A DNA stretch of 64,000 nucleotides, from assembly GCA_009784815.1 (NCBI GenBank), contig WQXN01000001.1, positions 65,857 to 129,856 of the forward strand, in the 5' to 3' direction. The position numbers and the translations under genes were made by a program. Of the stretch, positions 1 to 64,000 are shown one piece after another. Source of the stretch: Alphaproteobacteria bacterium (GTDB lineage: Bacteria; Pseudomonadota; Alphaproteobacteria; Rs-D84). The notes under the pieces were generated by a model, which was given only the letters and a program-made list of their open reading frames with translations, was not told the DNA's origin and ran no database searches. The stretch's first letter is position 1. Each line of letters begins with the position of its first letter.

Positions 1-163
1 CAGTAATCGCGCCGTAACCGTAGTGCCGGCCACTTTGCCGGGCGGTAACCAGACTTTCCGTCTGCGCGTTTCCGGATTTTCCACCGGGGGAGATGCCAAC
101 GCTTTCTGTCAGCGCGCCAAGACGCGCGGCATAAACTGTTATGCCGTTCCGACCGGTAAATAG
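1..163 (+). CDS. 3' end of a gene with a SPOR-like (peptidoglycan-binding) C-terminal domain; 5' end lies outside the window
   Basis: Frame 2 reads ...TFRLRVSGFSTGGDANAFCQRAKTRGINCYAVPTGK*, with TAG at 161-163. The pattern resembles SPOR domain ends. A terminator hairpin follows. Confidence 0.45.
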   Translation, partial: SNRAVTVVPATLPGGNQTFRLRVSGFSTGGDANAFCQRAKTRGINCYAVPTGK

Positions 164-183
164 TAAAATTTTGATAGATATTG

Positions 184-212
184 CGCCGCCCCTAAAGGGG
201 CGGTTTTTTATT
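184..212 (+). terminator. Rho-independent terminator
   Basis: GCCGCCCC-TAAA-GGGGCGG stem-loop followed by TTTTTTATTT. Confidence 0.7.
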
Positions 213-227
213 TGTATAGAAAAATAT

Positions 228-257
228 TTGACAAAATGCGCAGGGGGGGGGTAGACT
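228..257 (+). promoter_or_regulatory. Sigma70-like promoter with a G9 tract filling the 3' half of the spacer
   Basis: TTGACA 228-233, 18-bp spacer ending in G9 (243-251), TAGACT 252-257. AAGGA RBS at 269-273, ATG at 280. Confidence 0.55.
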
Positions 258-279
258 TAGGAAGCAAAAAGGATTTATT

Positions 280-717
280 ATGCTTAACACAAGGCAATGC
301 GTTAAATATGCTCCGCATATAAAAGGGCAGACTTACAACGGTGTAAAGGTGGAATATATCGGCCCAAGCCTTCTTCCGGTGTTAAGAAAAAAATGGCCCA
401 CCAAGGCGGGTATGCTTCTTAATGTCTACGCCTATGCGATAGATCCCAAATACTTGGACTTCGATTACGAGGCGCGGTCCGAAACTACCGGAATGCAAGG
501 CGTGCGCGTCACTATTCCGGAATACTATTGCAGGGGAGATGCGGTTATATGTTTTGTGGAAACCGAATACGGTTATACCGATCCCGTATATTACGGAGCT
601 TATGGCGATGAGGTTAAGGCTTTGGCGAGAGGCATTTACGACTGCGTGAATAGAATGGCCAATTACGAATATATGAGAAAGCATCTTATAGAGTCCGCAT
701 TGAGGCTGGTGCATTAA
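280..717 (+). CDS. Hypothetical protein (145 aa), no family recognised
   Basis: ORF with an AAGGA RBS 6 nt upstream and its own promoter. The antisense ORF 382-714 is taken as a shadow ORF. Confidence 0.6.
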   Translation: MLNTRQCVKYAPHIKGQTYNGVKVEYIGPSLLPVLRKKWPTKAGMLLNVYAYAIDPKYLDFDYEARSETTGMQGVRVTIPEYYCRGDAVICFVETEYGYTDPVYYGAYGDEVKALARGIYDCVNRMANYEYMRKHLIESALRLVH

Positions 718-738
718 TAGCCTTAGCGGCGGATTCCC

Positions 739-767
739 TTGTTTTAATCGGTGGTTTTTGGTATAAT
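739..767 (+). promoter_or_regulatory. Candidate extended -10 promoter for tatA
   Basis: TTGTTT 739-744, 17-bp spacer, TGgTATAAT with TATAAT at 762-767. AAGGAG RBS precedes the ATG at 793. Confidence 0.45.
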
Positions 768-792
768 GCTATTGTAAATAAAGGAGTTTGCA

Positions 793-1059
793 ATGCGTCC
801 GGGAATTTGGGAAATTATATTAATCGTTGCGCTTGTCGTCATTCTGTTCGGATCGGCTAAGATCCCGGGTATGATGAAAAATATCGCCAATGGAATAAAT
901 ATCTTCAAAAAAGAAGTTGGTGGAAAAGGAGAAAAGCCCGGCCCGGAATCGCGCCGTAGCGCAAGCGAAGGCGGAAAAAAGGCCAATCCCATGAAGGCCG
1001 ACGGCAAGCCGACAAAGGCTAAGTCCGTTAAGGGAAAGAAGAAAAGAAAAAAGAAGTAA
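793..1059 (+). CDS. tatA: Twin-arginine translocase subunit TatA/E
   Basis: N-terminus MRPGIWEIILIVALVVILFGSAKIPGMMKNIANGI is the typical TatA TM helix plus FG hinge plus amphipathic helix. The tail is Lys-rich. Confidence 0.9.
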   Translation: MRPGIWEIILIVALVVILFGSAKIPGMMKNIANGINIFKKEVGGKGEKPGPESRRSASEGGKKANPMKADGKPTKAKSVKGKKKRKKK

Positions 1060-1065
1060 GGCTTG

Positions 1066-1106
1066 GCCGATTTGCGAAGCTAACCCAAAAAGCGAAGCAA
1101 ATCGGC
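1066..1106 (+). repeat. Hairpin element copy 1 (10-bp perfect stem, conserved 21-nt loop)
   Basis: GCCGATTTGC / GCAAATCGGC arms around loop GAAGCTAACCCAAAAAGCGAA. The loop is near-identical at 47996-48034 and related at 19388-19424. Confidence 0.65.
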
Positions 1107-1143
1107 TAATCATGCCCTCCACCAAAACACCTGCGGTGCTTTG

Positions 1144-1168
1144 ACTCCTCCGCAAGGGAGGAGTTTGT
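1144..1168 (+). terminator. Second hairpin between tatA and ftsK (possible terminator or attenuator)
   Basis: ACTCCTCC-GCAAG-GGAGGAGT stem-loop followed by TTTGT. Confidence 0.4.
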
Positions 1169-1185
1169 CATAGGATGCGCGGAAG

Positions 1186-3342
1186 ATGAATTTTTTGCCA
1201 CAAGCTTTGAGTGATGTTTTGAAAAAGGCGGCGTCGGCTGCCCTGGGTTTCGCGCTTGTAGTTTTAGCATTTATAGTCGTGATAAGCCTGCTGGTTTACG
1301 ATATGGCCGACACAAGCCTTGTGGCAAGCATCGCCGAATTTTTTCAAAACTCGATCGGGATTTTGGCGTCCTTAATCCTTGCGGTCTATTCTGTTCGTGC
1401 CGGTTATTTCCTGCTTTTTGAAAACCGCCCGGTCGCGCATTATCAAGTGCCTCTGCTGCTTGGAGTCTTGTCCGTTCTGCTATTCGCGTTTGGTATGGGC
1501 TTGGCGTTTGGCGGCGCGGGCGGAGGAATTTTGGGTGTGGTGGCAAGCTATGACTTTGCCAAAATTATGCCTGGTTTAGGATTGTATTTAGGCTTGGTAT
1601 TTCTGGCCGCGGCCGCCGTTATATTCGTTAAGATCACGGGCCTGCGGTACGGGCATCTTAAGAGTGTGGCCGGGTGGTTTGCAAGTCGGAAAAATGATAA
1701 TGCTTTTTGCCCGGATGCTAGGACCCCGTCCGAGTATGACATTGAAAATATAAAGCCCAAGCGTCGTTTATTCTCATCGTCCAAGACTGCGCCGAAAAAA
1801 GTTGCGGTTAAAAAATTACCGGCTAAAACTGTTAAAAAGCCGGGTGGGCAGTATAAATTTCCTCCGCTGGATATACTTGAAAAAGGTATCGCGACCCGTC
1901 AGTCGATCGGCCCGGTTCAGCGTCAAAGCGCCGTGCACCTGCGCGATCACTTGGCCGAGTTCGGGGTCGAGGGAGACGTGGTCGGGATCAAGCCGGGTCC
2001 GGTCGTGACACTTTATGAATTCGAGCCCGGACGCGGAGTCAAAACTTCCAAAATCATCGAGACCGTGAAAGACATAACCCGCGTTATGGCGTCCGAAAAT
2101 ATCCGCATGGCCCATATCCCGGGAACCAATGTGATCGGGATCGAATTGCCGAACTTGTCCCGTCAGGACGTGCGTTTTCAGGGACTGATGGCGAACCCTG
2201 TGTTCCAAAATTCCGAGATGGGTATTCCGATCGCTTTGGGCGTTAATATCGGAGGCGAGGCGCGCTACGTCGATCTTGCCCGCATGCCTCACCTTATGAT
2301 CGCGGGACGCACCGGTACCGGAAAATCCGTCTTTATCCAGTCCATAATCCTATCCATTCTTTACAAGTTCCGGCCGGATGAATGCAAGTTGATATTGATC
2401 GATCCAAAGGGCGTGGATTTCACTCTGTGGGACGGCATACCGCATCTGCTTACTCCGGTCGTGACCGATCCCATGAAGTCGGTGAAAACCCTTAAATGGA
2501 CCGTGGCAGAAATGGAAAAACGCTATGCGCGCCTTAAAAAGCACGGTGTCCAAAACCTTGAAGGTTATAACGAAAAAATGTCCGAATTGCGGGATTCCAA
2601 CGCTGTGCTGACCGAGGCTGTCGCGACCGGCACGGACCCTGAAACCGGAAGCATTATATACGAAACCCGGCCGATGGATCTGACCGATATGCCGTACCTT
2701 GTCCTGATCATAGACGAAATGGCCGACCTTATGATGACGGGCGGTAAAGAGGTCGAAGCCTGCCTGCAGCGTCTTGCCCAAAAGGCCCGCGCCGCCGGTA
2801 TTCACGTCGTTATTGCTACGCAGCGACCATCGGTCGAGACTATCACCGGAGTTATCAAGGCCAACTTCCCGACCCGTATTTCATTTCAGACTTTGTCCGC
2901 CGTCGACAGTATAACGATACTTGCCGCCAAGGGAGCCGAGCAGCTGCTGCCCCGCGGAGACATGCTTTACCTTGAGGGAGGTCGCGCGCCCGTCCGTATT
3001 CACGCCGCCTATATCAGCGGGCCCGAGGCCCATGCGGTAGCCAAACACTTGCGAGCAGAGGCCGAGCCGGACTATATAGAAGGCGTCGGCGAGGACGAGG
3101 ATGGAGGCGCGCAGAATCTGTCCGCGCTTATTCCGGGATTAAAACCGTCCAAGGACGACAAGGACGACGAACTTTATAGGCAGGCGGTCGAGGTGGTTAT
3201 TCGCGACAAAAAACCGACCGTCAGTTATGTCCAGCGGGCTTTGAGGGTGGGCTATAACAAAGCCGCCATATTTATCGAGCGCATGGAGAAGGACGGCATC
3301 ATAACTCCGCCCGACGCGAACAACAAGCGCCGCATAAGATAG
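1186..3342 (+). CDS. ftsK: DNA translocase FtsK
   Basis: N-terminal TM segments and a linker. Motor domain has Walker A GRTGTGKS and Walker B LVLIIDEMADL. C-terminal gamma winged helix ...SYVQRALRVGYNKAAIFIERME. Confidence 0.95.
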   Translation: MNFLPQALSDVLKKAASAALGFALVVLAFIVVISLLVYDMADTSLVASIAEFFQNSIGILASLILAVYSVRAGYFLLFENRPVAHYQVPLLLGVLSVLLFAFGMGLAFGGAGGGILGVVASYDFAKIMPGLGLYLGLVFLAAAAVIFVKITGLRYGHLKSVAGWFASRKNDNAFCPDARTPSEYDIENIKPKRRLFSSSKTAPKKVAVKKLPAKTVKKPGGQYKFPPLDILEKGIATRQSIGPVQRQSAVHLRDHLAEFGVEGDVVGIKPGPVVTLYEFEPGRGVKTSKIIETVKDITRVMASENIRMAHIPGTNVIGIELPNLSRQDVRFQGLMANPVFQNSEMGIPIALGVNIGGEARYVDLARMPHLMIAGRTGTGKSVFIQSIILSILYKFRPDECKLILIDPKGVDFTLWDGIPHLLTPVVTDPMKSVKTLKWTVAEMEKRYARLKKHGVQNLEGYNEKMSELRDSNAVLTEAVATGTDPETGSIIYETRPMDLTDMPYLVLIIDEMADLMMTGGKEVEACLQRLAQKARAAGIHVVIATQRPSVETITGVIKANFPTRISFQTLSAVDSITILAAKGAEQLLPRGDMLYLEGGRAPVRIHAAYISGPEAHAVAKHLRAEAEPDYIEGVGEDEDGGAQNLSALIPGLKPSKDDKDDELYRQAVEVVIRDKKPTVSYVQRALRVGYNKAAIFIERMEKDGIITPPDANNKRRIR

Positions 3343-3348
3343 CGCGAA

Positions 3349-3822
3349 TTACGCCTTGAGGAATTTTTGTATGTTTGCAAAGGCTTCGGATATCTGTTTG
3401 AATTTTTCGGTGTCTTTCGATTCGGCGGAATCCGGGTGGTGTTTTTTGGCGAGTATTAGATAAGCCTTTTTAATAAGTTTTTCATCGCGCGCAGGGGCTA
3501 TGCCAAGCGTTTCAAAAGCCTTGCATATATCTTTGGGAAAATTAGGATTGGGCCGGTAATCTACCGTCTTGCCAGATAGTATGTCGTTTATTATATCTTT
3601 ATAGTTGCGCTTGGCTCCTTCCTCAAGCTCGCAGCCGAAGGTGCGCTGTTGCCAGTCTTTTTCTATTTCCGCCGCCGTCATGCCTTCGTAAAAATTCCAG
3701 TTCTGATTATATTCGGCCGCGTGCTTTTTGCAAAAATTCCAATAGCTTTTCAGCGTGCGGCTTTTTGGTGCTTTATGGGTTGCCGCTTCCTTGCAGTTCT
3801 TGGCTTCGCAGATTTTGGTCAT
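3349..3822 (-). CDS. J-domain protein (C-terminal DnaJ domain)
   Basis: C-terminal KKAYLILAKKHHPDSAESKDTEKFKQISEAFANI carries the HPD motif. ATGA overlap with xerD-like upstream. Confidence 0.8.
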   Translation of the reverse strand: MTKICEAKNCKEAATHKAPKSRTLKSYWNFCKKHAAEYNQNWNFYEGMTAAEIEKDWQQRTFGCELEEGAKRNYKDIINDILSGKTVDYRPNPNFPKDICKAFETLGIAPARDEKLIKKAYLILAKKHHPDSAESKDTEKFKQISEAFANIQKFLKA

Positions 3823-4706
3823 ACCGATTTCCTTTTGGCCAAAGGATGGTGTTTCGCCACCGCCGACTTTAATTTTTCGGGCAGGACATGGGTGTATATC
3901 TGCGTCGTCGATATGTCTTCATGTCCAAGCATGGTCTGTATGGCGCGCAAATTCGCGCCGCCGGCCAAAAGATGAGATGCGAACGAATGGCGCAGCACGT
4001 GCGGGCTGACCAAGCTTGGGGAAATGCCGGCCAATACCGCGCATTTTTTAAGTATCTTAAAAAATCCGAACCGTGTCAGATGTCCGGCTTTGCCGCTTCC
4101 GGGAAACAGGAATGGCGAAGCTTTTCGGTTTTTTGGTATAAAGGCCGGGCGCACTTCCATATATTCCGCGATAGCGTCCAGCGCGTCCTGGTGTATTGGC
4201 ACCATGCGCTCTTTCGATCCTTTGCCGTGGACCAAAAGGCGGTCGCGTAGCACGGCCGACATAGGCAGTGCCACAAGCTCGGAAACTCGAAGCCCCGATG
4301 CGTATAATATTTCGATCATGGCGCGGAGCCTTTTCGCATGGCGCACGTCGTCCGACGAGCTGATCAACGCTTCGATATCGTCTTCCGATAAATATTTTGG
4401 CAGGGTTTTATTTCGTTTTGGAAGCTCGACTTCGGTCATGGGATTTGTTGTTATTACCTTTTCCATATTCATGAATTTATAAAACTGCCTAAGCGCGGAT
4501 GCTTTGCGCGCCATGCTGCTTGGGCGGATCCCCTCGCGGGATAGGTTGGCGAAATAATCCTGAAGCGCGCCGCCGGCAAGTTGCGCCAGGTCTCCGCATC
4601 TGGCTTGGGCGTCGGTCAGATCTTGCTGGTACGAGCTTATGGTGTTCCGCGCCCGGCCTTTTTCGGCACAAAGCATTTCTAAAAAAAGCTCGACGTGATC
4701 AGCCAT
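3819..4706 (-). CDS. xerD: Tyrosine recombinase XerC/XerD family (probably XerD)
   Basis: ASGLRVSELV (Arg), HVLRHSFASHLL (HxxR), LGHEDISTTQIYTHV (His/Tyr). 295 aa. Confidence 0.85.
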   Translation of the reverse strand: MADHVELFLEMLCAEKGRARNTISSYQQDLTDAQARCGDLAQLAGGALQDYFANLSREGIRPSSMARKASALRQFYKFMNMEKVITTNPMTEVELPKRNKTLPKYLSEDDIEALISSSDDVRHAKRLRAMIEILYASGLRVSELVALPMSAVLRDRLLVHGKGSKERMVPIHQDALDAIAEYMEVRPAFIPKNRKASPFLFPGSGKAGHLTRFGFFKILKKCAVLAGISPSLVSPHVLRHSFASHLLAGGANLRAIQTMLGHEDISTTQIYTHVLPEKLKSAVAKHHPLAKRKSV

Positions 4707-4837
4707 TATGGAAAAAGGACTATTTCAGTGATATGTTCTGGTGCCGAAAAGCTGATAATCATAAGCATGACAAGCACGGCGATTACTGCTGCGATGATTA
4801 TGTGGCGCCTCCAGGCGTTTTTCTTTTTTAGTGGCAT
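4706..4837 (-). CDS. Possible small membrane protein (43 aa), below the ORF-track cutoff
   Basis: Minus-strand ATG at 4837 is preceded by AAGGA (revcomp of 4846-4850). MPLKKKNAWRRHIIIAAVIAVLVMLMIISFSAPEHITEIVLFP*. The TAA overlaps the xerD ATG (TAATG). Confidence 0.35.
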   Translation of the reverse strand: MPLKKKNAWRRHIIIAAVIAVLVMLMIISFSAPEHITEIVLFP

Positions 4838-4850
4838 TTTGTATATCCTT

Positions 4851-5918
4851 TTAATTGCGGTTGAACGATACTATGAATGTAAGGGATAAAAACGCGATCG
4901 CAAGCGGAGGCATAGCCACCGCGACCCATGCCGGGATCAGGCCGGCGCTGCCTATATTCGCGAAAAGATTCAGGGTGAAGTATAGGATGAAGCTTGCCAG
5001 AACTCCCATGCTGATTTTTAGGCCGAACGAATGAAAGCGCCGGGATTTCGTCTGAGAAAAGGCCATGCCAAGCGCCACCATGGACATCAGGGTCAAAGGC
5101 ATAAACACCAGGCCAAGCAGCTGCACTATGTGGGGTCGATTGTTCATGCCCATACGGTCCAGGCTTTGGATAAATTCGGGTAAATCCCAGAACGATATTT
5201 CTGACGCTTTCAAGTATCTTTCTTCGAGGTTCCTAATGGTGACTTTCGAGGGAATATTCCAGTTGCGGGTCTCCTTTGGCACTCCGTCCTTGTTAAAAAG
5301 CGTGGCGCGCGTTGCGGATAGTCCGCCTTCCCTAAGAGTCAAAACAGGGGTTTCTACCCTTAGCAGTTCGCGCCCGTCCATGCTTTGTACAAGAACCGTC
5401 GCGTTTGCGAAATAAGCCGCTTCATTGTTTATATCCATGCGGTCGCTGCGGATTATGGTTTTGGAATCTTCCGCATTCTCGACCAGCCATATGCGGCCGT
5501 CAACCATGTTCGTGCGTCCGGCTATCCCGTGTATGTGCCGGTTGAAATTTATCGAAAGCGGGTTTAAAACCGCGGTCGCAAGTATGCCGATGACCATGGC
5601 CGATAGCGCGATGGGCCGAAGGATCCTAAGCGGCGATAATCCCGCGCTTTGCAGGATTATCATCTCGGACGATCTTATCAGCTGATATGTCATAAGCAGC
5701 ACCGCCATAAAGACGGTCAATGGTAAAAACAGCGGTATCCATTCCAAAAGCTTTGATAAGGACGACGCAAGTGCGTCATTTACTTCTACCCGGGCCAGCT
5801 CTTCTACAAAGGTGATCGAAAATATGACGCTGCATACCAAAAACAGCACCAGCGCAAGGCTTTTTAAAAATTTGCGCGATAGGAATCTTGAAATTATTGT
5901 GCGGCGCATCAAGCTCAT
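4851..5918 (-). CDS. lptG: LPS export permease, LptF/LptG (YjgP/YjgQ) family
   Basis: 355 aa. Three N-terminal and three C-terminal TM segments flank a periplasmic domain, which is typical family architecture. LptF versus LptG was not resolved. Confidence 0.75.
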   Translation of the reverse strand: MSLMRRTIISRFLSRKFLKSLALVLFLVCSVIFSITFVEELARVEVNDALASSLSKLLEWIPLFLPLTVFMAVLLMTYQLIRSSEMIILQSAGLSPLRILRPIALSAMVIGILATAVLNPLSINFNRHIHGIAGRTNMVDGRIWLVENAEDSKTIIRSDRMDINNEAAYFANATVLVQSMDGRELLRVETPVLTLREGGLSATRATLFNKDGVPKETRNWNIPSKVTIRNLEERYLKASEISFWDLPEFIQSLDRMGMNNRPHIVQLLGLVFMPLTLMSMVALGMAFSQTKSRRFHSFGLKISMGVLASFILYFTLNLFANIGSAGLIPAWVAVAMPPLAIAFLSLTFIVSFNRN

Positions 5919-6607
5919 CAGTATTTCTCGAAGTGAAGGTTTTCGTTCGTTGTAAAGCCAAGCGCCGTGAATTTATCCACCAGCGCGTCTATCATATCCG
6001 GGCCGCCGCACATAACTATGTTCAAACCCGTAGACGGGTCCAACGCAGGCAGAAGTTTAGATAGGTCTGGATCTTCGAACGCCAGTGTTATCCGGCCCTG
6101 CTTGCCTTTGTATTCTTCGCGCGAGGCCAGTTGTATCGCCGTGAAATTTTCGTTATTTATATTGTCGAATTCGTCGCGGTATCCCAAATCTGCGGCGAAT
6201 CTTGCCCCGCTGACCAGCACGACTTTGCGGTCCCTGTGCGCACCGGCCTGTATCATGGACCGCATCATGGCTATACCGGTGCCGGTTGCAAGCATCAAAA
6301 TAGGCGAATCCTTTGGAATCTTTTCAATAGTTATATGGCCGAATGCCTTGGGCGTGACGGCAAGCCTGTCGCCGACGCCAAGCTTCCAAAGCTGGGTTGT
6401 CAGAGCGCCGCCGGGCACCAATACTATGATGAATTCCAGATAATCCGGGTTAGGGGCGCTTGCTATCGTATAAGCCCTTTTTACCCCGCCCATTTCGAAT
6501 ACCGCGAACTGACCCGCGATGAATTCGAACGGCTGGTCGGTCTTTATGCGGAATATTCTTATATCCGGCGTCTGCTGGGTTATTGATATTATGGTAGAAT
6601 TTTGCAT
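5918..6607 (-). CDS. fpr: Ferredoxin-NADP+ reductase
   Basis: FAD motif KRAYTIAS and NADP motif MLATGTGIAMMRS. Start moved to the ATG at 6607 (MQNSTII...), which has an AAGGAAA RBS. Confidence 0.8.
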   Translation of the reverse strand: MQNSTIISITQQTPDIRIFRIKTDQPFEFIAGQFAVFEMGGVKRAYTIASAPNPDYLEFIIVLVPGGALTTQLWKLGVGDRLAVTPKAFGHITIEKIPKDSPILMLATGTGIAMMRSMIQAGAHRDRKVVLVSGARFAADLGYRDEFDNINNENFTAIQLASREEYKGKQGRITLAFEDPDLSKLLPALDPSTGLNIVMCGGPDMIDALVDKFTALGFTTNENLHFEKY

Positions 6608-6678
6608 TAATTTTCCTTTGCATTGACTTACAAACCTCATTCTATTATATTAATTCTGAAAATTCAAGGATTAGACCC

Positions 6679-7146
6679 ATGTTAAAGCCTATATCGAAAG
6701 AGGGTATGGATACCCTGCTTTCCGAGCTTGTTAAATTAAGGGACTATGATCGCCCTCCGCTTATGCTGGCAGTCCAGGCCGCGCGCGAGCTTGGCGATCT
6801 TAAGGAAAACTCGGAATATCAGATGGCCCGCGAGAAGCAGAGGCTTATAGACCACAGAATTAGGGGCCTAGAGCATATTATAAAGGAATCCCAGGTAATT
6901 CACATATCCGACCTTTCGGGCGATGTCATAACTTTTGGCGCGACGGTCGAATTAGAGGACGAGGAAGGAAAAACCGCGACATACCAGCTGCTTGGCGATA
7001 CAGAAAGCGATATCGAAAAAGGCAAAATTTCCATCACCAGCCCCATAGGAAGCGCCCTGAAAGGAAAGAAAAAGGGCGATTTCGTGTCTATCAGGGCGCC
7101 AGGCGGTGTAAAGGAATTCGAGGTCCTATCCGTAAGGTTTGTCTGA
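6679..7146 (+). CDS. greA: Transcription elongation factor GreA
   Basis: N-terminal coiled coil with ...AARELGDLKENSEYQMAREKQ. C-terminal ISITSPIGSALKGKKKGD. Confidence 0.95.
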   Translation: MLKPISKEGMDTLLSELVKLRDYDRPPLMLAVQAARELGDLKENSEYQMAREKQRLIDHRIRGLEHIIKESQVIHISDLSGDVITFGATVELEDEEGKTATYQLLGDTESDIEKGKISITSPIGSALKGKKKGDFVSIRAPGGVKEFEVLSVRFV

Positions 7147-8825
7147 TGGCTATAAGAATACTGGCCGATTCTTTGATAAACCAGATAGCGGCGGGCGAGG
7201 TGGTAGAACGGCCCGCTTCGGTGGTTAAAGAATTGATAGAAAATGCGCTGGACGCAGGCGCGGACCATATAATCGTCGATGTGATTGACGGCGGAAGAAC
7301 TACTATTTCCGTTATGGACAACGGGCGCGGTATGCCCCGCAAGGATCTTGTTAAATGCGTCATGCGGCACGCCACCAGCAAACTTGCCGACGATGATCTT
7401 CTTAACATCTCTACTATGGGATTCCGAGGCGAGGCTATGCCGAGCATCGCATCCGTATCCGACATGACCGTGTCGAGTTTTTATGAAGGCGAAGGTCTGA
7501 AGCTTGACTGTTCGACGCTTGCCGTGACTCCAAATTCGGTTACTGCCGGAACGATCGTTCGCGTCGATAATCTTTTTATGAAAACCCCCGCCAGGTTGAA
7601 ATTTTTAAGGTCCGACCGGTTTGAACTGGCAGCGGCGCGCGAAGTCTTGCATAGGCTTGCCCTGGCGCGCCCTGATGTCGGATTTTTATTCAACCAGAAT
7701 GATCGTTTTCCAAAAGGTCAGGATATCTTAGAGCGTGTGTTAAGCGTAACGGGAAGCGACTGCGAAGGGCGCCTCCGTGAGGTTGATATGCACGACGGCG
7801 AAGTTGGGATTAATGGTTTCGTTTCCGATCCGGGCTTGCGGCGCGCATCCGCCGCGGATCAGTTTTTATTCGTGAACGGCCGGCCCGTCAAGGACAAGCT
7901 TTTGGTGGGCGCTCTGCGCGCGGCGTTTTTCGACGTCATGCATGCGCGCGAATTTCCTGTGGCTGTTCTTTACATTAATCTGCCCAACCGCGACGTCGAC
8001 GTCAATGTTCATCCCGCCAAGACTGAAGTGCATTTTCTGGAGCCGTCCCGTATCCGCAGTTTGATGGTCCGCGCCGTGCGAAAGGCCATAGCCGATCCGC
8101 TGAACAAAATCCCCGGGGTTTCCAAGACTGCAGGCGTTTGCGCCGCGCAGTTTTTGGGAAACTCTTTTCCCGGCTTTTTGGATAAAAATTGCGTAAAAAT
8201 GCCGGATGATAACGGGCCGATTCCTTCATTATTTTCAGAGGAATCCAAGGATTTTACGACTATGCCTTTGGGTAGGGCTATAGGTCAGATTTTTAACAAA
8301 TACATTCTGGCCGAAAATAGCAAAGGCCTGGTTCTTGTCGACCAGCACGCGGCGCATGAAAGGATTGCTTACGAAAAGCTGCGTAGTCGCAAAATGCCGG
8401 CTCAACCACTTTTGGTTCCCAAAGTCATAAGCATGAGGCCAAGCGAAGCCGCGGCCGTTCTGGAGGCAGCCAATGATTTGGCCGAATCCGGGTTAGTCCT
8501 GGAAGACTTCGGAAACGGGTCCCTTGTCGTGCGCGAGGTTCCTGTCTGCATGGACGCCGAAGTTGAAAATCTGTTAAAGGTCATAGCGACCGAGGTTCGG
8601 GATAAGGGATCGTCAATCGCTCTGAACGAGCGGCTTCATTCCAAGCTTGCCAATTTCGCCTGTCACAGGTCGGTCCGCGCGGGGCGGAAACTAAGCCTTA
8701 TGGAAATGGACGCGCTGCTTCGCGACATAGAAAATACCGATCGCGGCGGCGTCTGCAATCACGGGCGCCCCGTTTATAAAGAAATTTCTATTGCCGAGCT
8801 TGACGCGATGTTTGAAAGAAGCTAA
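7146..8825 (+). CDS. mutL: DNA mismatch repair protein MutL
   Basis: GHKL ATPase motifs IAAGEVVERPASVVKELIENALDAGA and DNGRGM. C-terminal dimerisation domain with QHAAHERI. Confidence 0.95.
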   Translation: MAIRILADSLINQIAAGEVVERPASVVKELIENALDAGADHIIVDVIDGGRTTISVMDNGRGMPRKDLVKCVMRHATSKLADDDLLNISTMGFRGEAMPSIASVSDMTVSSFYEGEGLKLDCSTLAVTPNSVTAGTIVRVDNLFMKTPARLKFLRSDRFELAAAREVLHRLALARPDVGFLFNQNDRFPKGQDILERVLSVTGSDCEGRLREVDMHDGEVGINGFVSDPGLRRASAADQFLFVNGRPVKDKLLVGALRAAFFDVMHAREFPVAVLYINLPNRDVDVNVHPAKTEVHFLEPSRIRSLMVRAVRKAIADPLNKIPGVSKTAGVCAAQFLGNSFPGFLDKNCVKMPDDNGPIPSLFSEESKDFTTMPLGRAIGQIFNKYILAENSKGLVLVDQHAAHERIAYEKLRSRKMPAQPLLVPKVISMRPSEAAAVLEAANDLAESGLVLEDFGNGSLVVREVPVCMDAEVENLLKVIATEVRDKGSSIALNERLHSKLANFACHRSVRAGRKLSLMEMDALLRDIENTDRGGVCNHGRPVYKEISIAELDAMFERS

Positions 8826-8854
8826 AATAATCCTGATAAAAAAAGAAGTCGGAC

Positions 8855-10609
8855 GTGGAAGAAAAATCATTGCTTGGCAAGGTTTGGTCCTGCGCGCATA
8901 TAGACCGCGCCGAGGCCGAGGCGATTTCGCGGCGCCATGGCCTGTCGCTTGACGCGGCGTCCCTGCTGGTCGCGCGCGGTGTTACGGATGTCGAAGTTTT
9001 CTTAAAGCCAAGCCTGGCCGCCTCCATGCCGGATCCTTTTGTAATAAAAGATATGGATAAGGCCGTCGAGGTAGTCGCCGCTTCCGTGCTTGCCGGTGAA
9101 AAAATCGCGATATTCGGAGACTATGACGTGGATGGCATAACTTCCGCCGCAGTCATTATCAAATATTTCAGGGCCGTCGATTATGGCGAGAACATAATAT
9201 GGCATCTGCCAAGCCGCGATGCCGAAGGGTACGGGCTTAACAACGCTTCGATCGATGAATTTGACAAGGCCGGCGCGAAGCTTGTCATAACCGTCGACTG
9301 CGGAATCTCGGCCCATAGGGAAGCCGAATATGCGGCATCAAAGGGAATCAAGCTTGTCATTACCGATCACCACAACCAGGATGGCGATACTGTGCCGGTG
9401 GCGGCCGCGGTCGTCAATCCTAAACGCGCGGAAGATAATTCGGGACTGGATATGTTGGCGGGAGTGGGCGTAGTGTTCATGTTTTTGATAGCGCTTAACC
9501 GCCGCCTTAGACAGGTCGGATATTTCGGCGACGCGCGCCCCGAACCCGACATGAAAAGCTTTTTGGACCTTGTGGCCATAGGCACAGTTTGCGACACTAT
9601 GCCTTTGGTGGGATTGAACCGCGGCATAGTAGCGGCGGGTCTTCGAATCGCGAACAATTGGCAAAACCTGGGCCTGAAAGTTTTGGCTGGCGTCGCTGGC
9701 TGCAAGACTATCGACGTTTATTCCGCGGGCTTCATGCTTGGTCCTAGGCTTAATGCTTCGGGGCGTCTTGCCTCGGCCGACGACAGCTTGCGTCTTTTGC
9801 TGACGGACAACTTTAATGACGCGCTTGCCTATTCCCAAAGACTGGACGAGCTGAATGAAAAACGCAAAAACATAGAGCAGGGCATATTGATGCTTGCGGA
9901 CGAGATGATAGAGTCGAATTTGGATGCGAATAAAAACTGCGTTCTTGTCTGCGGTGAAAACTGGCACGGCGGAGTCATGGGGATAATCGCGGGACGCCTA
10001 AAGGAAAAATATTACCGGCCCGTATGCGTCGCGACCATCCGCGAGGATGGCGTGGCTTCGGGATCGGGCCGGTCCGTTCCCGAAATCGATTTGGGCGGAA
10101 TAATCGAATCCGCGAAGGCGAAGGAAATTTTAATATCGGGCGGAGGTCACGCCGTCGCGGCGGGATTCAGTTTAAAGGCTGAAAATATCCCCGCCTTCCG
10201 CGAACATCTTGATCGATGTGTAGCCGAACAAATGAACGGCCGCGAATTCCTGCCCGTAATAAAAGCCGATCTGATTCTTGACTCGGCCTCGGCGACTTTG
10301 GACCTGGTTCGCGAGTTTCAAAATTTCGCTCCGTTCGGCCAAAACAACCCCGAGCCTTCCTTTATAATAACCGGTGGTATTCTCGACTGGGCCGAACCGG
10401 TCGGGAACGGACACCTTAAGCTTGCTTTTTTAACCCCGGTCGGCAGGCTGTCCGCGATAGGGTTCGGATTGCTTAGAACCCGGATAGGAGAGTTCTTTAT
10501 GAATGACGTCAACCGCGGCCGACCCGTTAAACTGTTTGGAAAACTGAAAGAAAACACTTACAATGGAAACACAAGCGTGCAGCTTGTTCTGGAGGATGTT
10601 CATGTTTAA
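8855..10609 (+). CDS. recJ: Single-stranded-DNA-specific exonuclease RecJ
   Basis: DHH motifs IFGDYDVDGITS, ITVDCG and VITDHH. DHHA1 motif GGGHAVAAG. GTG start. Confidence 0.95.
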   Translation: MEEKSLLGKVWSCAHIDRAEAEAISRRHGLSLDAASLLVARGVTDVEVFLKPSLAASMPDPFVIKDMDKAVEVVAASVLAGEKIAIFGDYDVDGITSAAVIIKYFRAVDYGENIIWHLPSRDAEGYGLNNASIDEFDKAGAKLVITVDCGISAHREAEYAASKGIKLVITDHHNQDGDTVPVAAAVVNPKRAEDNSGLDMLAGVGVVFMFLIALNRRLRQVGYFGDARPEPDMKSFLDLVAIGTVCDTMPLVGLNRGIVAAGLRIANNWQNLGLKVLAGVAGCKTIDVYSAGFMLGPRLNASGRLASADDSLRLLLTDNFNDALAYSQRLDELNEKRKNIEQGILMLADEMIESNLDANKNCVLVCGENWHGGVMGIIAGRLKEKYYRPVCVATIREDGVASGSGRSVPEIDLGGIIESAKAKEILISGGGHAVAAGFSLKAENIPAFREHLDRCVAEQMNGREFLPVIKADLILDSASATLDLVREFQNFAPFGQNNPEPSFIITGGILDWAEPVGNGHLKLAFLTPVGRLSAIGFGLLRTRIGEFFMNDVNRGRPVKLFGKLKENTYNGNTSVQLVLEDVHV

Positions 10610-11222
10610 GACCTTTATTGCGGCTTTGGCTATTATGCTGGCGCCCGGCTTGGCCTTTGGTCAAATAGACGGCAATCTGATCAAAAAGGCCGAGAATTAT
10701 CTTAATGCCCTAACCGGGCTGGAAGGTGATTTTTCGCAGACTGTAAACCGCGGACGACCCGAATCCGGCAAATTCTATATGCTGCGCCCCGGTCGCTTGC
10801 GCCTGGATTACGACAAAATGCCGGTCCAACTGATATCCGACGGAAGCAACTTGTTCTTTTACGACAAATCTTTGGATCAGATTACGACCATACCGGCTTC
10901 CGCCACCCCGGCAAGCATCTTGACGCGTGATAAAATCGATCTTGTCAGGGCCGACATTTTAGTCGTGGAAACGAATCAATATTCAAAGGGCTTTTCGCTT
11001 AAGTTGATCCTGAAGGATAATCCCGGCTTGGGGCAGATGAGGGTAATATTCGCCGATGAACCGGCGCGTCTTTCCGGCTGGGAATTGATTGACGCGACCG
11101 GCAGTGCGACCGTGGTAGATTTAAAGTCGCTTAAAACGCGTACGGATTTTCCTCGCGGCTTCTTCAACGTTCAGCGCCGCAGAACCGAAGGCGTTCGGAC
11201 CGGGGACGCGTTCTATGAATAA
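10602..11222 (+). CDS. lolA: Outer-membrane lipoprotein carrier LolA
   Basis: Signal peptide MFKTFIAALAIMLAPGLAFG and LolA-like LEGDFSQTV...GKFYMLRPGRLRLDY. GGAGG RBS lies 6 nt before the ATG at 10602. Overlaps the recJ stop. Confidence 0.8.
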   Translation: MFKTFIAALAIMLAPGLAFGQIDGNLIKKAENYLNALTGLEGDFSQTVNRGRPESGKFYMLRPGRLRLDYDKMPVQLISDGSNLFFYDKSLDQITTIPASATPASILTRDKIDLVRADILVVETNQYSKGFSLKLILKDNPGLGQMRVIFADEPARLSGWELIDATGSATVVDLKSLKTRTDFPRGFFNVQRRRTEGVRTGDAFYE

Positions 11223-11233
11223 AAGGATGTTAA

Positions 11234-11524
11234 GTGTTTGGCATTAGCGCGGCTGAATTTTTATTGATCGGTATAGTCGCTTTGCTGGTGATTCCGGCAA
11301 GACGTTGGCCCGAAGTTTTTAGGGCGGCCGCAAAACTGTTCAACTTTGTTCGCGACATGACTTGGCGCGTGAGAGACAAGATAGACGAAATTTCCGAAGA
11401 GGTTTCGAAATACGATCCGACCGAAGCCTTGTCCAAAAAAACCATGGAGGACATGATGGCGACTTTCGCAAGTCCGGTCAAAGGTAAAAGGAAAAAGGTA
11501 AAAGAAAAAAGGTCGGCGAAATGA
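11234..11524 (+). CDS. tatB: Twin-arginine translocase subunit TatB
   Basis: MFGISAAEFLLIGIVALLVIPARRWPE followed by a long helical tail. GTG start with an AAGGA RBS. ATGA overlap with tatC. Confidence 0.8.
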   Translation: MFGISAAEFLLIGIVALLVIPARRWPEVFRAAAKLFNFVRDMTWRVRDKIDEISEEVSKYDPTEALSKKTMEDMMATFASPVKGKRKKVKEKRSAK

Positions 11525-12279
11525 GCGGCTTGAAAATGAGACTGGTCGAGCATATAGCCGAGCTGCGCCGCCGGATTTTCTGGTGCGCTCTGTTCTTTGC
11601 GGCGGCCTTTGTCATAGGATGGCAGTCGGCCCCCGATGCGCTGGACGCTCTTACCGCTCCGCTGGCCGAGGCTTGGTCGGGCGGGGTATTGATGTATAAT
11701 TCCCTGACTGCGCCGCTTATGATTCGGCTGAATTTGTCGCTTATGATCGCGTTGGCGCTGTCTATGCCGTTCTTCGTGTTTCAAACCTTTCGCTTTGCGC
11801 GGCCGGCTTTAAAAAAGGGCGAGGCAGGGATCATGCTGGGCGTTATGCTGGCTTCCCCGGCATTCTTCGTTCTTGGCGCGGCCTTCGTGTACTTCGCGCT
11901 TATGCCTCTGATGTTCCAATTTTTCGTAAGTTTTGCCGATGAGGGGTCTTTTGCTTCGATCCTGCTTCCTGATATGTCGGGCTATATAGCTTTATGCGTA
12001 AGCCTTATGAAGACTTTCGGTTTGGCGTTTCAGTTTCCGATTATCCTTGTGGTTCTGAACCGGCTTGGGGTTTTATCTCGCAGCTGGGCTGTAAAATCGC
12101 GCCGCTATGTCTGGGTTGGGATGTTCGTGCTTGCGTCCGTGTTGACTCCACCCGATGTGGTTTCCGCGGTAGCCTTGGCTTTTCCGCTGATATTTCTGTT
12201 TGAAGGAAGTTTGCTGTTTATGAAAAATGAAAAACCGATTTTAGGGGATAATCAAAAAGGCCCAAGAAAATCTGTTTAG
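11521..12279 (+). CDS. tatC: Twin-arginine translocase subunit TatC
   Basis: LVEHIAELRRRIF..., six TM segments, ...LTPPDVVS motif. Confidence 0.95.
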   Translation: MSGLKMRLVEHIAELRRRIFWCALFFAAAFVIGWQSAPDALDALTAPLAEAWSGGVLMYNSLTAPLMIRLNLSLMIALALSMPFFVFQTFRFARPALKKGEAGIMLGVMLASPAFFVLGAAFVYFALMPLMFQFFVSFADEGSFASILLPDMSGYIALCVSLMKTFGLAFQFPIILVVLNRLGVLSRSWAVKSRRYVWVGMFVLASVLTPPDVVSAVALAFPLIFLFEGSLLFMKNEKPILGDNQKGPRKSV

Positions 12280-12284
12280 CTTAT

Positions 12285-13292
12285 TTATATATCTATCCGA
12301 TCCAATATACGGTTCATTTGGCCGCGGATATTGCCGTCTTGTCTTTTTAACTGGCTGCGGAGAGTTTTATGTATATCGGTGATTTTTAAGTCGTTTATCC
12401 CGGCGCGATCCAATACCCTTTGCCAGGCGCGCTTGGGGTCCACAAGATGCCCCGCTCCCGCTCCTGTGCTTGGAAATACGAATTTAGATTTCTGCGGGAG
12501 GGATTCAAGCAGCACTACCGCTTGGTCCGCAAGGGGTTTTCCGTTCCAAGTGTTAAGATTCAGGTCCAAATCGTCCCAGCGCATTGCTAAAACTTTGCTT
12601 TTGTTCGCAAAGCCGTAGGCCAGCATTTTAAGGGCCGCCCTCATGTTAGGGTTTTTTTCCATATCTATCGCGCGGCCGATCAGCGAAAATTCCCCCGCGC
12701 TGATATGGCGCGATCCTTTTCGTTCGAAAAATTTTTCAAGATCTTTTGTAGGATTGTCCGATGCGTATCCTTCTTCAATCGCGGCGTTGAATATAGCCGA
12801 CATGGTTTCCCGCATACGGTTAGCGGTGGACTGGCCGTTTTCCTGGGCGATTTTTGAATGCAGTAGCGACAACTGCGCCGGCGTTATGTCGGAAAGCTTC
12901 AGGGGCAGGACTTCGGTCCAAAGACGCCCTATGTTGCGTTCCAGTTTTTTCTTGGATGCCGCTTCACGCCGGACTCTGTGTTTCAAAAACAATTCCGTCA
13001 TTTTGCCCAAAGTCATTTTGCCGGTCCTGATCGGCAGCGGAGTTTTCATTTTAATTATCGCTGTACCGGCCAGCTCGCGCGCGTCGTCTATGTCTATGTC
13101 GGGATAGTTGCCCAGTATCTTGCGGGTGTCTTTTCCGCGAGCTCGTTTTCTGACGAAAAATGTTTTCGCTCCGTTTGCCGTAATATAAAGCTGAAGGTCG
13201 GGATGATACGAATCACGCACCACTTCAAAGCCGGTTTTCGGCGGTATCAGGCTGTCCAGGACGGCGGAAGTGAAGGGAAAGCGAAGCGACAT
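12285..13292 (-). CDS. Degenerate P4-type (Arm/DUF4102 N-terminus) phage integrase, probably catalytically dead
   Basis: The N-terminus ...FEVVRDSYHPDLQLYITANGAKTFFVRKR... is the typical integrase arm-binding domain. The ORF is only 335 aa. The LAMRWDDLDL and IHKTLR relics are present. I cannot find the C-terminal His/Trp...Tyr segment, and the first catalytic Arg position reads N/K. Confidence 0.6.
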   Translation of the reverse strand: MSLRFPFTSAVLDSLIPPKTGFEVVRDSYHPDLQLYITANGAKTFFVRKRARGKDTRKILGNYPDIDIDDARELAGTAIIKMKTPLPIRTGKMTLGKMTELFLKHRVRREAASKKKLERNIGRLWTEVLPLKLSDITPAQLSLLHSKIAQENGQSTANRMRETMSAIFNAAIEEGYASDNPTKDLEKFFERKGSRHISAGEFSLIGRAIDMEKNPNMRAALKMLAYGFANKSKVLAMRWDDLDLNLNTWNGKPLADQAVVLLESLPQKSKFVFPSTGAGAGHLVDPKRAWQRVLDRAGINDLKITDIHKTLRSQLKRQDGNIRGQMNRILDRIDI

Positions 13293-13372
13293 GGTAAAAT
13301 CTCTCTGTTTTGACCGGGTTCGTATTGCCGATTATATAGGAGTATCTGCAATTGGTCAAGAGGAAATCATGC

Positions 13373-13403
13373 TTGACATTTGGCCGCGGGGGGGGGGTAG
13401 CAT
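13373..13403 (+). promoter_or_regulatory. Sigma70-like promoter with a G10 tract in the spacer (pyrE-pyrF)
   Basis: TTGACA 13373-13378, 19-bp spacer ending in G10 (13388-13397), TAGCAT 13398-13403. pyrE ATG at 13455. Confidence 0.5.
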
Positions 13404-13454
13404 TCGGATCAGAGGGCGAGAGAGGCAACGAAACTATAACCTAAAGGAAATGTT

Positions 13455-14171
13455 ATGTCTGACTTTACGCCCGATCAAGTGACCGGCATGAAGGCCGAGC
13501 TTGTACAAGGTTTTATGGATAAAAATATCCTGAGAATTGCAGCCGCCGAAGAAGAGCTTGCGCCGGAAAACGGCCCCGGCTGGTTCAGATTAAAAAATAA
13601 ATCCCTCTCGCCTTTGTTTTGGAGCATTCAGACCCTTCATTCTTATCCGAGATTATTCGAGCTTATGATTATTCTTATGTCCGAAAAAATCAACGAGGCC
13701 GGAATCCGATACGACCATATCATGGGCGTGCCCGAAGGCGGAAAATGCCTTGCGGCGGCGCTGGGTTTCTATCGCGACGAAAGCATTATTTATATGCGTA
13801 AAGAACCGAAAGATCACGGCCAGGGAGGCTTGTTGATCGGAGATTACAAGGAAGGCGACAAGGTGCTTGCGGTTGAAGACGTTATAACAAGCGGCGGTTC
13901 CGTGGATCGCGACGCGTCCGACAAGCTTATACAGGGTACCAGCGGCCAGCTTGAAGTGACAAGCGCCATAGTCGGGCTTGATCGCCAGCAGAAGGGCGCG
14001 GGCGAAGATCCGACTCAGAACGGCGCGGCCTACCTTGCTTCCAAGGGTATCGAATTGCTTTCCGTCTTCACTCAGGCCGAAGCGATAAAATACTGGGAGC
14101 CGAAAACCGATCATCATAAAGCCATGAAGCCGATCATCGAGGCTTATTTGGCGAAAACCATCGTATCGTAA
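13455..14171 (+). CDS. pyrE: Orotate phosphoribosyltransferase-like (type I PRTase)
   Basis: PRPP-binding motif KVLAVEDVITSGGS, upstream MGVPEGGKCLAAAL, and KEPKDHGQGG flexible loop. Adjacent to pyrF. Confidence 0.75.
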   Translation: MSDFTPDQVTGMKAELVQGFMDKNILRIAAAEEELAPENGPGWFRLKNKSLSPLFWSIQTLHSYPRLFELMIILMSEKINEAGIRYDHIMGVPEGGKCLAAALGFYRDESIIYMRKEPKDHGQGGLLIGDYKEGDKVLAVEDVITSGGSVDRDASDKLIQGTSGQLEVTSAIVGLDRQQKGAGEDPTQNGAAYLASKGIELLSVFTQAEAIKYWEPKTDHHKAMKPIIEAYLAKTIVS

Positions 14172-14183
14172 AAGGAGTTTATA

Positions 14184-15023
14184 ATGGCTAATGATAAGAT
14201 AATAGTTGCTTTGGATTATCCGAACGAAGGCGCCGCGCTTGAACTTGTGCGCAAATGCGACGGCCGTCCGGTAAAATTCAAAATAGGCAAAGAGCTGTTC
14301 ACCAACGCGGGGCCCGACATCGTGTCCAAGATCATAGATCTTGGCGGATATGTCTTTCTTGACTTGAAATACAACGATATATCGAACACTGTTAAGGGTG
14401 CTGCGAAAGCCGCCGCGAATCTTGGTGTGGACCTGTTCAATATGCATGCAAGCGCCGGATTTGAAAAAATGAAGGCGGCGAAAGAAGGCGTGACGGAAGT
14501 CGCCTCCAAGGAGCCGTTCAGAGAACCGAGAGTTATAGCCGTCACTTGTCTTACCGATATGGACGAGCATGATCTGAAATTGATCGGAGTAAACGAGACT
14601 CCGGCCGAATACGCCGCGCGCCTTGCGAACTTGGCCAAGCATGCCGGAATGGACGGCGTGGTCTGCTCTCCGAAAGAGCTGCCGATCATGCGTTATATTC
14701 TGGGTGACGACGCTACTTTGGTGACTCCGGGCATACGTCCCAGATGGTCCGAGGCCAACGAACAGAAACGCATTACCACTCCGGCGGACGCGATTGCTAA
14801 CGGAGCCACCATGCTGGTCATAGGCCGCCCGATTACGGGGCACGAGGATCCGGCCAAGGCGATAGATCTTATCGCGGACGAAATTTTGGCCGCCATGCCG
14901 CGATATAATTCGAACGTTTTGAATCAGGACGACAGGACAAAGCTGGATGACTATCTAAAGCAGCGCAACATGGAGCTTGCGGCTTATATGAAGCTTCGAG
15001 GCCGCCAGCAGAGCTGTTCGTAA
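14184..15023 (+). CDS. pyrF: Orotidine-5'-phosphate decarboxylase, with a roughly 40-aa C-terminal extension
   Basis: IIVALDYP..., FKIGKELF, FLDLKYNDISNTV (DxKxxD), LVIGRPIT. Confidence 0.9.
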   Translation: MANDKIIVALDYPNEGAALELVRKCDGRPVKFKIGKELFTNAGPDIVSKIIDLGGYVFLDLKYNDISNTVKGAAKAAANLGVDLFNMHASAGFEKMKAAKEGVTEVASKEPFREPRVIAVTCLTDMDEHDLKLIGVNETPAEYAARLANLAKHAGMDGVVCSPKELPIMRYILGDDATLVTPGIRPRWSEANEQKRITTPADAIANGATMLVIGRPITGHEDPAKAIDLIADEILAAMPRYNSNVLNQDDRTKLDDYLKQRNMELAAYMKLRGRQQSCS

Positions 15024-15030
15024 ATGTAAA

Positions 15031-15060
15031 AAACAAAGGGCCTTCCGGCCCTTTGTTTTT
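15031..15060. terminator. Bidirectional intrinsic terminator between convergent pyrF and the radical-SAM gene
   Basis: AAACAAAGGGCC-TTCC-GGCCCTTTGTTT perfect 12-bp stem, flanked by an A-run and a T-run. Confidence 0.8.
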
Positions 15061-15982
15061 ATCGCATCTTTTCTGATATTTTTTGTGCGGCAAGGTCAAG
15101 AAGTTCGTCGCGAAGCTGGCCTGCCGGGATGAACCGGCCTTTCTTATTCCTATAATTTACCGCTATGCTGTTGTCCATGCCTAAGGTGAGGGCAAGCTTG
15201 CCGTTGCTTGTGAAGTTGTATCCAAGAAAGCGCGACTCGCCTTTTTCTTCTATGTGATCCAGTTCGTCCTTCCAGTCCAAGTCGTGCTTGTGCGGCCAAT
15301 CCAGTTTTTTGGCGCGTCCTATGTTGATCAAATGTCCGCTCCATCTGTCCAAGCGCGTCCGGCCCACATATTCCGAAATTTTCAGTTTCTTTTCGTAAGG
15401 CAGGCCTGTGGCAAGAATCCGATCCATATTTTCGTTAAACCAGGCTGTTTGAATCATAACTTCCGAGCTTATGTTTCTAAGCTTCGGATTTGTGTAAAGC
15501 TCGGTCATGATCTGAATATTCTCGGAAAAATTGTCGTGCCATTGATCCATCGAAAGATGAAGCTTGAAAAGATCGGATGATTTGGTTGCCAGCAGCTCTA
15601 GGTCAGCTATGAAGCGGTCGTAATATTTTGCGCCGGCTTTGGCTATCCAGCCGTTGGTTTTAAGGATCATTAAAGAATTGCGCTTGATCCCGGCAAGGCA
15701 TATATCACTTAGGTAATTAGGGTCTATGTCGTAGGCAAGTGTGGCTTCGCCGCCGCTTATCAGAAACCCTCCGCATTTGAAGCGGGGGTTATGGCGCAGC
15801 TCGTCCATGTAGAATATTACGTCTTCTTTGGGTATAAGTTTGTTTTTTACGCCTGGCCCCGAATTCTCGCCGCAGTGCGCGCATGCAAGATTGCACGACC
15901 GGGTTATTGAAAACTTTGTCGTGTAGTCGACAGTCGCGCTTGCCAGTAGTTCGCGGATTTCCGAATATGATTTGTCTGGCAT
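15059..15982 (-). CDS. Radical SAM protein, function unknown (308 aa)
   Basis: CxxxCxxC cluster motif SCNLACAHCGEN and GGE motif FLISGGEATL. Start placed at the ATG at 15982 (MPDKSY...) behind an AGGAGGG RBS. The track start at 16054 is the TTG of a TTGACA -35 box and reads through the C9 tract. Confidence 0.8.
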   Translation of the reverse strand: MPDKSYSEIRELLASATVDYTTKFSITRSCNLACAHCGENSGPGVKNKLIPKEDVIFYMDELRHNPRFKCGGFLISGGEATLAYDIDPNYLSDICLAGIKRNSLMILKTNGWIAKAGAKYYDRFIADLELLATKSSDLFKLHLSMDQWHDNFSENIQIMTELYTNPKLRNISSEVMIQTAWFNENMDRILATGLPYEKKLKISEYVGRTRLDRWSGHLINIGRAKKLDWPHKHDLDWKDELDHIEEKGESRFLGYNFTSNGKLALTLGMDNSIAVNYRNKKGRFIPAGQLRDELLDLAAQKISEKMR

Positions 15983-16010
15983 TTTAACCCTCCTATAGGT
16001 ATGCAGACCT

Positions 16011-16038
16011 ATTTTAAGGGGGGGGGTAAATTTGTCAA
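16011..16038 (-). promoter_or_regulatory. Sigma70-like promoter with a C9 tract (coding-strand sense) in the spacer
   Basis: Minus strand reads TTGACA (16038-16033) AATTTA C9 (16026-16018) TTAAAAT (16017-11). The spacer is 15-16 bp. A second TTGACA lies at 16054-16049. Confidence 0.5.
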
Positions 16039-16182
16039 GTAAATAATTTGTCAAATATTAGTCGGGATATACAGACAGATGGCAAAAATAAAATAAGTTC
16101 GGGGCAAGCGACCGATGCCTGCGGCTGGGTTGGCTAGGCCAAACCAAGATCGCTGGGAAAGGGATGCTGGGCAGCCATGGGG

Positions 16183-18162
16183 CTATACGAATAGGTCTTT
16201 CACAAATTTGGCGTTTTCAGTGATGAACTTAAACCGGAACTCGGGCTTTTTGCCCATAAGATTGGCGACCAAGACTTTTGTTTTTTCCGCGTCTTCGTGG
16301 CCCTCCTCGGTTTTCGGGGGAAGTTCGACCCGTATAAGTCTGCGCGTTTTCGGATTCATTGTGGTGTCTTTCAGCTGGTGCGCCATCATTTCTCCAAGAC
16401 CCTTAAAACGCGAAATTTCGATCTTTTTGCCTTTGAATTTTCCGTTCTTCAGCTCGTCCAGTTCGTCATCGTTGGCCACATAGATCGTGTCTACTCCGAC
16501 CGACAGCTTGTAAAGCGGGGGGCATGAAAGATAAAGATGTCCGCCTTCAATCATTTGAGGCATGAACTGGTAAAAAAACGTCATCAGCAGGCTTGCTATG
16601 TGCGATCCGTCAACGTCTGCGTCCGTCATGATTATTATCTTTTCATAACGCAGTTTTTCTTCGTCATAATTGCCTCGGGTTCCGCAGCCCAAAGTTTCTA
16701 TCAGGTCGTTCAGTTCCTTATTGCCTTCGAACTTTTCGTCCGATCCGGCGACCACGTTCAATATCTTTCCTTTTAGCGGAAGTATCGCCTGGGTCTCGCG
16801 CGATCTGGCCTGTTTCGCCGTGCCGCCGGCGGATTCGCCTTCGACTATGAACAGCTCGGTCCCTTTGATGTGATGCTTGGAGCAGTCCGCAAGTTTCGAT
16901 GGCAGGCGTAGTTTTCTGGACGGGGTTTTGCGCGCTATGTCCTTCGCCTTCTTCACTTTTATCCGCGCTTCGGCCAAAGTTTTGGCGAATTCCAATAATG
17001 CGTTCGCAGTCTTTGGGTCCGATCCAAGGAACAGGTCGAACGGGTCGCGCGCCGCGTTTTCTATATATTTTACTATTTCCGGATTCGATAGCCTTTCTTT
17101 GGTCTGGCCTAAAAACTGCGGCGCTTTATAGAATAGCGACACTATGCCGCAGGCGCTGTCGAACACGTCTTCGGCGGTTATGTTTGCGGCCGATTTGTCG
17201 CCGATCCGTTCCGCGTAATTTTTAAGCCCCTTGGTGATCGCCGACTTGAAGCCGCTTTCGTGGGTGCCTCCGTCCGTCGTGGCGATGGTGTTGCAGTATG
17301 AATTCAAAAATCCGTCGTCGCTTGCCGCCCCGTTTTCATCCGTAAGCCATGTGATGGCGAATTCGACTTTGCCAGTTTCGTCCGGAAACGGCACCGATCC
17401 CGAAAATATTTTCGGGGTTAGTTTAACTTTGTCTTTTACGGTCTGTTCAAGAAAATCCGATATGCCGTTAGGAAAATAAAAATCCTCACTGGCCGGAATG
17501 CCCATGTCTTCGGTGATAAGTTCTGGATTGCATTTCCAGCTAAGACGCACGCCTTTCGACAGGAACGCCTTGGCGCGCGCGCGGCGGTACAGCCATACGG
17601 GTTTGAATGCCGCGGCGTCCCCAAATATCTGCGTGTCGATCGTGAATCTGACCGATGTGCCGTGCGCCGTCGTAGCCTCGCCTCTTTCAAGCGGCGCCGC
17701 CACTTTGCCGCGGGACAGTTTCAGTTTCCAGAAATAACCGTCGCGCGCGACTTGTATCACCGTTTCGGATGAAAGCGCGTTTACTATCGCGGCGCCGACT
17801 CCGTGCAGGCCGCCGGAAGTTTTATAGTTGCTGTTGTCGAACTTGCCGCCCGAGTGAAGGGTGGTGAATATGATTTCAAGCGCGGACTGGTCTGGGTATT
17901 TCGGGTGACGGTCGACCGGTATTCCTCGGCCGTTGTCCTTAATTTCTATAGTTTTGGAATCTATTAGGTTGAATTCTATCTTTGTGGCGAATCCGGCTAT
18001 TGCCTCGTCTATCGAATTGTCCAAAATTTCCGTCGGCAGGTGGTGCAGGGCCTTTTCGTCCTTGCCGCCTATATACATTCCCGGGCGCAGCCTGACCGGT
18101 TCAAGCCCTTCTAAGACCTGAATGTCGGCCGCATTGTAAGATTTGATTTTGTCGTTCGCCAT
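16183..18162 (-). CDS. parE: DNA topoisomerase IV subunit B (type IIA topoisomerase B subunit)
   Basis: GHKL ATPase (LEGLEPVRLRPGMYIGG, ILDNSIDEA, DNGRGIPV), TOPRIM ELFIVEGESAGG, and PLKGKILNV. A length near 659 aa without the long GyrB insertion favours ParE over GyrB. Start at the ATG at 18162 (MANDKIKSY). Confidence 0.8.
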   Translation of the reverse strand: MANDKIKSYNAADIQVLEGLEPVRLRPGMYIGGKDEKALHHLPTEILDNSIDEAIAGFATKIEFNLIDSKTIEIKDNGRGIPVDRHPKYPDQSALEIIFTTLHSGGKFDNSNYKTSGGLHGVGAAIVNALSSETVIQVARDGYFWKLKLSRGKVAAPLERGEATTAHGTSVRFTIDTQIFGDAAAFKPVWLYRRARAKAFLSKGVRLSWKCNPELITEDMGIPASEDFYFPNGISDFLEQTVKDKVKLTPKIFSGSVPFPDETGKVEFAITWLTDENGAASDDGFLNSYCNTIATTDGGTHESGFKSAITKGLKNYAERIGDKSAANITAEDVFDSACGIVSLFYKAPQFLGQTKERLSNPEIVKYIENAARDPFDLFLGSDPKTANALLEFAKTLAEARIKVKKAKDIARKTPSRKLRLPSKLADCSKHHIKGTELFIVEGESAGGTAKQARSRETQAILPLKGKILNVVAGSDEKFEGNKELNDLIETLGCGTRGNYDEEKLRYEKIIIMTDADVDGSHIASLLMTFFYQFMPQMIEGGHLYLSCPPLYKLSVGVDTIYVANDDELDELKNGKFKGKKIEISRFKGLGEMMAHQLKDTTMNPKTRRLIRVELPPKTEEGHEDAEKTKVLVANLMGKKPEFRFKFITENAKFVKDLFV

Positions 18163-18251
18163 GTCCGGGATAATAATGTTTTTTCCTCTTGCGCGCAAGG
18201 GGTATTTTTTTGTAAAGTATAGGAAAACTTATATTAACGGAGCATATTATC

Positions 18252-19367
18252 ATGGAATTTTCAGTATTTCGCCAGGTTTTGGTAAAGTCTATCGCGCACA
18301 TGCAGTCGATCGTGGAGCGCCGCGCGCCCCTGCCTATCATGATGAACGTCAAAATCGAAGCCAAGGACGACTTGATTATAACCGCCGCGAACGTGGACCT
18401 TGAACTTGTCGAGCGCGTTAAGGCGGATATTACTTTGCCGGGCAAGATCACGGTGCCGGTGCATCTTCTTTACGATATCCTCCGCAAGCTTCCCGAAGAG
18501 GCAGAGATCAAGATAAGACAGGCCAACGAACAGCAGCTGATCGTATCTTCGGGCAAGGCCAAGTTTACCCTGCTTACCCTTTCCGCCGACAGTTTTCCGA
18601 CTATGTCCGCCGCCAATATGTCCGCCAAATTTTCTATGACCACCGGCGGTTTGGCGCACATGATCGACAAGACGAAATTCGCGATCCCGGGCGACGACAC
18701 GCGCTATAACCTGGCCGGAATTTATCTGCACCTTACGGCCGAGGGGAAAACCCTGACCGCTGTCGCGACCGATTCTTTGCGTATGGCCGTATGCTCGGCC
18801 CCGGCTCCTGCGGGCTCTTCTAATATGCCGTCGGTTATTCTTCCGCGCCGCAGCATCGGCGAATTGTCCAAGCTTTTGGCGGACGCTGATGTTGACGACG
18901 TCATGGTGGAATTGTCCGAAACTAAGGCGCGCTTTACGATAGGCGACGCGGTTTTGACTACCAAGCTTATCGACGCTCAGTTCCCGAACTATACTATTGC
19001 GATTCCGAAATCCAACGACAAGCTTGCGGTGTTTCCCAAGGCTCAGTTCGTCGAGATGATAGACCGCGTGTCCGTCGCTTCGACCGAACGCACGAAATCG
19101 GTTGTGCTTAATTTCTCGGCAGGCAAGCTGGTGGCCAACACTTCCACCCCCGAAGCCGGAGCCGCGGTCGAGGAAATGGATGTCGAATACAATAACGACG
19201 AGCAGTTCCAGATCGTGTTCAACGTGCGCTTCCTGCTTGATATAGCGACCCAGATAGATGCGGACAAAATGCAGATTTCCATGATGGATTCTCTTTCCCC
19301 GACCATATTGCAGGGCAAAGAGAAAGAAAACGACTGCTTCTTTATACTTATGCCGCAGAAGGTCTGA
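18252..19367 (+). CDS. dnaN: DNA polymerase III beta sliding clamp
   Basis: 371 aa, three-domain pattern: ...VERRAPLPIMMNVKIEA..., LIDAQFPNY, ...FILMPQKV C-terminus. Confidence 0.95.
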   Translation: MEFSVFRQVLVKSIAHMQSIVERRAPLPIMMNVKIEAKDDLIITAANVDLELVERVKADITLPGKITVPVHLLYDILRKLPEEAEIKIRQANEQQLIVSSGKAKFTLLTLSADSFPTMSAANMSAKFSMTTGGLAHMIDKTKFAIPGDDTRYNLAGIYLHLTAEGKTLTAVATDSLRMAVCSAPAPAGSSNMPSVILPRRSIGELSKLLADADVDDVMVELSETKARFTIGDAVLTTKLIDAQFPNYTIAIPKSNDKLAVFPKAQFVEMIDRVSVASTERTKSVVLNFSAGKLVANTSTPEAGAAVEEMDVEYNNDEQFQIVFNVRFLLDIATQIDADKMQISMMDSLSPTILQGKEKENDCFFILMPQKV

Positions 19368-19387
19368 GAAACCCTGTTATTTTAAAC

Positions 19388-19432
19388 CAACCCGCTAAGC
19401 TAAAATAAAAAGCGAGGCGGGTTGAATTTTTT
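19388..19432 (+). repeat. Hairpin element copy 3; also the dnaN intrinsic terminator
   Basis: CAACCCGC / GCGGGTTG 8-bp perfect stem around the 21-nt loop TAAGCTAAAATAAAAAGCGAG, followed by AATTTTTT. 16-17 of 21 loop positions match copies 1 and 2. Confidence 0.65.
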
Positions 19433-19469
19433 AATCATACCATTATATTGCTATTAAAAAGGAATAGTC

Positions 19470-20606
19470 ATGGCGGATCGCGATCTGTATGAAATTTTAG
19501 GCGTGGCGAAAGGCGCAAGCGATGCGGACATAAAAAAGGCCTATCACAAGCTTGTCATGAAGCATCACCCGGATAAAAATCCCGGCGACAAAACTAGCGA
19601 AACAAAATTCAAGGAAATCAGCAACGCTTACGATATCCTTCGCGATAAGCAAAAGCGCGCGGCTTATGATCAGTTCGGCGATAAGGCTTTCAAGGCCGGC
19701 GGCGCGGGTGGCAATCCTTTCGGACAGGGATTCGGCGGCGGCGCCGGTTTCGAAGGTTTTGATTTCGGCGGCGCGGGCTTTGGAGATATGTTCGAGGATA
19801 TTATGGCGAACATGGGATTCGGAGGCCGAGGCGCGGGTCAGGGCGGCCGCCGCGCGCGTCAGGCCAACACAAGCGGCCGCGATCTTCTTCACGAAGTCCG
19901 CGTAAGCTTAAAGGATGCTTTTCGCGGCAAGACTGTCGAGGTTAAATTCAATACCAACGTAAAATGCGAAAAATGCGCCGGACACGGAACCGCGAATTCC
20001 AAGGCGGCGGACGAATGTCCTTCTTGCCATGGATCGGGGTCTGTGCGCAAGTCCAACGGGTTCTTCGCGTTCGAATCCGAATGTCCAGATTGCAGCGGCA
20101 TGGGCAAAAAGATTGATAAAAAATGTACCGATTGCCAGGGCGATGGCACCAAGCGCGGCAGCCGCACTATCCAAGTTAAAATTCCGGCCGGCGTTTCGAC
20201 CGGAGCGCGCCTGCGCGTCGCAGGCCAGGGCGAGGCCGGAAGCGTAGGCGGCGCTTCGGGCGATCTTTACGTCGACGTGATAGTCGACCGCGATCCGCAT
20301 TTCTCGCGCGATGGAAACGATTTGCTTGTAAATCTTTCCGTGTCTTTTGCGACTCTTGCTCTGGGCGGGTCCGTTTCGGTCAAAGGCATAGACGGGGAAG
20401 ATTTGGATGTCAAAATTCCAAGCGGTACACAGGTCGGCTCTAAGCTTCGCCTTAAGGGCAAGGGTATGCCCGAAATTGGGCGCGCCAATATTCGCGGTGA
20501 TCTATACCTTAATATAAAAACCGAAATTCCAACCAAATTGTCCGCCAAGCAGAAAGAGTTGCTGGAGAAGTTCGCTAAGGAAAAATCGGCCAAAGGATTC
20601 TTCTAA
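19470..20606 (+). CDS. dnaJ: Chaperone DnaJ
   Basis: J domain with HHPDKNP, a G/F-rich region, and four CxxCxGxG repeats ([32 protein letters not shown]). Confidence 0.95.
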
Positions 20607-20612
20607 TTATGC

Positions 20613-20641
20613 TTGCAAATTGACTAAAAATATGAGATAAT
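20613..20641 (+). promoter_or_regulatory. Candidate extended -10 promoter
   Basis: TTGCAA 20613-18, 17-bp spacer, TGaGATAAT with GATAAT at 20636-41. Confidence 0.35.
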
Positions 20642-20682
20642 ATTCATATATGTCAACTAATCAGTCAAAAAGGAAAGGCATT

Positions 20683-21066
20683 ATGAATAACAAAATACTA
20701 TTCGCTTCTGTTGCAATATTGGCCGCGGTTTCCGCAAGCGCGAACCAGTTGAAATTCTTTCGCGCTCTTAGTTGGGAAAAAGCCCATACCGCGCCCTTCG
20801 TATTTTCCGAAGACGTGCGTCCTGCCGCGCGCAACCAGATGGTGCGTTTCGATTCGATCCTATCGCGCTGCGGACTCAAGCTTGTCTATGTTCGCGCGAA
20901 CGACGGACGCAATGTCGAAATGAACGGAATAGCTTCATTTAAATTGGATGATACTTTCTGGAACGGCAAGGTGGCGATACACGCCTCAAGCCAGACCAGG
21001 ACCCTTTGTCCGAACGGCATTAATATAACCATCGGCGACGAGGAAGCCTCGGTGCGCTGGAAATAA
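20683..21066 (+). CDS. Small secreted protein, unknown function (127 aa)
   Basis: Signal peptide MNNKILFASVAILAAVSASA. AAAGGAAAGG RBS before the ATG at 20683. Confidence 0.65.
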   Translation: MNNKILFASVAILAAVSASANQLKFFRALSWEKAHTAPFVFSEDVRPAARNQMVRFDSILSRCGLKLVYVRANDGRNVEMNGIASFKLDDTFWNGKVAIHASSQTRTLCPNGINITIGDEEASVRWK

Positions 21067-21085
21067 TTTGAGACTTGTGAGTTTT

Positions 21086-21118
21086 AAACCCGCCGGCTAT
21101 TGCCTTGGCGGGTTTTTT
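21086..21118 (+). terminator. Rho-independent terminator
   Basis: AAACCCGCC-(12-nt loop)-GGCGGGTTT followed by TTTT. Confidence 0.75.
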
Positions 21119-21146
21119 AATTTATAATTCCAAAAAAGGATTAACA

Positions 21147-21713
21147 ATGGGCGATTGGGGTTCCGCTGTTTATGTGACCAGTCAGATTTTGCAAGGCTTG
21201 GCGTATCTGCTTCTGATGTTCACCTTTTTTATAATAAGCAGAAAATTGCAACTTGCGGCCGTTATTATCGCAAGCGTGTTTATGGGCGCGGGGTTTTTAT
21301 TGCTAGGGGGGGGCATGGGCGCCGCTGTGCTTGGCGTCGCTGTATGCCGCGATGTTACAAGTTATTATCTTAACGGCGCAAGGAAACCAGAAGACAGAAG
21401 CAAGATTACGAAATCGGATTGGTGGCTTTTGGCTTTATGGGCGACTTTGGCGTCCGCTCTCTCGCTGTTCGCTTATCACGGGTTGCCAAGCCTGTTCGCC
21501 TATTTCGGCATGATGTCTTTTACCGTCGCCATATGGCAGAAAAATCAGGCGATATATCGTATTCTTGGCGTTCTTGCCGCGGTCTTTTGGATTATCTATA
21601 ACGTGGTTCTGGATTCTTTTGTGGGCACGGTGTTGGAGGGCGTATTCCTGTTATCCGCCGTCATGGGCTTGATATTGTATTTGAAAAATTACAGTTCTTT
21701 CAGAAAAGTATAA
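21147..21713 (+). CDS. Integral membrane protein (weak resemblance to the YgjV family)
   Basis: About six hydrophobic helices. AAGGA RBS before the ATG at 21147. Contains an in-frame G8 tract at 21306-21313. Confidence 0.6.
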   Translation: MGDWGSAVYVTSQILQGLAYLLLMFTFFIISRKLQLAAVIIASVFMGAGFLLLGGGMGAAVLGVAVCRDVTSYYLNGARKPEDRSKITKSDWWLLALWATLASALSLFAYHGLPSLFAYFGMMSFTVAIWQKNQAIYRILGVLAAVFWIIYNVVLDSFVGTVLEGVFLLSAVMGLILYLKNYSSFRKV

Positions 21714-22291
21714 AAATTTTTCGTCGGATCGCAAGTTTTGTTTGTGGATTTTTTGCGGAATATTTCCCGGCATCCGTTCTTGATATAAAAATCCACTCCG
21801 CATGAATCGTCCGTGTCTATACGCAGATTACGGGCGTTGTGTTTCTTTGATATGTCGCACAATTTATTGAATAGCGCGTTCCCGAATCCCTTGCGGCGCG
21901 CGCCTTGGCTTATTATAATTATTGTTTCGTCCGAGTCGAATTGCCCTTCGAATTTTTTGGGAAGATAGTCGTACGCGGCATAGTACCGTTTGATTAATTT
22001 CCGAATTTTTCGCGGCTGGATCGCAACTATTATGTTAAACATTATTTTTGATATGAATCTTTGTATGGGTGCGCGGCGCGATCCGTAGATTTCTACTCCG
22101 GCGAATCCGACGGTTTTTCCGTTTTCTCTGATTTTTATGAATTCATTTGTGCGCATGATGATTTCGAACGCGTATAGATAGTCGCACGTTCCGGATTTGC
22201 CGGTGGCTTTCTTTCCTAAATCCCATTGCCGGCCTATCATTTTTGCAAGCTTGGCTACGTTAAAAATGGATGCTTTTTGAATCTTGATCAT
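21689..22291 (-). CDS. GNAT-family N-acetyltransferase
   Basis: Acetyl-CoA motif ISQGARRKGFGNALFNKL (Q/R-x-x-G-x-G/A). Confidence 0.75.
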   Translation of the reverse strand: MIKIQKASIFNVAKLAKMIGRQWDLGKKATGKSGTCDYLYAFEIIMRTNEFIKIRENGKTVGFAGVEIYGSRRAPIQRFISKIMFNIIVAIQPRKIRKLIKRYYAAYDYLPKKFEGQFDSDETIIIISQGARRKGFGNALFNKLCDISKKHNARNLRIDTDDSCGVDFYIKNGCREIFRKKSTNKTCDPTKNFYTFLKEL

Positions 22292-22339
22292 AAGGCTATT
22301 TTAATATAAAAACCGCGCCTCTACAATTCTTTTTTGTTC

Positions 22340-22368
22340 TTGTGCCGATTCGTTCGATTTGCTATAAT
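22340..22368 (+). promoter_or_regulatory. Candidate extended -10 promoter for the pilus-like cluster
   Basis: TTGTGC 22340-45, 17-bp spacer, TGcTATAAT with TATAAT at 22363-68. GGAAAGGAAA RBS before the ATG at 22404. Confidence 0.5.
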
Positions 22369-22403
22369 TACGATAATAGTCAGGGGAAGGAAAGGAAATA
22401 GAC

Positions 22404-23222
22404 ATGTTTCAAAGAATTATAGCGGGAATCTTCGCGTTATTGGCCTTCGCGCCTATGGCCGCGCATTCCTGGTCGGATCGAAGCCAACTGGTTTGGGAAG
22501 GTCCCGAAGATGTATCGCCCGAGAATACTGCGGCGTCTGCATCGTCGGCGCCGGCGGCGGCCGCTCGGCCGTCCAGGCAGGCAAGACCTTTTGCTCCGCA
22601 GGAATCGAATTTTCGGGCGTCTGGTCTTCGCGTCAGCAATCAGATTATAACCAATAATTTCGGCGATCAGTATTCTTTCTCGGGCGGGCCGGACCTTATG
22701 CACGGCAACAACGCTCCGGCTGGATTCAACGATAATTCGCAGGCCGCTATGCCGCTTTTGACTCAAGGCATGGTCGAGGATGACGGCGGAGCGGCGCTTG
22801 CCGTGACCCAGAGCGACCGCCGCGCGCCGGCCGCAAACCGCGATGTTATGGTGTCTGACGCCGTCGTTGACGGCGGAACCCGCGTTATGAGCGCCGACGA
22901 TATGGCCGAGGATTTTGACGCTGCGGCCGACGCCGGTTCCGGCGCGGACGTTGTTAAAAGCTGGGTAGTGATGTCGGGCAAAACCCTGCGCGAAGTTTTG
23001 GGCGAATGGGCCGAGAACGCCGGTTGGGATCTTGTATGGAATACGTCCCGCGAATATCCGATTTCCGCAAGCGCCGTTTTCGAAGGTCGGTTCATGGACG
23101 TGTCGTCGGCTTTGGTGCGTAACTTTGCGCGCGCGACGCCGGTTCCGCACGCAAGATTTTATAAGGGGAACAAAGTGCTTGTCATAAGCACTTTGGAAGA
23201 TGGAGACAGCAATGCTTATTAA
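22404..23222 (+). CDS. Periplasmic protein with a C-terminal TcpQ/PilL-like domain (type IVb pilus accessory)
   Basis: Signal peptide MFQRIIAGIFALLAFAPMAAHS and an Ala/Pro/Asp-rich linker. The C-terminus SWVVMSGKTLREVLGEWAENAGWDLVWNTSREYPISASAVFEGRFMDVSSALVRNF...FYKGNKVLVI matches the TcpQ/PilL signature as I remember it. Confidence 0.65.
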   Translation: MFQRIIAGIFALLAFAPMAAHSWSDRSQLVWEGPEDVSPENTAASASSAPAAAARPSRQARPFAPQESNFRASGLRVSNQIITNNFGDQYSFSGGPDLMHGNNAPAGFNDNSQAAMPLLTQGMVEDDGGAALAVTQSDRRAPAANRDVMVSDAVVDGGTRVMSADDMAEDFDAAADAGSGADVVKSWVVMSGKTLREVLGEWAENAGWDLVWNTSREYPISASAVFEGRFMDVSSALVRNFARATPVPHARFYKGNKVLVISTLEDGDSNAY

Positions 23223-24777
23223 AAAATATTTTGTCATAGCTTTGGCGGCGGTCGCTTTGGCGGCTTGCAACAAAAAGCATTCGACGCAGGTGGCAGGCGA
23301 AGTCGACGACGGCTTCATAAACGCGTTCCGCGCTATGGAGCAGTCCCGTATGCCGCAAAACCGCATGACGGTCGACAGCGTGTCCGCAAGCGAGGGCGTA
23401 TGGCTTGGGGCGCGTTCCACCACCATCCGGCACAGGAACGATCTGCCGCGCAGATTCGAGGGAGAAAACGGAGTGACCATAGTTCTGGACGAGCCTGCGA
23501 CGCTTAACAGTTTGGCCGGTACCATTCACGAAGTAACCGGAATTCACGTAACGATCGACGGGCAGATTTCATCCGAAAAACTGGCCCGGACTTTTCAAAT
23601 TTCGCACAGCGGAAAGCTGTCCGATCTTTTGACCCGCGTCGCAAACGAGGCGGATGTCATGTGGTATTACGACAAGGAGAGCATAGTCTTCTTCGAGACC
23701 GAGACCAGAACCTTTAACCTATTCGCGCTTGGCACCGACATAAGCTTTTCGTCCCGCATTCAGACCGACGATTCAAATCAGGTGTCCTTGGAGTCCAACC
23801 TGCGCGAGTGGGATGAGATCGAGCGTTCGATCACAGGAATCTTGGACGGCGCGTCAAGCGCGCGCTTTACCGTGTCAAGGTCGCTTGGTACTATAACCGT
23901 CACCGCTTCCCCGTCCGCAATGAAGCGCGTCGGAGATTATATCGCGCGTCAAAACCGCCGTTTGTCCCAGCAGATTTCAATCGATGTCAAAGTCTTGCAG
24001 GTGTCCATTCAGAATGCGAACGCCGTGGGCCTGAACCTTACCGCCGCCATTCAGTCGGTGGGCGGTTTGCGTCTTGCCTCGAACCCGTCCAACAATCTTT
24101 CGGCCGACACTATAGGCGCTATATCGGGCTTGTCGGTCGCCGTGCTGGACAACGCCACGACTTTGGGCTCGGCGGCGGGCACTACCGCTTTGGTTCAGGC
24201 TTTGGCCAGCCAGGGCAAGGTATCCTTAATGACCAACGCTTCGGTCACGACGCGCAACAACCGCGTGGCCCCGGTCAGCAACGTTCGTAACACCGGATAT
24301 ATCCGCCGCATAGAATCCCGAACTTTCACGACCGTCGAATCCTCGAGCGTCGAGCAGGACACGGTCGAAACCGGATTTTCGATGCAGTTGCTGCCGAACA
24401 TTATCGAGAACGGCCGCGTATTGTTGCTGTTCAAGATGTCATTGCGCGAATTGATCCGCATGAATACCGCTCAAATTGGCGGAGGTGGCGGAAGTCCGGG
24501 CATCACAATACAGATGCCTGACGTCGAAGAGCGCGCGTTTATGCAAGAGGTAATTTTGGAATCGGGGCAGACTTTGGTCATATCGGGATTCGAGAGGCAG
24601 ACGAACGACGATTCAAGATTCGGTATCGGAGAGGCGGACTTTATGGCGCTGGGCGGATCGCGCGAGACTTCAAGCGCGCGCGACGTTCTGGTCGTAATCT
24701 TGACGCCGCAGGTTCACATATCCCCCATGGATAGCGAACGCGCCGCTATGCGTGAATTCGGTGCGCCGCTTAATTAA
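23212..24777 (+). CDS. Lipoprotein secretin (R64 PilN / BfpB / TcpC type)
   Basis: Lipobox LAAC after MLIKKYFVIALAAVA. Secretin C-domain: ISIDVKVLQVS..., GKVSLMTNASVTTRNNRVAP, GFSMQLLPNIIENGRVLL, QTLVISGFERQ. GGAGA RBS before the ATG at 23212. Confidence 0.85.
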   Translation: MLIKKYFVIALAAVALAACNKKHSTQVAGEVDDGFINAFRAMEQSRMPQNRMTVDSVSASEGVWLGARSTTIRHRNDLPRRFEGENGVTIVLDEPATLNSLAGTIHEVTGIHVTIDGQISSEKLARTFQISHSGKLSDLLTRVANEADVMWYYDKESIVFFETETRTFNLFALGTDISFSSRIQTDDSNQVSLESNLREWDEIERSITGILDGASSARFTVSRSLGTITVTASPSAMKRVGDYIARQNRRLSQQISIDVKVLQVSIQNANAVGLNLTAAIQSVGGLRLASNPSNNLSADTIGAISGLSVAVLDNATTLGSAAGTTALVQALASQGKVSLMTNASVTTRNNRVAPVSNVRNTGYIRRIESRTFTTVESSSVEQDTVETGFSMQLLPNIIENGRVLLLFKMSLRELIRMNTAQIGGGGGSPGITIQMPDVEERAFMQEVILESGQTLVISGFERQTNDDSRFGIGEADFMALGGSRETSSARDVLVVILTPQVHISPMDSERAAMREFGAPLN

Positions 24778-24807
24778 GAATTGTCGCGGGGAAAATTTTG
24801 GAGAGAG

Positions 24808-26076
24808 ATGGCAGGGCAGGTAATATCTATTGGTCGGAAAAAATACGCGACCGGGCTTTTTTGGCAGCCGGTCGGATCCGCTCGCTCGGCCAAGGATGTC
24901 GCCGTTAAAATATCAGAATCTAGTCCCAAGGCGAAATTCAGATATTACGCGGAATATCGCAATCAGGTTGGGCTTGGATCCTTCGCGCTGAAGCATGCCG
25001 CCGGAATGACTCCTTTGGCTGCCGAAGTCGCCGAGAGTTTCGGAGATTCTACGTCGTTCGCCGCCGCCTTCAAAGTGGGGTCGGGCTATTATACTTTGGC
25101 CGTAAGGAACGGCGTTATACTATCTGATTCGGACCGCCTTTTTAATGATGAGAATGCTGCGCGCGCCGCTTATGCTTCGTTGCTGGAACTGCCGGATTGG
25201 TCTCTTCGCGTCGCTCCGGAATCATGGGGAATCCAAGGCGCCGAGGCGCGAACTTTGGAAGACTTGGTGACCGGCCGTGTCAAAAGCGCGCTGCGTCCGA
25301 TACATACTACATTCGGTTCGGTATTCAATATCGCGCTTGTTCTTGCCGCGATATTGGGAGTTCTGTATTTCTTTAGTGCCGACATAAATCACATGATTGC
25401 GCGCCGCCCAGCCGCGTCGGCCATGACCGAAGAATCGGCCCGCCGCTTCCACGAGGAAATGGCCGCGCGGAATATTCGGCCCGAGGCGCCAGCGCCAAAG
25501 CCCGAAGCGTTAGTTATGCCTTGGGATGACATCCCGGACCATTCGGAAGTGTCCGCCCGATGCGTGCGCGCGATAGCCTTCGTCATGCAGCCCGTGTACG
25601 GCTGGAACGTCGTGTCCGCCGAATGCCAGAACGGATCAATCCGCGCGCTTATGCGCCGCGACTACGGCACGGTCGAAGACCTTTATGCCGTGGTCAACAC
25701 CATTATGCCGGGAATCGGTATACGCATAACCGGAACCGCCGGGTCCGACGCCGAACTTACCGGAGTTTTCGCAAAAACGCCGGGAGAATCCGCCGCGCCG
25801 GAATGGTCCCTGTCCGAGATCGAGCGGCGCGTCCGATCGGTCTTCCAGCAGGTCAATATGCAGGTCGATATTTCCCGCGGCCGCGAGATAGTTTCAAGCG
25901 AAGACGGGTCGGTGCGGAAAACCGCCGAGTTCGTGCGCCTTCGCGCGGATTCAAAAATCATGCCGGTAGAATTCGCTAAATTCTTGGAAGGAATTCCGTC
26001 CGTCGAGCTTGTGTCGATAAGATGGGACAATGTCCGAAACATTTGGAGTTACGAGGAGAAGATATATGCAAAATAA
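24808..26076 (+). CDS. Bitopic membrane protein in the PilO position of R64-type clusters
   Basis: One TM segment (VFNIALVLAAILGVLYFF). The assignment rests on gene order between the secretin and the PilP-like gene. GGAGAGAG RBS before the ATG at 24808. Confidence 0.5.
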   Translation: MAGQVISIGRKKYATGLFWQPVGSARSAKDVAVKISESSPKAKFRYYAEYRNQVGLGSFALKHAAGMTPLAAEVAESFGDSTSFAAAFKVGSGYYTLAVRNGVILSDSDRLFNDENAARAAYASLLELPDWSLRVAPESWGIQGAEARTLEDLVTGRVKSALRPIHTTFGSVFNIALVLAAILGVLYFFSADINHMIARRPAASAMTEESARRFHEEMAARNIRPEAPAPKPEALVMPWDDIPDHSEVSARCVRAIAFVMQPVYGWNVVSAECQNGSIRALMRRDYGTVEDLYAVVNTIMPGIGIRITGTAGSDAELTGVFAKTPGESAAPEWSLSEIERRVRSVFQQVNMQVDISRGREIVSSEDGSVRKTAEFVRLRADSKIMPVEFAKFLEGIPSVELVSIRWDNVRNIWSYEEKIYAK

Positions 26077-26788
26077 AAAACTTATTATATTCGCCGCATT
26101 GCTGGGCTTTGCCACGCCCGCTTACCCGACCGAAATAGATCTGGACGCGTTCGATACCGATGGGTCTGTGTTCCTTCGCATAACCGAGCTTGAACAGGAA
26201 AAAGTCCTGATGAGGCTTGAAAAAGAGCGCGCCCAGCTTGAACTGGACCTTAAGCGAATCGAGGTGGAAAGGCAACGCATCGCGGGCACCGTCCAAACCG
26301 CCTCGGCCGGTTCTGTCGCAGAACAGGTCGCGGCCGGAATCGAAGCCGAGCGTAAAAAGCTTGCGGCCGAGATGGACAAGATCAGAAAGCAGATGGAGGA
26401 TATGAGAAAAGCCGAAGCCGCGCCCGAGCGCGTTCAGGCTAGAACTGCCGCCCAGCCCGCGCCCGTCGAAGAAGACGAGCTGGATATATCTGATCTGTTT
26501 CGCATAATAAGCATTACCGGCAGCGATGGAAACCTTACCGCAAATATTGAAAACATTACCACCGGACAGCGCCGCAGATTGGGCGCCGGACGGTCGATAG
26601 ATGGGTTTAAAATAGTTTCCGTATCGGCCGACGACGGGGTGGTGTTCGAACTGGACGGCGAGCAGTTTCCTCTTGGGCTGATACAAAACGCTAGGCCCGT
26701 TTTGGCTGCCCCCGCCGTGTCAAGGCCCGCGCCAACTGCCGCCGCGGCGCCCGCCGCAACCGGACCTGCCGCCAGACAGGAAAGATAA
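26066..26788 (+). CDS. PilP-like periplasmic protein (signal peptide, coiled coil, C-terminal beta domain)
   Basis: MQNKKLIIFAALLGFATPAYP, then a charged coiled coil, then ITGSDGNLTANIENITTGQRRRLGAGRSIDGFKIVSVSADDGVVFE, which resembles the PilP/GspC HR-type domain. Confidence 0.55.
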   Translation: MQNKKLIIFAALLGFATPAYPTEIDLDAFDTDGSVFLRITELEQEKVLMRLEKERAQLELDLKRIEVERQRIAGTVQTASAGSVAEQVAAGIEAERKKLAAEMDKIRKQMEDMRKAEAAPERVQARTAAQPAPVEEDELDISDLFRIISITGSDGNLTANIENITTGQRRRLGAGRSIDGFKIVSVSADDGVVFELDGEQFPLGLIQNARPVLAAPAVSRPAPTAAAAPAATGPAARQER

Positions 26789-28417
26789 ATGGCGCAGAAC
26801 ATCGGAAATTTTTCAAAAGATTCGCAAAATTCCGTTCCGGGTAACGTTGGAAACATGGATTCCAAAAAAATAGTGGATTTCCTGTTCGCAGAAAACAACC
26901 AGCTTTTGACCGGATTCAAAGGACGGCTGGAACTTCCCAAAGACACTCAGAATCTGGTCGCGTATTTCCTGGGCGGAGAATTGGTTATATCCCGCACCCA
27001 CAAGTTCGACGGCCGGGTGCTGGCTTTCGTTTCCCTTATTCAGCGCGAAAATCTTCCGCTTAAAGAGCCTTTCTACAGCGATCTTGGATTGTTGTCTGCG
27101 ATTTACAAGTATGGCGATGAAAAACTTGGCACAGAGGTGGCGAAATCCCGCCTTGATTACGACAACCAGATGCAGAAGGATTTCGTCGACATAGTCGCGC
27201 GTGCGTCTGCCATTAAAGTTTCTGACATACATATCGAAGTTGCGAACCACACCACGATTTATTTCCGCCGTGACGGAGGAATGCAAACCGTCCTTGAATA
27301 CAGCGCCGCATGGGGAGAGAGTTTTATCCGTGCCGCCTTCGCTTCCGCCGATATTTCAAGCAGCAACTACGCCAAAAACGAATATCAGTCCGCGCAGAAG
27401 GACGGCCGCACTCCGCTTCGCGGCACGAAAGACCTTTACCTTCCCGCGGGCGTTCTTGGTATCCGTATGCAGTTCAGTCCGATCGCCTTCGGATCGCGCT
27501 ATGTCGTCATGCGCCTGTTGTACGAAAACCCTACCGATGGAATCAGAATCGAACAGGAGTTCACAGAATACGAACAAAGAATCCTGGCGCGCCTAAGGTC
27601 TTTCCCGACGGGCCTTGTGGTTGTGGCGGGACCTACCAGCAGCGGAAAATCCACCACGCTTTTTCAGAACATGACATTGATGCTACGCGAGCGGGATTAC
27701 GAAATAAACCTGATAACCGTCGAAGATCCGGCCGAACGCAAAATCTTCGGCGCCCGCCAGATGCCGGTTGTGAACGCCGGTACCGAAGAGGCGCGCGACG
27801 AAAAATTTACCGAAGCTTTGGCTTCGGCCCTTCGTTCCGATCCGGACGTTCTTATGGTCGGAGAAATCAGGACCCTGTCGGTCGCGGCTCTGACGCTTAA
27901 GGGCGCGCTGTCCGGTCATTTGGTTTGGACTACATTGCACGCCAATTCCGCGCTTGGTTCGCTGACCCGTCTTATCGATATGGGCATCGAGGCCTTTAAA
28001 TTGAAAGACGAAACTATGATGAGGGGGCTGATGTCCATGAGGCTTTTCAAGACGCTTTGCCCCCACTGTCGCGAGCCGATTGCGCGCCATCCGGACACAA
28101 AGATCTATTCGCGCGTTTTGGACTATTTCGGCGAGATCGGCTTGGCGCAGATCTTTATCAAAGGCCGGGGCTGCGAGCAGTGCGGCGGAAAAGGCACCGT
28201 AGGCCGGGTCAAAGCCGGCGAGATAGTGCTGACCGACGCCAAACTTCTTGAGATGATGACGAATGGCGACAAGGCGGCCGCGTTCGCGTATTGGCTTGAA
28301 AAGCAGGGCGGGCGCACTTTGAAGGAAGCCGCGTCCGAATTGATGTTAAGGGGGCGCGTCGGGGCCGACGAACTGGAACGATGGGTCGGCCTGATCGACC
28401 AGCCGACCGTTTATTAG
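26789..28417 (+). CDS. GspE/PilB-family assembly ATPase (R64 PilQ type)
   Basis: Walker A GPTSSGKST, Asp box ITVEDPAE, Walker B DPDVLMVGEIR, His box GHLVWTTLHAN, tetracysteine CPHC...CEQCGGKG. Confidence 0.9.
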   Translation: MAQNIGNFSKDSQNSVPGNVGNMDSKKIVDFLFAENNQLLTGFKGRLELPKDTQNLVAYFLGGELVISRTHKFDGRVLAFVSLIQRENLPLKEPFYSDLGLLSAIYKYGDEKLGTEVAKSRLDYDNQMQKDFVDIVARASAIKVSDIHIEVANHTTIYFRRDGGMQTVLEYSAAWGESFIRAAFASADISSSNYAKNEYQSAQKDGRTPLRGTKDLYLPAGVLGIRMQFSPIAFGSRYVVMRLLYENPTDGIRIEQEFTEYEQRILARLRSFPTGLVVVAGPTSSGKSTTLFQNMTLMLRERDYEINLITVEDPAERKIFGARQMPVVNAGTEEARDEKFTEALASALRSDPDVLMVGEIRTLSVAALTLKGALSGHLVWTTLHANSALGSLTRLIDMGIEAFKLKDETMMRGLMSMRLFKTLCPHCREPIARHPDTKIYSRVLDYFGEIGLAQIFIKGRGCEQCGGKGTVGRVKAGEIVLTDAKLLEMMTNGDKAAAFAYWLEKQGGRTLKEAASELMLRGRVGADELERWVGLIDQPTVY

Positions 28418-28426
28418 AGGTGAATT

Positions 28427-29500
28427 GTGGCGACTAAACTGGATATTATTTATTCAAAATTCATGTTCAAGCTGGACACCGACAAAAGGCTTGGGTCCTA
28501 TAGAAAATTATCCAGCCTGCTGCGGAACGACTTCACTTTGACCGAAGCTTTGATCCGGCTGGAAGCTATAGAAAGCCGGGACGGAAAAAAACCGAACGAG
28601 CCTTTTGCTATAGCGTTCCGCGAATGGCAGGCCAAACTTGAGCGAGGATATACTTTTTCCGAAGCCATATCCGGCTGGGCAAGCGAGGTGGAAATTTTAA
28701 TGCTTTCGTCTTCCGATATATCCAAGCTTTGGATCGCTCTGGACAACACCGTCCGCATAGTGGAGGGAAGCAGAAAAATCCGAAACGCTTTGGTGTCCGC
28801 TATTACTTATCCCATGTTCCTGCTTGCCGCTACTTTCGCGATCATAATAATGGTCGGAGTCTATTTGCTTCCGCCTATGCTCGAGGCCGCGGGTCGCGAC
28901 GTCGTATGGCGCGGCACCGCGCGAAGCTTGGTGGCAACATCGCGGTTCTTTGGTGATAATTGGATCATAATGCTTGCGGCATTCGTTTTTGCTTCGGTTA
29001 TTATCGGTTATTCCATGCCTTTGTTCCGCGGGCGGATTCGCGCTTTGTTCGACAATGTTCCGCCTTGGTCGCTTTACAAAGTGTCCGCAAGCGCCGGATG
29101 GTTGGTAAGTCTTGCGTCCCTGATCAAGGCGGGCGCAAGTTTGCCCGAAGCGCTTAAAATGATGTCTGGAAATTCCAACAAATACTTGGCTGACGTGTCG
29201 GACCGCGCGCTTGAAGGCGTGATAGCGGGGCAAAATCTGGGCGATGCGCTGGACGTGGCGGGCCTGCATTTCCCGAACGACGAGATTATCGGAGATCTTA
29301 AAATCTATGCCGAAATGGACGAGTTCGACAAAAACCTTATGAATGTCGCGACCGAATATATGGACGGATCGGTAACGCGGATCGAGTCGGCCGCAAGCGT
29401 TCTAAACTCGGTCGGCATACTGCTGATCTCGGTCGTGATAGCCTGGGTCGTATTCGGAACTTTCGAAATGCAGGACCAGGTGGCCGCCGCTATTTCCTGA
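28427..29500 (+). CDS. GspF/PilC-family inner-membrane platform protein (R64 PilR type)
   Basis: 357 aa, GTG start, three TM segments and two cytoplasmic helical repeats (...EALIRLEA..., ...LPEALKMMSG...). Confidence 0.8.
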   Translation: MATKLDIIYSKFMFKLDTDKRLGSYRKLSSLLRNDFTLTEALIRLEAIESRDGKKPNEPFAIAFREWQAKLERGYTFSEAISGWASEVEILMLSSSDISKLWIALDNTVRIVEGSRKIRNALVSAITYPMFLLAATFAIIIMVGVYLLPPMLEAAGRDVVWRGTARSLVATSRFFGDNWIIMLAAFVFASVIIGYSMPLFRGRIRALFDNVPPWSLYKVSASAGWLVSLASLIKAGASLPEALKMMSGNSNKYLADVSDRALEGVIAGQNLGDALDVAGLHFPNDEIIGDLKIYAEMDEFDKNLMNVATEYMDGSVTRIESAASVLNSVGILLISVVIAWVVFGTFEMQDQVAAAIS

Positions 29501-29792
29501 TTTTTAATAAATAGACTCCCGAGGAATAGGTAAAGGATTTTATTAAATGCGCGATCGATGGATGCTCAAGCCATAGGGGAAATTCTCTGCGGATTACTCC
29601 GGTGCCGCGTTTCGGGTCGCCGACTCCGGTGATGAACTTGATTGCGCCGCAGCCGTCGGATGATGAGGATTTTATTAAAGCGATCACCGTATTGAATGCG
29701 TCCATAGAAGTTTTTCCGTGCAGGTCGATCGTTTTGTCCGCGCGCAATTTTCGAATATCGGGAGCGGCCAAGCGGCGCTTCATTTTCGTCAT
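29490..29792 (-). CDS. Smr-domain protein
   Basis: DLHGKTSMDAF...IKFITGVGDP...GVIRREFPLWLEH. ATGA-type overlap with the asmA-like gene upstream. Confidence 0.8.
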   Translation of the reverse strand: MTKMKRRLAAPDIRKLRADKTIDLHGKTSMDAFNTVIALIKSSSSDGCGAIKFITGVGDPKRGTGVIRREFPLWLEHPSIAHLIKSFTYSSGVYLLKIRK

Positions 29793-32302
29793 CGGTTTAG
29801 CATCGCGCGGATATAGTCGGGATTGATTGAACGAGAGGCCGAATCCAGATCAAAGGTTGGTCCGGTCTTTGTCAGTATAACATCCAGCGGCGCCGGATTT
29901 ACGGTCGCGTTTCGGAATAAAACCGAAATCGAAGTGTCCTCCGTCCCGATCCACCCGCTTATGGACGCATTGTCCGATCTTAGCTGAAACGGGGCGGCGG
30001 AAGTAATTTCGGAACCGTTAATCCTTACCGGAATATTCATGATCCTGATCGGCATTTGGGCGTTAGGCGCGAATGCGGCGTTCACAAAATCGACTAGATT
30101 TCCACGCGATATGGACGGATTGAATATTGCGCGCGTGTCTATGCCGCGGACTGTTCCGCCTTCGAAATTAAGGTCCGCCGTACCCTCCATATTGTTCCAT
30201 ATATCATGCGCGATCAGCCCAAATGTGGTAATCAAGGCCTCTCCAGAAAGCTGTGTATTTCCTATATCTATTCCGGCAAATCTATTCAAAAAGCCGGGTA
30301 TTTGGAAGCGCGATGCTTTGACCGAAATCGTGTAATCCGCTCCTCCGCGGCGTTGTATTTCGATCAGCAATTGACCGTTTGATCCGTCTGTTACGGATAT
30401 TCTCTGTACATTGCCGGTTTTGGAATAGATCATGTTTCCATACTCGCGGCCTTTGAATGTCACCCGGTCTGCCGTTATGGAAAAGTCCTTATCTATTCTG
30501 AAAAGCGCGGCTATGGGATCGTTGTGAAGAAACTGCAGTCGTTCATAATCCGTCCGCCATGCCGGGCTTATAATCTTGTCCAGATCAAGGTTCGCAGTGC
30601 GAAGATCGTTCGCCGGGCCGGTTATTGTTTGATCTCCTATATCGAATTGCATATTGATGCTGTTCCTGATACGTGTCGCCGCGAAGGGCAAGTCCTGCAT
30701 TATGAAGCCTGAATCGAATCCGCCCCATATCAAAGGAATGGCTCTGGCTAGATTTCTGCCTTGAAAATGGAAATGTTCGGTGGCCAATTGCAGATAAAGG
30801 CCTTCGTCTTTTCTGCCTATTTGAAGTTTTTCCGGAATGACTTCCGCGACTTTGCCTTCAGAATATACCGGTTCGGAAATAAAGGCTAAGGTGTGGCCGC
30901 GAAGTCGTTCGCGCAGCGCGGAGGGGATCTTGTCTATGATCGGCATAGAAAACGGAATGTCGCGTATCCTTGCGTTCTCGGAACTGAATCTTTTTTGATC
31001 GCCCGTGCGTTCGAATATTGTCGGATTTTCACCGGGGAATATTATGAACAATCGGGTGCCCGGCTTTATATTGGCGTTTCCGCCAAGCGATTTTATTATC
31101 CCGGATTTATCCGATCCGGAATAATCTTTTATCGAAATCAAAAGGTCGTCCGGGCTGTGGTCCCGCCCGCCCAAAAACACGGCGTTGCCCGATATTCGCC
31201 AAGCCTGGGTCGTTATCGACAGATCGTCGCATTTCCAGTTATCCGAACGGAACTTGCCGGTAAGGGTGCAGCGGAACGACGCGGGTTCGGCTATCCCGAT
31301 TATGTCTTGCGCGTTTACCTTATGAAGGGATATTAAAAGTCCGTGCGGCACGCCGTCTATTATATGTCCGCGGGCGCGCAGCTGGAACCCGTCGCCTATA
31401 AATTCGGCGCGGGTTATTTCGTCTTGATTGGTTTCAATAAGTACCCGCCTTACATCCCGTCCGCGGAACTTAAATTTGCCTTCTCCCTCGACCCGCAGTA
31501 TTTTTTTTGCCAGATCGGTGCTGTAAAGTTCGTCAAGATTGCCTTCTGTGACCATGATGTTAATCTTGTCCGCTCCGTGATGAGGGACCGACATACTGCC
31601 GGTTAAAATGGCGTCGCTTGCGAATAACGACATCGAATTAAATTCCAGTCCGGCCATACCACATACGAAATCCGTAGATATTGCCCAGGGCCGCGCCGCG
31701 CTTTCCCCAAAACTGAAACCGAAACCGTTTATCCATTCTTCTAGGTTCGGAAACGATCCGTTGAATTGGCCCTTAGCCTCGATAGAATTTCCTATGATCC
31801 TATATTCCGCTTTGGTTTTTAGCGAAAGGCTGGGAGCTTCGATTATGGCGATGCCGTCTTTTATATTTGCAATGTATCTTCGCCCTTGATGCTGGAAGCT
31901 GCCTCGGAATGCTTTGCCGTTAAGACTTGCTCGGCCGTTGATTGAAGCAAAGGTTTGTCCGCGTATGCTGGCTGTTCCTTCTCGTACTGATACTGCGTCT
32001 GGAACCGAGATCATGTTGGGCTGAAACAGGTACCTTAGCCTTATGGGGAATTGTACGCTGTCCGCTTTCGCCTTGATCATGTCGGATCTGATTTCCAAGT
32101 CGTGCGCGCGAAGAACCGGCCTTGGCGCCAGGATTATTTTAACCGGACCCGAGATTTTAGCATTGTTTCCTATTCTTGCCTCGATCCCCGGCTTTAGGTA
32201 CGAAAAATCCGTTAATGCCGGGAAAATAATTATCCCGACGGCGGCTATTGCGGCGACCAGCGTCGTAAACCAGATGATTCGGGCCTTAAATTTACGTTTC
32301 AT
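29789..32302 (-). CDS. AsmA-family outer-membrane biogenesis protein (837 aa)
   Basis: N-terminal anchor IIWFTTLVAAIAAVGIIIF followed by ...LTDFSYLKPGIEARIG...ISGPVKIILAPRPVLRAHDLEI. The rest is a long beta-rich body. Confidence 0.7.
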   Translation of the reverse strand: MKRKFKARIIWFTTLVAAIAAVGIIIFPALTDFSYLKPGIEARIGNNAKISGPVKIILAPRPVLRAHDLEIRSDMIKAKADSVQFPIRLRYLFQPNMISVPDAVSVREGTASIRGQTFASINGRASLNGKAFRGSFQHQGRRYIANIKDGIAIIEAPSLSLKTKAEYRIIGNSIEAKGQFNGSFPNLEEWINGFGFSFGESAARPWAISTDFVCGMAGLEFNSMSLFASDAILTGSMSVPHHGADKINIMVTEGNLDELYSTDLAKKILRVEGEGKFKFRGRDVRRVLIETNQDEITRAEFIGDGFQLRARGHIIDGVPHGLLISLHKVNAQDIIGIAEPASFRCTLTGKFRSDNWKCDDLSITTQAWRISGNAVFLGGRDHSPDDLLISIKDYSGSDKSGIIKSLGGNANIKPGTRLFIIFPGENPTIFERTGDQKRFSSENARIRDIPFSMPIIDKIPSALRERLRGHTLAFISEPVYSEGKVAEVIPEKLQIGRKDEGLYLQLATEHFHFQGRNLARAIPLIWGGFDSGFIMQDLPFAATRIRNSINMQFDIGDQTITGPANDLRTANLDLDKIISPAWRTDYERLQFLHNDPIAALFRIDKDFSITADRVTFKGREYGNMIYSKTGNVQRISVTDGSNGQLLIEIQRRGGADYTISVKASRFQIPGFLNRFAGIDIGNTQLSGEALITTFGLIAHDIWNNMEGTADLNFEGGTVRGIDTRAIFNPSISRGNLVDFVNAAFAPNAQMPIRIMNIPVRINGSEITSAAPFQLRSDNASISGWIGTEDTSISVLFRNATVNPAPLDVILTKTGPTFDLDSASRSINPDYIRAMLNR

Positions 32303-32431
32303 TTTCTTTCTTTTCTATTTGGGGCCCCCATGCCGAGCAAGCGTAGCGCAGTGCAGGTATGGGGAGTTTTCCTCTCTCTCACTTGATTAATCATTATAAC
32401 ACATTACTATATGTAGGAAAAAGGAATAACT

Positions 32432-34405
32432 ATGTTTAAACTGGAATCTAATTTCAAGCCCATGGGGGATCAGCCCGCTGCTATCAGGGAACTTAACGAA
32501 GGCCTTGCGCGCGGCAGGCGCGACCAGACCCTTCTTGGAGTCACGGGATCGGGCAAAACCTTCACTATGGCGAATGTGATCGCTAACACGGGCAGGCCGA
32601 CCCTTATCATGGCTCCGAACAAGATTTTGGCCGCCCAGCTTTTTACCGAGATGAAGTCGTTCTTCCCAAAAAACCACGTCGAGTATTTTGTGTCCTATTA
32701 CGACTATTACCAGCCCGAGGCTTATGTGCCGACAACCGACACTTACATAGACAAGGACGCCGCCATAAACGACCAGCTGGAGCGTATGCGCCATTCGGCC
32801 ACCAGGTCCCTTCTTGAATACCGGGATACGATAGTCGTGTCTTCGGTGTCTTCTATTTACGGCCTTGGGGACCCGGCTGAATATAAGGCCATGTGCCGCA
32901 CGTTCAGGGTGGGTCAAAATATCCCCATGATGACCATGCTGCTGGAACTTGTGGCTCTGCATTACAAGCGCAACGATATAGGATTTTCGCGCGGGGACTT
33001 TCAAGTTTCGGGCGACAGTATACAAATTTTCCCGCCCCATTCCGAGGATAGGGTAATCAGGCTATCCTTCTTCGGGGATGAGATAGAATCAATATCCGAG
33101 ATCGACAGTTTAACCGGCAAAATAATTCAAAAAGCCGGACACATATCCCTTTATCCCAACAGCCATTACGCGACTGAAACTTCGATCATTACCAACGCCA
33201 TAAAAGGCATAAGGCTGGAACTGGCCGACCGCCTGGCTTGGTTTGCGGATAATAAAAAACTGCTGGAAGAGCAGAGATTGAGAGAGCGCACCACCTTCGA
33301 TCTTGAGATGATGTCGGCGACCGGAACCTGCAAGGGGATCGAAAACTATTCGCGGTATCTGTCCGGCCGCGCTCCGGGGGAACCGCCTCCGACCCTGTTC
33401 GAATATCTGCCGAAAGACGCCCTGTTGTTTATAGACGAATCCCACGTGACCGTCCCTCAGATCGGAGCGATGTACAAGGGTGACAGGTCCCGTAAACAGA
33501 CCCTGGTCGATTACGGATTCCGCCTGCCAAGCGCGATGGATAACCGTCCGCTTAAATTCGAAGAATGGGACGTCATCCGGCCCGATACTATTTACGTGTC
33601 CGCGACCCCGAACGACTATGAGATAGGCCTGTCGAACGGAGTCGTGGCCGAGCAGGTGATCCGTCCTACCGGGCTTCTTGATCCCGAATGCGAAGTTCGT
33701 CCGACCGCTTCCCAGGTGGACGATCTTTTGGGCGAGATCAAAAAAATCAAGGGCAGGGTGCTGGTCACGACCCTTACCAAAAAAATGGCCGAACAGCTTA
33801 CCGAATATCTTTCCGAAAATGGCATCCGCGCGCGCTACCTTCATTCGGACGTCGAAACTTTAGAGCGTATCGAATTGATCAGGCAGCTTCGCGCCGGAGA
33901 GTATGATGTGCTGGTCGGAATCAACTTGCTTCGCGAGGGATTGGATATTCCCGAATGCGAACTGGTCGCGATAATGGACGCCGACAAGGAAGGATTTTTA
34001 AGATCGGCCAGATCTCTTATACAGACCATAGGACGCGCCGCGCGAAACGCCAAGGGCCGGGTGATACTTTATGCCGACAAGGTGACGAAAAGCATGGACG
34101 AGGCGTTAAGCGAAACCTCGCGTCGCCGCGCAAAGCAGGAGGCTTATAATAAAGAGCATAACATCAAACCGAAAACCATATCGAAAAACATCTTCGACAA
34201 GATCGGCGATGATATTAAGGACAAGAAGAAGACTGCGTACATCTATACTAAGAAGGGCGCGCTTAGCTCGGCCGACATAAGGAAAGAGATTGCCGCGCTT
34301 AATAAGCAGATGAAAAAACTGGCCGAGGATTTGGAGTTCGAGCGCGCCGGGGAAATACGCGACAGAATAAAATCTTTACAAGAAGATCTGTTGTATTTAG
34401 AATAG
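32432..34405 (+). CDS. uvrB: Excinuclease ABC subunit B
   Basis: [18 protein letters not shown], beta-hairpin [11 protein letters not shown]-terminal UVR motif [11 protein letters not shown]. Confidence 0.97.
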
Positions 34406-34427
34406 TGTGCGGACAAAAGGATAAATT

Positions 34428-34622
34428 ATGCAGATGACAGCTGATTACTTCATCCAAATATTGGCGCCTTTGGCCAATATTCTTAATAGTTTGGAAGATC
34501 TTGTCGCTGATGCGGCGGCGCTGAATTCGCAGTTGGATCGTCGCGAAGAGCAATGGGCTGCCTGGTCGCTTTCTATCGATCAAAAAATAGCGGCCATAGA
34601 GCAACGAATGGCTACTTTATAA
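34428..34622 (+). CDS. Possible small helical protein (64 aa)
   Basis: AAAGGA RBS 7 nt upstream. Predicted coiled coil. Its 3' end overlaps the convergent M23 gene by 11 nt. No family recognised. Confidence 0.35.
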   Translation: MQMTADYFIQILAPLANILNSLEDLVADAAALNSQLDRREEQWAAWSLSIDQKIAAIEQRMATL

Positions 34623-35400
34623 AAAAGGCCGGGTCAAGGGCGATCTGATGCCAGTAGATGCCAAGGTGCAGATGCGGTCCGGATGAGCGTCCAGTATTCC
34701 CTACCGTGCCCAAAACCGTGTTGTATAAGACTTCATTCCCAACTTCAACTTTAATCTCATCCATATGGAAATAGGCCGAAATTATGCGATTTCCATGGTC
34801 TACGAAAACGGTTTTTCCAGTCAGATAAAAATCCCCGACCAGCACCACCGTGCCGGGTGCTATGGTGGTGAATTTAGTGCCGATTTCGCCCGCGAAATCA
34901 ATGCCGTTATGAGGTCGTCTTGGCTGGCCGTTGAATACGCGCCTTGCTCCGTATACGCTTGTAATTCTATGAGCTTCCAGCGGTAAGGGCGGCCGCGCTT
35001 CCATGAAAAACACTCCGTCGCTAAGCACGTCCCGCGCCGCGCGTATCGCGTCGTTTTCCTGGGCTATTCGTTTCGCTATATCGTCGGGCCAGGTTACGAA
35101 TCTTTCCGGTACTGTTACGTGCTGTTCCGGGTATTTTCTTAGGCCCACCGAGTATTCAAAGGTTTGACACGCTCCGAATATTCCTTTTTTGCAGAATTTT
35201 ATCGATACCTTTTCAGGCGCGTCCATGGCCAAGCCTATGGTGAACACCCCGTTGTTCGATACTCGTTTATTGTTGAAGTAAACGTTGTGCGTGTCCGATT
35301 CCCCGAACAGAATTCCGCCCTGTTCGGCTACCCCGCAAAGTTTGGGCGCGGCGGCTTGGATTCCCGCGATCATGCAAAGCGACAGGCTATATATCCTCAT
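34612..35400 (-). CDS. M23-family metallopeptidase
   Basis: Signal-like N-terminus. HxxxD motif in PHNGIDFAG and HxH motif in GPHLHLGIY. Confidence 0.85.
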   Translation of the reverse strand: MRIYSLSLCMIAGIQAAAPKLCGVAEQGGILFGESDTHNVYFNNKRVSNNGVFTIGLAMDAPEKVSIKFCKKGIFGACQTFEYSVGLRKYPEQHVTVPERFVTWPDDIAKRIAQENDAIRAARDVLSDGVFFMEARPPLPLEAHRITSVYGARRVFNGQPRRPHNGIDFAGEIGTKFTTIAPGTVVLVGDFYLTGKTVFVDHGNRIISAYFHMDEIKVEVGNEVLYNTVLGTVGNTGRSSGPHLHLGIYWHQIALDPAFFIK

Positions 35401-36100
35401 GAATCTCGGCCTTATAGTTTTTCATAAATTCCGGGCGCACTATCAGTCTTAGGCTTTTCATTCGTTCCGGCATCATTTTCTGCGTTAGTCTTAATATGTC
35501 TTCAAGCGGCTTGATGGCGCCCGCGGCCGCGCAGACCTCGATCCCCCAATTCCCCCATACCTGGTAATTTTGAAGGCTGTCCAAAAAGTTATAGTAATTC
35601 TGGTCCAGCGTTTTGATATTCTTTGCGATCAGCATGATATTGTCCGCGCGCACTTCGTTCAAGTGGTTGAACGCGTCCGTCCAGCCGTTGTAGGGTACGC
35701 CGTCCATGCCAAGCGCGACCGAGAGTTTTTTTCCGAAAAATATTTCGTCCTTTATGGCCGACAAATTATTGGACAAAGCTTCAAGGTCTTGAAATTTAAC
35801 GTATAGCTGGACTTCGTTCGCTCCGCGTTTTAATGGCGCCGCCATATCCCGTACCAAGTCCTGGAAGCTTGATTTATCGGAATTCCACGCAAGCAGCGCC
35901 GATACGGAAACGTCCGATTTTTCAAGCCAGCTCCAGACCGCTGGCACCGACGAGGCCGCCACGGAAATTCGCGGAATTTTGAACTGCGCCGCCAAGGCCG
36001 CGGCTTGAATCAGTTCTGACGCGTCCTCGGGGTTCCAGCAGCAAAGATCCAGATGCGCCCTAAGATCGGTCAAAGTTTGCGAGAAGTCCATTTGTTTCAT
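35387..36100 (-). CDS. Hypothetical protein (237 aa); faint DeoC/aldolase-like pattern
   Basis: ORF overlaps the downstream M23 gene by 14 nt. No convincing motif. Confidence 0.5.
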   Translation of the reverse strand: MKQMDFSQTLTDLRAHLDLCCWNPEDASELIQAAALAAQFKIPRISVAASSVPAVWSWLEKSDVSVSALLAWNSDKSSFQDLVRDMAAPLKRGANEVQLYVKFQDLEALSNNLSAIKDEIFFGKKLSVALGMDGVPYNGWTDAFNHLNEVRADNIMLIAKNIKTLDQNYYNFLDSLQNYQVWGNWGIEVCAAAGAIKPLEDILRLTQKMMPERMKSLRLIVRPEFMKNYKAEIHEDI

Positions 36101-36130
36101 TCATATATTATAGCAAATAGTTTTCTAATA

Positions 36131-36139
36131 TGCTATAAT
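36131..36139 (+). promoter_or_regulatory. Extended -10 element (TGcTATAAT) 7 nt upstream of the ATG at 36147
   Basis: TG at 36131-32, TATAAT at 36134-39. No SD in between, which implies a leaderless or near-leaderless mRNA. Confidence 0.4.
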
Positions 36140-36146
36140 ATCGTTG

Positions 36147-37196
36147 ATGAAAAAGACTTTTCAGAAATTTTTAGAGTTCGCGTTTCTGCAGACTGTAGGG
36201 GTCATGGGATTTTCCGCCTATGTCAATTTGGCCTTCGGGTTTAATGTCTTCTCGATTTCACATTGGAAATTTTTTGCCGATATGCAGCTGGACGGGGGAA
36301 AAATATCAACGGCCTTTTACGCGGCGATTTTGTGTTTTGTCTTATATTCCGTTCTTGTCGTATGGTTTGTTCTGGTGCGGCCCCGCCGCAGGATATTTAG
36401 AAATAACAAAGTCGCTTTGATCCCGCCGTCCGGGCCGGGAGGATCGTCCGCCGAAGAAACGGTCGGCCTCGTGCCCTTGGGATTGACGCGTCCAAAAAGA
36501 ATGTCGCCAAGTTTTAATTCCGTCGCGCGGCCCGTTGAAACTACGCCGGCCTATCCGGTTTATACCGAACCGCCCGCAATATCAGCGCCCGTGCCTTCTG
36601 TTTCGGTTCCGCAGGTGGCGCCTTCTACTGTGGCGCCCGCACCGAAAGCGCCCAAGCAAAAGGAAGTCGAAATCGAATCTTCTTCAAAGCCCGATGTCTT
36701 AAGGATTATGGAATCCGCCGGATTCGGGGTCGCAAAAAACGCTCCTTTGATAAATGACGTGGCTTTGGATGTCTGGGCGACCAACGGAGATGAATTATAT
36801 ATAGGCCTGGTTTGCGGAGCTCATGGCAGGATCACGGCCAAAGAAGGCGGATCGTCAGTATGGTCTTCCGATATAGACGGAGAATTCAAATCTCCCGTTT
36901 CCGGAATCTATTCCGCGGCCGAATCAATTCGCAAGCTTATTTCGGAAACCCTTGACGAAGGGACCATAGTAAAAGTCACCGCCTTTGTGGTTATGGCGGA
37001 CGGCAATATAGAAAACTATGACAAGCTGTCCGGGATATTCGAAGCCTTCGGAGTCAGCGTATTCGGCCATGGCGTTCCCGAATTCGAAGCTTGGGCAAGA
37101 AAAATCGAGATGCTGCCCAAGAATGAATCATTTATCGAATACATGGACGCTATTGTGTCGTACTATGCGGTTGATGCCGAGGAAGGTGCGTCATGA
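36147..37196 (+). CDS. Membrane-anchored protein with a Pro-rich linker and a NERD-like C-terminal domain lacking the E-x-K signature
   Basis: Two N-terminal TM helices and a P/A/S/V-rich linker. The C-terminus DVALDVWATNGDELYIGLVCGAHGRITAKEGGSSVWSS...FKSPVSGIYSAAESIRKLI resembles the NERD layout, but reads GLV where NERD has ETK. Confidence 0.6.
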   Translation: MKKTFQKFLEFAFLQTVGVMGFSAYVNLAFGFNVFSISHWKFFADMQLDGGKISTAFYAAILCFVLYSVLVVWFVLVRPRRRIFRNNKVALIPPSGPGGSSAEETVGLVPLGLTRPKRMSPSFNSVARPVETTPAYPVYTEPPAISAPVPSVSVPQVAPSTVAPAPKAPKQKEVEIESSSKPDVLRIMESAGFGVAKNAPLINDVALDVWATNGDELYIGLVCGAHGRITAKEGGSSVWSSDIDGEFKSPVSGIYSAAESIRKLISETLDEGTIVKVTAFVVMADGNIENYDKLSGIFEAFGVSVFGHGVPEFEAWARKIEMLPKNESFIEYMDAIVSYYAVDAEEGAS

Positions 37197-37711
37197 TCCT
37201 ATTATTGAAAGACGCCGAACGGAGACAGGGCGATCTTGGCCTTGACGATCTGCCGCTGGTCGAGGTTGCGGCGGCTGTAAGGCCTTTGCCCAAGGGCTGG
37301 TTCGAAGAATTCAGACGCGAGCGCCGACGGCTTTTGACCGAGCTGGTAAGAAAAGACAAGGAAGAGCTTATGATGATGGGGCTTCCGATTGACGACATAG
37401 TCGCAATGCTGGGCGGCAAGAAAATTCCCGCAGGAGTTTCCGTAAAGTTCCGCGTGCCCCCAATTTACGGCGGCGATATTTCCGCCGAAAATATGTTTAT
37501 CTGCCGCGCGGCTTCCGAAGGCCGGGCGATAGATATATTTATAGCAGGGCAGGCAGGGGCGGAAAACTTTTTCGCGCCAAATCCGTCTAAAAGCGTTTAT
37601 GTCACTTCCATGAAATCCATGAATTCGCCCGGAGGAAATTCGACTTCCGACCGCATGTCGGATGTTTTGGCAACCGATGTGATGGGCTTGATCGGCGGAG
37701 GGAGGGCCTGA
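37193..37711 (+). CDS. Hypothetical protein with an HNH-like core lacking the catalytic His residues
   Basis: VKFRVPPIYGGDISAENMFICRAASEG aligns by eye to HNH xHHIxPxxxGGxxxxxNLxxLCxxCH, with FR in place of HH. ATGA overlap with the upstream gene. Confidence 0.55.
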   Translation: MILLLKDAERRQGDLGLDDLPLVEVAAAVRPLPKGWFEEFRRERRRLLTELVRKDKEELMMMGLPIDDIVAMLGGKKIPAGVSVKFRVPPIYGGDISAENMFICRAASEGRAIDIFIAGQAGAENFFAPNPSKSVYVTSMKSMNSPGGNSTSDRMSDVLATDVMGLIGGGRA

Positions 37712-37712
37712 T

Positions 37713-38141
37713 ATGAATTTCGATGAATTAAAATCCGAACTTGTAAAATACGGCGCCAAGGCCGCCCGCCCGGCCCCCGATGAATTGGTGCGAACTCAGG
37801 CCGCTTTGCAGGGTATGGGGAAACTTATGATGCCGGCCGGTCTTGTAGAATTTTTTCAAAACTTCGGCGCTGTGGTTCTTGGGGACGCCGAAATATTCGC
37901 CCCCATGCCGGCGGCTATAGGCAAGATGAGGACTCGCACCATAATCGAAGTCAACGGCGATATGTCGGCATCCACGCCGATCGGCGGCAAAACCGTGTTC
38001 GGAAGGAATCAGCTTTTTTGGCTTGTCGTGGGCGACGACTTTAAATTCCATCTTCTTGATCTTTACACGATGCGCCCCGCCAAGGCTTACGACGACGTTA
38101 ATCTTGCGGTAAGGGATTGTCTTCTTGTAGGGGCCTTATGA
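37713..38141 (+). CDS. Hypothetical protein, SUKH/SMI1-KNR4-like (weak)
   Basis: N-terminal ...APDELVRTQAALQGMGKLMMPAGLVEFFQNFGAVVLGDAEIF resembles the SUKH 'lP.dy..Fl...nG' opening. Starts 1 nt after the upstream stop. Confidence 0.5.
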   Translation: MNFDELKSELVKYGAKAARPAPDELVRTQAALQGMGKLMMPAGLVEFFQNFGAVVLGDAEIFAPMPAAIGKMRTRTIIEVNGDMSASTPIGGKTVFGRNQLFWLVVGDDFKFHLLDLYTMRPAKAYDDVNLAVRDCLLVGAL

Positions 38142-38341
38142 TCAAGCGTTCCGTTTCCATAAAAGGACATCCTACTTCCCTGGCCTTGGAGCCCGAATTT
38201 TGGGAAGCCTTGAAGGTCGCCGCGTCGCGACGTAAAATTTCCGTCCCGGCCTTGATCGGGCGAATAGACGAGGCGAGGGGGGCTTCTAATCTTTCTTCGG
38301 CCTTGCGCGTATTCTTATTAAACGAAGCGCAAGCGCAATAA
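38138..38341 (+). CDS. Ribbon-helix-helix protein (RHH_4-like)
   Basis: MIKRSVSIKGHPTSLALEPEFWEALKVAASRRKISVPALIGRIDEARGASNLSSALRVFLL matches the alphaproteobacterial RHH_4 pattern. ATGA overlap with the upstream gene. Confidence 0.75.
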   Translation: MIKRSVSIKGHPTSLALEPEFWEALKVAASRRKISVPALIGRIDEARGASNLSSALRVFLLNEAQAQ

Positions 38342-40079
38342 TCAGAATATTTATAATTGCTCTGTTGGGCGTTGGTACTCCGGTCGCCATCTTGAACGGT
38401 ATCTTTGTATCTATAATTCCTCGTACGCCCAGGTCAAGCTTGTGCGTGACGCGTCCAAGCGGATCTATGATCGCTGATATTCCCGAATAGCTTGCGCGGA
38501 TTACTGGCAGGCCCGACTCGATCGCGCGTAGCCGCGCCATCATCAAATGCTGGTGAGGGCCGATCGAATCTCCGAACCAGCCGTCGTTCGTTATGTTGAT
38601 TATGAATTGCGCTGATGCCGCGCCGGCGGTGTCCGGGAATATGATTTCATAGCATATCGACGGGGCGAATTTAACCCCCGCGATTTTCATCGCGCCTTGG
38701 TCGCGCCGCCCGAATCCGAATTCGCCCGGGACGGGCACAAGCTTTCCAAAAGGACTGAATTCGCCGAACGGAACCAGATGTCGTTTGTCATAAAGTTGGG
38801 TGATTTCTCCGCCTTGGAATACGAACATGCTGTTGAAGAATATGCCGGCTTCACGGCGCAGTCCTCCGAAGACCAAAGGCGCGGGCAGATCGATCGAAAA
38901 ATCCGGCGTGACCAAATACGGATACGCGCTTTCCGGCCATACTATAAAATCGAATTCGCCGGGCCTGTTCGACAGTTCCATAACTATTTCAAAATTGTTT
39001 TGGGCCTGCCTGCGGTCGGATTTATATGCCTGCGGTATGGCGGGTTGAACTATGCGGACGGTCGGGTTCAAATCCAGATTATTGTGGTAATTGGCGACCC
39101 GCCATGTAGAAGCGACTCCTGTCGCGATAAGCGCCGCCGAAAAGAATAGTATGGGGATTAGCTTTTTCGATAATATGGCGGCACAAATCCCGGCGATTAA
39201 AAAGCTTGTCGTTATAATTCCTATGACGCCTGCCATATTCGAAATTACCGGCGTTTCGATGAAAATGCCGGCCAAAGGGTTCCATGGAAAACCGGTCAAA
39301 AACCAACCGCGCAGCCATAAAACAAAGGCCCATGCGGCCGCGAAATAGAACGGCCTTCTCCAGGTATTGTCCCGGGTCAAACCGGTAAGCCAAAAGGGCA
39401 GGCCGAACAATAATCCTCCGCCTGCGGCGATTCCGATCAATGCGAACGGTGCCAGGTATCCGAAAGTTTGCGCCGCCGTAGGGTCCACAAAAAACGAGTT
39501 CACCATCCATGACAGGCCAAGTATCGCATAGCCGGCTCCGAACCAAAAGCCGTCCTTATAGCCGCGTGCGAATCTGTATGCCAGGCCCAGGGCGGCGATA
39601 GTTGCCGGCCATAGATAATAGGGAGCGAAGCCGAAACTTGCCGCCGCGCCCAAGGCAAAGAACATCAATCCACGCCATTTTTCCCGTCTAATTTTTAACA
39701 GGATCTTGGCTTCGGTCGCTTCCATTTTTTTTGCGTCCGCGTCTTTGATATGGTCCATTCCTGCAAGGTGTAGCGCTCCGTGAATCAGCATACGGGCGGC
39801 GTGTGTTTTGAATGTTCGGGACGAAGACTCGGCCAGGATAGTGTCGTAAGATAAAACTATGTCGCCCATTATTTCAGGATCCCCGGTTTCAAATGACAGG
39901 ACATTCGTAGGTTTGTCTTTGCCGCGCCATTGTTTGTTCAACTTTTGCATACCGGCGTCGTTGGTCAGAAGAACCGATACTTCCGCGTCCTTGTCGCCCA
40001 GCGCGGCGGTTATTATCTTTTTGTAATTCAGTTTTATCTTCTTCCAACGGTCATCTTGGATTGTTATCAGAACCTTCAT
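38286..40079 (-). CDS. In-frame fusion of endoribonuclease YbeY (N-terminal) and apolipoprotein N-acyltransferase Lnt (C-terminal)
   Basis: Residues 1 to about 140 are YbeY-like (NVLSFE..., HGALHLAGMDH). The rest is multi-TM plus a CN-hydrolase domain with the E/K/C triad contexts WPESAYPY, YDKRHLVPFGEF and PSICYEIIF. Confidence 0.8.
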   Translation of the reverse strand: MKVLITIQDDRWKKIKLNYKKIITAALGDKDAEVSVLLTNDAGMQKLNKQWRGKDKPTNVLSFETGDPEIMGDIVLSYDTILAESSSRTFKTHAARMLIHGALHLAGMDHIKDADAKKMEATEAKILLKIRREKWRGLMFFALGAAASFGFAPYYLWPATIAALGLAYRFARGYKDGFWFGAGYAILGLSWMVNSFFVDPTAAQTFGYLAPFALIGIAAGGGLLFGLPFWLTGLTRDNTWRRPFYFAAAWAFVLWLRGWFLTGFPWNPLAGIFIETPVISNMAGVIGIITTSFLIAGICAAILSKKLIPILFFSAALIATGVASTWRVANYHNNLDLNPTVRIVQPAIPQAYKSDRRQAQNNFEIVMELSNRPGEFDFIVWPESAYPYLVTPDFSIDLPAPLVFGGLRREAGIFFNSMFVFQGGEITQLYDKRHLVPFGEFSPFGKLVPVPGEFGFGRRDQGAMKIAGVKFAPSICYEIIFPDTAGAASAQFIINITNDGWFGDSIGPHQHLMMARLRAIESGLPVIRASYSGISAIIDPLGRVTHKLDLGVRGIIDTKIPFKMATGVPTPNRAIINILIIALALRLIRIRARPKKD

Positions 40080-41341
40080 TTTATGACTCCTCTGAGCGAA
40101 CTTTTGTTGCCGCTTGTGATTTCTATATCAACTATTTTTCCCATAAGGTGCTCCGCGTCGTCCAGTACTACTTGCTGCATATACGGAGTGCGCGCTATGG
40201 CCTGGCCTTGTTTTTTTCCGGCCTCGTCTATCAGGCATGCAAGGGTCTTCCCGATTGCGTTCAGGTTGAATGCGCGGGTGTTCTCGTTAAGCAAGTCGTC
40301 CAGTTCTCGCAGGCGCTGCCGTTTTACGTTCTCGGGAATTTGGTTTGGCATTTTGGCGGCCGCTGTATAAGGGCGCGGCGAATATTTGTAAGTATAGGAA
40401 TTTACAAAACCTATCCTCTGCGCTATATCCAAAGTCTGTTCGAAATCGCGGTCGGTCTCGCCTGGAAATCCTACTATAAAATCGCTTAGGATCTGTATGT
40501 CGGGGCGGACGGATCGAAACTTTTCTATTATGCTTATATACTGATCCAGGTCGTAAGGGCGGTTCATGCGGCGCAAAATTTCTGGCGATCCGGACTGAAG
40601 CGGCATATTGATTACCGGAAGAAGTTTGGGTTCCATACCGTGAAGCGCGATTATATCGTCGGTCATTTCGGTGGGATAACTGGACATGTATCTTATGCGT
40701 TTAACCGCTTCTATTTTTGCGGTTGCCTTTATAATATCGGCTAGGCTGGGTCTATAGCCGTTGACATTCTGTCCTAGAAAACATATTTCGACCGCGCCGT
40801 TAGAAGCTGCGGCCGTAACTTCCGCCATGACTGATTCCGGTGCGCGCGACACTTCGCGGCCGCGGGTATGCGGCACTATGCAATAAGTGCAGACATGGTC
40901 GCAGCCTTCCTGCACCGGTACATATGCGGTCGCGGTGTGTCTTGTATTGGCGGGCAGGGCGTCGAACTTTTCAAGCCCGGATAGGTCTATGTTCATATAT
41001 TTGGACTGTTCCAATACTTCGGGAAGTTTATGGTAAGACTGCGGGCCCAGCACGAAGTTTAAGTCCCGGCATCGTTTGAATGCGTTGGCTCCCTCTTCGC
41101 GGGCCACGCATCCGACTATGCCAAGCAGCGCGTCCGGTTTTTTCGCCTTGGAAATACGCCCCAGCATCGAGAAAATTTTTTCCGACGCCTTTTCACGTAC
41201 TGCGCAGGTGTTTAGAATTATCAGGTCGCTGTCCGGGATATCGTCGGTTTGTATCCATCCGGTTTTTAACAAAAGACTTGCGATTCGCTGTCCGTCATAG
41301 ACATTCATTTGGCAGCCTAAAGTCTTTATGTAAAACTTCAT
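40076..41341 (-). CDS. miaB: tRNA-i6A37 methylthiotransferase MiaB
   Basis: FYIKTLGCQMNVYD, radical-SAM motif EGCDHVCTYCIVP, C-terminal TRAM domain. Start at the ATG at 41341 (ATGA overlap with the gatB stop). Confidence 0.9.
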   Translation of the reverse strand: MKFYIKTLGCQMNVYDGQRIASLLLKTGWIQTDDIPDSDLIILNTCAVREKASEKIFSMLGRISKAKKPDALLGIVGCVAREEGANAFKRCRDLNFVLGPQSYHKLPEVLEQSKYMNIDLSGLEKFDALPANTRHTATAYVPVQEGCDHVCTYCIVPHTRGREVSRAPESVMAEVTAAASNGAVEICFLGQNVNGYRPSLADIIKATAKIEAVKRIRYMSSYPTEMTDDIIALHGMEPKLLPVINMPLQSGSPEILRRMNRPYDLDQYISIIEKFRSVRPDIQILSDFIVGFPGETDRDFEQTLDIAQRIGFVNSYTYKYSPRPYTAAAKMPNQIPENVKRQRLRELDDLLNENTRAFNLNAIGKTLACLIDEAGKKQGQAIARTPYMQQVVLDDAEHLMGKIVDIEITSGNKSSLRGVIK

Positions 41342-42753
41342 GCAAGTTTTTTCGCCATAGTCTGATTGACTATTCCGGGGTTGGTGCGTCCGCCTGACTG
41401 TTTCATCACCTGGCCTACCAGCCATCCGATCACTCCGGTCTTGCCGGCCTTGTACTGGGCTACTTGATCCGGGTTTGCGGCTATGACTTCGTCTATTATC
41501 GCTTCGATCGCGCCCATATCGGTAGTTTGTTTAAGGTTATGCTTTTCGACTATTTCCAAGGGGGTTCCTTCGCCTGCAAGCATTCTTGCGAACACATCCT
41601 TTGCGATCTTTCCGTTTATCGTATTGTCCGCGATCATATCGACCAATTCGCCAAGATCGGCTGGCTTGATATTATGATCGGGATGCGCGAATAATTCTGA
41701 AATCATCCAATTAGCGACAGGTTTCGTGCGGCTGGATTTTCCAGCTACGGCCTCTTCGAACCAGTTCGATATTTCCGGCTTTTCGATCAATAATGCCGAG
41801 TCGGATTCCCTAAGACCGTATTCTTTTATAAACCTGGCTTTACGGGCCGAGGGCAGTTCGGGCAGGCTGGCGCGGATCGCTTGGATCTGTTCGTCGGTCA
41901 CTATCAAAGGCAACAAGTCCGGGTCCGGAAATAGCGGCGCGGATTCTTTGGGGCGAAGGGATGATGTCTCTCCGGTGGCGGATGAATAACGGCGGGTTTC
42001 CTGTATAACCTCCTCGCCGGATTCGTACGCTTTGATCTGGCGCCGGGCTTCATATTCTATTGCGGCTTGGATGAATTTAAAGCTTGTCATGTTCTTGATC
42101 TCGCACCGGGTGCCAAAGCTGGAAGATCCGATTTTCCGCACCGACACGTTTATGTCGGCGCGCATGCTTCCTTCTTCCATATTGCCGTTCGAAGCCCCGA
42201 CCGTCCGGGCTATCGCCTGAAGTTCGCGTAGATAATTTGCGGCCTCGGCCGGAGACCTTATGTCGGGCTTGGACACTATTTCCATCAATTCGACCCCAAG
42301 CCGGTTCAGGTCTACGAATGACTTGATCGGGTTCTTGTCGTGAAGAAGTTTGCCGGCGTCCTGTTCGATATGTATCTGCTGTATGCCAACGCGTTTCATA
42401 TTGCCATGGTCGTCATGTATGTCCAAATAACCTTCGCCTACTAGGGGAATAGTTTGTGATATCTGGTATCCCGAAGGGTTGTCCGGGTAAAAATAAAGCT
42501 TTCGCGCGAATATGGATTCATTGTTTATTTTGGCGTTTATCCCAAGGCCCATCCTTATTGCTTGCTGGACGCAGAACCAGTTCGGAGTGGGTAATGTGCC
42601 CGGCAACGCCGCGTCGAAAAACGATACTTGCGAGTTCGGACGCGTGCCGGGTTTATAGTCCGCCGACGCCCCCGAAAATAATTTCGATTGTGATAATACT
42701 TCCATATGGGTTTCGATCCCGATCACCACTTCCCAGCCGTTTATTTCGTACAT
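41338..42753 (-). CDS. gatB: Asp/Glu-tRNA amidotransferase subunit B
   Basis: WEVVIGIETHMEV, NSQVSFFDAALPGTLP, C-terminal YqeY-like tail. 471 aa. Confidence 0.95.
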   Translation of the reverse strand: MYEINGWEVVIGIETHMEVLSQSKLFSGASADYKPGTRPNSQVSFFDAALPGTLPTPNWFCVQQAIRMGLGINAKINNESIFARKLYFYPDNPSGYQISQTIPLVGEGYLDIHDDHGNMKRVGIQQIHIEQDAGKLLHDKNPIKSFVDLNRLGVELMEIVSKPDIRSPAEAANYLRELQAIARTVGASNGNMEEGSMRADINVSVRKIGSSSFGTRCEIKNMTSFKFIQAAIEYEARRQIKAYESGEEVIQETRRYSSATGETSSLRPKESAPLFPDPDLLPLIVTDEQIQAIRASLPELPSARKARFIKEYGLRESDSALLIEKPEISNWFEEAVAGKSSRTKPVANWMISELFAHPDHNIKPADLGELVDMIADNTINGKIAKDVFARMLAGEGTPLEIVEKHNLKQTTDMGAIEAIIDEVIAANPDQVAQYKAGKTGVIGWLVGQVMKQSGGRTNPGIVNQTMAKKLA

Positions 42754-43691
42754 TATTTATTCTCCAATATTTTGCCCGCCAGCGATAGGCATCTTAAGTC
42801 GTCAAATCTTTTTCCCGCTATATGTATGTTTCCGATTGAAGTTACGGGATGGCCGATCAAATCGGGCAAGACTGATCCTAGGCGCTCGGTTATTATAAAA
42901 TCATATTTTAAAAGCAAGGAATCTAGCTTGTTCGTAAGTAATTGGCGCGCTTTCAATGCCTGATCAAGAAGAGCTTGGTCCGACATTATCGCCGCGCCTT
43001 TAATTATTAGTTCTTTTGTTTCTTTTGTGAACCCTTGGGCGCGGGTCTTATAAAACATATCCACCGCGTCTTTTGTTCCTTCCGCGCGGAATCCGTATCT
43101 TACTCCGTCGTATTTTGCCAGGTTCGAGAAGGCTTCTACCGCCTGTATGGCCCGGTGAATGCAGCCTCTTTGAATTATATCCGGTTCGTTTAACTCGTCT
43201 TTTGATATTTTGGCGCCGCTTAAAGAATCAAGTTTGTCAATTCCTATAAGGCCGATTTTAAGGCCGGTAGTATCAAGCGGCGCATCAATCAATTTTGTAT
43301 CTGCGCTGGTGGCGTCTTTTGGGTCAAATCCGGCGATAGTATTTAGAATTAGTTTTGCTTCATTGATATTTTTAGATGCTATGCAAGTGCCGTCCATCGA
43401 GCTGTTTCGCGATATAACCCCGAATCTTGACACCAATCCGTAGGTGGGCTTATGTTCTACGCAAGTTCTGTTTGTAATTTCATCAAGTGTTGCGGAAGAT
43501 ACGAGCGGCCCGCAAAATTCCTTGAACGGAGTAATTTTTTCAAATTTCGCCCCGGCTGCCGAAAGCTTTTCGTTGACGGTAGATTCGTACGGCGGTATAA
43601 AATTTTCAAGCATTCTGCTGCCGGCTGTGGTTTTTATTCCCTTTGTGCAGAACAGGTCGCTTATGAATAGGTTAAGGTCGCTTATGTTCAT
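42753..43691 (-). CDS. gatA: Degenerate GatA-like subunit lacking the amidase signature (312 aa)
   Basis: Retains TKGIKTTAGSRMLENFIPPYESTV and HKPTYGLVSRFGVISRNSSMD. The GGSSGGSAAAVA / GSDTGGSIRxPA block is absent, and the KDN lysine position reads S. Sits between gatC and gatB. Confidence 0.7.
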   Translation of the reverse strand: MNISDLNLFISDLFCTKGIKTTAGSRMLENFIPPYESTVNEKLSAAGAKFEKITPFKEFCGPLVSSATLDEITNRTCVEHKPTYGLVSRFGVISRNSSMDGTCIASKNINEAKLILNTIAGFDPKDATSADTKLIDAPLDTTGLKIGLIGIDKLDSLSGAKISKDELNEPDIIQRGCIHRAIQAVEAFSNLAKYDGVRYGFRAEGTKDAVDMFYKTRAQGFTKETKELIIKGAAIMSDQALLDQALKARQLLTNKLDSLLLKYDFIITERLGSVLPDLIGHPVTSIGNIHIAGKRFDDLRCLSLAGKILENK

Positions 43692-43982
43692 TTATTCTTC
43701 CTCGATCATTTTTGGTACTGCAAAATATGCGTTGTTTCCTACGTCCGGGGCATTCGACATAAGAGCTTCCAAGCAGTCGCCTTCGGTAACTGTATCTTCG
43801 CGAAAACGTTGAGGAATGACTGCCGGCGATATCATGGGCTTGACATTCGCGGTATCTATTTTGTTAATGCTTTTTGCTATCGCTTCTAAGTCGTCCATAT
43901 TTAGCTTCTCTAATTCTTCTTCGGTTAGGGCTATGCGCGACAGTTCCGCGAATTTTTTCAGACTTGCTTTTGAAAATGACAT
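43692..43982 (-). CDS. gatC: Asp/Glu-tRNA amidotransferase subunit C
   Basis: 96 aa. ...FAELSRIALTEEELEKL... and ...DTANVKPM... are typical GatC. Confidence 0.9.
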   Translation of the reverse strand: MSFSKASLKKFAELSRIALTEEELEKLNMDDLEAIAKSINKIDTANVKPMISPAVIPQRFREDTVTEGDCLEALMSNAPDVGNNAYFAVPKMIEEE

Positions 43983-44017
43983 GATTTATCCTTGTAAATA
44001 ATAAAGGAAATATAACA

Positions 44018-44440
44018 TTGATATTTTTGGATTTCAAGAAATTTATCGATATTTTGCCCCTGACGGGCCGCATTATGGCTATCGACTGGGGAAGCAAGCG
44101 CACCGGCGTCGCAGTCACGGATTCCGGTCGCGAATTTGTTTTTCCGCGCCCGGCGGTACTGCCGGGAGATATTGCGGTCGAAGACGATTTCATGGGCATT
44201 TTGATAGGTCTGCCGGCACCCGGAAAAACTGCGGATAGAATAATGGAATTTGCTGAAGGATTGACGGCCAGGACGGATATTCCGATACTTATGTATAACG
44301 AGGCTTTGACAAGCAGCGCCGCCGAAGGTCGTCTGCATGATGCGGGAATCAATTCAAAAAATCAGAAGGGCAGGCTGGATTCAGTGGCCGCGCTTGTTAT
44401 GTTGGAGGAATTTTTAGGGAGATTAAAAAATGAGCAATAA
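44018..44440 (+). CDS. ruvX: Holliday-junction resolvase-like / pre-16S rRNA nuclease RuvX (YqgF)
   Basis: AIDWGSKRTGVAVTD motif. TTG start assumed; the alternative ATG at 44075 gives a shorter product. Confidence 0.75.
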   Translation: MIFLDFKKFIDILPLTGRIMAIDWGSKRTGVAVTDSGREFVFPRPAVLPGDIAVEDDFMGILIGLPAPGKTADRIMEFAEGLTARTDIPILMYNEALTSSAAEGRLHDAGINSKNQKGRLDSVAALVMLEEFLGRLKNEQ

Positions 44441-45086
44441 CATAATTTATCTAAGACGCGACTTGAATAACGACGAGGCGGAAAAATTAATGAGCGAACC
44501 CGTGCTTGCCGTAGATACCGAGCTTAGCGGAATCGACGTCGAAAAAGACCGCCTGTGGCTGGTGCAGATCAAGGGCGCCGGACCGGAAATATTTCTTGTT
44601 CAGATCCGCGACGAACTGCAGTATCCGAACCTTAAACGTGTTTTGCAAAATCCCAAATCGGTCAAGATATTCCACTATGCCCGCATGGACGTTCTTATGA
44701 TTTACAAATACCTTGGCGTTTGGGCCATGCCCGTATTCTGCACCAAGATTGCGACTTTACTGGATCGTCCGAATAAGGGCCATGCGCTTCACAATGTCTT
44801 GAAGGAAATTTTTAAAATCCAAATGGAGAAGCAGGAATGCCTTTCGGATTGGAGTCTTGACCTGAATAAAGACCAGCAGGAATACGCCGCGCAGGACGTG
44901 CTTCACCTGCATGATCTGAAACGGGTCTTGGAAGACGGGTTGCGGGACAAGAACCGCTTGGGGCTGGCTTTGGACTGCTTTGCCTTTTTAAAAACGCGCA
45001 TCCTGCTTGATCTGGATTGGGGGCTGCGCGATATTTTCGCCTATAACCCAAAGCATGGGGACGGATTTTCCATACGGGGTACCTAG
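44430..45086 (+). CDS. RNase D-like DEDD 3'-5' exonuclease (short form)
   Basis: Exo motifs LAVDTELSG, KIFHYARMDV and YAAQDVLHLHDL. Confidence 0.8.
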   Translation: MSNNIIYLRRDLNNDEAEKLMSEPVLAVDTELSGIDVEKDRLWLVQIKGAGPEIFLVQIRDELQYPNLKRVLQNPKSVKIFHYARMDVLMIYKYLGVWAMPVFCTKIATLLDRPNKGHALHNVLKEIFKIQMEKQECLSDWSLDLNKDQQEYAAQDVLHLHDLKRVLEDGLRDKNRLGLALDCFAFLKTRILLDLDWGLRDIFAYNPKHGDGFSIRGT

Positions 45087-45095
45087 AATTTGTTC

Positions 45096-45124
45096 TTGAC
45101 AAAATTATTAATTGATGCATATTA
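45096..45124 (+). promoter_or_regulatory. Candidate promoter
   Basis: TTGACA 45096-45101, 17-bp spacer, TGcATATTA with the hexamer at 45119-24. GAGGTG RBS before the ATG at 45145. Confidence 0.4.
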
Positions 45125-45144
45125 ACGGCATCGAGGTGACAATC

Positions 45145-45918
45145 ATGTATACCGAGCCGCGTATAGTTAACATTATTGATTGGCAGAATAGAAGCCGCGA
45201 CGCCGATACTTGCGTCAAGTGGCTTTTGCTTGATAAGTTCCCTTTGGCAGGAAATGACGTTCTGTTTGTGGGTGGCGGCAAAGGATGTTATTCTTCATTT
45301 TTTCGCGATCACGAGGTTATGGCTCCGCTTAATATTACCAATATAGATCTGCATATCGACGAAATTTTAGCGGCGCGTAATCCGTCCATAACAAGCATTC
45401 AGGCGGATTTTACTGATTACGACGGTTTCGGGCTTGGGCAATTCGACGAGATAGAGGCCGTATTTTCACTTCCCGTCTATGCGGTGCATTGCGCTCAGGT
45501 AGAACTTTTTATTTTAAAATCCATGCTGTGTCTAAGGCCGGGCGGCAAGCTGCGCGTCAGCGGACCGAATAGTTTCAGAAGTAATTGCAATATACGACAG
45601 AATCCCAAATTTGGTAGAAATTTCCCGGCATTCAGCCGTATATGGTCGAAATACGAGGAAATGATAAACTACGTTATGTCTTGCGGTATGGCGTCCGAAC
45701 ATTACCTGGTGGGCTGCGGTTGCAATAGTCACCACCGTCTTGAAACAAGGCTTGATGTGATAACCAAATCCGACCGGAATACGGATTTTTTAAACCGGCG
45801 GTTCAAGGATAGGATAGATTACATTATAGATAGGTCGCTTGTGCCATCCTACGAAGTCGAGTTTAAGGATAAATTCGGAAATCTGGTGACTTTGTCCTAT
45901 GGCGGGGAGAGCAGATAG
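45145..45918 (+). CDS. Class I SAM-methyltransferase-like protein, paralog 1
   Basis: VLFVGGGKGCY (motif I-like) and LCLRPGGKLRV. Paralogous to the next gene. Confidence 0.6.
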   Translation: MYTEPRIVNIIDWQNRSRDADTCVKWLLLDKFPLAGNDVLFVGGGKGCYSSFFRDHEVMAPLNITNIDLHIDEILAARNPSITSIQADFTDYDGFGLGQFDEIEAVFSLPVYAVHCAQVELFILKSMLCLRPGGKLRVSGPNSFRSNCNIRQNPKFGRNFPAFSRIWSKYEEMINYVMSCGMASEHYLVGCGCNSHHRLETRLDVITKSDRNTDFLNRRFKDRIDYIIDRSLVPSYEVEFKDKFGNLVTLSYGGESR

Positions 45919-45920
45919 TC

Positions 45921-46673
45921 ATGCCCTCGGCTAACAAGATAATAGTGAACAATGTGTTGTCCCAGTACAGGAAGCGCGACGCGGACATTTACAACAAGCG
46001 GCTGTTCGTTCATGAATTTTCGTCGTTCGGAAAAGACATACTTCTTGTCGGCGGAGGAGTTGGCTGTTACCAAAATAGTTTTTTAATCTACTTTGAAGGG
46101 TTGAAGTTTACCAATATAGACCTTCATATCGATCCTATGATGCATCAGAAATTTGCGCAGATTAAAAGCATTCAGGCCGATTTTACCACCTATGATAATT
46201 TTGTTCCCAATATGTTCGACGAAGTTTGGGCTTTATATTCCCTTCCTCTGTACGCCATGTCGCCCGAGGCGTCGAAATTGTTCGTCCTAAGGTCAATGCT
46301 GTGCCTTAGGCCAGGCGGATGGCTTCGGGTCGGAGAGCCGGTAGAAGTCAATGTATGCGACAGGGTTCGTTATATGTATGGAGAGAATTTTCCGGAATTC
46401 GGTCCGATAATGGAAGGGTATGAACGAGCGGTGAAATTTGTAAAGGATATGGGCGCGACTTACAAAGAACTGGTGTATAATTCGAATCATACGACGGAAA
46501 AAACGGACTTGTTAAGAAAGCCTTATCGCGATTCCCATGAATTCGACCTGGCGGTTAAAAACGAAATAGATTTTATTTCGGCCGCAGCATCGATCCCGGC
46601 TTTCGACACCGATGCGTACAAGTGCGTAAACAACAAGGCGGTCAGAATATCTTACGGCGAAACGGTCAGATAG
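45921..46673 (+). CDS. Class I SAM-methyltransferase-like protein, paralog 2
   Basis: ILLVGGGVGCY, SIQADFTTYD and MLCLRPGGWLRV. Collinear similarity to 45145-45918. Confidence 0.6.
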   Translation: MPSANKIIVNNVLSQYRKRDADIYNKRLFVHEFSSFGKDILLVGGGVGCYQNSFLIYFEGLKFTNIDLHIDPMMHQKFAQIKSIQADFTTYDNFVPNMFDEVWALYSLPLYAMSPEASKLFVLRSMLCLRPGGWLRVGEPVEVNVCDRVRYMYGENFPEFGPIMEGYERAVKFVKDMGATYKELVYNSNHTTEKTDLLRKPYRDSHEFDLAVKNEIDFISAAASIPAFDTDAYKCVNNKAVRISYGETVR

Positions 46674-46920
46674 GCTGTATCGTTTCGACGCATTCGACTG
46701 CATAGTCGTTCACAGAATATATTCCGAATTTCACGACTTCCGGAGCGGTTATGTCCGCTTCCAATTCGCACTCCAAACCGGCCATGGCCAAAGCCTGTGC
46801 TTCCAGTATGCAGGTGTCTTTCAGCGAGTACATGGTTTCCGGGCATACATAGTCGTTCGCGCGCGCGGCGGCGGTAGCAGCGATAGTCGTCAGCGCGGCA
46901 AGCAATAGATATTTTCTCAT
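46666..46920 (-). CDS. Small secreted Cys-containing protein (84 aa)
   Basis: Signal peptide MRKYLLLAALTTIAATAAARA. AAGGAG RBS. Confidence 0.6.
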   Translation of the reverse strand: MRKYLLLAALTTIAATAAARANDYVCPETMYSLKDTCILEAQALAMAGLECELEADITAPEVVKFGIYSVNDYAVECVETIQPI

Positions 46921-46986
46921 TCTATCTCCTTTTTGTCGGAAGCATTATAGAAAATATATTTGCGCCGTTATATAGGTATGAATTCG

Positions 46987-47955
46987 TTAAAACTCGAATC
47001 TTAGGCCGGCAAGGATCGATCCGTAGAGCGAGTAGGCTCCGCGCGTTTCGACAAGCGCCTGCTCCATCCCAAGCGGGTTGCTAAGCTTGAATTGCGTCTT
47101 TGGGGCCAAGGTTACTTTCGCGCCAAGCTCGAGAAATGCGAATCGGTTAAGCCCGTAAGAGAATCCCGCCGCAGCGGCCGCCGCGAATCCGTTGGACTGG
47201 GTTTCCGATAAGAAAAACGCGCCGGTGGCGGTGTCTTCGAAAGCAAGACCCAGGACGGTGCCGTCCAATACACCGGAATAATCGAACGCCGATACGATCG
47301 CATCGGTCGATGCGTATCCGATGCCAAGGCCGATATAGGGCATCAGCTGTCCGGGTCCGCGCGCGCCTTCAAAAAAATCAAAATAAATCATGGCCATATA
47401 TATATCGGTGGAAAGCTTGCTGGACATCGATATAACATCCAGGTCCGGAAGCAGCATCGAAGCGGGCGCCCCGACCGTCACTACGTCCCCGCCCAAAAGC
47501 GGAGTCGAATTGTACGAGCTTTCGGATATCCTGTCCCATGACGCCTCGATCCTTATGTTGTTTGCGTTAGGCAGCACGCCGCCTATCGCAAAATTCGTTG
47601 TCCAGGTTCTGATCTCTAAATCCTTTTGCGGCTTTAAGTCTCCGAAATTTATAACGCCTATGGGCGCCCAACCTTCGGTAGGCGTGGGCGAGCCCATCTG
47701 TATCCATAATTCTTCGTTTACTACATATCCGGTCGAAAGTCCGGTTGATGGATCAAATTCAGCGTAAAATGGAATTGACGTCATGCCGCCAAGCGAGTTG
47801 TTAAGCCTGCCGCCGAAATTCATGGCCAAGCCTCCGCGGGCGGCTATATAGAATCTTCCGCCGTCGTCGCGGTCCGTTAGGGCCGTCCAGTTCGCGTTCG
47901 CACCAAGTGGCGCCAAGCCTATTGCGGCAAGCATTAAAAATTTTGTTAATTTCAT
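46987..47955 (-). CDS. Outer-membrane beta-barrel protein (porin-like)
   Basis: Signal peptide MKLTKFLMLAAIGLAPLGANA, alternating beta-strand pattern, C-terminal ...GLRFEF with a terminal Phe. Confidence 0.75.
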   Translation of the reverse strand: MKLTKFLMLAAIGLAPLGANANWTALTDRDDGGRFYIAARGGLAMNFGGRLNNSLGGMTSIPFYAEFDPSTGLSTGYVVNEELWIQMGSPTPTEGWAPIGVINFGDLKPQKDLEIRTWTTNFAIGGVLPNANNIRIEASWDRISESSYNSTPLLGGDVVTVGAPASMLLPDLDVISMSSKLSTDIYMAMIYFDFFEGARGPGQLMPYIGLGIGYASTDAIVSAFDYSGVLDGTVLGLAFEDTATGAFFLSETQSNGFAAAAAAGFSYGLNRFAFLELGAKVTLAPKTQFKLSNPLGMEQALVETRGAYSLYGSILAGLRFEF

Positions 47956-47982
47956 ATAAACACCCTCTACATTACACAGTAT

Positions 47983-47991
47983 ATTATATCA
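47983..47991 (-). promoter_or_regulatory. Extended -10 element (TGaTATAAT) for the porin-like gene
   Basis: Minus strand reads TTTGTGATATAAT, immediately after hairpin copy 2. Confidence 0.4.
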
Positions 47992-47995
47992 CAAA

Positions 47996-48034
47996 ATGCG
48001 CCGCGAAGCTAACCTAAAAAGCGAAGCGGCGCAT
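47996..48034. repeat. Hairpin element copy 2 (9-bp perfect stem, conserved 21-nt loop), downstream of ruvA
   Basis: ATGCGCCGC / GCGGCGCAT arms around loop GAAGCTAACCTAAAAAGCGAA, which matches copy 1 at 20 of 21 positions. Confidence 0.65.
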
Positions 48035-48037
48035 ACG

Positions 48038-48601
48038 TTATAGAACTTTTAAGGATTGGGTTATGATCTGATCAAGCGGCGCGTCGGGATTCTTATCAAG
48101 TATTTCGCGCACCGCCGGGACGATCGCTATGCGCTTGTACCCAAGCCCTTCCAAAGCCGCCACCGCGTCCGTCATAATATTTGACTCGATCTCGGGGGTC
48201 GCGCCAGCCGCCAAGTTCTTTATCTTTGATTTCAGTTCGGTCACTATCCGCTCGGCCACTTTTGGACCGACTCCGGGGGCGGCCGTGAAACTGGTCTTGT
48301 CCTGTGCGGCCAAAGCTTTGATTATGTTTGATGTGGAAAGAGTCGTCATTATCGAAAGCGCGGCCTTTGGGCCGACTCCCTGCACCGAGGTCAGCAGGTT
48401 GAATATCCCTTTATCGTCGTTGCTCAAAAATCCGAACAGGCGGATTTCATCCTCGCGCACATGGGTTTCTATCCATAGCGTTGCCGGGTTGCCAGGGGAC
48501 AGCCTTGCCGGAGTCCATACCAAATATCCGACGCCGCCTACCATTATTATCGCTTGGTTGTCTTGAACCGTATCAATAATTCCTTGAATTTTTCCAATCA
48601 T
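48038..48601 (-). CDS. ruvA: Holliday junction helicase subunit RuvA
   Basis: MIGKIQGII...GVGYLV. HhH motifs VQGVGPKAALSI and APGVGPKVAERI. Confidence 0.9.
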   Translation of the reverse strand: MIGKIQGIIDTVQDNQAIIMVGGVGYLVWTPARLSPGNPATLWIETHVREDEIRLFGFLSNDDKGIFNLLTSVQGVGPKAALSIMTTLSTSNIIKALAAQDKTSFTAAPGVGPKVAERIVTELKSKIKNLAAGATPEIESNIMTDAVAALEGLGYKRIAIVPAVREILDKNPDAPLDQIITQSLKVL

Positions 48602-48650
48602 TTTATTATCCTCTTAGGGTTATTATAACTTAAAACGACGGGGTAGTAAA

Positions 48651-49364
48651 GTGGCGGGACATTCTAAATGGGCTAACATACAGCATCGCAAGGGAGCCCA
48701 GGACAAGGCGCGCGCAGGGCAGTTCACAAAACTTGCGCGCGAAATCACCATGGCGACAAAGTTGGGGGACGCGAATCCTGACAACAATCCTCGCTTGCGT
48801 CTTGCCATTTATCAGGCGCGGAAACTCAATATGCCGAATGACAATATAAAACGCGCGATGGACAAGGCCACCGCCGCGGGCGGAGAAAATTACGAGCAGG
48901 TAAGATACGAGGGATACGGCCCGGGATCGGTCCCGATCATAGTCGAGGCTATGACGGACAATCCGCGCCGCACTGTTCCCGAAGTTCGAAGCGTCTTCAC
49001 TAAAAACGGCGGCAATATGGGAGAATCCGGCAGCGTCGCGTTTATGTTCAACCGTATCGGTATGATAGTTTATCCGAAATCGGTCGCGTCCGAAGATGCC
49101 ATGTTCGAAGCCGTGATCAACGCGGGAGGCGAGGATTTGGATACATCCGACGAGGGTCTGTACATAGTGACCGCGGCCACGGATAATTTTATGCAGGTCC
49201 TGGGCGCGTTGCAGGCAATATTCGGCGAAGCTTCAAGCGCCGAGCTTACGTGGATTCCGACCGCTCCGGCCGAGCCTTCCGAAGAGGATATGGTCAAAGT
49301 CGAAAAACTGATCGCAGCTTTGGAAGACTTGGACGATGTTCAGAAGGTGTTTGCGGGACTGTAA
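48651..49364 (+). CDS. yebC: YebC/PmpR-family transcriptional regulator
   Basis: MAGHSKWANIQHRKGAQDKARA... with a GTG start. Confidence 0.9.
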   Translation: MAGHSKWANIQHRKGAQDKARAGQFTKLAREITMATKLGDANPDNNPRLRLAIYQARKLNMPNDNIKRAMDKATAAGGENYEQVRYEGYGPGSVPIIVEAMTDNPRRTVPEVRSVFTKNGGNMGESGSVAFMFNRIGMIVYPKSVASEDAMFEAVINAGGEDLDTSDEGLYIVTAATDNFMQVLGALQAIFGEASSAELTWIPTAPAEPSEEDMVKVEKLIAALEDLDDVQKVFAGL

Positions 49365-51084
49365 TTATCTTTTTGAAAACTTTGCCCAAATATTCTTAAA
49401 ATGGCCGTTGGATTTTTGCAATTCGGAAAAAGTTCCGCGTTGCACTATTTTTCCTTTGTTGAACACGTATATTTCGTCGAAAGAATCCAGAAGATTCAGT
49501 TTATGAACCGAGAAGATCAAAATCTTGTCTTTAAATTTTTTTGATATTTGATCCATAATCGTCCGTTCGGTCAAACCATCGACCGAGCTGGTGCATTCGT
49601 CGAACAACATTATCCCGCTGTCTTTTCCGGCAAGCAATCCGCGTGCAAGCGCAAGGCGCTGCTTTTCTCCGCCGGATAAATTCACTCCCTTTTCGAACAG
49701 GTGGGTGGCAAGCCCTTTAGGCAGACGTTCCATGACCGAATCGAATTTGGAAATTTTTACCGCTTCTTCTACGTCTTTATGGGAATATTTTGCGCCTACC
49801 GATATGTTATATTCGATCGTGTTTTCGAAAAATTCCGGGTCTTGCGGTATATAGATCGAATGGCCGTCCAAGTGCGATATATGTTTCGCGCCGACGTTGG
49901 GTCTTAGGATTCCGCGTATAAGCATCATAAAAGTGGATTTACCCGAGCCGCTTGCGCCCACCAATGCGATTTTCTTGCCGCGTTTGGCGGTGAATTCAAA
50001 ATCGTTTATTTCAACTGCGGGAGATTTCGCGTCACCGTATCTGAAGCTTAGGCTCCTGATGTTAAACGAGTTCGGCGCGCCGCGGGATTTTTTGGATGAT
50101 ATGTCCTGGTGCGGTTCCTTGAATATAACGTCCGCCTGTCTTATTGTTATTCCATTTTCAACCATTTCGTCGTATGTTTCGGCGAAATCGAAAAAATTGT
50201 CGGCGGCGCGGCTTAGATAAAGTTTAAGCGCCACCAGCACTCCGATATTTATGACGTTTCCGGACCGGTACGAGTCGTACGCGTGCCAAAGGATCATTGC
50301 ATACCCCAGCACTATTATGCTGATCACCATAAACGACCACTTGCGCTGGTTTACCATAGTGCTTTTATTAAAATCTGGGTATATAGCTTCGTTGGTCGCT
50401 TCTATATTCGCTTGGGTTTTTAGTCCAAGCCTTAGGCTTAGGATCGTTCTCATGTTTGATACGTAGTCTTGGAACACGCTGCTAAGCTTTTGGCTTTTCA
50501 CATGAAGGTTCGCCCACAGGACTGAAAGTTTGCCGTTCATGAAATGCACGAACGCCACCAGGATCATAAGCCATATCGAATAGACCGCGGCCATTTTCCA
50601 GTTCAGTAAATATAAATACACTATTGCGAAAGTCAGACTAAATACTATGTTTATGTATGCGTCGATTTTCGATATGAATGTCGATATGGCGCCTTTGGCG
50701 GCGTTTATTATATGGATCGATTTTCCCGAATGGTTGCTGTTGTGCCATGATTGGCCCAGCTTTCGCATATGCTTGTAAGCGCTTAGCGTAAAGCGTTTTT
50801 TAACGCGGAATAATTCGCGATCCCTTGCTATTCGGCTTGCCTGGCGCACAAGAACATGCCCCGTATGCGTCGCGCACATGGCAAGCATGAATATTACGAA
50901 AGTCTTAAATTGAAGGTGTAGGGGGGGGGGTGGAAAGATCGAGGCTGGATATGGCGCGGCCAAAAAGCATTGGCCCGGCAAGCGCAAGCCCCGTCGAAAT
51001 CATAAAGCCCGCCGTAAACAAAGCCACGCGCCATTTATTTGCGTATTTGAAAGATGTTTTGGCAAGGATTAAAAGATTTATCAT
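49365..51084 (-). pseudogene. ABC exporter (fused TMD-NBD) interrupted by a frameshift at a C10 tract; phase-variable, pseudogene or homopolymer sequencing error
   Basis: The NBD is intact (GASGSGKST, LSGGEKQRLALAR, IMLFDECTSSVD). TM1 (MINLLILAKTSFKYANKWRVALFTAGFMISTGLALAGPMLFGRAISSLDLS) is read from the ATG at 51084 in a different frame and ends at a TAA just after the tract at 50921-50930. C9 would join the two frames. Confidence 0.75.
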
Positions 51085-51133
51085 ACTGGGATTATTTCAA
51101 AAATCAGGAATAAATTCAATGAATAATTGCCGA

Positions 51134-51162
51134 TTTATAGGATCTAATAATTAGCTTGACAA
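51134..51162 (-). promoter_or_regulatory. Candidate promoter for the ABC exporter, with its -35 overlapping the divergent promoter's -35
   Basis: Minus strand reads TTGTCA (51162-57), 17-bp spacer, TATAAA (51139-34). TTGTCAA is the reverse complement of the plus-strand TTGACAA. Confidence 0.4.
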
Positions 51163-51182
51163 AATACGGGGGGGGGTAGAAT
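51156..51182 (+). promoter_or_regulatory. Sigma70-like promoter with a G9 tract in the spacer
   Basis: TTGACA 51156-61, 15-bp spacer ending in G9 (51168-76), TAGAAT 51177-82. AGGAGG RBS, ATG at 51225. Confidence 0.55.
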
Positions 51183-51224
51183 ACGGCGTTAGATTAAACG
51201 AATCGCAAAAAATAGGAGGCGAAA

Positions 51225-52235
51225 ATGAAGTTAATGACCAAAGAGCAGTTTGAAAAGAAGCATGGGCGCGTTTATCACAATGGGATCCATATTGATCATG
51301 CGCCTAACGACGATTTGAAAGCAGAGTTGCTTGCCGAATATCAGCCCGAGCACAGGTGGATGATAGCCAAACATTTTCCTGGTAGTCATTTTTGCTCGCT
51401 GGGCCTGCATGATCTGAAAATCATTTTTGATAATCTTAAAGAAGAAACCAACGCGAATGTAATTCATTATTATTTGAGATATTTGGATCACAGATATTTC
51501 AGCTGTGGCTGGGGATGGTTTTCGCGCGGGGGACAGGGGCTTTCCACGCATAATAGGTCTGTTTCGGATATCGATAAGAACGAAAGGGCCGAGGGTGTAA
51601 AAGTTATAAAACTGTTCAAAGAAAAATTCCAAGAATTCGGATATTATCCAAAATATGGAAAAATGCAGTATATGAACGACTTGATAGTTATATATGGCGG
51701 AAAAGTGGATAATGCGCGCGAGGATTCGGAAGCAAGAAAAAGGCTTAGGGATAGAGAGATCGCAAGCGACAACGATGAACTGATCGATCAAAAAGTTAGA
51801 TCCATGTGCGACCAAGGCGAAAACACCTGTGATAAAAACGATAAATACGGCCATGACGTGTTCGATCGCCAAAAAAATATAGAAACAAAGGAAGACTTAA
51901 AAAACTGGCTATTTGAAGTGTCGGCCGTCATAGGTCTCATAGCGACGCCCACCAAAACTTATCCCGATATGATGACTATGAAAACATTCCGGAAGGTTCT
52001 TGAGATGTTTAATATAGACTTGTCGGATATCATGACGGACGACCGCGGAGAATTGGTTCCGTTCGAATCATACGAAGAAGACGACAAGATACATGAAATT
52101 GTAAGCTTCTTCCGTCAAGCGAGCCGCCGTGTGGACTGCCTATTGTTTGCCAATATGAGGGATATTAAAAAACCCGGCGTGGTTCAGAGTATCAAAAATG
52201 CGGTATCAAAATCTGTCCTGTCACCAAGTCATTGA
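51225..52235 (+). CDS. Hypothetical protein (336 aa), orphan, visibly AT-richer than its neighbours
   Basis: Strong RBS (ATAGGAGGCGAAAATG). Charged, Lys/Asp/Glu-rich, with no signal peptide. No family recognised. Confidence 0.65.
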   Translation: MKLMTKEQFEKKHGRVYHNGIHIDHAPNDDLKAELLAEYQPEHRWMIAKHFPGSHFCSLGLHDLKIIFDNLKEETNANVIHYYLRYLDHRYFSCGWGWFSRGGQGLSTHNRSVSDIDKNERAEGVKVIKLFKEKFQEFGYYPKYGKMQYMNDLIVIYGGKVDNAREDSEARKRLRDREIASDNDELIDQKVRSMCDQGENTCDKNDKYGHDVFDRQKNIETKEDLKNWLFEVSAVIGLIATPTKTYPDMMTMKTFRKVLEMFNIDLSDIMTDDRGELVPFESYEEDDKIHEIVSFFRQASRRVDCLLFANMRDIKKPGVVQSIKNAVSKSVLSPSH

Positions 52236-53630
52236 ACGGGTGGTGGTTTGAGAACGGCGATCACCGAACTGATCCCGTTCCGTCTGTCTTAAAATTTGAA
52301 ACTGGTCGGTCGATATTATTCTTAAGACGAAGGTGCCGTCGGTCCGCTCGGACAATACTGGTATAATCCGACTCTCGTGCACTCCGCTGTCAATCAATAC
52401 TTGGTTGATTATGGCAAGTCGCCGCGCGGCAAGCCGTTTCGCGTCGGTGTTTCGCACTGCGTCTTCCGACACGGAAATCTGTATCGCGCGCTTGGGGTTG
52501 TTGGCAACCATAGCCGCGTATTCGCTTAAGATATTGAAGTTGTCCTGAGTCAGCGCGCTGTCGTTGTTGGCAAAGCTCATCCTGATTTCAAGCGTGCGGG
52601 GCTGCGCAGCGCTTGCGTTGATTGATTGGTTGCCGACGAATCCTTCCCTGACCGTAACTTCCCAATTATCCGACGCCATATCGAAGTCATCCATCGGCGA
52701 GAAAGTCGACAAATGTCGGTTTTCCGATATATAAGCCTTTTGGAACGCCTGCTTTAACGCGCGCGGGCTAAGCTGGTTTATATTCTGCGGTTCGGGATTT
52801 TTCAGTGCGAATTCTTCGCGCGGAGCTACGCGCACCACGGGTTTTGTTTCCAATACGCGCTGGCGCTGGTCTTGCGAAGGTTCCGCGGTTCTGGCCGTCA
52901 AAGTCGCGCCGACATTTGGGGTGGGGGCGGCCGATATTACTTGTTCGCGCACAGGCTGCGGTCGCGGTGCCGCAACTCGCGCGGCTGCGCGCTCGTTATT
53001 TTTATTCTCGATCATTTTGGCTATAGCGTTGTCCAACTGGGCCTGGCGGTTATGCGCGGGCCGCACGGCCGGCCTTTGCGCTACGCGCGTAGGCTGCTGA
53101 ACCTGCGCTTGTCTTATTATAGGAACCGGAAGCGGATCGGGCGGGAGAACTTCGGGCATAGTCGCAGCGCGCGCTATGCGCGGGGCGGGGGTGCCAAGCA
53201 AGCTTTCTTCCGGCAGTTCGAAATCGTCGTGAAGCCGCACGAATTCGTGAGCTTGCGGCATGCGTATAGCGGTCGGCGCCGCGGCGGGTCTGGTTGGAGG
53301 AAGCTGTTGCGGCGGTCTGGATTCAAAGTCGCCTTGCTGCCTTTGACCGCTGACCCACAATTCCGAATTGGGGCGGCGCGGCAGCAGCACGTCGGCGGAT
53401 TGATTATTCTGCGGCTGTTGAATCGGGCGCGGGGCGGGGCGGCTTGTCACCGATCGGGCCGATGCAGTCGCCGGAGTTTCTTTGGACATAATGGTTTTTA
53501 CGCCGAACAGTTCTTTTGCCGAAACCGGACCGCGTTCAAGTGACACCGACGGCAGACGCGCGGCGGCCACGGCTTGGAACGAAGCAAGCGCCGCAACTAT
53601 CGCAAAGATGCCGATTTTATTCCCCTTCAT
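52221..53630 (-). CDS. Secreted Pro/Gln/Ala-rich protein with an OmpA/MotB-like C-terminal domain
   Basis: Signal peptide MKGNKIGIFAIVAALASFQAVAAA (start at the ATG at 53630). C-terminus ...FANNDSALTQDNFNILSEYAAMV...TDAKRLAARRLAIINQVLIDSGVHESRI resembles OmpA_C. Confidence 0.65.
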   Translation of the reverse strand: MKGNKIGIFAIVAALASFQAVAAARLPSVSLERGPVSAKELFGVKTIMSKETPATASARSVTSRPAPRPIQQPQNNQSADVLLPRRPNSELWVSGQRQQGDFESRPPQQLPPTRPAAAPTAIRMPQAHEFVRLHDDFELPEESLLGTPAPRIARAATMPEVLPPDPLPVPIIRQAQVQQPTRVAQRPAVRPAHNRQAQLDNAIAKMIENKNNERAAARVAAPRPQPVREQVISAAPTPNVGATLTARTAEPSQDQRQRVLETKPVVRVAPREEFALKNPEPQNINQLSPRALKQAFQKAYISENRHLSTFSPMDDFDMASDNWEVTVREGFVGNQSINASAAQPRTLEIRMSFANNDSALTQDNFNILSEYAAMVANNPKRAIQISVSEDAVRNTDAKRLAARRLAIINQVLIDSGVHESRIIPVLSERTDGTFVLRIISTDQFQILRQTERDQFGDRRSQTTTRSMTW

Positions 53631-53713
53631 GCCATAATTGTACCTTAAATCGGCATAGCTGGTCAATGGCAAAATATCTTGCGCGCGATGCGCCCGTGGT
53701 GTATTATTGCACA

Positions 53714-54445
53714 ATGAAGAAATTTAGAATTCAAAAAAGATTATCCGCTTATCAGATGGATCCGACCGGAAGCCTGCGTCCCTTGATGCTTATGAACGAG
53801 CTGCAGGCCGCGGCAGATATTCATGCCGAGGAAATAGGCTTAGGCGTGTCATTTTGCCGCGAAAACAGCCTTGCCTGGGTCGCTTTATTCTTCCATGTGG
53901 ATATTCCGAAAATGCCGAACGCCTCGAACGACATAGTGATCGAAACCTGGCCCAGTTCTCGCGAGGGGGGGCTTCGCGCAATCCGCGATTTTTTGATCAC
54001 GGACGCACAAACGGGCGAAGTCTTGGTTCGCGCCACAAGCCAGTGGGTGATGATAGACATGATGACGCGCAGGCCGGTGGCTTTCGCTGAAAGGATTCCA
54101 AACCTGGTCGAGATTAACGAGCGCGCGCTTGATTTGCCTTTTGAAAAATTTCCCGATTTTGATCCGAATTCCTCGCAGATTGTCGCTCGGCGTTATGACG
54201 ACTATGACTTGAACCAGCACGTCAACAACGCCGTCTACGCGGTCTGGGCCACCGAAGCTCTTGGCGTGGAATTCCGCGGAAAACACAGGCTGCGCGGCAT
54301 TTCGCTGAACTTCAAGCGCGAAATTTCATTCGATGTTAAGGAGTTGAATATCGAAACGGCTTATAAGGATAAAAAGTCCGCCCACCGCATATCTTCGGAA
54401 GGCGTAATTCACGCTTATGTCGTCTGCGATTGGGTCCCAAGATAA
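53714..54445 (+). CDS. Acyl-ACP thioesterase family protein
   Basis: YQMDPTGSLRPLMLMNELQAAADIHAEEIGLG...LAWVALFFHVDIPKMP...IETWPSS. The second hotdog half carries YDDYDLNQHVNNAVY. Start at the ATG at 53714. Confidence 0.75.
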   Translation: MKKFRIQKRLSAYQMDPTGSLRPLMLMNELQAAADIHAEEIGLGVSFCRENSLAWVALFFHVDIPKMPNASNDIVIETWPSSREGGLRAIRDFLITDAQTGEVLVRATSQWVMIDMMTRRPVAFAERIPNLVEINERALDLPFEKFPDFDPNSSQIVARRYDDYDLNQHVNNAVYAVWATEALGVEFRGKHRLRGISLNFKREISFDVKELNIETAYKDKKSAHRISSEGVIHAYVVCDWVPR

Positions 54446-55722
54446 ATTCTTTCAAGTTTGTCATATTGGTATTTCGCCGAAGCGCGCGCGGCGCGGCTTG
54501 GCGCGATGCGGCTGTAAATTTTCCATAGGAATTTCCTTGTCCGCGGAAAATTCGCCAGCTGGATAAGGTTTATGAAATCCGCCGCCTCGACTATGTGATT
54601 GTTTTTTTGATCGCGCAGGTCCTGATACCACGGAGCGTGCGAATACATATCCATATATTTTTTCAGAAACTTCCTTGCGTATTTTTGGGGCCGGAACTTC
54701 ATGCCGAGATCCCGCATATTATTGTCCTTCAAAAACTTCCGGAAATATTCCGTCATGCCGACTATGAACGGGCCGTTCGGATGCGATACGGCAAGGAAAT
54801 TATGGTACGCTTTTATAACCGCGCATTCCGCGCCCGCCGCCTGGTTCAGCATGAACTGTATGTTAAAGGCTTCGGTGCGGTTCAGCATTATGATTTTTTT
54901 TGGTTTTAGCCCCGCTCCGAACACTATGTTGTGAAGCGCCGATCCGTTTATGCCCGCTATTTCCTCGGCTCCGATCGTTATGGCTATCTGTTCGCGCATA
55001 GGCAGCGTTTCCGGGCAATATGTTATGAATCCGTTTTTATTGAATATTTTTTCGACGTCATCCTCGCCCAAGGTTTCGGCTTTTTTCTTGGTAAGTTTTT
55101 TTCGCGACATATAGATCTTTTTATGCGCCCCGGGCGTCACATTCGCGGCGGCGGCTTTGAACGGGACAAGAAAATCTTCCGTAAAATCGGTGTTTGGCAG
55201 ACTTGACAGGCTTGGTACGGCAAGCTTTCGCACTTTCAAAACCTGGTTCGTGATCTTTATCTTTTCTATCGGTATGCCGCATAGTTCCAAAAAATCCAGC
55301 ATATAGTCCGGGATCGGAAACTTCCAAAGCCATACGAATATTATGCCGTCGAATTTATCCGCGTTCTGCAGGTAATAGTAAATGCGCGCGGTGCTTTGCG
55401 ATAAAAAATGGCCGTAGTGGTTTATCAGCTCTCCGCCCCAGACAAGCGCGGTGTCGGCGAAAGGCGGATTTTCGGGAAGCTGGCTTGTCATTTCCATATG
55501 CGGTTCCCACATATTGGATCCCATGACGTAACTGCCGTCTTCGCGGAAAATTCCCGCGTCCTGTCTTGGAAAATCCGGTCTGTCTTTTGGTTTTACTACC
55601 GGCTCGATTATTCCGTTGTTAAGTATTTCCGCCGTGTTTTTTCGGTCCGATTTGTAATCGCGGTTCCAGTGGTCCAGATTCCACTGCACTTGTTGCGGGC
55701 AATAGGATGTGACTTTCGGCAT
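54415..55722 (-). CDS. Glycosyltransferase family 61 / DUF563-like protein
   Basis: GGELINHYGHFLSQSTARIYYY matches the DUF563 'nyyHfl.e.l.rl' signature. 9-nt gap after tolB. Confidence 0.6.
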   Translation of the reverse strand: MPKVTSYCPQQVQWNLDHWNRDYKSDRKNTAEILNNGIIEPVVKPKDRPDFPRQDAGIFREDGSYVMGSNMWEPHMEMTSQLPENPPFADTALVWGGELINHYGHFLSQSTARIYYYLQNADKFDGIIFVWLWKFPIPDYMLDFLELCGIPIEKIKITNQVLKVRKLAVPSLSSLPNTDFTEDFLVPFKAAAANVTPGAHKKIYMSRKKLTKKKAETLGEDDVEKIFNKNGFITYCPETLPMREQIAITIGAEEIAGINGSALHNIVFGAGLKPKKIIMLNRTEAFNIQFMLNQAAGAECAVIKAYHNFLAVSHPNGPFIVGMTEYFRKFLKDNNMRDLGMKFRPQKYARKFLKKYMDMYSHAPWYQDLRDQKNNHIVEAADFINLIQLANFPRTRKFLWKIYSRIAPSRAARASAKYQYDKLERIYLGTQSQTT

Positions 55723-55731
55723 GGCGCGGCC

Positions 55732-57033
55732 TTAAGGTAGCAGGGGCGACCAGGACGGCGCGACCGCATTGCCTGGGGTCGGTATCTGATACATATTCCT
55801 TCCCATTATATCGACCGACATTATACGGCTTGTTCTATTATCGTCGCGGTCTGTGGTCGTGAACACAAGCCGCCTGCCGTTCGGCGCCCAGTTCGGAGCT
55901 TCCATAAACCAGCCGCTGGCCAGCGTTCGCTCGCTCCTTCCCTGAGGCGTCATGATCCCGATCGAGAACACGTCGCGATGCATTCTTGTAAAGGCTATGA
56001 AATCTCCGCGCGGTGACCAAGCGGGAGTCGCGTATCTGCCCGTGCCGAAAGATATGCGCTTTTCGGACAAGTCTTTTAGATTCATAATATGTATCTGTTG
56101 CGCGCCCGATCTGTCAGAATTAAAAGCCAAAAATTTTCCGCAGGGCGAGTATGAAGGAGAAGTGTCTATGATCTCGCCGAATGTCAGCTGGCGCAGGGAT
56201 TTTTCTTTAATATCGTATTCGTAAAGATTGACGCTCATGTCGTTCACAAGGCTTAGCGCGATTTTATTTCCGCAGGGCGAAAACCGCGGCGCGAAATTCA
56301 TGCCGCCGAAATTGCCTAGGCGTCTTTGCTCGCCCGTTGTTAAATCAAGCGTCCAGACCGAAGGCTCGTCATTTCTATAGGACAGGAATATCAGCGTGTG
56401 CATATTGGGCGAGAAATAGGGCGAGCCTACCATAACGTCCGAACCGGAAAGGTATCTTTGATTATGTCCGTCGTGGTCCATAAGCGCAAGCCGTCGCCTG
56501 CGGTTCGTCTGCGGGCCTTCTTCCGCTATGAATGCTATCTGCGTGTCGAAATAGCCGCCTTCTCCGGTAAGTCTTTTATATACTTCGTCGCCCATTATGT
56601 GCGACAGACGCCTCTTTGATTTGTCGGTCGCCACCAGGCTTTGCGCCTCTATCTGCTCTTGGCTGTCTATGTCCCAAATGAAGAACTGAAGTCTAAGCCT
56701 GCCTGTTCCGGCGCGGCTGATTTTCGTCTGAATAAGAGCCTGGGTTCGTATCAGCAGCCAGTCGTCAAAGCTTGGCAATTCTCCGAATTTTAACTTTTCC
56801 GGAAAGCTTTCGGGATCCAGCATACGGAACAAACCTGTCGATTCCAGATTTTTGCGCAAGACTTCGTTCAAATACTTGGCGTTTTCTGATAAGGCCTTGT
56901 TGTCCGGCTCGAACGGGACTATGGCGATGGGTATTTGCGGCGCGTTGCCCGCCACTATATCTACCACCAACTGAGCGTGTGCCGTGTAAAAAATAGCCAT
57001 AAACAAAGCAAAACAGAATATTTTCTTTATCAT
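55732..57033 (-). CDS. tolB: Tol-Pal system periplasmic protein TolB
   Basis: Signal peptide, N-terminal TolB domain (LVVDIVAGNAPQIPIAIVPF), and repeated propeller blades with P.FSP.G / PAWSPRGD / PNWAPNG. Confidence 0.9.
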   Translation of the reverse strand: MIKKIFCFALFMAIFYTAHAQLVVDIVAGNAPQIPIAIVPFEPDNKALSENAKYLNEVLRKNLESTGLFRMLDPESFPEKLKFGELPSFDDWLLIRTQALIQTKISRAGTGRLRLQFFIWDIDSQEQIEAQSLVATDKSKRRLSHIMGDEVYKRLTGEGGYFDTQIAFIAEEGPQTNRRRRLALMDHDGHNQRYLSGSDVMVGSPYFSPNMHTLIFLSYRNDEPSVWTLDLTTGEQRRLGNFGGMNFAPRFSPCGNKIALSLVNDMSVNLYEYDIKEKSLRQLTFGEIIDTSPSYSPCGKFLAFNSDRSGAQQIHIMNLKDLSEKRISFGTGRYATPAWSPRGDFIAFTRMHRDVFSIGIMTPQGRSERTLASGWFMEAPNWAPNGRRLVFTTTDRDDNRTSRIMSVDIMGRNMYQIPTPGNAVAPSWSPLLP

Positions 57034-57050
57034 TCGGGCATTTTAATACT

Positions 57051-57079
57051 TTGACAATAAAAAAGCAAACGATTATAAT
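57051..57079 (+). promoter_or_regulatory. Consensus sigma70 promoter TTGACA-N17-TATAAT, 8 nt upstream of the rluC-like ATG
   Basis: TTGACA 57051-56, exactly 17-bp spacer, TATAAT 57074-79. ATG at 57088, no SD. Confidence 0.6.
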
Positions 57080-57087
57080 AGAGCGAT

Positions 57088-57990
57088 ATGTCTGGAAAGA
57101 TTGTGCCGCTTAAAGTTCCCGCCACCATGGACGGAGTGAAACTGGATCGGTTCCTTTTAAGGAACTTTCCGGCTATGCCGCGCGCCGTGTTTCATAAAAT
57201 CTGCCGCTCGGGCGAGCTGCGCGTAAATTCCAAAAGGGCAAACGGCAGCGAACGCCTTGCGGCGGGCGATTTGGTTCGCGTGCCTCCTATGATGAACGAA
57301 TTCGTGAAAATACAAAAGTCCGAGGACGGATCGGGATTTTCCATGTCCGATCTTGAAGAGTTGCGGCGCGCGATCGTATATAACGATAAGGACATGGTCT
57401 TGTTCAACAAGCCTGCGGGACTGGCTTGCCAAGGCGGCACCGGGATCAAAAAATCCATGGACAAAATGGTGACCGCTTTGTTTCCGCACGACACGGTTAT
57501 GCCCGTGCATCGCTTGGACCGCGAGACAAGCGGGCTTATAGTCTTCGCCAAAAATCTTTCGGCCGCGCAAAACCTGTCCCAGCAGCTTCAGGAAAGATCC
57601 GCGTCGAAAGTTTATATTGCGGTTCTGGCCGGCGACGTCAAACCGAAAAATGGCGTGATCGAGACCGACTATGAAAAGCCGGCGGTGACCGAGTATAAAG
57701 TCTTGGGAAATATTCCAGGCAAAATGACTTTGGTGGAATTCAGACCTTTGACCGGGCGCACTCATCAGCTTAGACAGCACGCGGCGAAAGAATTGAAAGC
57801 CGCCATATTCGGCGACGATCTTTACGGCTTTAAGGGCGACTTGGCCAAGTATAAATTCGGAAAGATCGGCGGGCTTCATTTATTGGCGAAGAAATTATCC
57901 CTAAAGCATCCCGCTACGAATGAAGTCATGGAATTTTCCGCAACATTGCCCGAATTTATGATAGAATCGGTTAAAGCGCTGGAGTTATGA
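57088..57990 (+). CDS. RluA-family 23S rRNA pseudouridine synthase (RluC/D-like)
   Basis: S4-like N-terminus and catalytic motif HRLDRETSGLIVFAK. GRTHQLR. Confidence 0.85.
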   Translation: MSGKIVPLKVPATMDGVKLDRFLLRNFPAMPRAVFHKICRSGELRVNSKRANGSERLAAGDLVRVPPMMNEFVKIQKSEDGSGFSMSDLEELRRAIVYNDKDMVLFNKPAGLACQGGTGIKKSMDKMVTALFPHDTVMPVHRLDRETSGLIVFAKNLSAAQNLSQQLQERSASKVYIAVLAGDVKPKNGVIETDYEKPAVTEYKVLGNIPGKMTLVEFRPLTGRTHQLRQHAAKELKAAIFGDDLYGFKGDLAKYKFGKIGGLHLLAKKLSLKHPATNEVMEFSATLPEFMIESVKALEL

Positions 57991-60083
57991 GGAAAAACAA
58001 ACCCAATATATTTTTTAGAATATTCCGCCGTTTTGCGATAAGCTTTAGGCTGCTGATCCTGACGCTTATGGCCGCGGTCGCAAGTCTTGGCATCTATATT
58101 TACACCACCGATCCGAACCTATACAAGGACCGAATCATTTCGGAAATTCATAAGTCTTCCGGAGTGTCCGTCGACAAATGGGGCCACGTGTCCTGGGATA
58201 TTTCTCCGCGTCCCGTAATATCGTTCGAGGATGTTTACGTATCCTTCGAAGGCAATGCCGCGTCGCTTAAAAGAATGTCGGTCCGCATAAACCTTATATC
58301 GCTCTTACGCGAGCGCGTGTCCATCGAGCAAATAGCGATAAATAATCTTAAGCTTGAAATTTCCGAAGACATGAAGCCCGGGTCGCGCGGGCCCGTCATA
58401 GAGGGCGGCGGCGAAAGGCTTATACAAAATATCCCTGCGCGCGAATTGATTTTGCGCAACCCCGTCATAAAATTCGGCGGCGAAACTTACGCCCCCCAGC
58501 TGCTGCGATTGGTGATAGATCGCAAGTCCAGCTCGGACAGTTTGCAACTTAGGATAATATCCGGCGGCGATGTTTACGATATTCGCGCCACCGTCGCTCC
58601 GCTTAACGCCGAGCGTCGGGTCTATCCGATTCGCGCCACCGCTTTGGGCCGCGGTCTTGACCTTACCGCCGATCTTGCGCTTGAACGGACAAGCCTTGTG
58701 CCGATCGACTTCAAATTGCGCGGCACGGTCGTGGACACTTCGAATATTCTTGGAAAACTTGGATTGGAAATTCCCAAAATCATGCCGGTGAATATCATAG
58801 CGAACGGAGGGTTCGGGCATCACGACGTCACTTTCCGGCGCCTTGAAATCAAGTCGGCCCTGCCGCGCGGAGGCAGCGGTTTAACCGCCGTCGGAGAACT
58901 GAACTGGGGTCGCGCGCGGCCTTACGCCAAGCTGGATTTGAAATCCGATAGACTTGTTCTGGGTGAAATTTTTCCAACTCTGTATAACAAGCCCGTTCCA
59001 TGGCAAAGGCCCACGGATCGTCCGCTTAACGTATTCAAGGATTCGCCTATGCCGGTCGGAATATTGCAGGCTTGGGACGGTTGGTTCAAGTTGGATGTCA
59101 AATCCTTGGTCGTATACCGCGAGCTGAACATATCGGGCATCAAAGCCGAGGGCCTTCTGAAAAACCACGAATTCGCCGTGCTGGGATCGACTACGACTTG
59201 GGGCGGAAAATCCGAAACAAGTTTGCACGGCATTATAGAGGACGGAAAAATCTATGCCGCGGCCGAGGGGCGCGGGGAACGAGTTCAGGTGGCTCAGCTG
59301 CTTGCCGAGCTTAGGAATCCCGATCTGATCTCGCGGCTTCCGGCGAATTTCCAATTCGTGGCTCGCGCCGAAGGCGGCGACCTTACCGGTCTTATGAGCA
59401 CCGCGACCGGCCGTTTGCAAGCCAGGTCTTCGGGCAGGGGATTCGCCCACAAGGATCTGGTGTCCCATATATACGGCAAGGACTTTTTAACCAGTCTTGG
59501 CGGCGACGTGCGCGATTTGTTCCGGTCCAACCGAGACGAGGATCAAGTCAAAATCGACTGCGCCGCCGTCAACCTGAAAGTTCGTAACGGCCTAGCCGAA
59601 ACCCGCCACGGCATAGCGGTCGAAACCAGCGTATTCAACATAAACGTCGCGGGCGACATAGATCTTGGCCGCGAGACCTTGCGCGTGAATATGACTTCGC
59701 GCCCCGTCTCGGGCCTGCGCCTTAGCGTTACCGGAGACTTGATCAGCCTAATGGAATTTTCCGGCAACCTGGCCGAGCCTTCGATTACTCTTAACAGTTC
59801 CGGCGTGTTGAAAAAGACCGCTCACATGGGGGTCGGAGCGGTGGCGGGCCTTGCGCTTGCGCCTTTCACCGGCGGGGCAAGCCTTGCTATCGGAGCGGCC
59901 GGCGGCTGGATCGGGGGCAATTTGATTTCAAGCTGGCTGGCCGACAACAATCCATGCCGCACGGCTTTCGACGCCTCCAGCGCCCCGGTCAAGCGAAACG
60001 ATCCGCGCTTTATGAGAATCCCGTTGGCCGACGCAATGCAGGAGATCAGGGACGAGGCGAACAAGCGGCTTGCCGGAAACTGA
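57987..60083 (+). CDS. AsmA-family protein (698 aa)
   Basis: N-terminal anchor LLILTLMAAVASLGIYIY followed by ...DPNLYKDRIISEIHKSSGVSV...ISPRPVISFEDVYV. ATGA overlap with the upstream gene. Confidence 0.7.
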   Translation: MRKNKPNIFFRIFRRFAISFRLLILTLMAAVASLGIYIYTTDPNLYKDRIISEIHKSSGVSVDKWGHVSWDISPRPVISFEDVYVSFEGNAASLKRMSVRINLISLLRERVSIEQIAINNLKLEISEDMKPGSRGPVIEGGGERLIQNIPARELILRNPVIKFGGETYAPQLLRLVIDRKSSSDSLQLRIISGGDVYDIRATVAPLNAERRVYPIRATALGRGLDLTADLALERTSLVPIDFKLRGTVVDTSNILGKLGLEIPKIMPVNIIANGGFGHHDVTFRRLEIKSALPRGGSGLTAVGELNWGRARPYAKLDLKSDRLVLGEIFPTLYNKPVPWQRPTDRPLNVFKDSPMPVGILQAWDGWFKLDVKSLVVYRELNISGIKAEGLLKNHEFAVLGSTTTWGGKSETSLHGIIEDGKIYAAAEGRGERVQVAQLLAELRNPDLISRLPANFQFVARAEGGDLTGLMSTATGRLQARSSGRGFAHKDLVSHIYGKDFLTSLGGDVRDLFRSNRDEDQVKIDCAAVNLKVRNGLAETRHGIAVETSVFNINVAGDIDLGRETLRVNMTSRPVSGLRLSVTGDLISLMEFSGNLAEPSITLNSSGVLKKTAHMGVGAVAGLALAPFTGGASLAIGAAGGWIGGNLISSWLADNNPCRTAFDASSAPVKRNDPRFMRIPLADAMQEIRDEANKRLAGN

Positions 60084-60129
60084 TTTTTATGATATAATTC
60101 ATTAAATCTAGTAGGATAGGGAGTGTCTT

Positions 60130-62016
60130 ATGAGGAAAATTATATTAGGAGTTTTCGGACTTGTCATAGCCGTAACATCAAGCGACGCCGCCGTGTTGCG
60201 CGGACAGGCCATGGTCGCGGGAAGGGCTAATCAGCCGGGCTTGGTGAATATTGTGCGCGCGGCTGGTACGCCCGACGCCGCAAGGTCTGCGGTCGACGTC
60301 GCGACGATGGATGCTATGGTTCAGGTTGTGAATCCCAATACCGGAAACGTCATGTTGGAAAGCTTTTTACCGGACGGCACCACTCTTTATACAGACCCTA
60401 TGACCAACGAAAAATTTGTGATGGTTGACGGAGCTTTGGTGGCTTATATAGATGAAGACGACCGCATGATTCCGCATCTTAACGTGACGGTCCGCGAAGC
60501 GCGCGAAGTTTGTACCAATGTCAACGCTCATGGCTTCGAGGGCGAGTTCAACGAATTGACTTTCGAATGCATGGTGCCGATCGTAGCCTTGGGTCAGAAC
60601 GGAAAAGTCATATCCAGCGGTGACGGAGATGCGGTCGCGTTCTATCCGTTCGGTTCGGTCGTGCAGTGCAACGCCAACACATTTGACAGCATCCGCGTCA
60701 TGAGGCGCACTTCGCAATATGTGATCCCGGCCTTGATAGTCGGCGGCGCGGGTGTCGGCGCTGCGGTCGGGCATTTCTGGCCGCGTGGAAATTGTCCGGA
60801 AGGATTTGTAAGCGCGAATAATCGTTGCGTGCAATGTCCGGAAAATTATGTGCCGGTCCCGGATCAAAATATTTGCATTAATCATCAAACCGAAAGAATA
60901 GCCGTTATGAAAGAATCCAAAGGCGGAACCGTAACTGATCTTAGACCGACGCGCGCCGAAGACCTGCAGCGTTTGGCTAATCAGAATGCCGCCTCTGCGA
61001 CTTCTGTTTCGGCACCAAGGTCCGGTACGTCCGGCGAAAAATTTACAGAGTTTCAAAAGGAGCTGGACGAGTTGGACGAACGGTTTAAAAAGGAAGATAT
61101 ACAATTTTGGTGCGACGCCGCTCCGCGGAATTTAAGGCACGAAATAGGTAGCATATTTACTTCAAGCAAGACATGGAATTGTTTGGCTCAGAGCGAATTT
61201 GCTTCGATTTATAGGGCTGACGGCGCTTCGCCTCAAGTCTTTTTGACATCATTGTCGAACAGTGTGAATAATGCTAGGATGTTATTGCAGAATTTTAACA
61301 AGCTTAATGACGTTGAAGAATGTCGTAAGGCGGCAGAGTTTGGAAATTTTGTAAATAATAATGTCAGATTTAACTATGTGGCTAATGGTACATGCGGCAG
61401 CATAACTGGCCCCATGATTACGATTAGTTACAATATCAACGGTCAGTGGACGTACTTCGGAGAGACTAGGACGAGTGTTCCTCAGGGCGAGGCGGCTAAA
61501 AACAGGTTTATGGCAGACCTTAACAAGTTTGGAATTCCCCAAGGAGGCGGAATATTTGCCGCCACTCATATGTCGCGCTTGGATTCTAGGGTTACGAAAC
61601 TATCGCAACTTGCGAATGAGATCAATGATAGTCTAAGTAACGCGGAGATTTCCGTGCAAGAAAGAAACGAATTGCTTTCCAGAATTCTAAGGCTTGAACA
61701 GGAAATTGAAACTGTCACGGAAATGGAAACAATTCCGGGAGTGACGGCGGAAGAAAAGAAGGGATGGATGTCAAGGGTTTGGGGAAATAGGGTTGCGCGC
61801 GGAGCCATAATAGGCGCGGGCGCCGGAGCTGCAATCGGTATCGCTTACTGGTTCTATGAAGGCAGCCGCACCAAGTGCGACGTCGGTGGATTCCAGACCG
61901 TAGACCTTGGCAAGACTTATCGCCTGCCGACCTTCCGCGAGCATATACAAAGGAACCCTCCAATGATGACTCCGGTTCAACCGGTTCCGATGCCGACCCC
62001 GACTCCGGTTAATTAA
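60130..62016 (+). CDS. Large secreted/membrane Cys-containing orphan protein (628 aa)
   Basis: Signal peptide MRKIILGVFGLVIAVTSSDAA. Two Gly/Ala-rich TM segments (IPALIVGGAGVGAAVGHFW and GAIIGAGAGAAIGIAYWFY). Pro-rich tail. GGGAG RBS. Confidence 0.65.
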   Translation: MRKIILGVFGLVIAVTSSDAAVLRGQAMVAGRANQPGLVNIVRAAGTPDAARSAVDVATMDAMVQVVNPNTGNVMLESFLPDGTTLYTDPMTNEKFVMVDGALVAYIDEDDRMIPHLNVTVREAREVCTNVNAHGFEGEFNELTFECMVPIVALGQNGKVISSGDGDAVAFYPFGSVVQCNANTFDSIRVMRRTSQYVIPALIVGGAGVGAAVGHFWPRGNCPEGFVSANNRCVQCPENYVPVPDQNICINHQTERIAVMKESKGGTVTDLRPTRAEDLQRLANQNAASATSVSAPRSGTSGEKFTEFQKELDELDERFKKEDIQFWCDAAPRNLRHEIGSIFTSSKTWNCLAQSEFASIYRADGASPQVFLTSLSNSVNNARMLLQNFNKLNDVEECRKAAEFGNFVNNNVRFNYVANGTCGSITGPMITISYNINGQWTYFGETRTSVPQGEAAKNRFMADLNKFGIPQGGGIFAATHMSRLDSRVTKLSQLANEINDSLSNAEISVQERNELLSRILRLEQEIETVTEMETIPGVTAEEKKGWMSRVWGNRVARGAIIGAGAGAAIGIAYWFYEGSRTKCDVGGFQTVDLGKTYRLPTFREHIQRNPPMMTPVQPVPMPTPTPVN

Positions 62017-62058
62017 TATATCCAATGTCATTGTCAGGCTTGACCTGACGACCCAGGT

Positions 62059-62206
62059 AAAAAAAGCGGCGCCCCTTTTGGGGGCGCCCGCACACTATAT
62101 ATTTGTCAATACTATAAAATAATACCCTGCACTTCGTAAACTTTACATGGGCATAATTAACTATATTCAGATACTTATTTAACGTTTCACGTGAAGCGTC
62201 CGTATC
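62059..62206 (-). ncRNA. Candidate small RNA (about 147 nt) defined by promoter and terminator
   Basis: Begins about 6-7 nt downstream of a minus-strand TATAAT. Has a 5' imperfect palindromic hairpin. Its 3' end is GCGGGCGCCCC-CAAAA-GGGGCGCCGC plus U7. The only ORF is ATG CCC ATG TAA. Confidence 0.5.
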
Positions 62207-62211
62207 TTTCT

Positions 62212-62240
62212 ATTATATTAAAATTCAGGTGTTTTGTAAA
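62212..62240 (-). promoter_or_regulatory. Near-consensus promoter TTTACA-N17-TATAAT on the minus strand
   Basis: Minus strand reads TTTACA (62240-35), 17-bp spacer, TATAAT (62217-12). Back-to-back with the fabD promoter. Confidence 0.5.
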
Positions 62241-62257
62241 TAAGATAAAGTTCCTTA

Positions 62258-62285
62258 TTGAATTTAAGTTTTTTTATGCTAAAAT
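62258..62285 (+). promoter_or_regulatory. Candidate extended -10 promoter for fabD-fabG
   Basis: TTGAAT 62258-63, 16-bp spacer, TGcTAAAAT with TAAAAT at 62280-85. Confidence 0.45.
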
Positions 62286-62311
62286 CTCAAGGCACAAAAA
62301 GGAATAAATAA

Positions 62312-63259
62312 ATGTCTAAGATGTTGGTGTTGCCGGGGCAGGGTTCTCAATTCGTCGGAATGGGAAAAGATTTGGCCGAAAATTTTGATATAGCAAAAAA
62401 TATATTCGCGGAACTGGACCATGCGCTTTCCCAAAACCTTTCAAAAATCATGTTCGAAGGGCCCGCCGAAGAGCTGAACCTTACCACAAATTCCCAGCCC
62501 GCGATCATGGCTGTGTCTATCGCCGCTTTGCGCGTTTGGCAGGATTTATCAGGACTGACCGTCAAAGATGCTTTCACTTATATTGCCGGACATTCGTTGG
62601 GAGAATATTCCGCGCTTTGCGCCGCAGGGTCTCTCTCGCTGCATGACACCGCAAAGCTTCTTCGCGTTCGCGGCGACGCCATGCAGCGCGCGGTGCCGGT
62701 AGGCGAAGGCGCGATGGCCGTAATTTTAGGTTTGGATATAGATGCCGTAAATAAAGTCTGCGGCGAAGCGTCCGCTGTCGGAGTTTGCGAATTGGCCAAT
62801 GATAATGCCCCTGGTCAGATAGTTATATCGGGAGTCAAGGCCGCGATCGAAAAAGCCGCCGAGCTGGCCGTCGCCGCCGGCGCAAAGCGCGCGATGATGT
62901 TGCCCGTATCTACCGCTCCGCATTCTTCTTTGATGGGTCCGGCCAGGGCCGAGATCGAGATCGCGTTGCGGGATATGACTTTGGTTCAGCCGGTTATTCC
63001 CATTATTTCCAACCGCACCGCAGCGCCCGTTCAGGCTTCCGAAGAAATCAAAAACCTTCTTATCGAGCAGATGACCCGCGGCGTTCGCTGGAGGGAATCT
63101 ATTCTTGCCGCAGAATCATTAGGCGTCGACGAAGTAGTTGAATTTGGTCCGGGAAAAGTCTTGTCGGGCCTGACGGGACGCATATCGGCGAATCTGGCCG
63201 CCGTGTCCGTCGGTACTCCCGAAGAAATAAAAAAATTCATAGGAGATTATCATGTTTGA
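62312..63259 (+). CDS. fabD: Malonyl-CoA:ACP transacylase
   Basis: GQGSQFVGMG and GHSLGEYSAL. 315 aa. Confidence 0.95.
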   Translation: MSKMLVLPGQGSQFVGMGKDLAENFDIAKNIFAELDHALSQNLSKIMFEGPAEELNLTTNSQPAIMAVSIAALRVWQDLSGLTVKDAFTYIAGHSLGEYSALCAAGSLSLHDTAKLLRVRGDAMQRAVPVGEGAMAVILGLDIDAVNKVCGEASAVGVCELANDNAPGQIVISGVKAAIEKAAELAVAAGAKRAMMLPVSTAPHSSLMGPARAEIEIALRDMTLVQPVIPIISNRTAAPVQASEEIKNLLIEQMTRGVRWRESILAAESLGVDEVVEFGPGKVLSGLTGRISANLAAVSVGTPEEIKKFIGDYHV

Positions 63260-63989
63260 TTTATCCGGAAAAGTAGCGTTAATAACCGGAGCTACCGGAG
63301 GGATAGGAGAAGGCATCGCCCGCGCCATGCACTTGGCCGGAGCGACCGTAATCCTAACCGGACGCAATCTTGAAAAACTTGAAACGCTTAAGGCCGAGTT
63401 TAAGGATCGCGCTTTTGCCATTTCCGCCGATCTCTCGGACGAGGCTGCCGCCGAGAAGCTTGTAGGCGACGCTGTTGCCGCAGCCGGGCGCTTGGACATA
63501 CTTGTGAACAACGCAGGTCAGACCAAGGACGGTCTGTTCATGCGCATGAACGATCAGGATTTTATGTCCATCATAAATATAAATCTTATGTCCGCGTTTC
63601 GCCTTAGCCGTGCCGCTGTTATGCCTATGATGAAAAATAGATTCGGCCGCATTATAAACATTACTTCGGTCATCGGAACTATGGGAAATCCGGGGCAGGC
63701 TAATTACGCCGCGTCCAAGGGCGCGATCACCGCTATGACCAAGTCTATGGCCGTCGAAGTCGCAAGCCGCGGTATTACCGCCAACTGCATCGCTCCGGGT
63801 TTTATCAAAACTGCCATGACCGATGTTCTGTCGGATGATATAAAGGATGCGGTTCTTAAGCAGATTCCGGCCGGACGCTTCGGCGAACCCGCGGACATAG
63901 CCGCCGCCGCCGTATTCCTTGCAAGCTCTGAGGCGGCCTATGTAACCGGACAGACCATTCACGTCAACGGCGGAATGTTAAGAGTTTAA
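63252..63989 (+). CDS. fabG: 3-oxoacyl-ACP reductase
   Basis: TGATGGIG, NNAG, NITSVIG, YAASKGA (YxxxK). Overlaps the fabD stop. Confidence 0.95.
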   Translation: MFDLSGKVALITGATGGIGEGIARAMHLAGATVILTGRNLEKLETLKAEFKDRAFAISADLSDEAAAEKLVGDAVAAAGRLDILVNNAGQTKDGLFMRMNDQDFMSIININLMSAFRLSRAAVMPMMKNRFGRIINITSVIGTMGNPGQANYAASKGAITAMTKSMAVEVASRGITANCIAPGFIKTAMTDVLSDDIKDAVLKQIPAGRFGEPADIAAAAVFLASSEAAYVTGQTIHVNGGMLRV

Positions 63990-64000
63990 AAAATAAGGCG

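Follow-up and report, generated by a model that had tools for sequence, protein, structure and literature searches.

Long G tracts in the spacers of predicted sigma-70 promoters: candidate slippage switches in an alphaproteobacterial MAG

In Bordetella pertussis the fim2 and fim3 promoters, which depend on the activator BvgA, carry a poly-C tract that alters how far the activator/-35 region lies from the -10 element. The tracts of Campylobacter jejuni lie mostly within reading frames, and to our knowledge this organism is without MutS and MutL. Among the poly-G tracts of C. jejuni a length of 9 is modal; tracts of G8-9 favour insertions, and those of G10-11 favour deletions (PMC3401435). In Neisseria meningitidis, expression of porA is controlled by a poly-G tract between the -35 and -10 elements, and a 17-bp spacing is optimal (PMC7864442). 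The genome of Treponema pallidum (~52% G+C) carries many poly-G tracts of at least 8 nt. One of these lies between the -35 and -10 elements of tp0126, which encodes an OmpW homologue and is transcribed best at 17-nt spacing, whereas the tract associated with tprL has a predominant length of 9 G (PMC7864442).

We analyzed a 64-kb stretch of DNA from an alphaproteobacterial MAG (64,000 nucleotides, hereafter the window). A layout of the porA/tp0126 type, in which a homopolymer of at least 8 nt lies between the -35 and -10 elements upstream of a gene, was found at a position close to the start of the window (locus 1). The best explanation of this element and its counterparts elsewhere in the genome is that they are probably sigma-70 promoters with slippage-prone spacers of the porA/tp0126 kind. 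Unlike at fim2/fim3, no activator site is evident at these promoters and the -35 boxes already match the consensus. They also differ from porA in that the tract always adjoins the -10 element (0–1 nt) and the -35 element is perfect in the members with 9 or more G/C. The downstream genes differ as well: porA encodes a surface porin of a pathogen, whereas the genes here are cytoplasmic-looking orphans, pyrE/pyrF and a gene for a radical-SAM-like enzyme. The likeness to porA is the G run of ~9–11 nt within a sigma-70 spacer, the length of which in porA sets the -35/-10 distance and hence transcription (PMC7864442). T. pallidum provides measured length heterogeneity and reporter effects, whereas our evidence comes from the sequence; the tract density is higher in this unrelated alphaproteobacterial MAG than in T. 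pallidum, with five tracts of at least 9 nt in 64 kb.

Several features of the C. jejuni type were also found. G/C tracts are over-represented, one tract in the 5′ coding part of an ABC exporter gene toggles the reading frame and resembles the classic ON/OFF frame switches of the C. jejuni set, and multiple G/C tracts occur with a modal length of 9, as in the known phase-variable poly-G tracts (PMC3401435). Unlike in C. jejuni, most of the long tracts here lie in promoter spacers and mutL (mismatch repair) is present. As the mutL gene appears to be full-length the genome is not obviously repair-deficient, which we counted against switching; no mutS was seen in the window. The absence of mismatch repair is not universal among phase-variable species. 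This kind of switch is already known, and the genome would be a further example of it with promoter-centred tracts. What is notable here is how dense the tracts are, that they lie almost exclusively in promoter spacers, and that pyrE/pyrF is included.

Judged from its sequence, the segment from 228 to 257 is a sigma-70-type promoter of the orphan ORF that follows (Table 1), with a transcription start predicted at ~263–264. An intrinsic terminator closes the upstream SPOR-domain gene directly before this promoter. An earlier reading, made from the sequence alone, had given the promoter coordinates, an 18-bp spacer and a distance of 22 nt to the ATG, all of which were exact when we reread the sequence. 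That reading had also called the 145-aa ORF an orphan. Searches of Pfam, NCBIfam and PHROGs gave no family match, and HMMER, run exhaustively against 1.84 billion representatives, returned only the protein itself and one marginal match. The 145-aa ORF is a true orphan.

Table 1. Coordinates of the tract promoters, other long tracts and associated features (window positions unless a flank piece of the ENA contig is named).
Feature	Position	Strand	Description
Intrinsic terminator	185-204	+	GCCGCCCC-TAAA-GGGGCGGT, then a T run; 8 pairs, 7 of them GC; tail TTTTTATTTG
Locus 1, -35 hexamer	228-233	+	TTGACA, 6/6 consensus
Locus 1, mixed 9-nt segment	234-242	+	aaatgcgca; spacer half nearest the -35
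Locus 1, G9 tract	243-251	+	candidate slippage site; fills the half of the spacer (18 bp, 234-251) nearest the -10
Locus 1, -10 hexamer	252-257	+	TAGACT, 4/6 consensus
Ribosome-binding site	269-273	+	AAGGA, ahead of the 145-aa ORF
145-aa orphan ORF	280-717	+	46% G+C; ATG at 280, 22 nt past the -10
mutL	7146-8825	+	mismatch repair; apparently full-length
Locus 2 promoter	13373-13403	+	TTGACA 13373-13378, N9, G10 13388-13397, TAGCAT; spacer 19 bp
Purine-rich pyr 5′ leader	13410-13452	+	begins just after the predicted -10; ~85% identical in relative L010
Locus 3 promoter	16038-16011	minus	TTGACA 16038-16033, aattta, C9 16026-16018, t, TAAAAT 16016-16011; spacer 16 bp
G8 tract	21306-21313	+	in frame (GGG codons) in the gene of a YgjV-like membrane protein
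C10 tract	50921-50930	minus	5′ coding part of the ABC exporter gene (49365-51093)
Locus 4 promoter	51156-51182	+	TTGACA 51156-51161, aaatac, G9 51168-51176, TAGAAT; spacer 15 bp
336-aa orphan ORF	51225-52235	+	downstream of locus 4; 42% G+C
G7 tract	53965-53971	+	in frame in an acyl-ACP thioesterase gene
Flank promoter, G9	L013:14467-14505		TTGACA-N9-G9-TAGACT; before an operon of orphan genes; design identical to locus 1
Flank promoter, G7	L012:2159-2187		TTGATA-N9-G7-c-TATAAT; spacer 17 bp; before a histidine-phosphatase-family gene

Three sister promoters occur in the window. Locus 2 precedes a divergent pyrE-like gene followed by pyrF. Locus 3 lies before a radical-SAM-like gene (15982-15059, minus strand) and, at 11 of 12 consensus positions, is the top match of our promoter scan in the first 20 kb; its tract reads C on the sense strand. 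Locus 4 lies upstream of an ORF whose 336-aa product was without match in Pfam, NCBIfam and PHROGs. We also surveyed 20 kb of sequence flanking the window in the ENA contig of the same genome (pieces L012 and L013). The flanks (20 kb) contained four further tracts: two in promoters, one in-frame coding G9 and one intergenic G8. By sequence, then, at least six tract promoters in ~84 kb of this genome appear to form one family. Those in the window are properly placed before genes with ribosome-binding sites and are among the highest-scoring matches of the promoter scan. The -35 element is a perfect TTGACA in five of the six, the G7 member being the exception with TTGATA, and the -10 elements of the five G/C9 members are all sub-consensus (TAGACT twice, TAGCAT, TAGAAT and TAAAAT). 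The five G/C9-10 members all have spacers off the 17-bp optimum (15, 16, 18, 18 and 18–19 bp), as compared with 17 bp in the G7 member.

The statement of the sequence-only reading that the tract touches the -10 hexamer in all four window promoters applied to loci 1, 2 and 4, whereas at locus 3 a single t intervenes. Its range of 15–16 bp for the locus 3 spacer was settled by the coordinates as 16 bp. For the pyrE promoter it had reported G10 and a 19-bp spacer, which is correct for the window, whereas the ENA assembly has G9 and a spacer of 18 bp. Its remark that all four spacers depart from 17 bp agreed with our values (18, 18–19, 16 and 15 bp), as did the prediction that a slip of 1–2 nt would retune each promoter, since one or two slips would bring every spacer to 17 bp.

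The abundance of long tracts greatly exceeds expectation. Five G/C runs of at least 9 nt are present in the window (loci 1–4 and the coding tract at 50921-50930), compared with 0.05–0.6 in order-0 to order-3 Markov simulations, bearing out the earlier estimate of fewer than one expected and five present. Counts of G runs on the plus strand are bimodal (G5, 19; G6, 2; G7, 1; G8, 1; G9, 3; G10, 2), dropping about five-fold per added nucleotide as far as G5, with a separate peak at G9–G10. Seven G runs of at least 7 nt occur on the plus strand of the window, and no C run exceeds 6 nt on that strand. TTGACA is found 29 times on both strands of the window, as its composition predicts. Nevertheless, TTGACA lies 6–9 nt upstream of four of the five long tracts, correctly oriented, with TAnnnT 0–1 nt downstream, and the probability that at least four of five tracts would have TTGACA 5–10 nt upstream is ~3e-10. 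The shorter G runs were considered as promoter elements and rejected, as nearly all G5–G6 runs are coding and none adjoins a -10 element.

Long G runs could also arise without any adaptive role, by slippage from short G runs near -10 elements followed by fixation through drift. Any effect on expression would then be incidental or mildly harmful, and the G9/G10 differences described below would be technical. We regard this explanation as possible, though on balance unlikely. It gains from the finding that G9 is the mutational equilibrium length in another species (PMC3401435), and the off-optimum spacers could be slightly deleterious expansions. Against it, five of the seven tracts of at least 9 nt in the window and flanks lie within promoter spacers, each with a perfect -35 element, and no long tracts were seen elsewhere between genes, including 5′ leaders and terminator regions. 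Moreover, the abundant A/T runs of 6–8 nt in the window have undergone no similar expansion, with none exceeding 8 nt, and the coding tract lies near the 5′ end of its gene, as in known phase-variable genes.

The composition of the tract promoters points to the explanation that we favour as probable, a slippage-prone spacer with a switching effect. The best promoters of the window without a tract are mostly of the form TTGnnn-N17-TATAAT, with an imperfect -35, a consensus -10 and a 17-bp spacer. The G/C9 tract promoters are the reverse, with a perfect -35, a weak -10 and a spacer that departs from 17 bp. This is the combination in which the activity of a sigma-70 promoter should depend most on spacing. 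Slipped-strand mispairing during replication would add or remove one G, such that the locus 1 spacer would be 17 bp with G8, 18 bp with G9 and 19 bp with G10. Because a promoter with a strong -35 but a weak -10 needs the right spacing, each slip should alter transcription stepwise, up or down; at locus 1 the assembled G9 form would be sub-maximal and the G8 form maximal. Switching at these promoters is likely on sequence grounds. Against a switch, pyrE/pyrF is a housekeeping operon, which would be unusual for on/off phase variation, and the uniform G9 length of the five tracts in the ENA assembly would fit a fixed element too.

A fixed element of this type would be a length-stable G9 segment that marks a promoter class with a co-regulated gene set and no mutational switch. 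It could serve as a spacer that is rigid and A-form-like, provide a G at -14 in the manner of an extended -10, or be bound by a regulator. The stereotyped position of the tract is an argument for such a class: the tract-to--10 distance is 0–1 nt in all six promoters (~1e-4 for random placement in the spacer), and the gap between the -35 and the tract is N9 in four and N6 in two. The perfect -35 in five of six, the common G9 length in the ENA assembly and the presence of pyrE/pyrF among the genes can be read in the same way. In contrast, the C tract on the sense strand of locus 3 makes strand-specific recognition unlikely, and spacers of 15, 16, 18 and 18 bp do not provide a constant geometry. 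Like tracts also occur in coding regions, where they alter the reading frame, and the orthologous pyr promoter of a relative (L010) has only G4 with a 17-bp spacer. Together with the confinement of inter-assembly differences to these tracts, described below, these findings make a fixed class improbable.

Other ways of reading the tracts were considered and rejected. Alternative sigma factors did not fit, as the elements do not resemble the sigma-32 (CCCCATNT), sigma-54, sigma-28 or ECF consensus sequences; C is on the sense strand at one locus only. The G tract could instead be the initially transcribed region, with reiterative transcription from a -10 element overlapping TTGACAAAAT, but the alternative boxes were poor and inconsistent across loci. 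A mobile or duplicated promoter cassette was also rejected because the four loci align only at the -35, the tract and the -10.

The window, which matches a MAG with the NCBI locus tags FWD33_, was compared over ~47.4 kb with a MEGAHIT contig of the same genome from ENA; the genome is also represented in Logan contigs. There were no substitutions and only two one-base indels, and both were a G10 in the window versus a G9 in the ENA assembly, one at the pyr promoter tract (13388-13397) and the other at the ABC coding tract (50921-50930). The remaining tracts had the same length in both assemblies (G9 at 243, 16018 and 51168, G8 at 21306 and G7 at 53965), and in the ENA assembly all five long window tracts are exactly G9. 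Because the contigs are nearly equal in span (237,851 bp, and 238,032 bp in ENA) and lack substitutions, a single set of reads may underlie both assemblies, in which case the G9/G10 difference could be a homopolymer miscall of technical origin; this likewise favours an origin of the tracts as a by-product of slippage. The comparison shows that the tract-length call is unstable precisely at these tracts, and it does not by itself prove heterogeneity in vivo. The sequence-only reading had proposed that the tracts serve as contingency switches or form an unusual promoter class. The recurrence of tract promoters and the restriction of indels to tracts agree with the former proposal, whereas locus 1, with G9 in both assemblies and no difference between them, does not add to it. 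In a related look-up, the protein of the ORF at 20650-21066 had no match in other assemblies.

Sequencing or assembly error, such as the poly-G artefact of two-colour chemistry, or coincidental promoter-like boxes would make both the tracts and their architecture spurious. In favour of this, short reads are prone to error at homopolymers, and the lengths of two tracts are not the same in both assemblies. However, the tracts are short (9–10 nt), internal to a 238-kb contig and uniquely flanked, and they are present in the output of three pipelines or more (JGI/NCBI, ENA-MEGAHIT, Logan); on these grounds the two-colour artefact was rejected. The association of tracts with promoter boxes (P ~1e-10) and the recurrence of the architecture outside the window likewise leave an artefactual or non-promoter origin with very little probability.

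The second indel has a direct consequence for a protein. With C10, as in the window, the N-terminal 57 codons of the ABC exporter are in one frame and the remainder in another, whereas the C9 of ENA and Logan leaves the ORF intact at 572 aa. The Pfam ABC_membrane match covers profile positions 3–267 with C9 and 71–267 in the frameshifted form. A one-G change at this tract, which lies near the 5′ end of the gene, therefore toggles the reading frame. Two forms of the protein are present in the protein collection, one of 545 aa (ENA/Logan) and one of 507 aa that is N-terminally truncated (NCBI/JGI). The C10 state could represent an OFF phase variant; otherwise it is an error of assembly that has entered the annotation. 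In either case the annotations of this MAG disagree at such tracts, with the exporter truncated in NCBI/JGI and longer in ENA/Logan.

We looked for relatives in which the tracts could be compared. A scan of genome and metagenome contigs for close relatives with the PyrE-like protein found only 29–34% identity, and a protein search gave nothing above 43%. No G/C run longer than 6 nt was present in ~25 kb from two relatives whose PyrE-like proteins are 42–43% identical. In one of these, L010, the integrase-pyr-gyrB-dnaN-dnaJ neighbourhood is preserved. The L010 pyr promoter reads TTGACT-N17-TATTCT, and no more than GGGGc stands beside the -10 element. As this promoter stands before the same conserved pyr leader, it supports the assignment of the locus 2 promoter, and the comparison suggests that the long G tract grew from a short G run in this lineage only. 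The G4 of L010 at this position also fits slippage without an adaptive role, for which it would be the seed.

The pyr leader (CAGAGGGCGAGAGAGGCAACGAAACTATAAC..AAAGGA) is ~85% conserved even though the PyrE-like protein is only 43% identical, with counterparts at L010:714-760 and L008:9965-9997. It had no Rfam match, including to the PyrR element, and no stable fold, and it resembles the PyrR-binding motif. The leader may be an unrecognised cis-regulatory element. Control of the reiterative-transcription or PyrR type at locus 2 was considered and rejected; neither a PyrR-binding leader hairpin nor a G or U run where transcription would start was found, and since the locus 2 G tract is upstream of the -10 element it is not transcribed from this promoter. 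The integrase-like gene (12285-13292, minus strand) is divergent from pyrE and has its own promoter, TTGACC-N17-TATAAT. Only its arm-binding and central domains were matched, the catalytic domain being without match, and its occurrence at the same position in L010 indicates an old resident rather than a recent insertion. A cluster resembling a Tcp/type IV pilus or type II secretion system (22404-29500; TcpQ, a secretin, a PilO-like protein, a T2SS-E ATPase and a T2SS-F protein) lies in the window and also adjoins dnaJ in L010. The window had no Rfam families or tRNA.

Another way of viewing the whole set is that G9 is a dedicated promoter module of a symbiotic alphaproteobacterium, defined by a perfect TTGACA, N6 or N9, and a G9 that abuts a TAG-type -10, and used either for stochastic or rheostat control or to be read by a G-tract-reading factor. 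About one in eight transcription units of the window would be affected, core pyrimidine synthesis among them. We consider such a module doubtful. If the tracts do slip, as we think probable, the genome would carry a dense set of mutational expression switches that act mainly through promoters and less through reading frames. Such switches would govern lineage-specific orphan genes, an ABC exporter and pyrimidine biosynthesis, and promoter-spacer phase variation would extend beyond a few pathogens to a metagenome-only lineage. The natural variants of one architecture (N6 or N9; G7, G9 or G10; G or C on the sense strand) would also be suited to a study of spacer tuning in sigma-70 promoters.

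All 11 G/C tracts of at least 7 nt carry G on the plus strand, whatever the orientation of the gene (window 243, 13388, 16018, 21306, 50921, 51168 and 53965; L012:2174; L013:12381, 14176 and 14491). The two-sided P for this bias is ~0.001, or ~0.016 when GC skew is allowed for. As judged by GC skew the plus strand is G-rich throughout the window and is presumably the leading strand, and the bias suggests a replication-strand asymmetry in how tracts arise or persist.

Genes linked to tracts are low in G+C: the 336-aa ORF has 42%, the 145-aa ORF 46% and the ABC exporter gene 45%, as compared with 50.5% overall. Those behind tract promoters are often lineage-specific orphans (window 50000-52300; L013:13400-19500). 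An island of orphan genes lies beside a CopG-like gene just beyond the window, and one Logan contig stops at the edge of this island. The G8 tract at L013:12345-12394 is accompanied by ATGATA-N17-TATTAT and lies between convergent genes, a setting in which a promoter would not be expected; the tract may be non-functional, or the element may give rise to a small or antisense RNA. At L013:14500-14540, ~4.5 kb past the end of the window, the G9 promoter is followed directly after its -10 element by a perfect 9-bp hairpin and a T run (GCGGCATAT-agag-ATATGCCGC-ATTTTTTATT) that resembles a terminator. Because the predicted start lies inside the 5′ arm of this hairpin, read-through from upstream would terminate, whereas transcripts from the promoter itself would escape.

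Follow-up and report, generated by a model that had tools for sequence, protein, structure and literature searches.

Intrinsic terminators have loops of about 3–8 nt and a U-tract directly after the stem. REPs number in the hundreds; their stem is conserved and has a 5' GTAG, and a RAYT (Y1 transposase) gene accompanies them. The attC sites of integrons contain R''/L'' and L'/R' boxes and extrahelical bases, the base of the stem being conserved and the centre variable. Kink-turns are formed by an asymmetric 3-nt bulge followed by tandem G.A/A.G pairs. Iron-responsive elements and phage boxB sites, which are conserved between species, are recognised at the RNA level and always in the same orientation.

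The sequences GCGNAGC and GCGNNAGC form an extraordinarily stable mini-hairpin in single-stranded DNA (Hirao and colleagues; reviewed in PMC13037366). GCGNAGC mini-hairpins have been found at primase and single-stranded DNA initiation sites of phages and plasmids, the natural settings reported to date, and standard nearest-neighbour parameters miss their stability (PMC13037366). A further report (PMC8794818) describes template switching as a process that creates and maintains perfect hairpin stems.

The hairpins presented here are located in a window of 64,000 nt, by which we mean the whole stretch of DNA analysed, from an uncultured alphaproteobacterial MAG. The window belongs to a 238-kb contig (ENA ERZ27264051, k141_6361525), of which an extra 20 kb was also scanned. 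The original prediction had described three intergenic hairpins, situated past the stop codons of tatA, dnaN and ruvA, and all three were recovered with the same positions, stems and loops (Table 1). The Pfam assignments confirmed the three upstream genes, with the correction that ruvA lies on the minus strand, and its downstream neighbour matched no Pfam family. The stems are perfect over 8–10 bp, all window copies begin 3–21 nt past a stop codon, and the 21-nt loops agree to the predicted extent, with 20/21 identical positions between copies 1 and 2, 16/21 between copies 1 and 3, and 17/21 between copies 2 and 3.

Table 1. Positions of the hairpins, of their tip cassettes (heptamer, spacer, heptamer) and of surrounding features. 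Positions are those of the window unless a relative is named.
Feature	Position	Strand	Sequence or parts	Remarks
TatA-family gene	793–1059	+		Pfam
Copy 1 hairpin	1066–1106	+	GCCGATTTGC / GAAGCTAACCCAAAAAGCGAA / GCAAATCGGC, 21-nt loop	58.2 bits; TatA-family stop 7 nt before, ftsK downstream; U-tract on neither strand
Copy 1 cassette	1074–1098	+	GCGAAGC (1074–1080), TAACCCAAAAA (1081–1091), GCGAAGC (1092–1098)	
Second hairpin after tatA	1144–1164		ACTCCTCC-GCAAG-GGAGGAGT, then TTTGTCAT	between copy 1 and ftsK, 38 nt past copy 1
ftsK	1186–3342	+		Pfam
Tyrosine integrase gene	12285–13292			about 5 kb upstream of dnaN
dnaN	18252–19367	+		Pfam
Copy 3 hairpin	19388–19424	+	CAACCCGC / TAAGCTAAAATAAAAAGCGAG / GCGGGTTG, 21-nt loop	52.4 bits; dnaN stop 21 nt before, dnaJ downstream
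Copy 3 cassette	19394–19418	+	GCTAAGC, TAAAATAAAAA, GCGAGGC	
T6 tract	19427–19432	+		2 nt past copy 3 stem
dnaJ	19470–20606	+		Pfam
Type IVb pilus-like cluster	22404–29500			downstream of dnaJ
YbeY–acyltransferase fusion ORF	38286–40079	-		597 aa
gatA (amidase) ORF	42753–43691	-		312 aa, between gatC and gatB
Gene downstream of ruvA	46987–47955	-		
U-rich tail	47988–47995	-	TTTGTGAT	directly after copy 2 in ruvA transcription direction
Copy 2 hairpin	47996–48034	+	ATGCGCCGC / GAAGCTAACCTAAAAAGCGAA / GCGGCGCAT, 21-nt loop	56.9 bits; 3 nt past ruvA stop, upstream of the minus-strand gene 46987–47955
Copy 2 cassette	48003–48027	+	GCGAAGC, TAACCTAAAAA, GCGAAGC	
ruvA	48038–48601	-		Pfam
Family copy in relative L135	1406–1446		TTCGTCCGGC / GCAGCAAATTAAAACAGCGGA / GCCGGACGGA	34 bits; heptamers GCGCAGC and GCGGAGC
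Other hairpin repeats in relatives	L124 6084–6132, 8750–8800, 12713–12764, 15429–15479; L124 8594–8633, 20437–20478; L135 13782–13823			

An inverted-repeat scan of the window found 51 hairpins with perfect stems of at least 8 bp, and the loop was common to these three only; an unbiased repeat finder independently returned the family as a 25-mer (D5). The core AAGCTAANNNAAAAAGCGA had three exact matches in the window, all on the plus strand, and none in 100 dinucleotide-preserving shuffles. A covariance model of the copies, searched against the window without filters, gave them 52–58 bits, and the next best score in the window, 16.6 bits, came from the reverse strand of copy 1. A scan of the 16-base core covered 185,579 genomes, and among the at least 120 matches listed none was stemmed, the flanking complementarity being at most 5 bases as against 8–10 in the window. 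The hairpin family is thus real and far beyond chance, on account of the shuffles, the gap of about 35 bits in the model scores and the absence of stems from the chance matches. It is also tiny and restricted to one lineage: no additional copy was present in the further 20 kb of the same contig, which gives three in about 84 kb, and altogether five copies were found, in three related uncultured genomes.

The apparent 21-nt loop, taken together with the last two stem pairs, was found to consist of two heptamers of the GCGNAGC type separated by an A-rich spacer of 10–11 nt, the outer GC of each heptamer forming the last two stem pairs. The GCGAAGC heptamers that had been noted at the loop edges of copies 1 and 2 are present, and the consensus fits 8 of the 10 heptamers in the five copies. 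The exceptions are both heptamers of copy 3, whose changes (G3 to T and A5' to G) oppose each other in the fold and produce a U.G pair. [quoted passage not shown] After removal of the spacer and one heptamer, an ordinary GAA-triloop hairpin would remain. Nearest-neighbour DNA folding favours the long stem, and the cassette alone gains no special stability in it. By eye, the loop had no CtrA box (TTAA-N7-TTAA), DnaA box, sigma-54 promoter, boxA or hammerhead core.

The 8 nt before copy 3 (TTATTTTA, 19377–19384) are exactly complementary to part of its loop spacer (TAAAATAA, 19401–19408), and the complementarity spans precisely the positions where copy 3 departs from copies 1 and 2. This match may reflect alternative pairing, may have been left behind by template switching, or may be due to chance in AT-rich sequence.

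Since ruvA and the gene after it are both on the minus strand, the loop motif of copy 2 runs antisense to the two genes that flank it. In copies 1 and 3 the motif has the sense orientation relative to the neighbouring genes, and in the whole family four of the five copies are sense to the upstream gene. The U-rich tails take their direction from the upstream gene, regardless of how the motif is oriented. Copy 3 is followed by T6, the copy in relative L122 by T8, and copy 2 by UUUGUGAU on the minus strand, a weaker tail than the other two. Copy 1 and the copy in L135 have no U-tract. The tail of copy 2 overlaps the extended -10 box TGATATAAT (47991–47983) of the next gene, a box conserved in the relatives L138 and L136, and a promoter-like site for the next gene follows each copy. 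The T6 tract would be the intrinsic-terminator tail of dnaN. A part in termination or in the formation of 3' ends, as originally proposed, is plausible for the three copies that have a tail, namely copy 3, copy 2 and the L122 copy.

The orientation of the cassette on the chromosome is constant, all five copies lying on the strand of positive GC skew. Since the skew is positive throughout the window (+0.04), the plus strand is the leading strand over its full length. The tails track the gene strand and the cassette does not, so that the terminator-like features belong with stem and tail and the orientation of the cassette appears to be uncoupled from transcription, although the strand rule itself is not significant (five copies, four of them independent, p about 0.1). 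The skew of the L124 and L135 loci is very strong, +0.21 to +0.25 over 21–22 kb.

Orthologous loci were retrieved via homologues of DnaN, FtsK and RuvA. In relative L122 (GCA_031256175.1, DnaN 86% identical), dnaN is followed by CCCGCCCGGC / GAAGCGAATAGAACAGCGAA / GCCGGGCGGG and then by T8, a copy with two GCGAAGC heptamers, a different 10-nt spacer, a 20-nt loop and a diverged stem. Between copy 3 and this orthologue, three of the eight stem pairs are altered on both sides with the pairing kept; the stem differs at 9/16 positions and the loop at 7/20, so the two have diverged in parallel. The paralogues behave otherwise: copies 1 and 2 differ at 1/21 loop positions and at 14/16 stem positions (Fisher p = 3e-7), and the stems of the window copies differ pairwise at 9–14/16 positions. 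The stems had been called fully covarying, which goes too far: real compensatory change is found between copy 3 and L122 only, and the paralogous stems are simply unrelated, as between copies 1 and 2. What did stand is that a conserved apical part is carried by non-homologous, perfectly paired stems, and that the hairpins form a genuine family. The paralogue and orthologue patterns together rule out simple duplication followed by divergence, and to go by these sequence comparisons the tip would be either copied between hairpins or kept by genome-specific selection. The heptamers are kept in all five copies from three genomes, and the spacer is not kept across genomes.

In the other relatives the same sites are occupied differently. 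After dnaN, ordinary short-loop terminators are present in L124 (DnaN 84%) and L126 (68%), that of L126 (AAAAACCCGCC-AATT-GGCGGGTTTTT) having ACCCGC/GCGGGT in common with the stem of copy 3, and in L140 (DnaN 85%) a 1-kb ORF is inserted instead. After tatA, L133, L134 and L135 have different plain hairpins with loops of 4 or 5 nt (CTTG, TTTAA, ATTG). After ruvA, only a gap of 18–40 nt separates the gene from the next one in L136 and L138, and no hairpin is present; in the window, CGT and the 39-nt hairpin lie cleanly between the stop codon and the extended -10 box, and no target-site duplication was found at this indel when the window was compared with the relatives. The window lineage appears, on the basis of the DnaN identities, to be the outgroup, so gain and loss at the ruvA site are indistinguishable.

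The additional family member in L135 was detected with the covariance model and is located between secD and secF, which overlap or abut in other genomes. Correlated changes are found across the internal loop, from G.A to U.G in copy 3 and from A.A to C-G in L135, an argument for the extended fold being of some importance. Single GCGNAGC tips also cap plain hairpins in the relatives, among them L135 5599, L133 17877 (minus strand) and L124 20166. The stems of L122 and L135 have five of eight independent positions in common, no more than chance would give in GC-rich stems, and their homology was rejected.

The second hairpin listed in Table 1, between copy 1 and ftsK, is kept in relatives with compensatory changes, as ACTCCCCC-GCAA-GGGGGGAGT in L133 and CCCCTCC-AATG-GAGGGG in L135, and probably serves as the actual terminator of tatA or as a leader element of ftsK. 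The dnaN–dnaJ spacer is a hot spot of change in the clade, occupied by the family hairpin in the window and L122, by other repeats in L124 and by the 1-kb ORF in L140.

The relatives also contain other small repeats. Two other intergenic hairpin families, neither of them matching Rfam, are carried by a relative from JGI 3300042617 (contig Ga0466718_089853). The first has variable outer stems (beginning GGAA.../...TTCC) and a loop containing an inner covarying mini-hairpin, TGGRC-TGGAT-GYCCA; the second is a stem-conserved repeat, GGATTTGCCCC-GGCAAATCAAAAGGCCAR-GGGGCAAATCC. A repeat of about 50 nt, ATTACCACTACCCCGTC...CACCCCTTCGCC-N-GCGAAGGGG, is found in L124 (11122–11170), L125 (from 2332) and L135 (1447–1497), directly after dnaN in L124 and directly after the diverged secD–secF family copy in L135, which suggests that the small elements are arranged as mosaics. 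Within the window, 25-mers composed of CCGGC, 15 A-rich nucleotides and GCCGG (family D2) were found at 30273–30297 and 33114–33138, identical at 22/25 positions, and also at 1819–1843 and 38882–38906. They lie inside four genes in different frames, including an AsmA-like gene (minus strand) and uvrB (plus strand), and are probably due to chance; their GC / A-rich / AAAAAGC layout echoes that of the cassette.

As regards the gene content, dnaA does not precede dnaN; in its place gyrB is found divergently upstream (region 16183–19367), and a tyrosine integrase gene is also located upstream of dnaN. The gatA ORF is short in comparison to the 483–492 aa of relatives, and may reflect a truncation, a frameshift or an assembly problem. 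One ORF fuses a YbeY endoribonuclease to an apolipoprotein N-acyltransferase (LNT_N and CN_hydrolase), a fusion present also in L136 and L138 (596–605 aa). The type IVb pilus-like cluster (TcpQ, secretin, PilO-like, T2SSE ATPase, T2SSF) is syntenic in all close relatives.

The searches for known families gave no match. Rfam had none at gathering thresholds in the window and seven related loci, and when the surroundings of copies 1 and 2 were searched with E values of up to 10 admitted, nothing of relevance appeared. A 20-base pattern fitting all three copies retrieved only three stem-less chance matches from the JGI metagenomes, IMG/VR gave six stem-less matches and no true one, and BLAST against plasmids and phages gave nothing beyond one 20-nt chance match. 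No further copies were found outside this lineage in the searches made, and neither the gene tables nor the Pfam scans revealed an HUH, RAYT or transposase gene in the window, its flanks or the retrieved loci. Derivation from a known mobile element, which the original prediction had allowed for, was thereby set aside.

The hairpins are most terminator-like in their GC-rich perfect stem a few nucleotides past the stop codon, in the plain terminators at the same sites in relatives, in the U-tract after copy 3, the L122 copy and, more weakly, copy 2, and in the compensatory change of the orthologous stem. They differ in having an internally structured loop of 21 nt (20 in L122) instead of 3–8 nt, so that, as originally pointed out, the loop is large for a plain terminator; because of its length a terminator consensus scan does not call these sites. 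Also the missing U-tract of copy 1 and a loop sequence common to unrelated hairpins set them apart. With REPs and BIMEs they share the form of short dispersed gene-end hairpins, the presence/absence variation between close relatives, and the company of other small hairpin repeats, some adjacent as a mosaic, but here the stems are unrelated, the tip is conserved and GTAG is absent; three copies were counted in about 84 kb. The heptamers of copies 1 and 2, L122 and L135 fit the GCGNAGC mini-hairpin consensus exactly; the two heptamers, however, jointly close a long stem and are placed at gene ends, not at priming sites, and those of copy 3 (GCTAAGC, GCGAGGC) depart from it in a way that retains the cross-strand pairing and not the mini-hairpins. 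A conserved apical sequence on an arbitrary stem is found also in iron-responsive elements and boxB, from which the family differs in that one of the three window copies is antisense and the spacer varies between close genomes.

Other classes were also tried and rejected. A MITE or IS fragment is not indicated, as inverted repeats of conserved sequence are lacking, the ruvA indel shows no target duplication, and plasmids, phages, IMG/VR and the JGI metagenomes gave no match. The spacer, at 11 nt, is too small for an element, which speaks against the footprint of a transposon with a 7-bp target duplication; neither such an element nor an outer duplication was observed. Integron attC sites have the reverse pattern to the variable stem and conserved centre seen here, where the stems are perfect without bulges. 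The internal loop, being symmetric 3x3 (GAA/GAA) and not asymmetric, does not form a kink-turn.

Of the explanations considered, a chance resemblance of three ordinary hairpins with similar A-rich loops is the least credible. A-rich, Lys/Glu-codon-like strings matching the core are indeed common in other genomes, but the shuffles contained no exact core match against the three observed, all three stems are perfect where the chance matches listed had little complementarity, about 35 bits separate the copies from the background, and relative L122 has an orthologous copy. The concern that the similarity is one of AT-rich sequence is therefore excluded by shuffles, stems and model scores, and chance is effectively refuted. 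The original prediction, that the conserved loop is a recognition site, corresponds to an RNA-level module in which a protein or RNA would bind the GNA/GNA internal loop and the A-rich loop, with the stem only as a scaffold, and would control 3'-end processing, stability or termination efficiency. Conservation of the apical part on unrelated stems speaks for such a module, as do the heptamers kept across the three genomes, the predominance of sense copies, the correlated internal-loop changes of copy 3 and L135, which are expected if the extended fold matters, and the UAA/GAG of copy 3, which we take to resemble the UAA/GAN internal-loop motif of structured RNAs. Nevertheless, copy 2 is antisense, with its U-rich tail on the gene strand, so its transcript would carry UUC/UUC and a U-rich loop; only the GCGNAGC heptamers and not the A-rich spacer are kept in the L122 orthologue (13/20 positions); the close relatives lack the element at the tatA and ruvA sites; and neither an Rfam family nor copies in the JGI metagenomes or elsewhere outside the lineage were found. 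The 21-nt loop as a sequence-specific RNA site is not upheld by these observations, and an RNA-level module in general we regard as unlikely.

Unlikely, too, is a REP-like DNA element, a site at the DNA level having also been allowed for in the original prediction. The hairpin would extrude on the lagging-strand template, and its paired GCGNAGC tips would be recognised by a replication or recombination enzyme, for instance a primase or an HUH/RAYT-type nuclease, that mobilises the element or uses it as a site. The placement of all copies on the leading (positive-skew) strand, including the antisense copy 2, would be explained by it, and so would their presence or absence between close relatives at secD–secF and after ruvA, where the gene pairs nearly abut elsewhere, and the richness of the relatives in other small hairpin repeats; GCGNAGC mini-hairpins at phage and plasmid priming sites (PMC13037366) offer a parallel. 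Against this stand the lack of HUH, RAYT and transposase genes in the window and retrieved loci, stems that are not conserved as in REPs, the ruvA indel free of target-site duplication, a strand rule that rests on four independent copies (p about 0.1), and the ordinary stability of the isolated cassette under standard DNA folding parameters, which according to the review miss this motif. We would likewise doubt that the paired-heptamer tip is a new cis-acting signal, read by a dedicated factor as folded single-stranded DNA (the lagging-strand template) or as RNA, with an orientation tied to the replication strand and with the capacity to seed gene-end hairpins or to convert them.

The best explanation, which we hold tentatively and at a little under even probability, is that terminator-type hairpins stand at these gene ends and that copying of DNA propagates or homogenises the cassette at their tips. 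The ancestral form in the clade would be a plain GC-rich hairpin whose GCGNAGC cap makes a GNA triloop on two closing G-C pairs, and its tip heptamer would have been doubled around a 10–11 nt A-rich spacer to give the apparent 21-nt loop. The stem, together with the U-tract where present, would terminate transcription or protect the 3' end of the upstream gene, and would also separate that gene from the promoter of the next one. The cassette would be conserved mainly through copying between hairpins, the likely route being template switching or gene conversion during replication with the heptamers as microhomology. Such copying is proposed to account for the nearly identical loops on unrelated perfect stems, for the direct repeat of the heptamer and the restriction to one lineage, and for a motif orientation that tracks the replication strand and not the gene strand. 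Template-switch mutagenesis resembles what is seen in that it accounts for perfect stems, for multi-base changes of compensatory appearance and for rapid hairpin turnover, and is tied to the replication strand; it differs in being a mutational process and not an element. We know of no described case of inter-locus copying of a tip cassette. The anatomy, the positions, the occurrence in some relatives and not in others, and the compensatory change of the stem between orthologues are directly established; we infer both the terminator activity and the copying mechanism.

Several observations weigh against terminator-type hairpins with a copied cassette. The family has only five copies, four of them independent, and about 84 kb of the genome was covered. 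Copy 1 is without a U-tract, and at that site the hairpin at 1144–1164 makes a better candidate for the terminator. A loop as long as 21 nt would be expected to weaken intrinsic termination, and no donor, intermediate or template-switch junction was observed. At ruvA both arms are absent in the relatives, so either a plain hairpin arose there first or the relatives lost the element; a fold-back model that derives the 5' arm from local sequence fails at this site, neither arm being present in the relatives. The correlated internal-loop changes, moreover, suggest selection on a folded apical module, which a pure passenger would not need.

The architecture is unusual but explicable, and the family adds a variant to the gene-end hairpin repeats, one so far of narrow scope, with five copies from three related uncultured genomes. 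If the copying of the cassette is true, the family would be a compact natural case of non-B DNA chemistry shaping gene ends, in which a very stable mini-hairpin motif drives template switching between loci and makes unrelated terminators resemble a family. The result would be repeats with a conserved loop and a free stem, which are easily mistaken for functional RNA motifs in covariation screens. If the tip is instead a recognition site, it would define a small, new cis-element in uncultured alphaproteobacteria whose lineage is little known.

Follow-up and report, generated by a model that had tools for sequence, protein, structure and literature searches.

The window analysed here, a stretch of 64,000 nucleotides, belongs to an uncultured termite-gut alphaproteobacterium whose nearest genomes are MAGs named "Rickettsiales bacterium" and, after these, Candidatus Enterousia. 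The genome bin comprises 827,946 bp (0.83 Mb) in 12 contigs and is 87% complete. Two pyrimidine genes lie on the plus strand of the window: a pyrE-like gene for a phosphoribosyltransferase of 238 aa (13455–14171) and pyrF, which codes for a type 1 OMP decarboxylase of 279 aa (14184–15023). PyrF scores 258.8 bits against NF001273 (cut-off, 193); the PyrE-like protein scores 85.6 bits against TIGR00336, below the curated cut-off of 106.8 for membership in that family. Its identity as an OPRTase is supported by context: pyrF is its neighbor here, and the two genes are fused in a sister species (G001). Convergent with pyrF is a radical-SAM gene (15059–15982, minus strand; 307 aa in the ENA call), which was not found at the pyr locus of G001 or of a second sister species, G002.

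The other flank of the pair is occupied by an integrase-like gene (12285–13292, minus strand; 335 aa), which had earlier been described as decayed. Indeed, its product matches arm- and core-binding domains only (Arm-DNA-bind_3 and Phage_int_M); the catalytic domain PF00589 was not detected even at E = 10, neither the first catalytic arginine motif nor the tyrosine region is present, and the protein ends about 20 residues past an H-x-x-x-R-like motif. Yet the gene is conserved in the genus: its product and the G002 protein share 66.5% identity. It also has its own promoter, close to the consensus (TTGACC-17 bp-TATAAT; 13331–13359, minus strand; 11 of 12 matches), which is divergent and carries no G tract.

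The pyr genes were found together with the integrase-like gene in all three of the species examined. In G002, the order is integrase-like gene, intergenic region, pyr genes, parE, and in G001 the pyr genes likewise lie between the integrase-like gene and parE. The content of the locus differs: G002 has a type 2 pyrF followed by pyrE (C46; L092 769–2335), G001 has a fused pyrF-pyrE (C6; L091 1–1335), and the present genome has pyrE, a type 1 pyrF and the convergent radical-SAM gene. A type 1 pyrF as such is absent from 29 of the 30 relatives, which use another pyrF type. For this reason we discarded as misleading the impression that pyrF is limited to 2 of 31 genomes: the sister species carry another type of the gene at the same locus. 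A search of genome contigs for relatives of this pyrF by peptide patterns found nothing. The identity of PyrE is 43% with its G002 counterpart and 31% with the corresponding half of the fused PyrF-PyrE protein in G001, as against 82–84% between species for ParE. By these comparisons, the pyr site behaves as a replacement hot spot, rebuilt in each species.

The earlier note had raised the possibility that this pyrE-pyrF pair is accessory. In terms of function, the idea did not hold. Both genes occur in a single copy in the 87%-complete bin, where a search for the second copy envisaged in that note found none; pyrB-like and pyrD-like genes are present elsewhere in the genome; and the sister species carry both pyr genes at the same locus. 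Thus, the pair is functionally housekeeping. As for an island, G001 and G002 carry pyrF and pyrE at the site where an accessory cargo should be missing from relatives, the adjoining recombinase is not an intact tyrosine recombinase, and composition is not deviant (GC 0.494–0.495 over window 12–16 kb versus 0.49–0.50 for the genome). In terms of history, the idea retains some merit: the genes have been rebuilt or replaced in each species, an integrase-like gene adjoins them, and their promoter is of a class that is enriched before species-specific genes.

Read base by base, the promoter stretch ahead of pyrE is cTTGACAtttggccgcGGGGGGGGGGTAGCATtcgg. On the plus strand it consists of a −35 box, TTGACA (13373–13378); a non-G spacer half of 9 nt, TTTGGCCGC (13379–13387); a tract of ten G (13388–13397); and a −10 box, TAGCAT (13398–13403), that lies flush against the tract. 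The spacer is accordingly 19 bp long in this assembly. As in spacer switches of the porA/tp0126 type, the two boxes of a sigma-70-type promoter here flank a homopolymer that is longer than about 8 nt. The earlier note had given all of these elements correctly to the base. It had also placed the ATG 52 nt downstream; the pyrE-like ATG is at 13455 on the plus strand, and we count 51 nt between it and the −10 box. Within this interval is a purine-rich, conserved leader block, CAGAGGGCGAGAGAGGCAACGAAACTATAAC (13410–13440), which aligns with the corresponding G002 leader block, CAGAGGGCGGAGAGGGGACGAACTTATAAC. We take this block to resemble the core of a PyrR box. It is common to G002, where the first gene is pyrF rather than pyrE, and no Rfam family was matched within 13200–13600.

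The orthologous promoter in G002 reads TTGACT-aatcgaaatgtaGGGGC-TATTCT. Its spacer is 17 bp long and has only GGGGC ahead of the −10 box. The earlier note had proposed a comparison of the orthologous intergenic region in related genomes; in G002, the boxes and the leader are kept, and the tract is just GGGG. That both boxes and the leader have been retained across species is the strongest indication we have of transcription from the pyrE promoter, and on the strength of it we regard the promoter as probably genuine. Furthermore, the GGGG and the 17-bp spacer of G002 indicate that the pyrE G-run is a recent expansion of a four-G seed. A search of JGI metagenomes for the pyrE promoter with any tract length returned no hits.

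The pyrE tract is far from alone. There are 60 runs of 8–10 G or C in the genome, and the distributions of run length are bimodal for both bases: 16, 2, 7, 23 and 4 runs of 6, 7, 8, 9 and 10 G, respectively, and 13, 3, 3, 21 and 2 runs of the same lengths of C. By contrast, A and T runs fall off smoothly with length. Exactly nine nucleotides is the length of 44 of the 60 tracts in this genome and of 15 of 19 in the ENA assembly. The dinucleotide TA directly follows 54 of the 60 runs, TTGACA is found at −15 to −10 relative to the tract start in most of them, and 33 of the 60 have a TTGACA-type −35 box. The consensus of the class is an A/T-rich stretch followed by TTGACAAAA-N5-G9-TAGAAT, that is, gcTTGACAAAA-N5-G9-TAGAAT; the pyrE site has the class layout of TTGACA, 9 nt, run and TA, plus one additional G. 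The pattern GGGGGGGGTANNNT (G8+TAnnnT) was observed four times in the window versus 0.02 expected, and 36 times in the genome versus 2 for the same pattern reversed, which served as a control. Within spacers, the run has a marked polarity: of 31 cases, 28 have G on the non-template strand and 3 have C (p = 5e-6). A −35 box is missing from 27 G-TA tracts, and among the 22 runs located within long ORFs, 15 still precede TA.

Other members of the class are found in the window. One has the standard layout (TTGACA + 9 nt + G9 + TAGACT; 228–257, plus strand), and one has a shorter register with a 15-bp spacer (TTGACA + 6 nt + G9 + TAGAAT; 51153–51182, plus strand). The radical-SAM gene has a promoter, TTGACA-16 bp-TAAAAT, with C9 in its spacer (16011–16038, minus strand); the tract, which reads as G9 on the plus strand (16018–16026), is also G9 in the ENA assembly. 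This promoter is one of only three of opposite polarity. Two runs in the window lie within long ORFs and are not followed by TA: a G8 at 21306–21313 and a G10 at 50921–50930 (C1:116777). Interrupted runs, GGGGGAGGG and GGGGGAGG, occur in promoters that are otherwise of the class type, and these may be "locked" former tracts.

Two other accounts of the class were considered and set aside. A mobile promoter cassette was rejected on the grounds that conservation does not extend beyond about 33 bp. The notion that G9-TAA or G9-TAG marks frameshift sites linked to stop codons produced only one convincing case, outside the window at C2:162345–162353. There, G9 directly precedes the TAA stop of a 352-codon frame; with one G fewer, the frame would stay open for another 346 codons and enter the glycosyltransferase-like ORF that follows. 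We regard this tract as a possible fusion/split switch.

The census bears directly on why a homopolymer should stand before pyrimidine genes. The earlier note found it odd that they had been singled out, but they were not: the same design precedes at least 32 other genes. A phase switch specific to an accessory, island-borne pyrEF pair would draw on the degenerate integrase next door and on the differences in pyr genes between the sister species. That proposal is largely refuted by the genome-wide census, and the sole copies of pyrE and pyrF, the pyrB-like and pyrD-like genes, the presence of the locus with its integrase-like gene in all three species and the unremarkable GC content also speak against it; we consider it highly improbable. 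Unusual as the promoter class is, the pyrE tract is an ordinary example of it. The earlier note had further suggested that the tract could be a general promoter feature rather than a switch. Its generality is borne out by the 60 tracts, the 33 canonical promoters and an order-wide spread; the words "rather than a switch" go further than the data do.

What kinds of genes stand behind these promoters? We took the sister genome G001 whole (749,938 bp) as a reference for homologues. Any G001 homologue was present for 8 of the 33 first genes behind tract promoters, compared with 521 of 819 ORFs (Fisher p = 1e-5). Under a strict criterion, which demanded 40% identity across half of the length, 2 of 33 first genes and 447 of 819 ORFs qualified (p = 8e-9). 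Tract promoters are thus strongly enriched before species-specific genes, which they mostly precede, a cargo that resembles that of contingency loci. No Pfam family could be assigned to 22 of 30 first genes. The remainder are enzymes: PurL, a PurN-like formyltransferase, DapB, an RpiB-like protein, a GT2 glycosyltransferase, a MoaA-like radical-SAM protein and an SRPBCC protein. With PurL, DapB and others behind tracts, the class includes biosynthetic genes besides pyrE-pyrF. In addition, the replacement hot spot at the pyr site agrees with the overall association of tract promoters with genes that have changed recently. The apparent oddity of the locus is thereby removed: the pyrimidine genes sit behind the type of promoter that recently rebuilt loci have in this lineage.

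Tract length was compared between assemblies of the same strain, namely the present one, the ENA assembly ERZ27264051 and the Logan contigs of run SRR10512954, over five regions totaling 96,933 bp. Only four differences were found, and each was a change of one nucleotide in the length of a G/C tract; apart from a divergent contig end of 265 nt in L144, there were no substitutions. The pyrE tract (C1:79244) is G10 in this genome and G9 in ENA/Logan; the tract at C1:116777 is G10 here and G9 in both ENA and Logan; that at C9:28280 is C10 here and C9 in ENA/Logan; and that at C5:29894 is G8 here and G9 in ENA/Logan. Hence, tract length is the only feature that distinguishes assemblies of this strain in the regions compared, and all four tracts that differ have a length of 9 in ENA/Logan, which are concordant with each other wherever both are visible. 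About one in five of the compared G/C tracts differ (4 of 19), and none of the five compared A/T runs of at least 8 nt does. Because the ENA assembly has G9 at pyrE, a G10 tract with a 19-bp spacer is not a stable property of the locus; the alternative, G9 with an 18-bp spacer, is the class norm.

The length of the pyrE tract therefore varies (G10 vs. G9) among otherwise identical genomes, a pattern that Illumina or assembly noise could also explain. The four differences fit hypermutable tracts in a mixed population, and short-read homopolymer noise could give the same picture; we infer that the differences arise in cells rather than in sequencing. Should the tracts themselves be sequencing or assembly artefacts, such as the poly-G produced by two-color chemistry, a disagreement in length between assemblies is what one would see. 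However, the pyrE tract occupies the same place in three independent assemblies, the tracts are strand-specific relative to genes and framed by −35 and −10 boxes, and they are present in many independent MAGs. The chance that they are artefacts is next to negligible.

The class extends beyond this species. A census of G8+TAnnnT sites in 201 genomes of the order showed that most have 0–2 sites, three other species of the genus have 4–7, and a few genomes are far richer: 12 in G028, 24 in G051 and 62 in G047, which belongs to another family. Of the sites in G047, 51 are of the form TTGAC...G8+TA and fall into both of the registers seen in the present genome, the first being TTGACAAAAY-N5-G9 with an 18-bp spacer and the second TTGACAAA-N3-G9 with a 15-bp spacer. 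The short register, in which 6 nt separate TTGACA and G9, is discrete; it was seen in G028 (as the sole register), G047, G051 and the window (51153–51182), and it is common in other lineages. A sharp mode at exactly nine is shared by G000 (the present genome), G047, G051 and G028, which represent different families. The counts in fragmented MAGs are lower bounds, as G-runs break short-read assemblies. Contig boundaries at or adjoining G-tracts were noted at position 1 of L145 (Logan SRR10512954_340408) and at the end of contig C3 of G001. That genome (JAIRUP01) also harbors dozens of palindromic, REP/MITE-like copies of about 45 nt (e.g., C3:3281–3331 and C4:18255–18301); they are bounded by CCCCCC and GGGGGG, and in some the end run has grown to G8–G14.

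A dedicated sigma factor for the tract promoters was considered and rejected. The sigma factors of the tract-rich genomes are RpoD and an RpoH-like factor alone, the same set as in the tract-poor genomes. With no extra sigma factor available, RpoD, the housekeeping factor, must read the tract promoters.

A third account treats the tracts as a neutral by-product of mutational bias. G-runs would expand from GGG-TA seeds, for example under weak mismatch repair, and persist at orphan genes that tolerate changes in expression, with no adaptive role at pyrEF. The patchy, lineage-specific tract counts, the ancestral GGGG seed at the pyrE promoter and the enrichment of tracts at non-conserved genes are all agreeable to this account. 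So is the failure to detect MutS_V in this 87%-complete bin, given that 28 of 31 relatives have it. But the bin lacks the entire syntenic region that surrounds mutS in G001 (C7, 20.7–38.5 kb), and the break falls at the end of contig C12; thus, the absence is probably an assembly gap. As the tract-rich genome G028 has MutS, we rejected the loss of MutS as the cause of tract expansion. Moreover, neutral expansion should yield a broad spectrum of lengths and frequent interruptions, instead of the observed gap at 7 and ceiling at 10, and it does not account for a non-G spacer half held at 9 or 6 nt. A neutral origin is therefore improbable.

How would such tracts affect transcription? In this genome, ordinary TTGAC[AT]-N-TAnnnT sites without a G-run number 27, 48, 21 and 18 at spacers of 16, 17, 18 and 19 bp, respectively, on a background of about 9; the peak is at 17 bp. 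Sites with a G-run have a different distribution: 17 at 18 bp, 6 at 19 bp, 4 at 15 bp and 1 at 17 bp. In tract promoters, G9 gives an 18-bp spacer and G10 a 19-bp spacer. With tract promoters at 18 bp and ordinary ones at 17 bp, the class appears poised one step above the local optimum.

We favor the explanation that the tract is a slippage-prone spacer element that dims and brightens transcription of pyrEF, in the manner of porA and tp0126, and we assign it a probability of roughly 55%. The tract would be part of a working RpoD-type promoter of pyrE-pyrF. This promoter is one copy of a class that is genome- and order-wide, in which about nine G on the non-template strand fill the half of the spacer adjoining the −10 box. 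The run grew in this lineage out of the ancestral GGGG. Slipped-strand mispairing would alter its length between G9 and G10, the spacer would thereby be 18 or 19 bp long, which exceeds the 17-bp mode by one or two steps, and the likely effect would be a heritable, reversible and stepwise change in promoter strength, that is, a "dimmer." Such a dimmer would act on any gene behind the promoter; pyrEF would not be singled out. That tract length changes promoter output is our inference; the evidence for it is indirect, namely the 17-bp peak of ordinary promoters as opposed to the 18 or 19 bp of tract promoters.

Several observations sit poorly with a dimmer. Tract lengths are tightly concentrated at nine (44 of 60 tracts; 15 of 19 in ENA), whereas classical contingency sets show a greater mixture. 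The abutment on the −10 box, the polarity, the 15-bp register and the 27 tracts that have no −35 box would not be needed for a pure length switch, and together they suggest that the run has a role in sequence or structure. Finally, MutL is present in this genome, and mismatch repair may damp slippage.

Given these features that the switch model leaves unexplained, we retain as the main rival the view that the run is a fixed promoter element. On this account, G9+TA is a constitutive RpoD module in the order, nine G is the optimum, and one-step variants are deleterious noise. The element may act like an extended −10 through G at −13 to −15, or it may be stiff, A-like DNA that lets an 18-bp spacer behave as one of 17 bp. 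The TA after 54 of 60 runs, which holds for 15 of 22 inside long ORFs and for the 27 without TTGACA, accords well with such an element, as do the polarity of 28 G to 3 C, the sharp mode at nine in several families, the two discrete registers of 18 and 15 bp with G9 in each, and the shift of all four differing tracts to nine in the other assemblies. Set against this, the G002 pyrE promoter manages with GGGG and a 17-bp spacer, and the run is thus not required. Interrupted runs (GGGGGAGGG) are found in otherwise identical promoters, most genomes of the order have a similar RpoD and 0–2 sites, and a pure homopolymer is a costly code for a fixed element. Neither does the canonical extended −10 fit, for it needs a T at −15; the pyrE promoter has GGG at −15 to −13 and shares with the motif only the G at −14. 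Our estimate for the fixed element is that it is a serious but unlikely alternative. The dimmer and the fixed element are not mutually exclusive.

A broader proposal is that G9+TA is more than a switch and represents a distinct promoter element of this uncultured gut alphaproteobacterial order (RF32/Enterousia relatives). RpoD would read it as a portable "G-tract −10" module, placed in registers of 18 and 15 bp from TTGACA or used with no −35 box, and would serve as the standard expression route for newly acquired genes in reduced genomes, with slippage as a side effect. We offer this speculatively, as an idea that is rather doubtful at present. At least 33 stereotyped poly-G promoters (60 tracts) in 0.83 Mb would rank among the densest slippage-prone regulatory sets known; this class is found in a non-pathogenic termite-gut symbiont and is tied to species-specific genes. 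Its −10 abutment, polarity and two registers are unexplained by the textbook model of spacer length, and it offers a clean test of the G-run as a promoter element in itself.

These features may be compared with those of known systems. In E. coli-type RpoD promoters with an extended −10 (TGn), bases −13 to −15 contribute via sigma region 3.0. The tract promoters resemble these in that a G at −14 stays present whatever the tract length; they differ in having no T at −15 and in a run of 9 nt that far exceeds a 3-nt motif. In Buchnera aphidicola, another reduced-genome symbiont, expression from the ibpA promoter reportedly changes when the homopolymer in its spacer differs by a single base. As at pyrE, that homopolymer is in a spacer before a non-surface, housekeeping-type gene of a reduced genome. 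Unlike the present tracts, the ibpA homopolymer consists of A and belongs to a sigma-32 heat-shock promoter at a single locus, with no such promoter class.

The closest parallel for the dimmer is porA of Neisseria meningitidis (with the poly-C tracts of opc and fetA), in which a G homopolymer of about 9–11 nt lies within the spacer of a sigma-70 promoter (PMC7864442). There, slipped-strand mispairing alters the spacer's length, which sets the "volume" of transcription (PMC7864442). For both porA and tp0126 of Treponema pallidum, whose poly-G also sits between the −35 and −10 boxes, output is maximal at the optimum spacer of 17 bp and falls stepwise otherwise (PMC7864442). In contrast to porA, the tract described here abuts the −10 box and nearly always has G on the non-template strand, and it recurs in at least 33 promoters in 0.83 Mb, mostly before orphan and metabolic genes instead of surface antigens. 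For the pyrE class, switching and an effect on expression are proposed. T. pallidum is similar in having a reduced genome with many promoter poly-G tracts (tp0126, tprE/G/J and tprL). The treponemal tprL tract varies between 7 and 11 G, and most molecules carry 9 (PMC7864442), which is also the mode in the present genome. The treponemal tracts, however, vary in position relative to the boxes and precede genes for outer-membrane proteins, while those described here have one stereotyped layout that is common to families of an alphaproteobacterial order.

Follow-up and report, generated by a model that had tools for sequence, protein, structure and literature searches.

Six tightly packed genes in the genome of a gut-dwelling alphaproteobacterium from, or adjacent to, the order Rs-D84 specify, judging from their sequence relationships, a complete envelope-spanning core for assembling type IVb pili of the R64 thin-pilus/BFP class, and no gene for the fibre itself was found beside them. 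It is reasonably probable that they form part of a working pilus machine whose fibre genes are encoded in trans. Rs-D84 (Candidatus Enterousia and kin) comprises gut bacteria with genomes smaller than 1 Mb that lack nucleotide and amino-acid synthesis as well as standard transporters, and the paper describing these genomes reports no type IV pili for the lineage (PMC12306168). This origin agrees with the host-associated setting that an earlier note on the same DNA had proposed.

Organization of the locus

The six genes, recognized by Pfam and NCBIfam profiles among the called open reading frames, all lie on the forward strand between positions 22404 and 29500 of the window (the whole 64-kb stretch of DNA analysed here; Table 1). 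Their order is that of pilL-N-O-P-Q-R in R64 and of bfpG-B-C-U-D-E in the BFP operon, and it also matches pilN-O-P-Q-R of IncI plasmids and the TcpQ-PilN-PilO2-PilP-ATPase-PilR series of a Yersinia plasmid. The co-directional six-gene type IVb core described in the earlier note is thus borne out, as are its two 11-nt gene overlaps (23212-23222 and 26066-26076) and its TAA-ATG junction (26786-26791), with starts as called on the source contig; the convergent Smr/AsmA pair was likewise found after the platform gene. The same note had placed a promoter upstream, of which the motif is present and the promoter status remains putative. The extended -10 TGCTATAAT, read directly from the sequence at 22360-22368 and followed on its 3' side by the ribosome-binding site GGAAAGGAAA, is preceded across a 17-nt spacer by a -35 element, TTGTGC (22340-22345), that matches the consensus at just three of six positions, which is why a consensus promoter scanner does not list the site; TGCTATAAT is a motif and no proof of a promoter.

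Table 1. Features of the type IVb core locus and its surroundings, in window coordinates.
Feature	Position	Strand	Profile or remark
Promoter-like motif, extended -10 TGCTATAAT and weak -35	22340-22368	+	Read from the sequence; predicted only
TcpQ/BfpG/PilL-class periplasmic partner of the secretin, 272 aa	22404-23222	+	PF10671
Outer-membrane lipoprotein secretin, PilN/BfpB class, 521 aa	23212-24777 (alternative ATG 23200)	+	PF00263
PilO2/BfpC-class bitopic inner-membrane protein	24808-26076 (alternative TTG 24781)	+	PF06864
PilP-like periplasmic protein, 240 aa	26066-26788 (alternative ATG 26030)	+	TIGR03021, weak match
Assembly ATPase, PilQ(R64)/BfpD class, 542 aa	26789-28417	+	T2SSE, PF00437
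Inner-membrane platform protein, PilR/BfpE/GspF class, 357 aa, GTG start	28427-29500	+	PF00482
Smr gene, convergent	29490-29792	opposite to core	Follows platform gene
AsmA-family gene	29789-32302		Follows Smr gene

The six proteins

The first protein begins with a Sec signal peptide, continues through a low-complexity linker and ends in a TcpQ domain (residues 186-262, E = 2e-20 in Pfam). Its start at 22404 is backed by the signal peptide, by a ribosome-binding site and by the same N-terminus in the homologues from loci L002 and L021; the later start given by the gene caller, 22698, was rejected, as the signal peptide would be lost. The secretin, which carries the lipobox VALAAC, has the PilN-family type IVB model TIGR02520 as its top NCBIfam match, at 258.5 bits and thus short of the 287.65 cut-off, and reaches just 108.9 bits on the NCBIfam MshL model; its sole sequence match in the PDB is BfpB (9u5s, E = 1.1e-45), and it is 31% identical to PilN of the Yersinia plasmid. 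The PilO2-class protein (PAP_PilO, E = 2e-13 in Pfam) has a cytoplasmic N-domain, a single transmembrane segment near residue 180 and a periplasmic C-domain, an architecture that agrees with the published one of PilO2/BfpC (PMC3984277), and a profile HMM built from its clade retrieves Yersinia PilO2 with an E-value of 2.6e-25.

The PilP-like protein is assigned through a TIGR03021 match below the cut-off (31.6 versus 34.65 bits, E = 2.8e-7), through the match of its clade HMM to Yersinia PilP (E = 1.2e-4) and through its position between the PilO and ATPase genes in all relatives. It consists of a signal peptide, a coiled coil and a small C-terminal beta domain, and a low-confidence AF2 single-sequence model (pLDDT 55) places helices before six strands. 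The ATPase (E = 1e-61 on the Pfam T2SSE model) finds its best PDB match in BfpD (8dze, E = 1.5e-69, versus 1.9e-47 for GspE) and retains, as had been claimed, all catalytic boxes: Walker A (GPTSSGKS at 281), the Asp box (309-316), Walker B (VLMVGEIR at 354) and the His box (SGHL at 375), together with CPHC at 424 and CEQC at 462. The platform protein contains two T2SSF repeats (Pfam), and its clade HMM retrieves Yersinia PilR with an E-value of 4.7e-69.

Assignment of the locus to a canonical type II secretion system (T2SS) or to a Tad/Flp pilus would find some encouragement in database annotation, since NCBI calls the ATPase 'Flp pilus assembly complex ATPase component TadA' and both NCBI and JGI attach names of this kind to the ATPase and the secretin. 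The ATPase, however, scores only 35.7 bits on the TadA-family model, compared with 217 on GspE and 192 on PilB, and the closest solved relatives of both proteins belong to the BFP machine, while TcpQ and PilO2 (PF06864) are specific to type IVb systems (PMC3984277). Neither GspC/L/M with pseudopilins nor a TadB/C pair nor CpaB/RcpC appears among the profile matches at the locus, and a scan of the window and of related loci for the Flp-type motif G-x4-EY was negative. The profile searches do not give the T2SS or Tad assignment that had been named beforehand as contradicting a type IVb reading, and we regard such an assignment as scarcely credible.

Comparison with known systems

The R64/IncI1 thin-pilus cluster (pilL-pilV) contains the same families in the same order (PMC3984277), and its relatives include PAPI-1, SPI-7, the Yersinia pseudotuberculosis plasmid p_153kb and Tfp7 of Burkholderia pseudomallei, the last of which shows that such clusters can be chromosomal. 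The window proteins are only 21-32% identical to these R64-type relatives. Unlike R64, the locus has no PilS, PilV adhesin/shufflon, PilU peptidase, PilT transglycosylase or PilM in cis, and it is found off any plasmid or integrative and conjugative element (ICE), throughout an order with reduced genomes and usually in two loci. The bundle-forming pilus (BFP) of EPEC (bfpA-G-B-C-U-D-E-F-P-H-I-J-K-L) supplies the best solved sequence relatives, the BfpD ATPase and the BfpB secretin, and its 17:17 BfpB-BfpG complex provides a structural template for the pairing of secretin and TcpQ-domain protein (PMC12531336); PilO2/BfpC has an actin-like fold (PMC3984277). The BFP operon, carried on a virulence plasmid, also encodes the pilin BfpA, the retraction ATPase BfpF, the peptidase BfpP and minor pilins, none of which is present here. 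MSH loci regularly lack a prepilin peptidase, which is presumed to be borrowed from elsewhere in the genome (PMC6668835), but they keep their pilins and belong to a different branch of the superfamily, as the MshL and PilN scores of the secretin illustrate.

Absence of fibre and peptidase genes in cis

That the cluster stops at the platform gene, with neither pilin nor peptidase nor adhesin in cis, and that the 64 kb hold no prepilin-like frame had both been claimed from the letters alone, and the searches agree. A six-frame scan of the window for hydrophobic stretches preceded by G-x4-E yielded nothing; Pfam identified no Peptidase_A24 among about 30 window genes, the GxGD motif is absent from all multi-TM proteins checked, and neither tblastn nor small HMMs derived from reference sequences detected PilS, PilV, PilU, PilT or PilM. 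Prepilin, A24 peptidase, PilV, PilM and transglycosylase genes are missing from the window and from the 10 kb beyond each end, so that the pilS/pilU/pilV homologues immediately outside it, which had been set in advance as contrary evidence, are not there. No retraction ATPase is encoded in cis either. Prepilin, A24 peptidase, PilV, PilM and transglycosylase genes likewise did not turn up near the homologous loci of about 85 related genomes; the regions covered were the 10 kb flanking the ATPase on each side in 80 genomes, the 10 kb flanking the secretin on each side in three additional lineages, and the sister contig L093, whose platform gene is succeeded by a terminator. Across about 95 related loci, motif scans, tblastn and a PilS HMM built from five sequences revealed no major pilin, and no A24 peptidase was found in any Rs-D84 locus examined; these loci cover about 10% of any one genome, so that the pilin counts as absent in cis only.

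The TXSScan model of T4bP treats pilB, pilC, pilQ, pilA and pilD as mandatory, requires at least four of them, allows multiple loci and lists pilD as a loner (PMC6668835). The ATPase, platform and secretin are present, the secretin being counted although it misses the TIGR02520 equivalog cut-off, and the major pilin is lacking in cis. As for the R64 variant, the combination of PilO2 (PF06864), TcpQ and a PilN-type secretin in the order L/TcpQ-N-O-P-Q-R is found, and PilS, PilV and PilM encoded with the machine are not found at the locus. The missing cis peptidase is unremarkable, because pilD is a loner in TXSScan (PMC6668835) and, of the three nearest outside clusters, two show no A24 gene in the flanking 10 kb.

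What is truly unusual is the lack of a pilin gene, since all outside relatives examined carry one right after the platform gene. The three nearest clusters from outside the clade (L094/L095, L096 and L097; 35-42% ATPase identity) share all six genes and their order with the window, with a PilS/Bundlin-family pilin gene 12-200 nt 3' of the platform gene; the window shares 40.5, 37.5 and 34% identity with the ATPase, platform protein and secretin of L094, respectively. In addition, L094 encodes PilM and a Shufflon_N PilV, both absent from the window locus, and L097, which adjoins I-type type IV secretion genes, further has genes for an A24 peptidase and a PilT-like ATPase. Since the pilin follows the platform gene in all three clusters, and is absent in cis from the sister contig and from every Rs-D84 locus examined, its loss from this position is a derived trait of the clade. 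The fibre genes are either encoded elsewhere or lost.

Chromosomal setting and conservation

The locus is flanked by the housekeeping genes gyrB-dnaN-dnaJ and uvrB, a synteny repeated in three termite-gut MAGs, and the GC3 of the core genes (0.585-0.68) is similar to that of dnaN, gyrB and uvrB. The flanking ICE or conjugation genes about which the earlier note had asked were not found: the only integrase-like frame (12285-13292) is fragmentary, has no catalytic-domain match and lies 9 kb upstream of the core, and this distance, the housekeeping flanks and the native GC3 rule out an ICE or conjugative plasmid setting. Across the order, identity ranges over 67-83% for the ATPase (80 of 80 species-level genomes) and over 46-78% for the platform protein (79 genomes); with UvrB at 68-87%, the ATPase is about as conserved as UvrB. 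Core frames are full length almost everywhere among the relatives. Such patterns indicate that the core is under strong purifying selection and is a native, long-resident part of the Rs-D84 chromosome, vertically inherited.

Most members of the order have the core divided over two loci. PilO, PilP, ATPase and platform genes stand between lpxC and parE in about 75 of the 80 genomes, and in split genomes the TcpQ and secretin genes occupy a second locus between sufBD and rpsT-plsY-dprA-dnaA. A machine already split in most relatives favours the view that the fibre genes, too, are elsewhere. In 12 Rs-D84 loci, virB3-virB4 lie a few kilobases upstream.

Proposed mechanism and alternatives

In the assembled machine, the lipoprotein secretin would form the outer-membrane channel, ringed by the TcpQ-domain protein as BfpB is by BfpG, and the bitopic PilO2 and the PilP-like protein would connect this channel to the inner membrane, where the hexameric ATPase would power the polytopic platform that raises pilin subunits from the membrane into the fibre. 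The pilin or pilins and the prepilin peptidase, genes that we assume to exist in trans, would most likely reside at other loci, the clade having already scattered its machine. Components in trans have precedent in the multi-locus T4bP model of TXSScan with its loner pilD and in MSH loci devoid of a peptidase (PMC6668835). We infer that, in the gut, the pilus probably brings the bacterium into contact with host or partner cells, perhaps working in concert with the VirB-type type IV secretion system of the lineage. What counts against such a pilus with trans fibre genes is the absence of fibre genes from all loci examined, the lack of a retraction ATPase in cis, the silence of the Rs-D84 genome paper on type IV pili (PMC12306168) and the pilin following the platform gene in each of the three nearest outside clusters; from this last point it follows that the clade altered something basic.

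The cis pilin of the outside clusters, along with the lack of any prepilin or A24 peptidase in the Rs-D84-related loci and the strong constraint on the core in genomes smaller than 1 Mb, would also suit a repurposed machine that lost its fibre genes at the base of the clade and now serves export or uptake when touching a partner cell, for instance as a gated conduit through the outer membrane or as a piston driven by ATP. To our knowledge, however, no type IV filament machine works without pilins; conservation here is highest in the parts that handle pilins, namely the zinc-binding assembly ATPase and the platform, the loci examined are a small fraction of each genome, and the machine is demonstrably scattered in the clade. 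We therefore consider such repurposing unlikely, and about equally so in the form in which the entire order, obligately dependent on partners, discarded pilins and peptidase and kept secretin, alignment proteins, ATPase and platform under strong selection, for instance as a contact-dependent import/export gate, perhaps VirB-coupled. It is also rather unlikely that trans fibre genes build only a short pseudopilus, either for protein secretion, as the TCP secretes TcpF, or for DNA uptake that scavenges nucleotides. The biosynthetic and transport deficits of Rs-D84 (PMC12306168), the dprA gene that three lineages keep a few kilobases downstream of their TcpQ and secretin genes and the lack of both a retraction ATPase and a PilV-type adhesin in cis speak for this possibility; yet dprA is common in non-competent bacteria, comEC and comEA occur in none of the loci examined, no conserved candidate substrate for secretion lies beside the core genes, and type IVb pili are not known for DNA uptake, for which Denise et al. 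list Com, T4aP and archaeal pili (PMC6668835). Finally, the type IV secretion genes next to the outside relatives (DotD/TraI/DotB/IcmT in L097, TrbC in L093), the virB3-virB4 pairs and the integrase fragment in the window might recall a domesticated conjugative element, of which a non-functional thin-pilus operon without its 3' end is left. Six intact frames with their catalytic motifs, native composition and housekeeping-like identity across an order stripped of most dispensable genes (PMC12306168) make a remnant of this kind highly improbable.

Significance

A 2019 TXSScan survey placed T4b systems only in Gammaproteobacteria, Acidithiobacillia and Nitrospirae (PMC6668835); they now reach the Alphaproteobacteria. 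If true, the pilin-free reading would give the first type IV filament machine without a filament, which would be unprecedented; the alternative outcome is an ordinary multi-locus pilus. Saccharibacteria (Patescibacteria) are presented in one report as ultra-small, partner-dependent episymbionts in which type IV pili are retained to bind the host (PMC11623550), which is a functional analogy only, involving another class of pilus, another phylum and known pilin genes. Metagenomes from rumen, hindgut, termites and human-associated sources commonly contain Rs-D84 bacteria, which lack most biosynthetic pathways and are believed to live off partner cells. We know of no contact apparatus described for them, and an order-wide type IVb machine with housekeeping-like conservation is an obvious candidate.

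Composition and family of the cluster

Six co-directional genes on the + strand span window positions 22404–29500, every one of them named by profile search (see table). The TIGR02520 score of the secretin lies below the equivalog cut-off of 287.65 bits, but far above its scores for MshL (108.9 bits) and SctC (42 bits). In the ATPase, the Walker A motif, Asp box, Walker B motif, His box and CxxC...CxxC zinc motif are all present; the AF2 model of the PilP-like protein reached a pLDDT of 55, too low for a fold search. With the starts called on the source contig, the two 11-nt overlaps and the single TAA-ATG junction described in the earlier note are recovered, as are the convergent Smr and AsmA-family genes directly past the cluster. 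The promoter that it placed ahead of the first gene stands in part: the motif TGCTATAAT is present at 22360–22368 and is followed by a purine-rich ribosome-binding site, but its −35 element is a poor one, and the site is absent from the output of the consensus scanner. The tRNA and Rfam scans of the 64-kb window returned no match.

Genes of the cluster, with the identity of related Rs-D84 proteins to the window proteins
Feature	Position	Strand	Profile evidence and topology	Identity to window protein	Loci
TcpQ-domain protein	22404–23222	+	PF10671, E 2e-20; Sec signal peptide		
Secretin, with lipobox	23212–24777	+	PF00263; best curated model TIGR02520 (PilN-family type IVB secretin), 258.5 bits		
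PilO2 protein, one transmembrane segment	24808–26076	+	PF06864	29–57%	79
PilP-like protein	26066–26788	+	TIGR03021, 31.6 bits, slightly below the cut-off of 34.65	31–51%	80
T2SSE ATPase	26789–28417	+	Profile search	67–83%	80 of 80
T2SSF platform protein	28427–29500	+	Profile search	46–78%	79
UvrB (for comparison)				68–87%	4

Among solved structures, the nearest to the ATPase is BfpD of the EPEC bundle-forming pilus (E 1.5e-69), followed by GspE (1.9e-47), with PilB/PilF lower still, while BfpB is the sole match of the secretin (E 1.1e-45). The secretin also matched 2,940 plasmid records, and almost all among the matches listed carry the annotation PilN type IVB secretin. The gene order of the cluster is the same as that of Yersinia pseudotuberculosis p_153kb and of an IncI plasmid, TcpQ/PilL-(M)-N-O-P-Q-R, with protein identities to these reference clusters of 21–32%; profile HMMs built from the clade match Yersinia PilR (E 4.7e-69) and PilO2 (E 2.6e-25), and PilP weakly (E 1.2e-4). 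Taken together, the structure, plasmid, gene-order and HMM matches identify the module, by homology, as a type IVb core of the R64/BFP class. A T2SS or Tad system was rejected on family matches, although some sources name the proteins 'TadA' or 'CpaC', and the profiles assign the genes to neither. The observation made in the earlier note was correct, and its family assignment is upheld by profiles, structure matches and gene order.

Conservation and chromosomal setting

Scanning GTDB at one genome per species yielded 80 loci with a homologous ATPase (identities in the table), under the names Candidatus Enterousia, 'Rickettsiales bacterium' and 'Alphaproteobacteria bacterium', and from termite gut, rumen, horse, chicken, mouse and rabbit. 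Enterousia belongs to the order Rs-D84, the members of which have genomes of less than 1 Mb that lack most biosynthesis and standard transporters, and for which an obligately symbiotic or parasitic life has been proposed (PMC12306168); in termites, Rs-D84 is present both with and without gut flagellates (PMC11257099). Judged by the similarity of its proteins to those at the 80 loci, the lineage of the window itself probably falls within Rs-D84. Four cluster-bearing records, L015 (OZ246409.1, a 716-kb 'chromosome'), L037, L055 and L077, are titled 'uncultured Muribaculaceae bacterium', which look like taxonomic mislabels.

The window cluster is flanked by gyrB-dnaN-dnaJ and uvrB, an exact context common to three termite-gut MAGs, and the GC3 of the six genes (0.585–0.68) is in line with that of dnaN, gyrB and uvrB. 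Across related loci the ORFs of the cluster genes are full length almost everywhere, and secretin orthologues of 55–76% identity fill the protein database search. The cluster is no decaying island.

Several neighbouring features were also recorded. The ygjV-like and GNAT genes (21105–22291), which have the lowest GC of the region (0.42–0.46), and the Smr gene (29490–29792) have no counterpart in the closest relatives, L002–L004, and look like lineage-specific insertions beside the cluster. At 20683–21066 (+), the window encodes a 127-aa Sec-secreted protein with two cysteines and no family match, which recurs only in L002 and L003; in both of these its gene directly precedes TcpQ, and the protein is a possible seventh component specific to the lineage. 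An integrase-like ORF at 12285–13292 (−), with Arm-DNA-binding and central-domain matches and no catalytic-domain match, has a similar ORF in L004 and lies next to a 396-aa ORF without a family and a radical-SAM-like ORF (13653–16054); with no tRNA in the 64 kb, this region may be an old, decayed integration site. Further along, where AT skew is strongly negative (40–44 kb), the GatA homologue at 42753–43691 (−), between gatC (43695–43982) and gatB (41338–42753), has 312 aa against 488–494 aa in related genomes, lacks the first ~74 and ~100 internal residues and is 31% identical to Enterousia-type GatA; this amidotransferase subunit may have degenerated or been remodelled.

Search for fibre genes

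The 64-kb window yielded no gene for a pilin, an A24 peptidase, PilV, PilM or a lytic transglycosylase. A motif scan for G-x4-E with a hydrophobic stretch over every possible ORF start in the window was negative, no Pfam Peptidase_A24 match was obtained among its ~30 otherwise unnamed genes, and GxGD is absent from all of its polytopic proteins. The neighbourhoods gave nothing significant in tblastn searches with pilins from IncI, Yersinia and three outside relatives, nor did small HMMs for PilS, A24, transglycosylase and PilM against 19,254 ORFs; a five-sequence PilS HMM including the closer outside pilins had no match in the window or at any Rs-D84 locus. Class III signal motifs were sought, in strict and relaxed versions, on every six-frame ORF of the neighbourhoods, and neither a prepilin nor an A24 peptidase was found at the ATPase loci or the TcpQ-secretin loci of Rs-D84 relatives, which together cover only roughly a tenth of each genome. 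The absence of a prepilin-like ORF from the 64 kb, as originally claimed, is thus borne out by motif scan, Pfam, tblastn and HMMs. The 10 kb past each window end on the 238-kb source contig, where pilS, pilU or pilV might have lain, contain nothing but housekeeping genes and a set of soluble paralogues. The latter, five proteins of ~208–434 aa, stand in tandem 3–7 kb past the 3′ end (L088:14626–18874), share a 'YLPNDY...SPWF' motif, have no Pfam family and may be an expanded effector-like family. In the Rs-D84 literature searched for pilus terms, no pilus is described.

Individual candidates were likewise rejected. The longer reading of a 138-aa ORF at 20650–21066 begins like a prepilin leader (KRKG|IMNNK...), but L002 has a stop codon before the internal Met, so the gene starts at 20683 and encodes an ordinary Sec-secreted protein; its AF2 model, with a pLDDT of 40, was unusable. 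Small ORFs past the secretin in Enterousia-type genomes proved to be soluble paralogues, rpsT, a VOC-like protein and a coiled-coil protein, and gaps or insertions in or beside related clusters (L004, L021, L030, L051) hold a Cys-rich 661-aa protein, lipoproteins and regulators, and no pilins. The 661-aa protein, secreted and rich in cysteine and lysine, belongs to one termite-gut relative (L004:13136–15121), where 2.8 kb inserted between the platform and AsmA-like genes encode it, with short repeated ORF fragments on both sides.

Comparison with outside relatives

An exhaustive ATPase search over 1.84 billion representative proteins revealed an identity gap, with Rs-D84 ATPases at 67% or more, a few sequences at 50–55% and all others at 42% or less. 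The sister contig L093 (ATPase 51%) carries TcpQ, secretin, PilO, PilP, ATPase and platform genes in order, and past the platform gene a hairpin with a T-run terminator and then 445 bp without an ORF. Its ATPase (L093:6894–9209) has 771 aa, of which ~230 at the N-terminus form an extension absent from Rs-D84, made up of acidic, proline-rich tandem repeats (MPLPPVLPPEAEDDALP...).

Outside the clade, the platform gene is as a rule directly followed by a pilin gene. In L094 (ATPase 42%) a Bundlin/PilS pilin with the leader ...CERG|RTMIE is followed by PilM and a Shufflon_N PilV; in L096, in a chromosomal mutL...mraZ context, PilS follows directly; and in L097 the platform gene is followed by PilS and a PilT-like ATPase, with an A24 peptidase 5 kb further on. 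Given the cis pilin in all three, its absence is a derived trait common to L093 and Rs-D84. The missing cis pilin is therefore a real, derived, clade-wide feature and no window artefact. Neither L094 nor L096 has an A24 gene within 10 kb; to lack a peptidase in cis is thus ordinary in this family, and pilD likewise counts as a loner in TXSScan (PMC6668835).

Genes for type IV secretion are repeatedly met close to the pil genes. In 12 Rs-D84 genomes (e.g. L015:1328–4034), virB3-virB4 lies ~4 kb upstream of PilO; TrbC lies upstream of the L093 cluster (L093:221–583), and DotD/TraI/DotB/IcmT adjoin that of L097 (L097:1787–4600). This proximity suggests that the pil core descends from the thin-pilus operon of a conjugative element. 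The R64 thin pilus brings cells together for the type IV secretion system, a precedent that the arrangement would fit.

Division of the machine within the clade

The secretin gene adjoins PilO-PilP-ATPase-platform in only five loci (L002, L003, L004, L021 and L030), with the TcpQ gene seen upstream in four of them. In the ~75 others, PilO-PilP-ATPase-platform lies after DUF374-lpxK-lpxC and a small lipoprotein gene and before parE; the TcpQ-secretin pair of split lineages lies between sufBD and rpsT-plsY-dprA-dnaA.

In Enterousia-type genomes, a ~105–130-aa lipoprotein with paired cysteines (L006:7651–7965; equivalents in 65 of the 80 loci) is encoded directly upstream of PilO and co-oriented with it, in the place held by the secretin in the contiguous arrangement. 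It has neither a family match nor a homologue in the window, and is a candidate for an accessory component or pilotin-like factor. Divergent from TcpQ in three further lineages is a conserved 168–183-aa protein (L084:8255–8806, L090:8214–8720 and L091:7999–8532, all −; 47–64% identity) whose N-terminus carries one transmembrane helix and whose C-terminal part is helical, likewise without a family match or a homologue in the window. The same three lineages, with genomes of less than 1 Mb, keep dprA, adjoining dnaA, a few kb downstream of TcpQ-secretin (L084:14402–15418, L090:16324–17346, L091:14523–15539), which bears on a possible role in DNA uptake; no comEC or comEA was seen at any locus.

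Proposed mechanism and readings

By homology, the lipoprotein secretin would form the outer-membrane channel, with the TcpQ-domain protein bound around its periplasmic rings like BfpG, which surrounds BfpB in the BFP system (PMC12531336). PilO2 would resemble BfpC in having a cytoplasmic actin-like domain and a periplasmic domain (PMC3984277), the PilP-like protein would make the link to the secretin, and the ATPase would turn the platform protein so that pilins are extruded.

For a machine already divided between two loci in most of the clade, the pilins and their peptidase probably reside at a third, the product being a fibre for cell–cell contact with a partner or host; the type IV pili of Saccharibacteria episymbionts (PMC11623550) would offer a parallel. 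The other reading, a pilin-free machine that makes no fibre at all, would agree with the empty ATPase and TcpQ-secretin loci, and is kept because of the small share of each genome that these cover, but it appears unlikely. On present evidence, the ordinary reading, with the fibre genes elsewhere, is favoured. The cluster is a new, order-wide, chromosomal type IVb pilus assembly system, in a class, the Alphaproteobacteria, for which type IVb assembly systems were previously uncatalogued.
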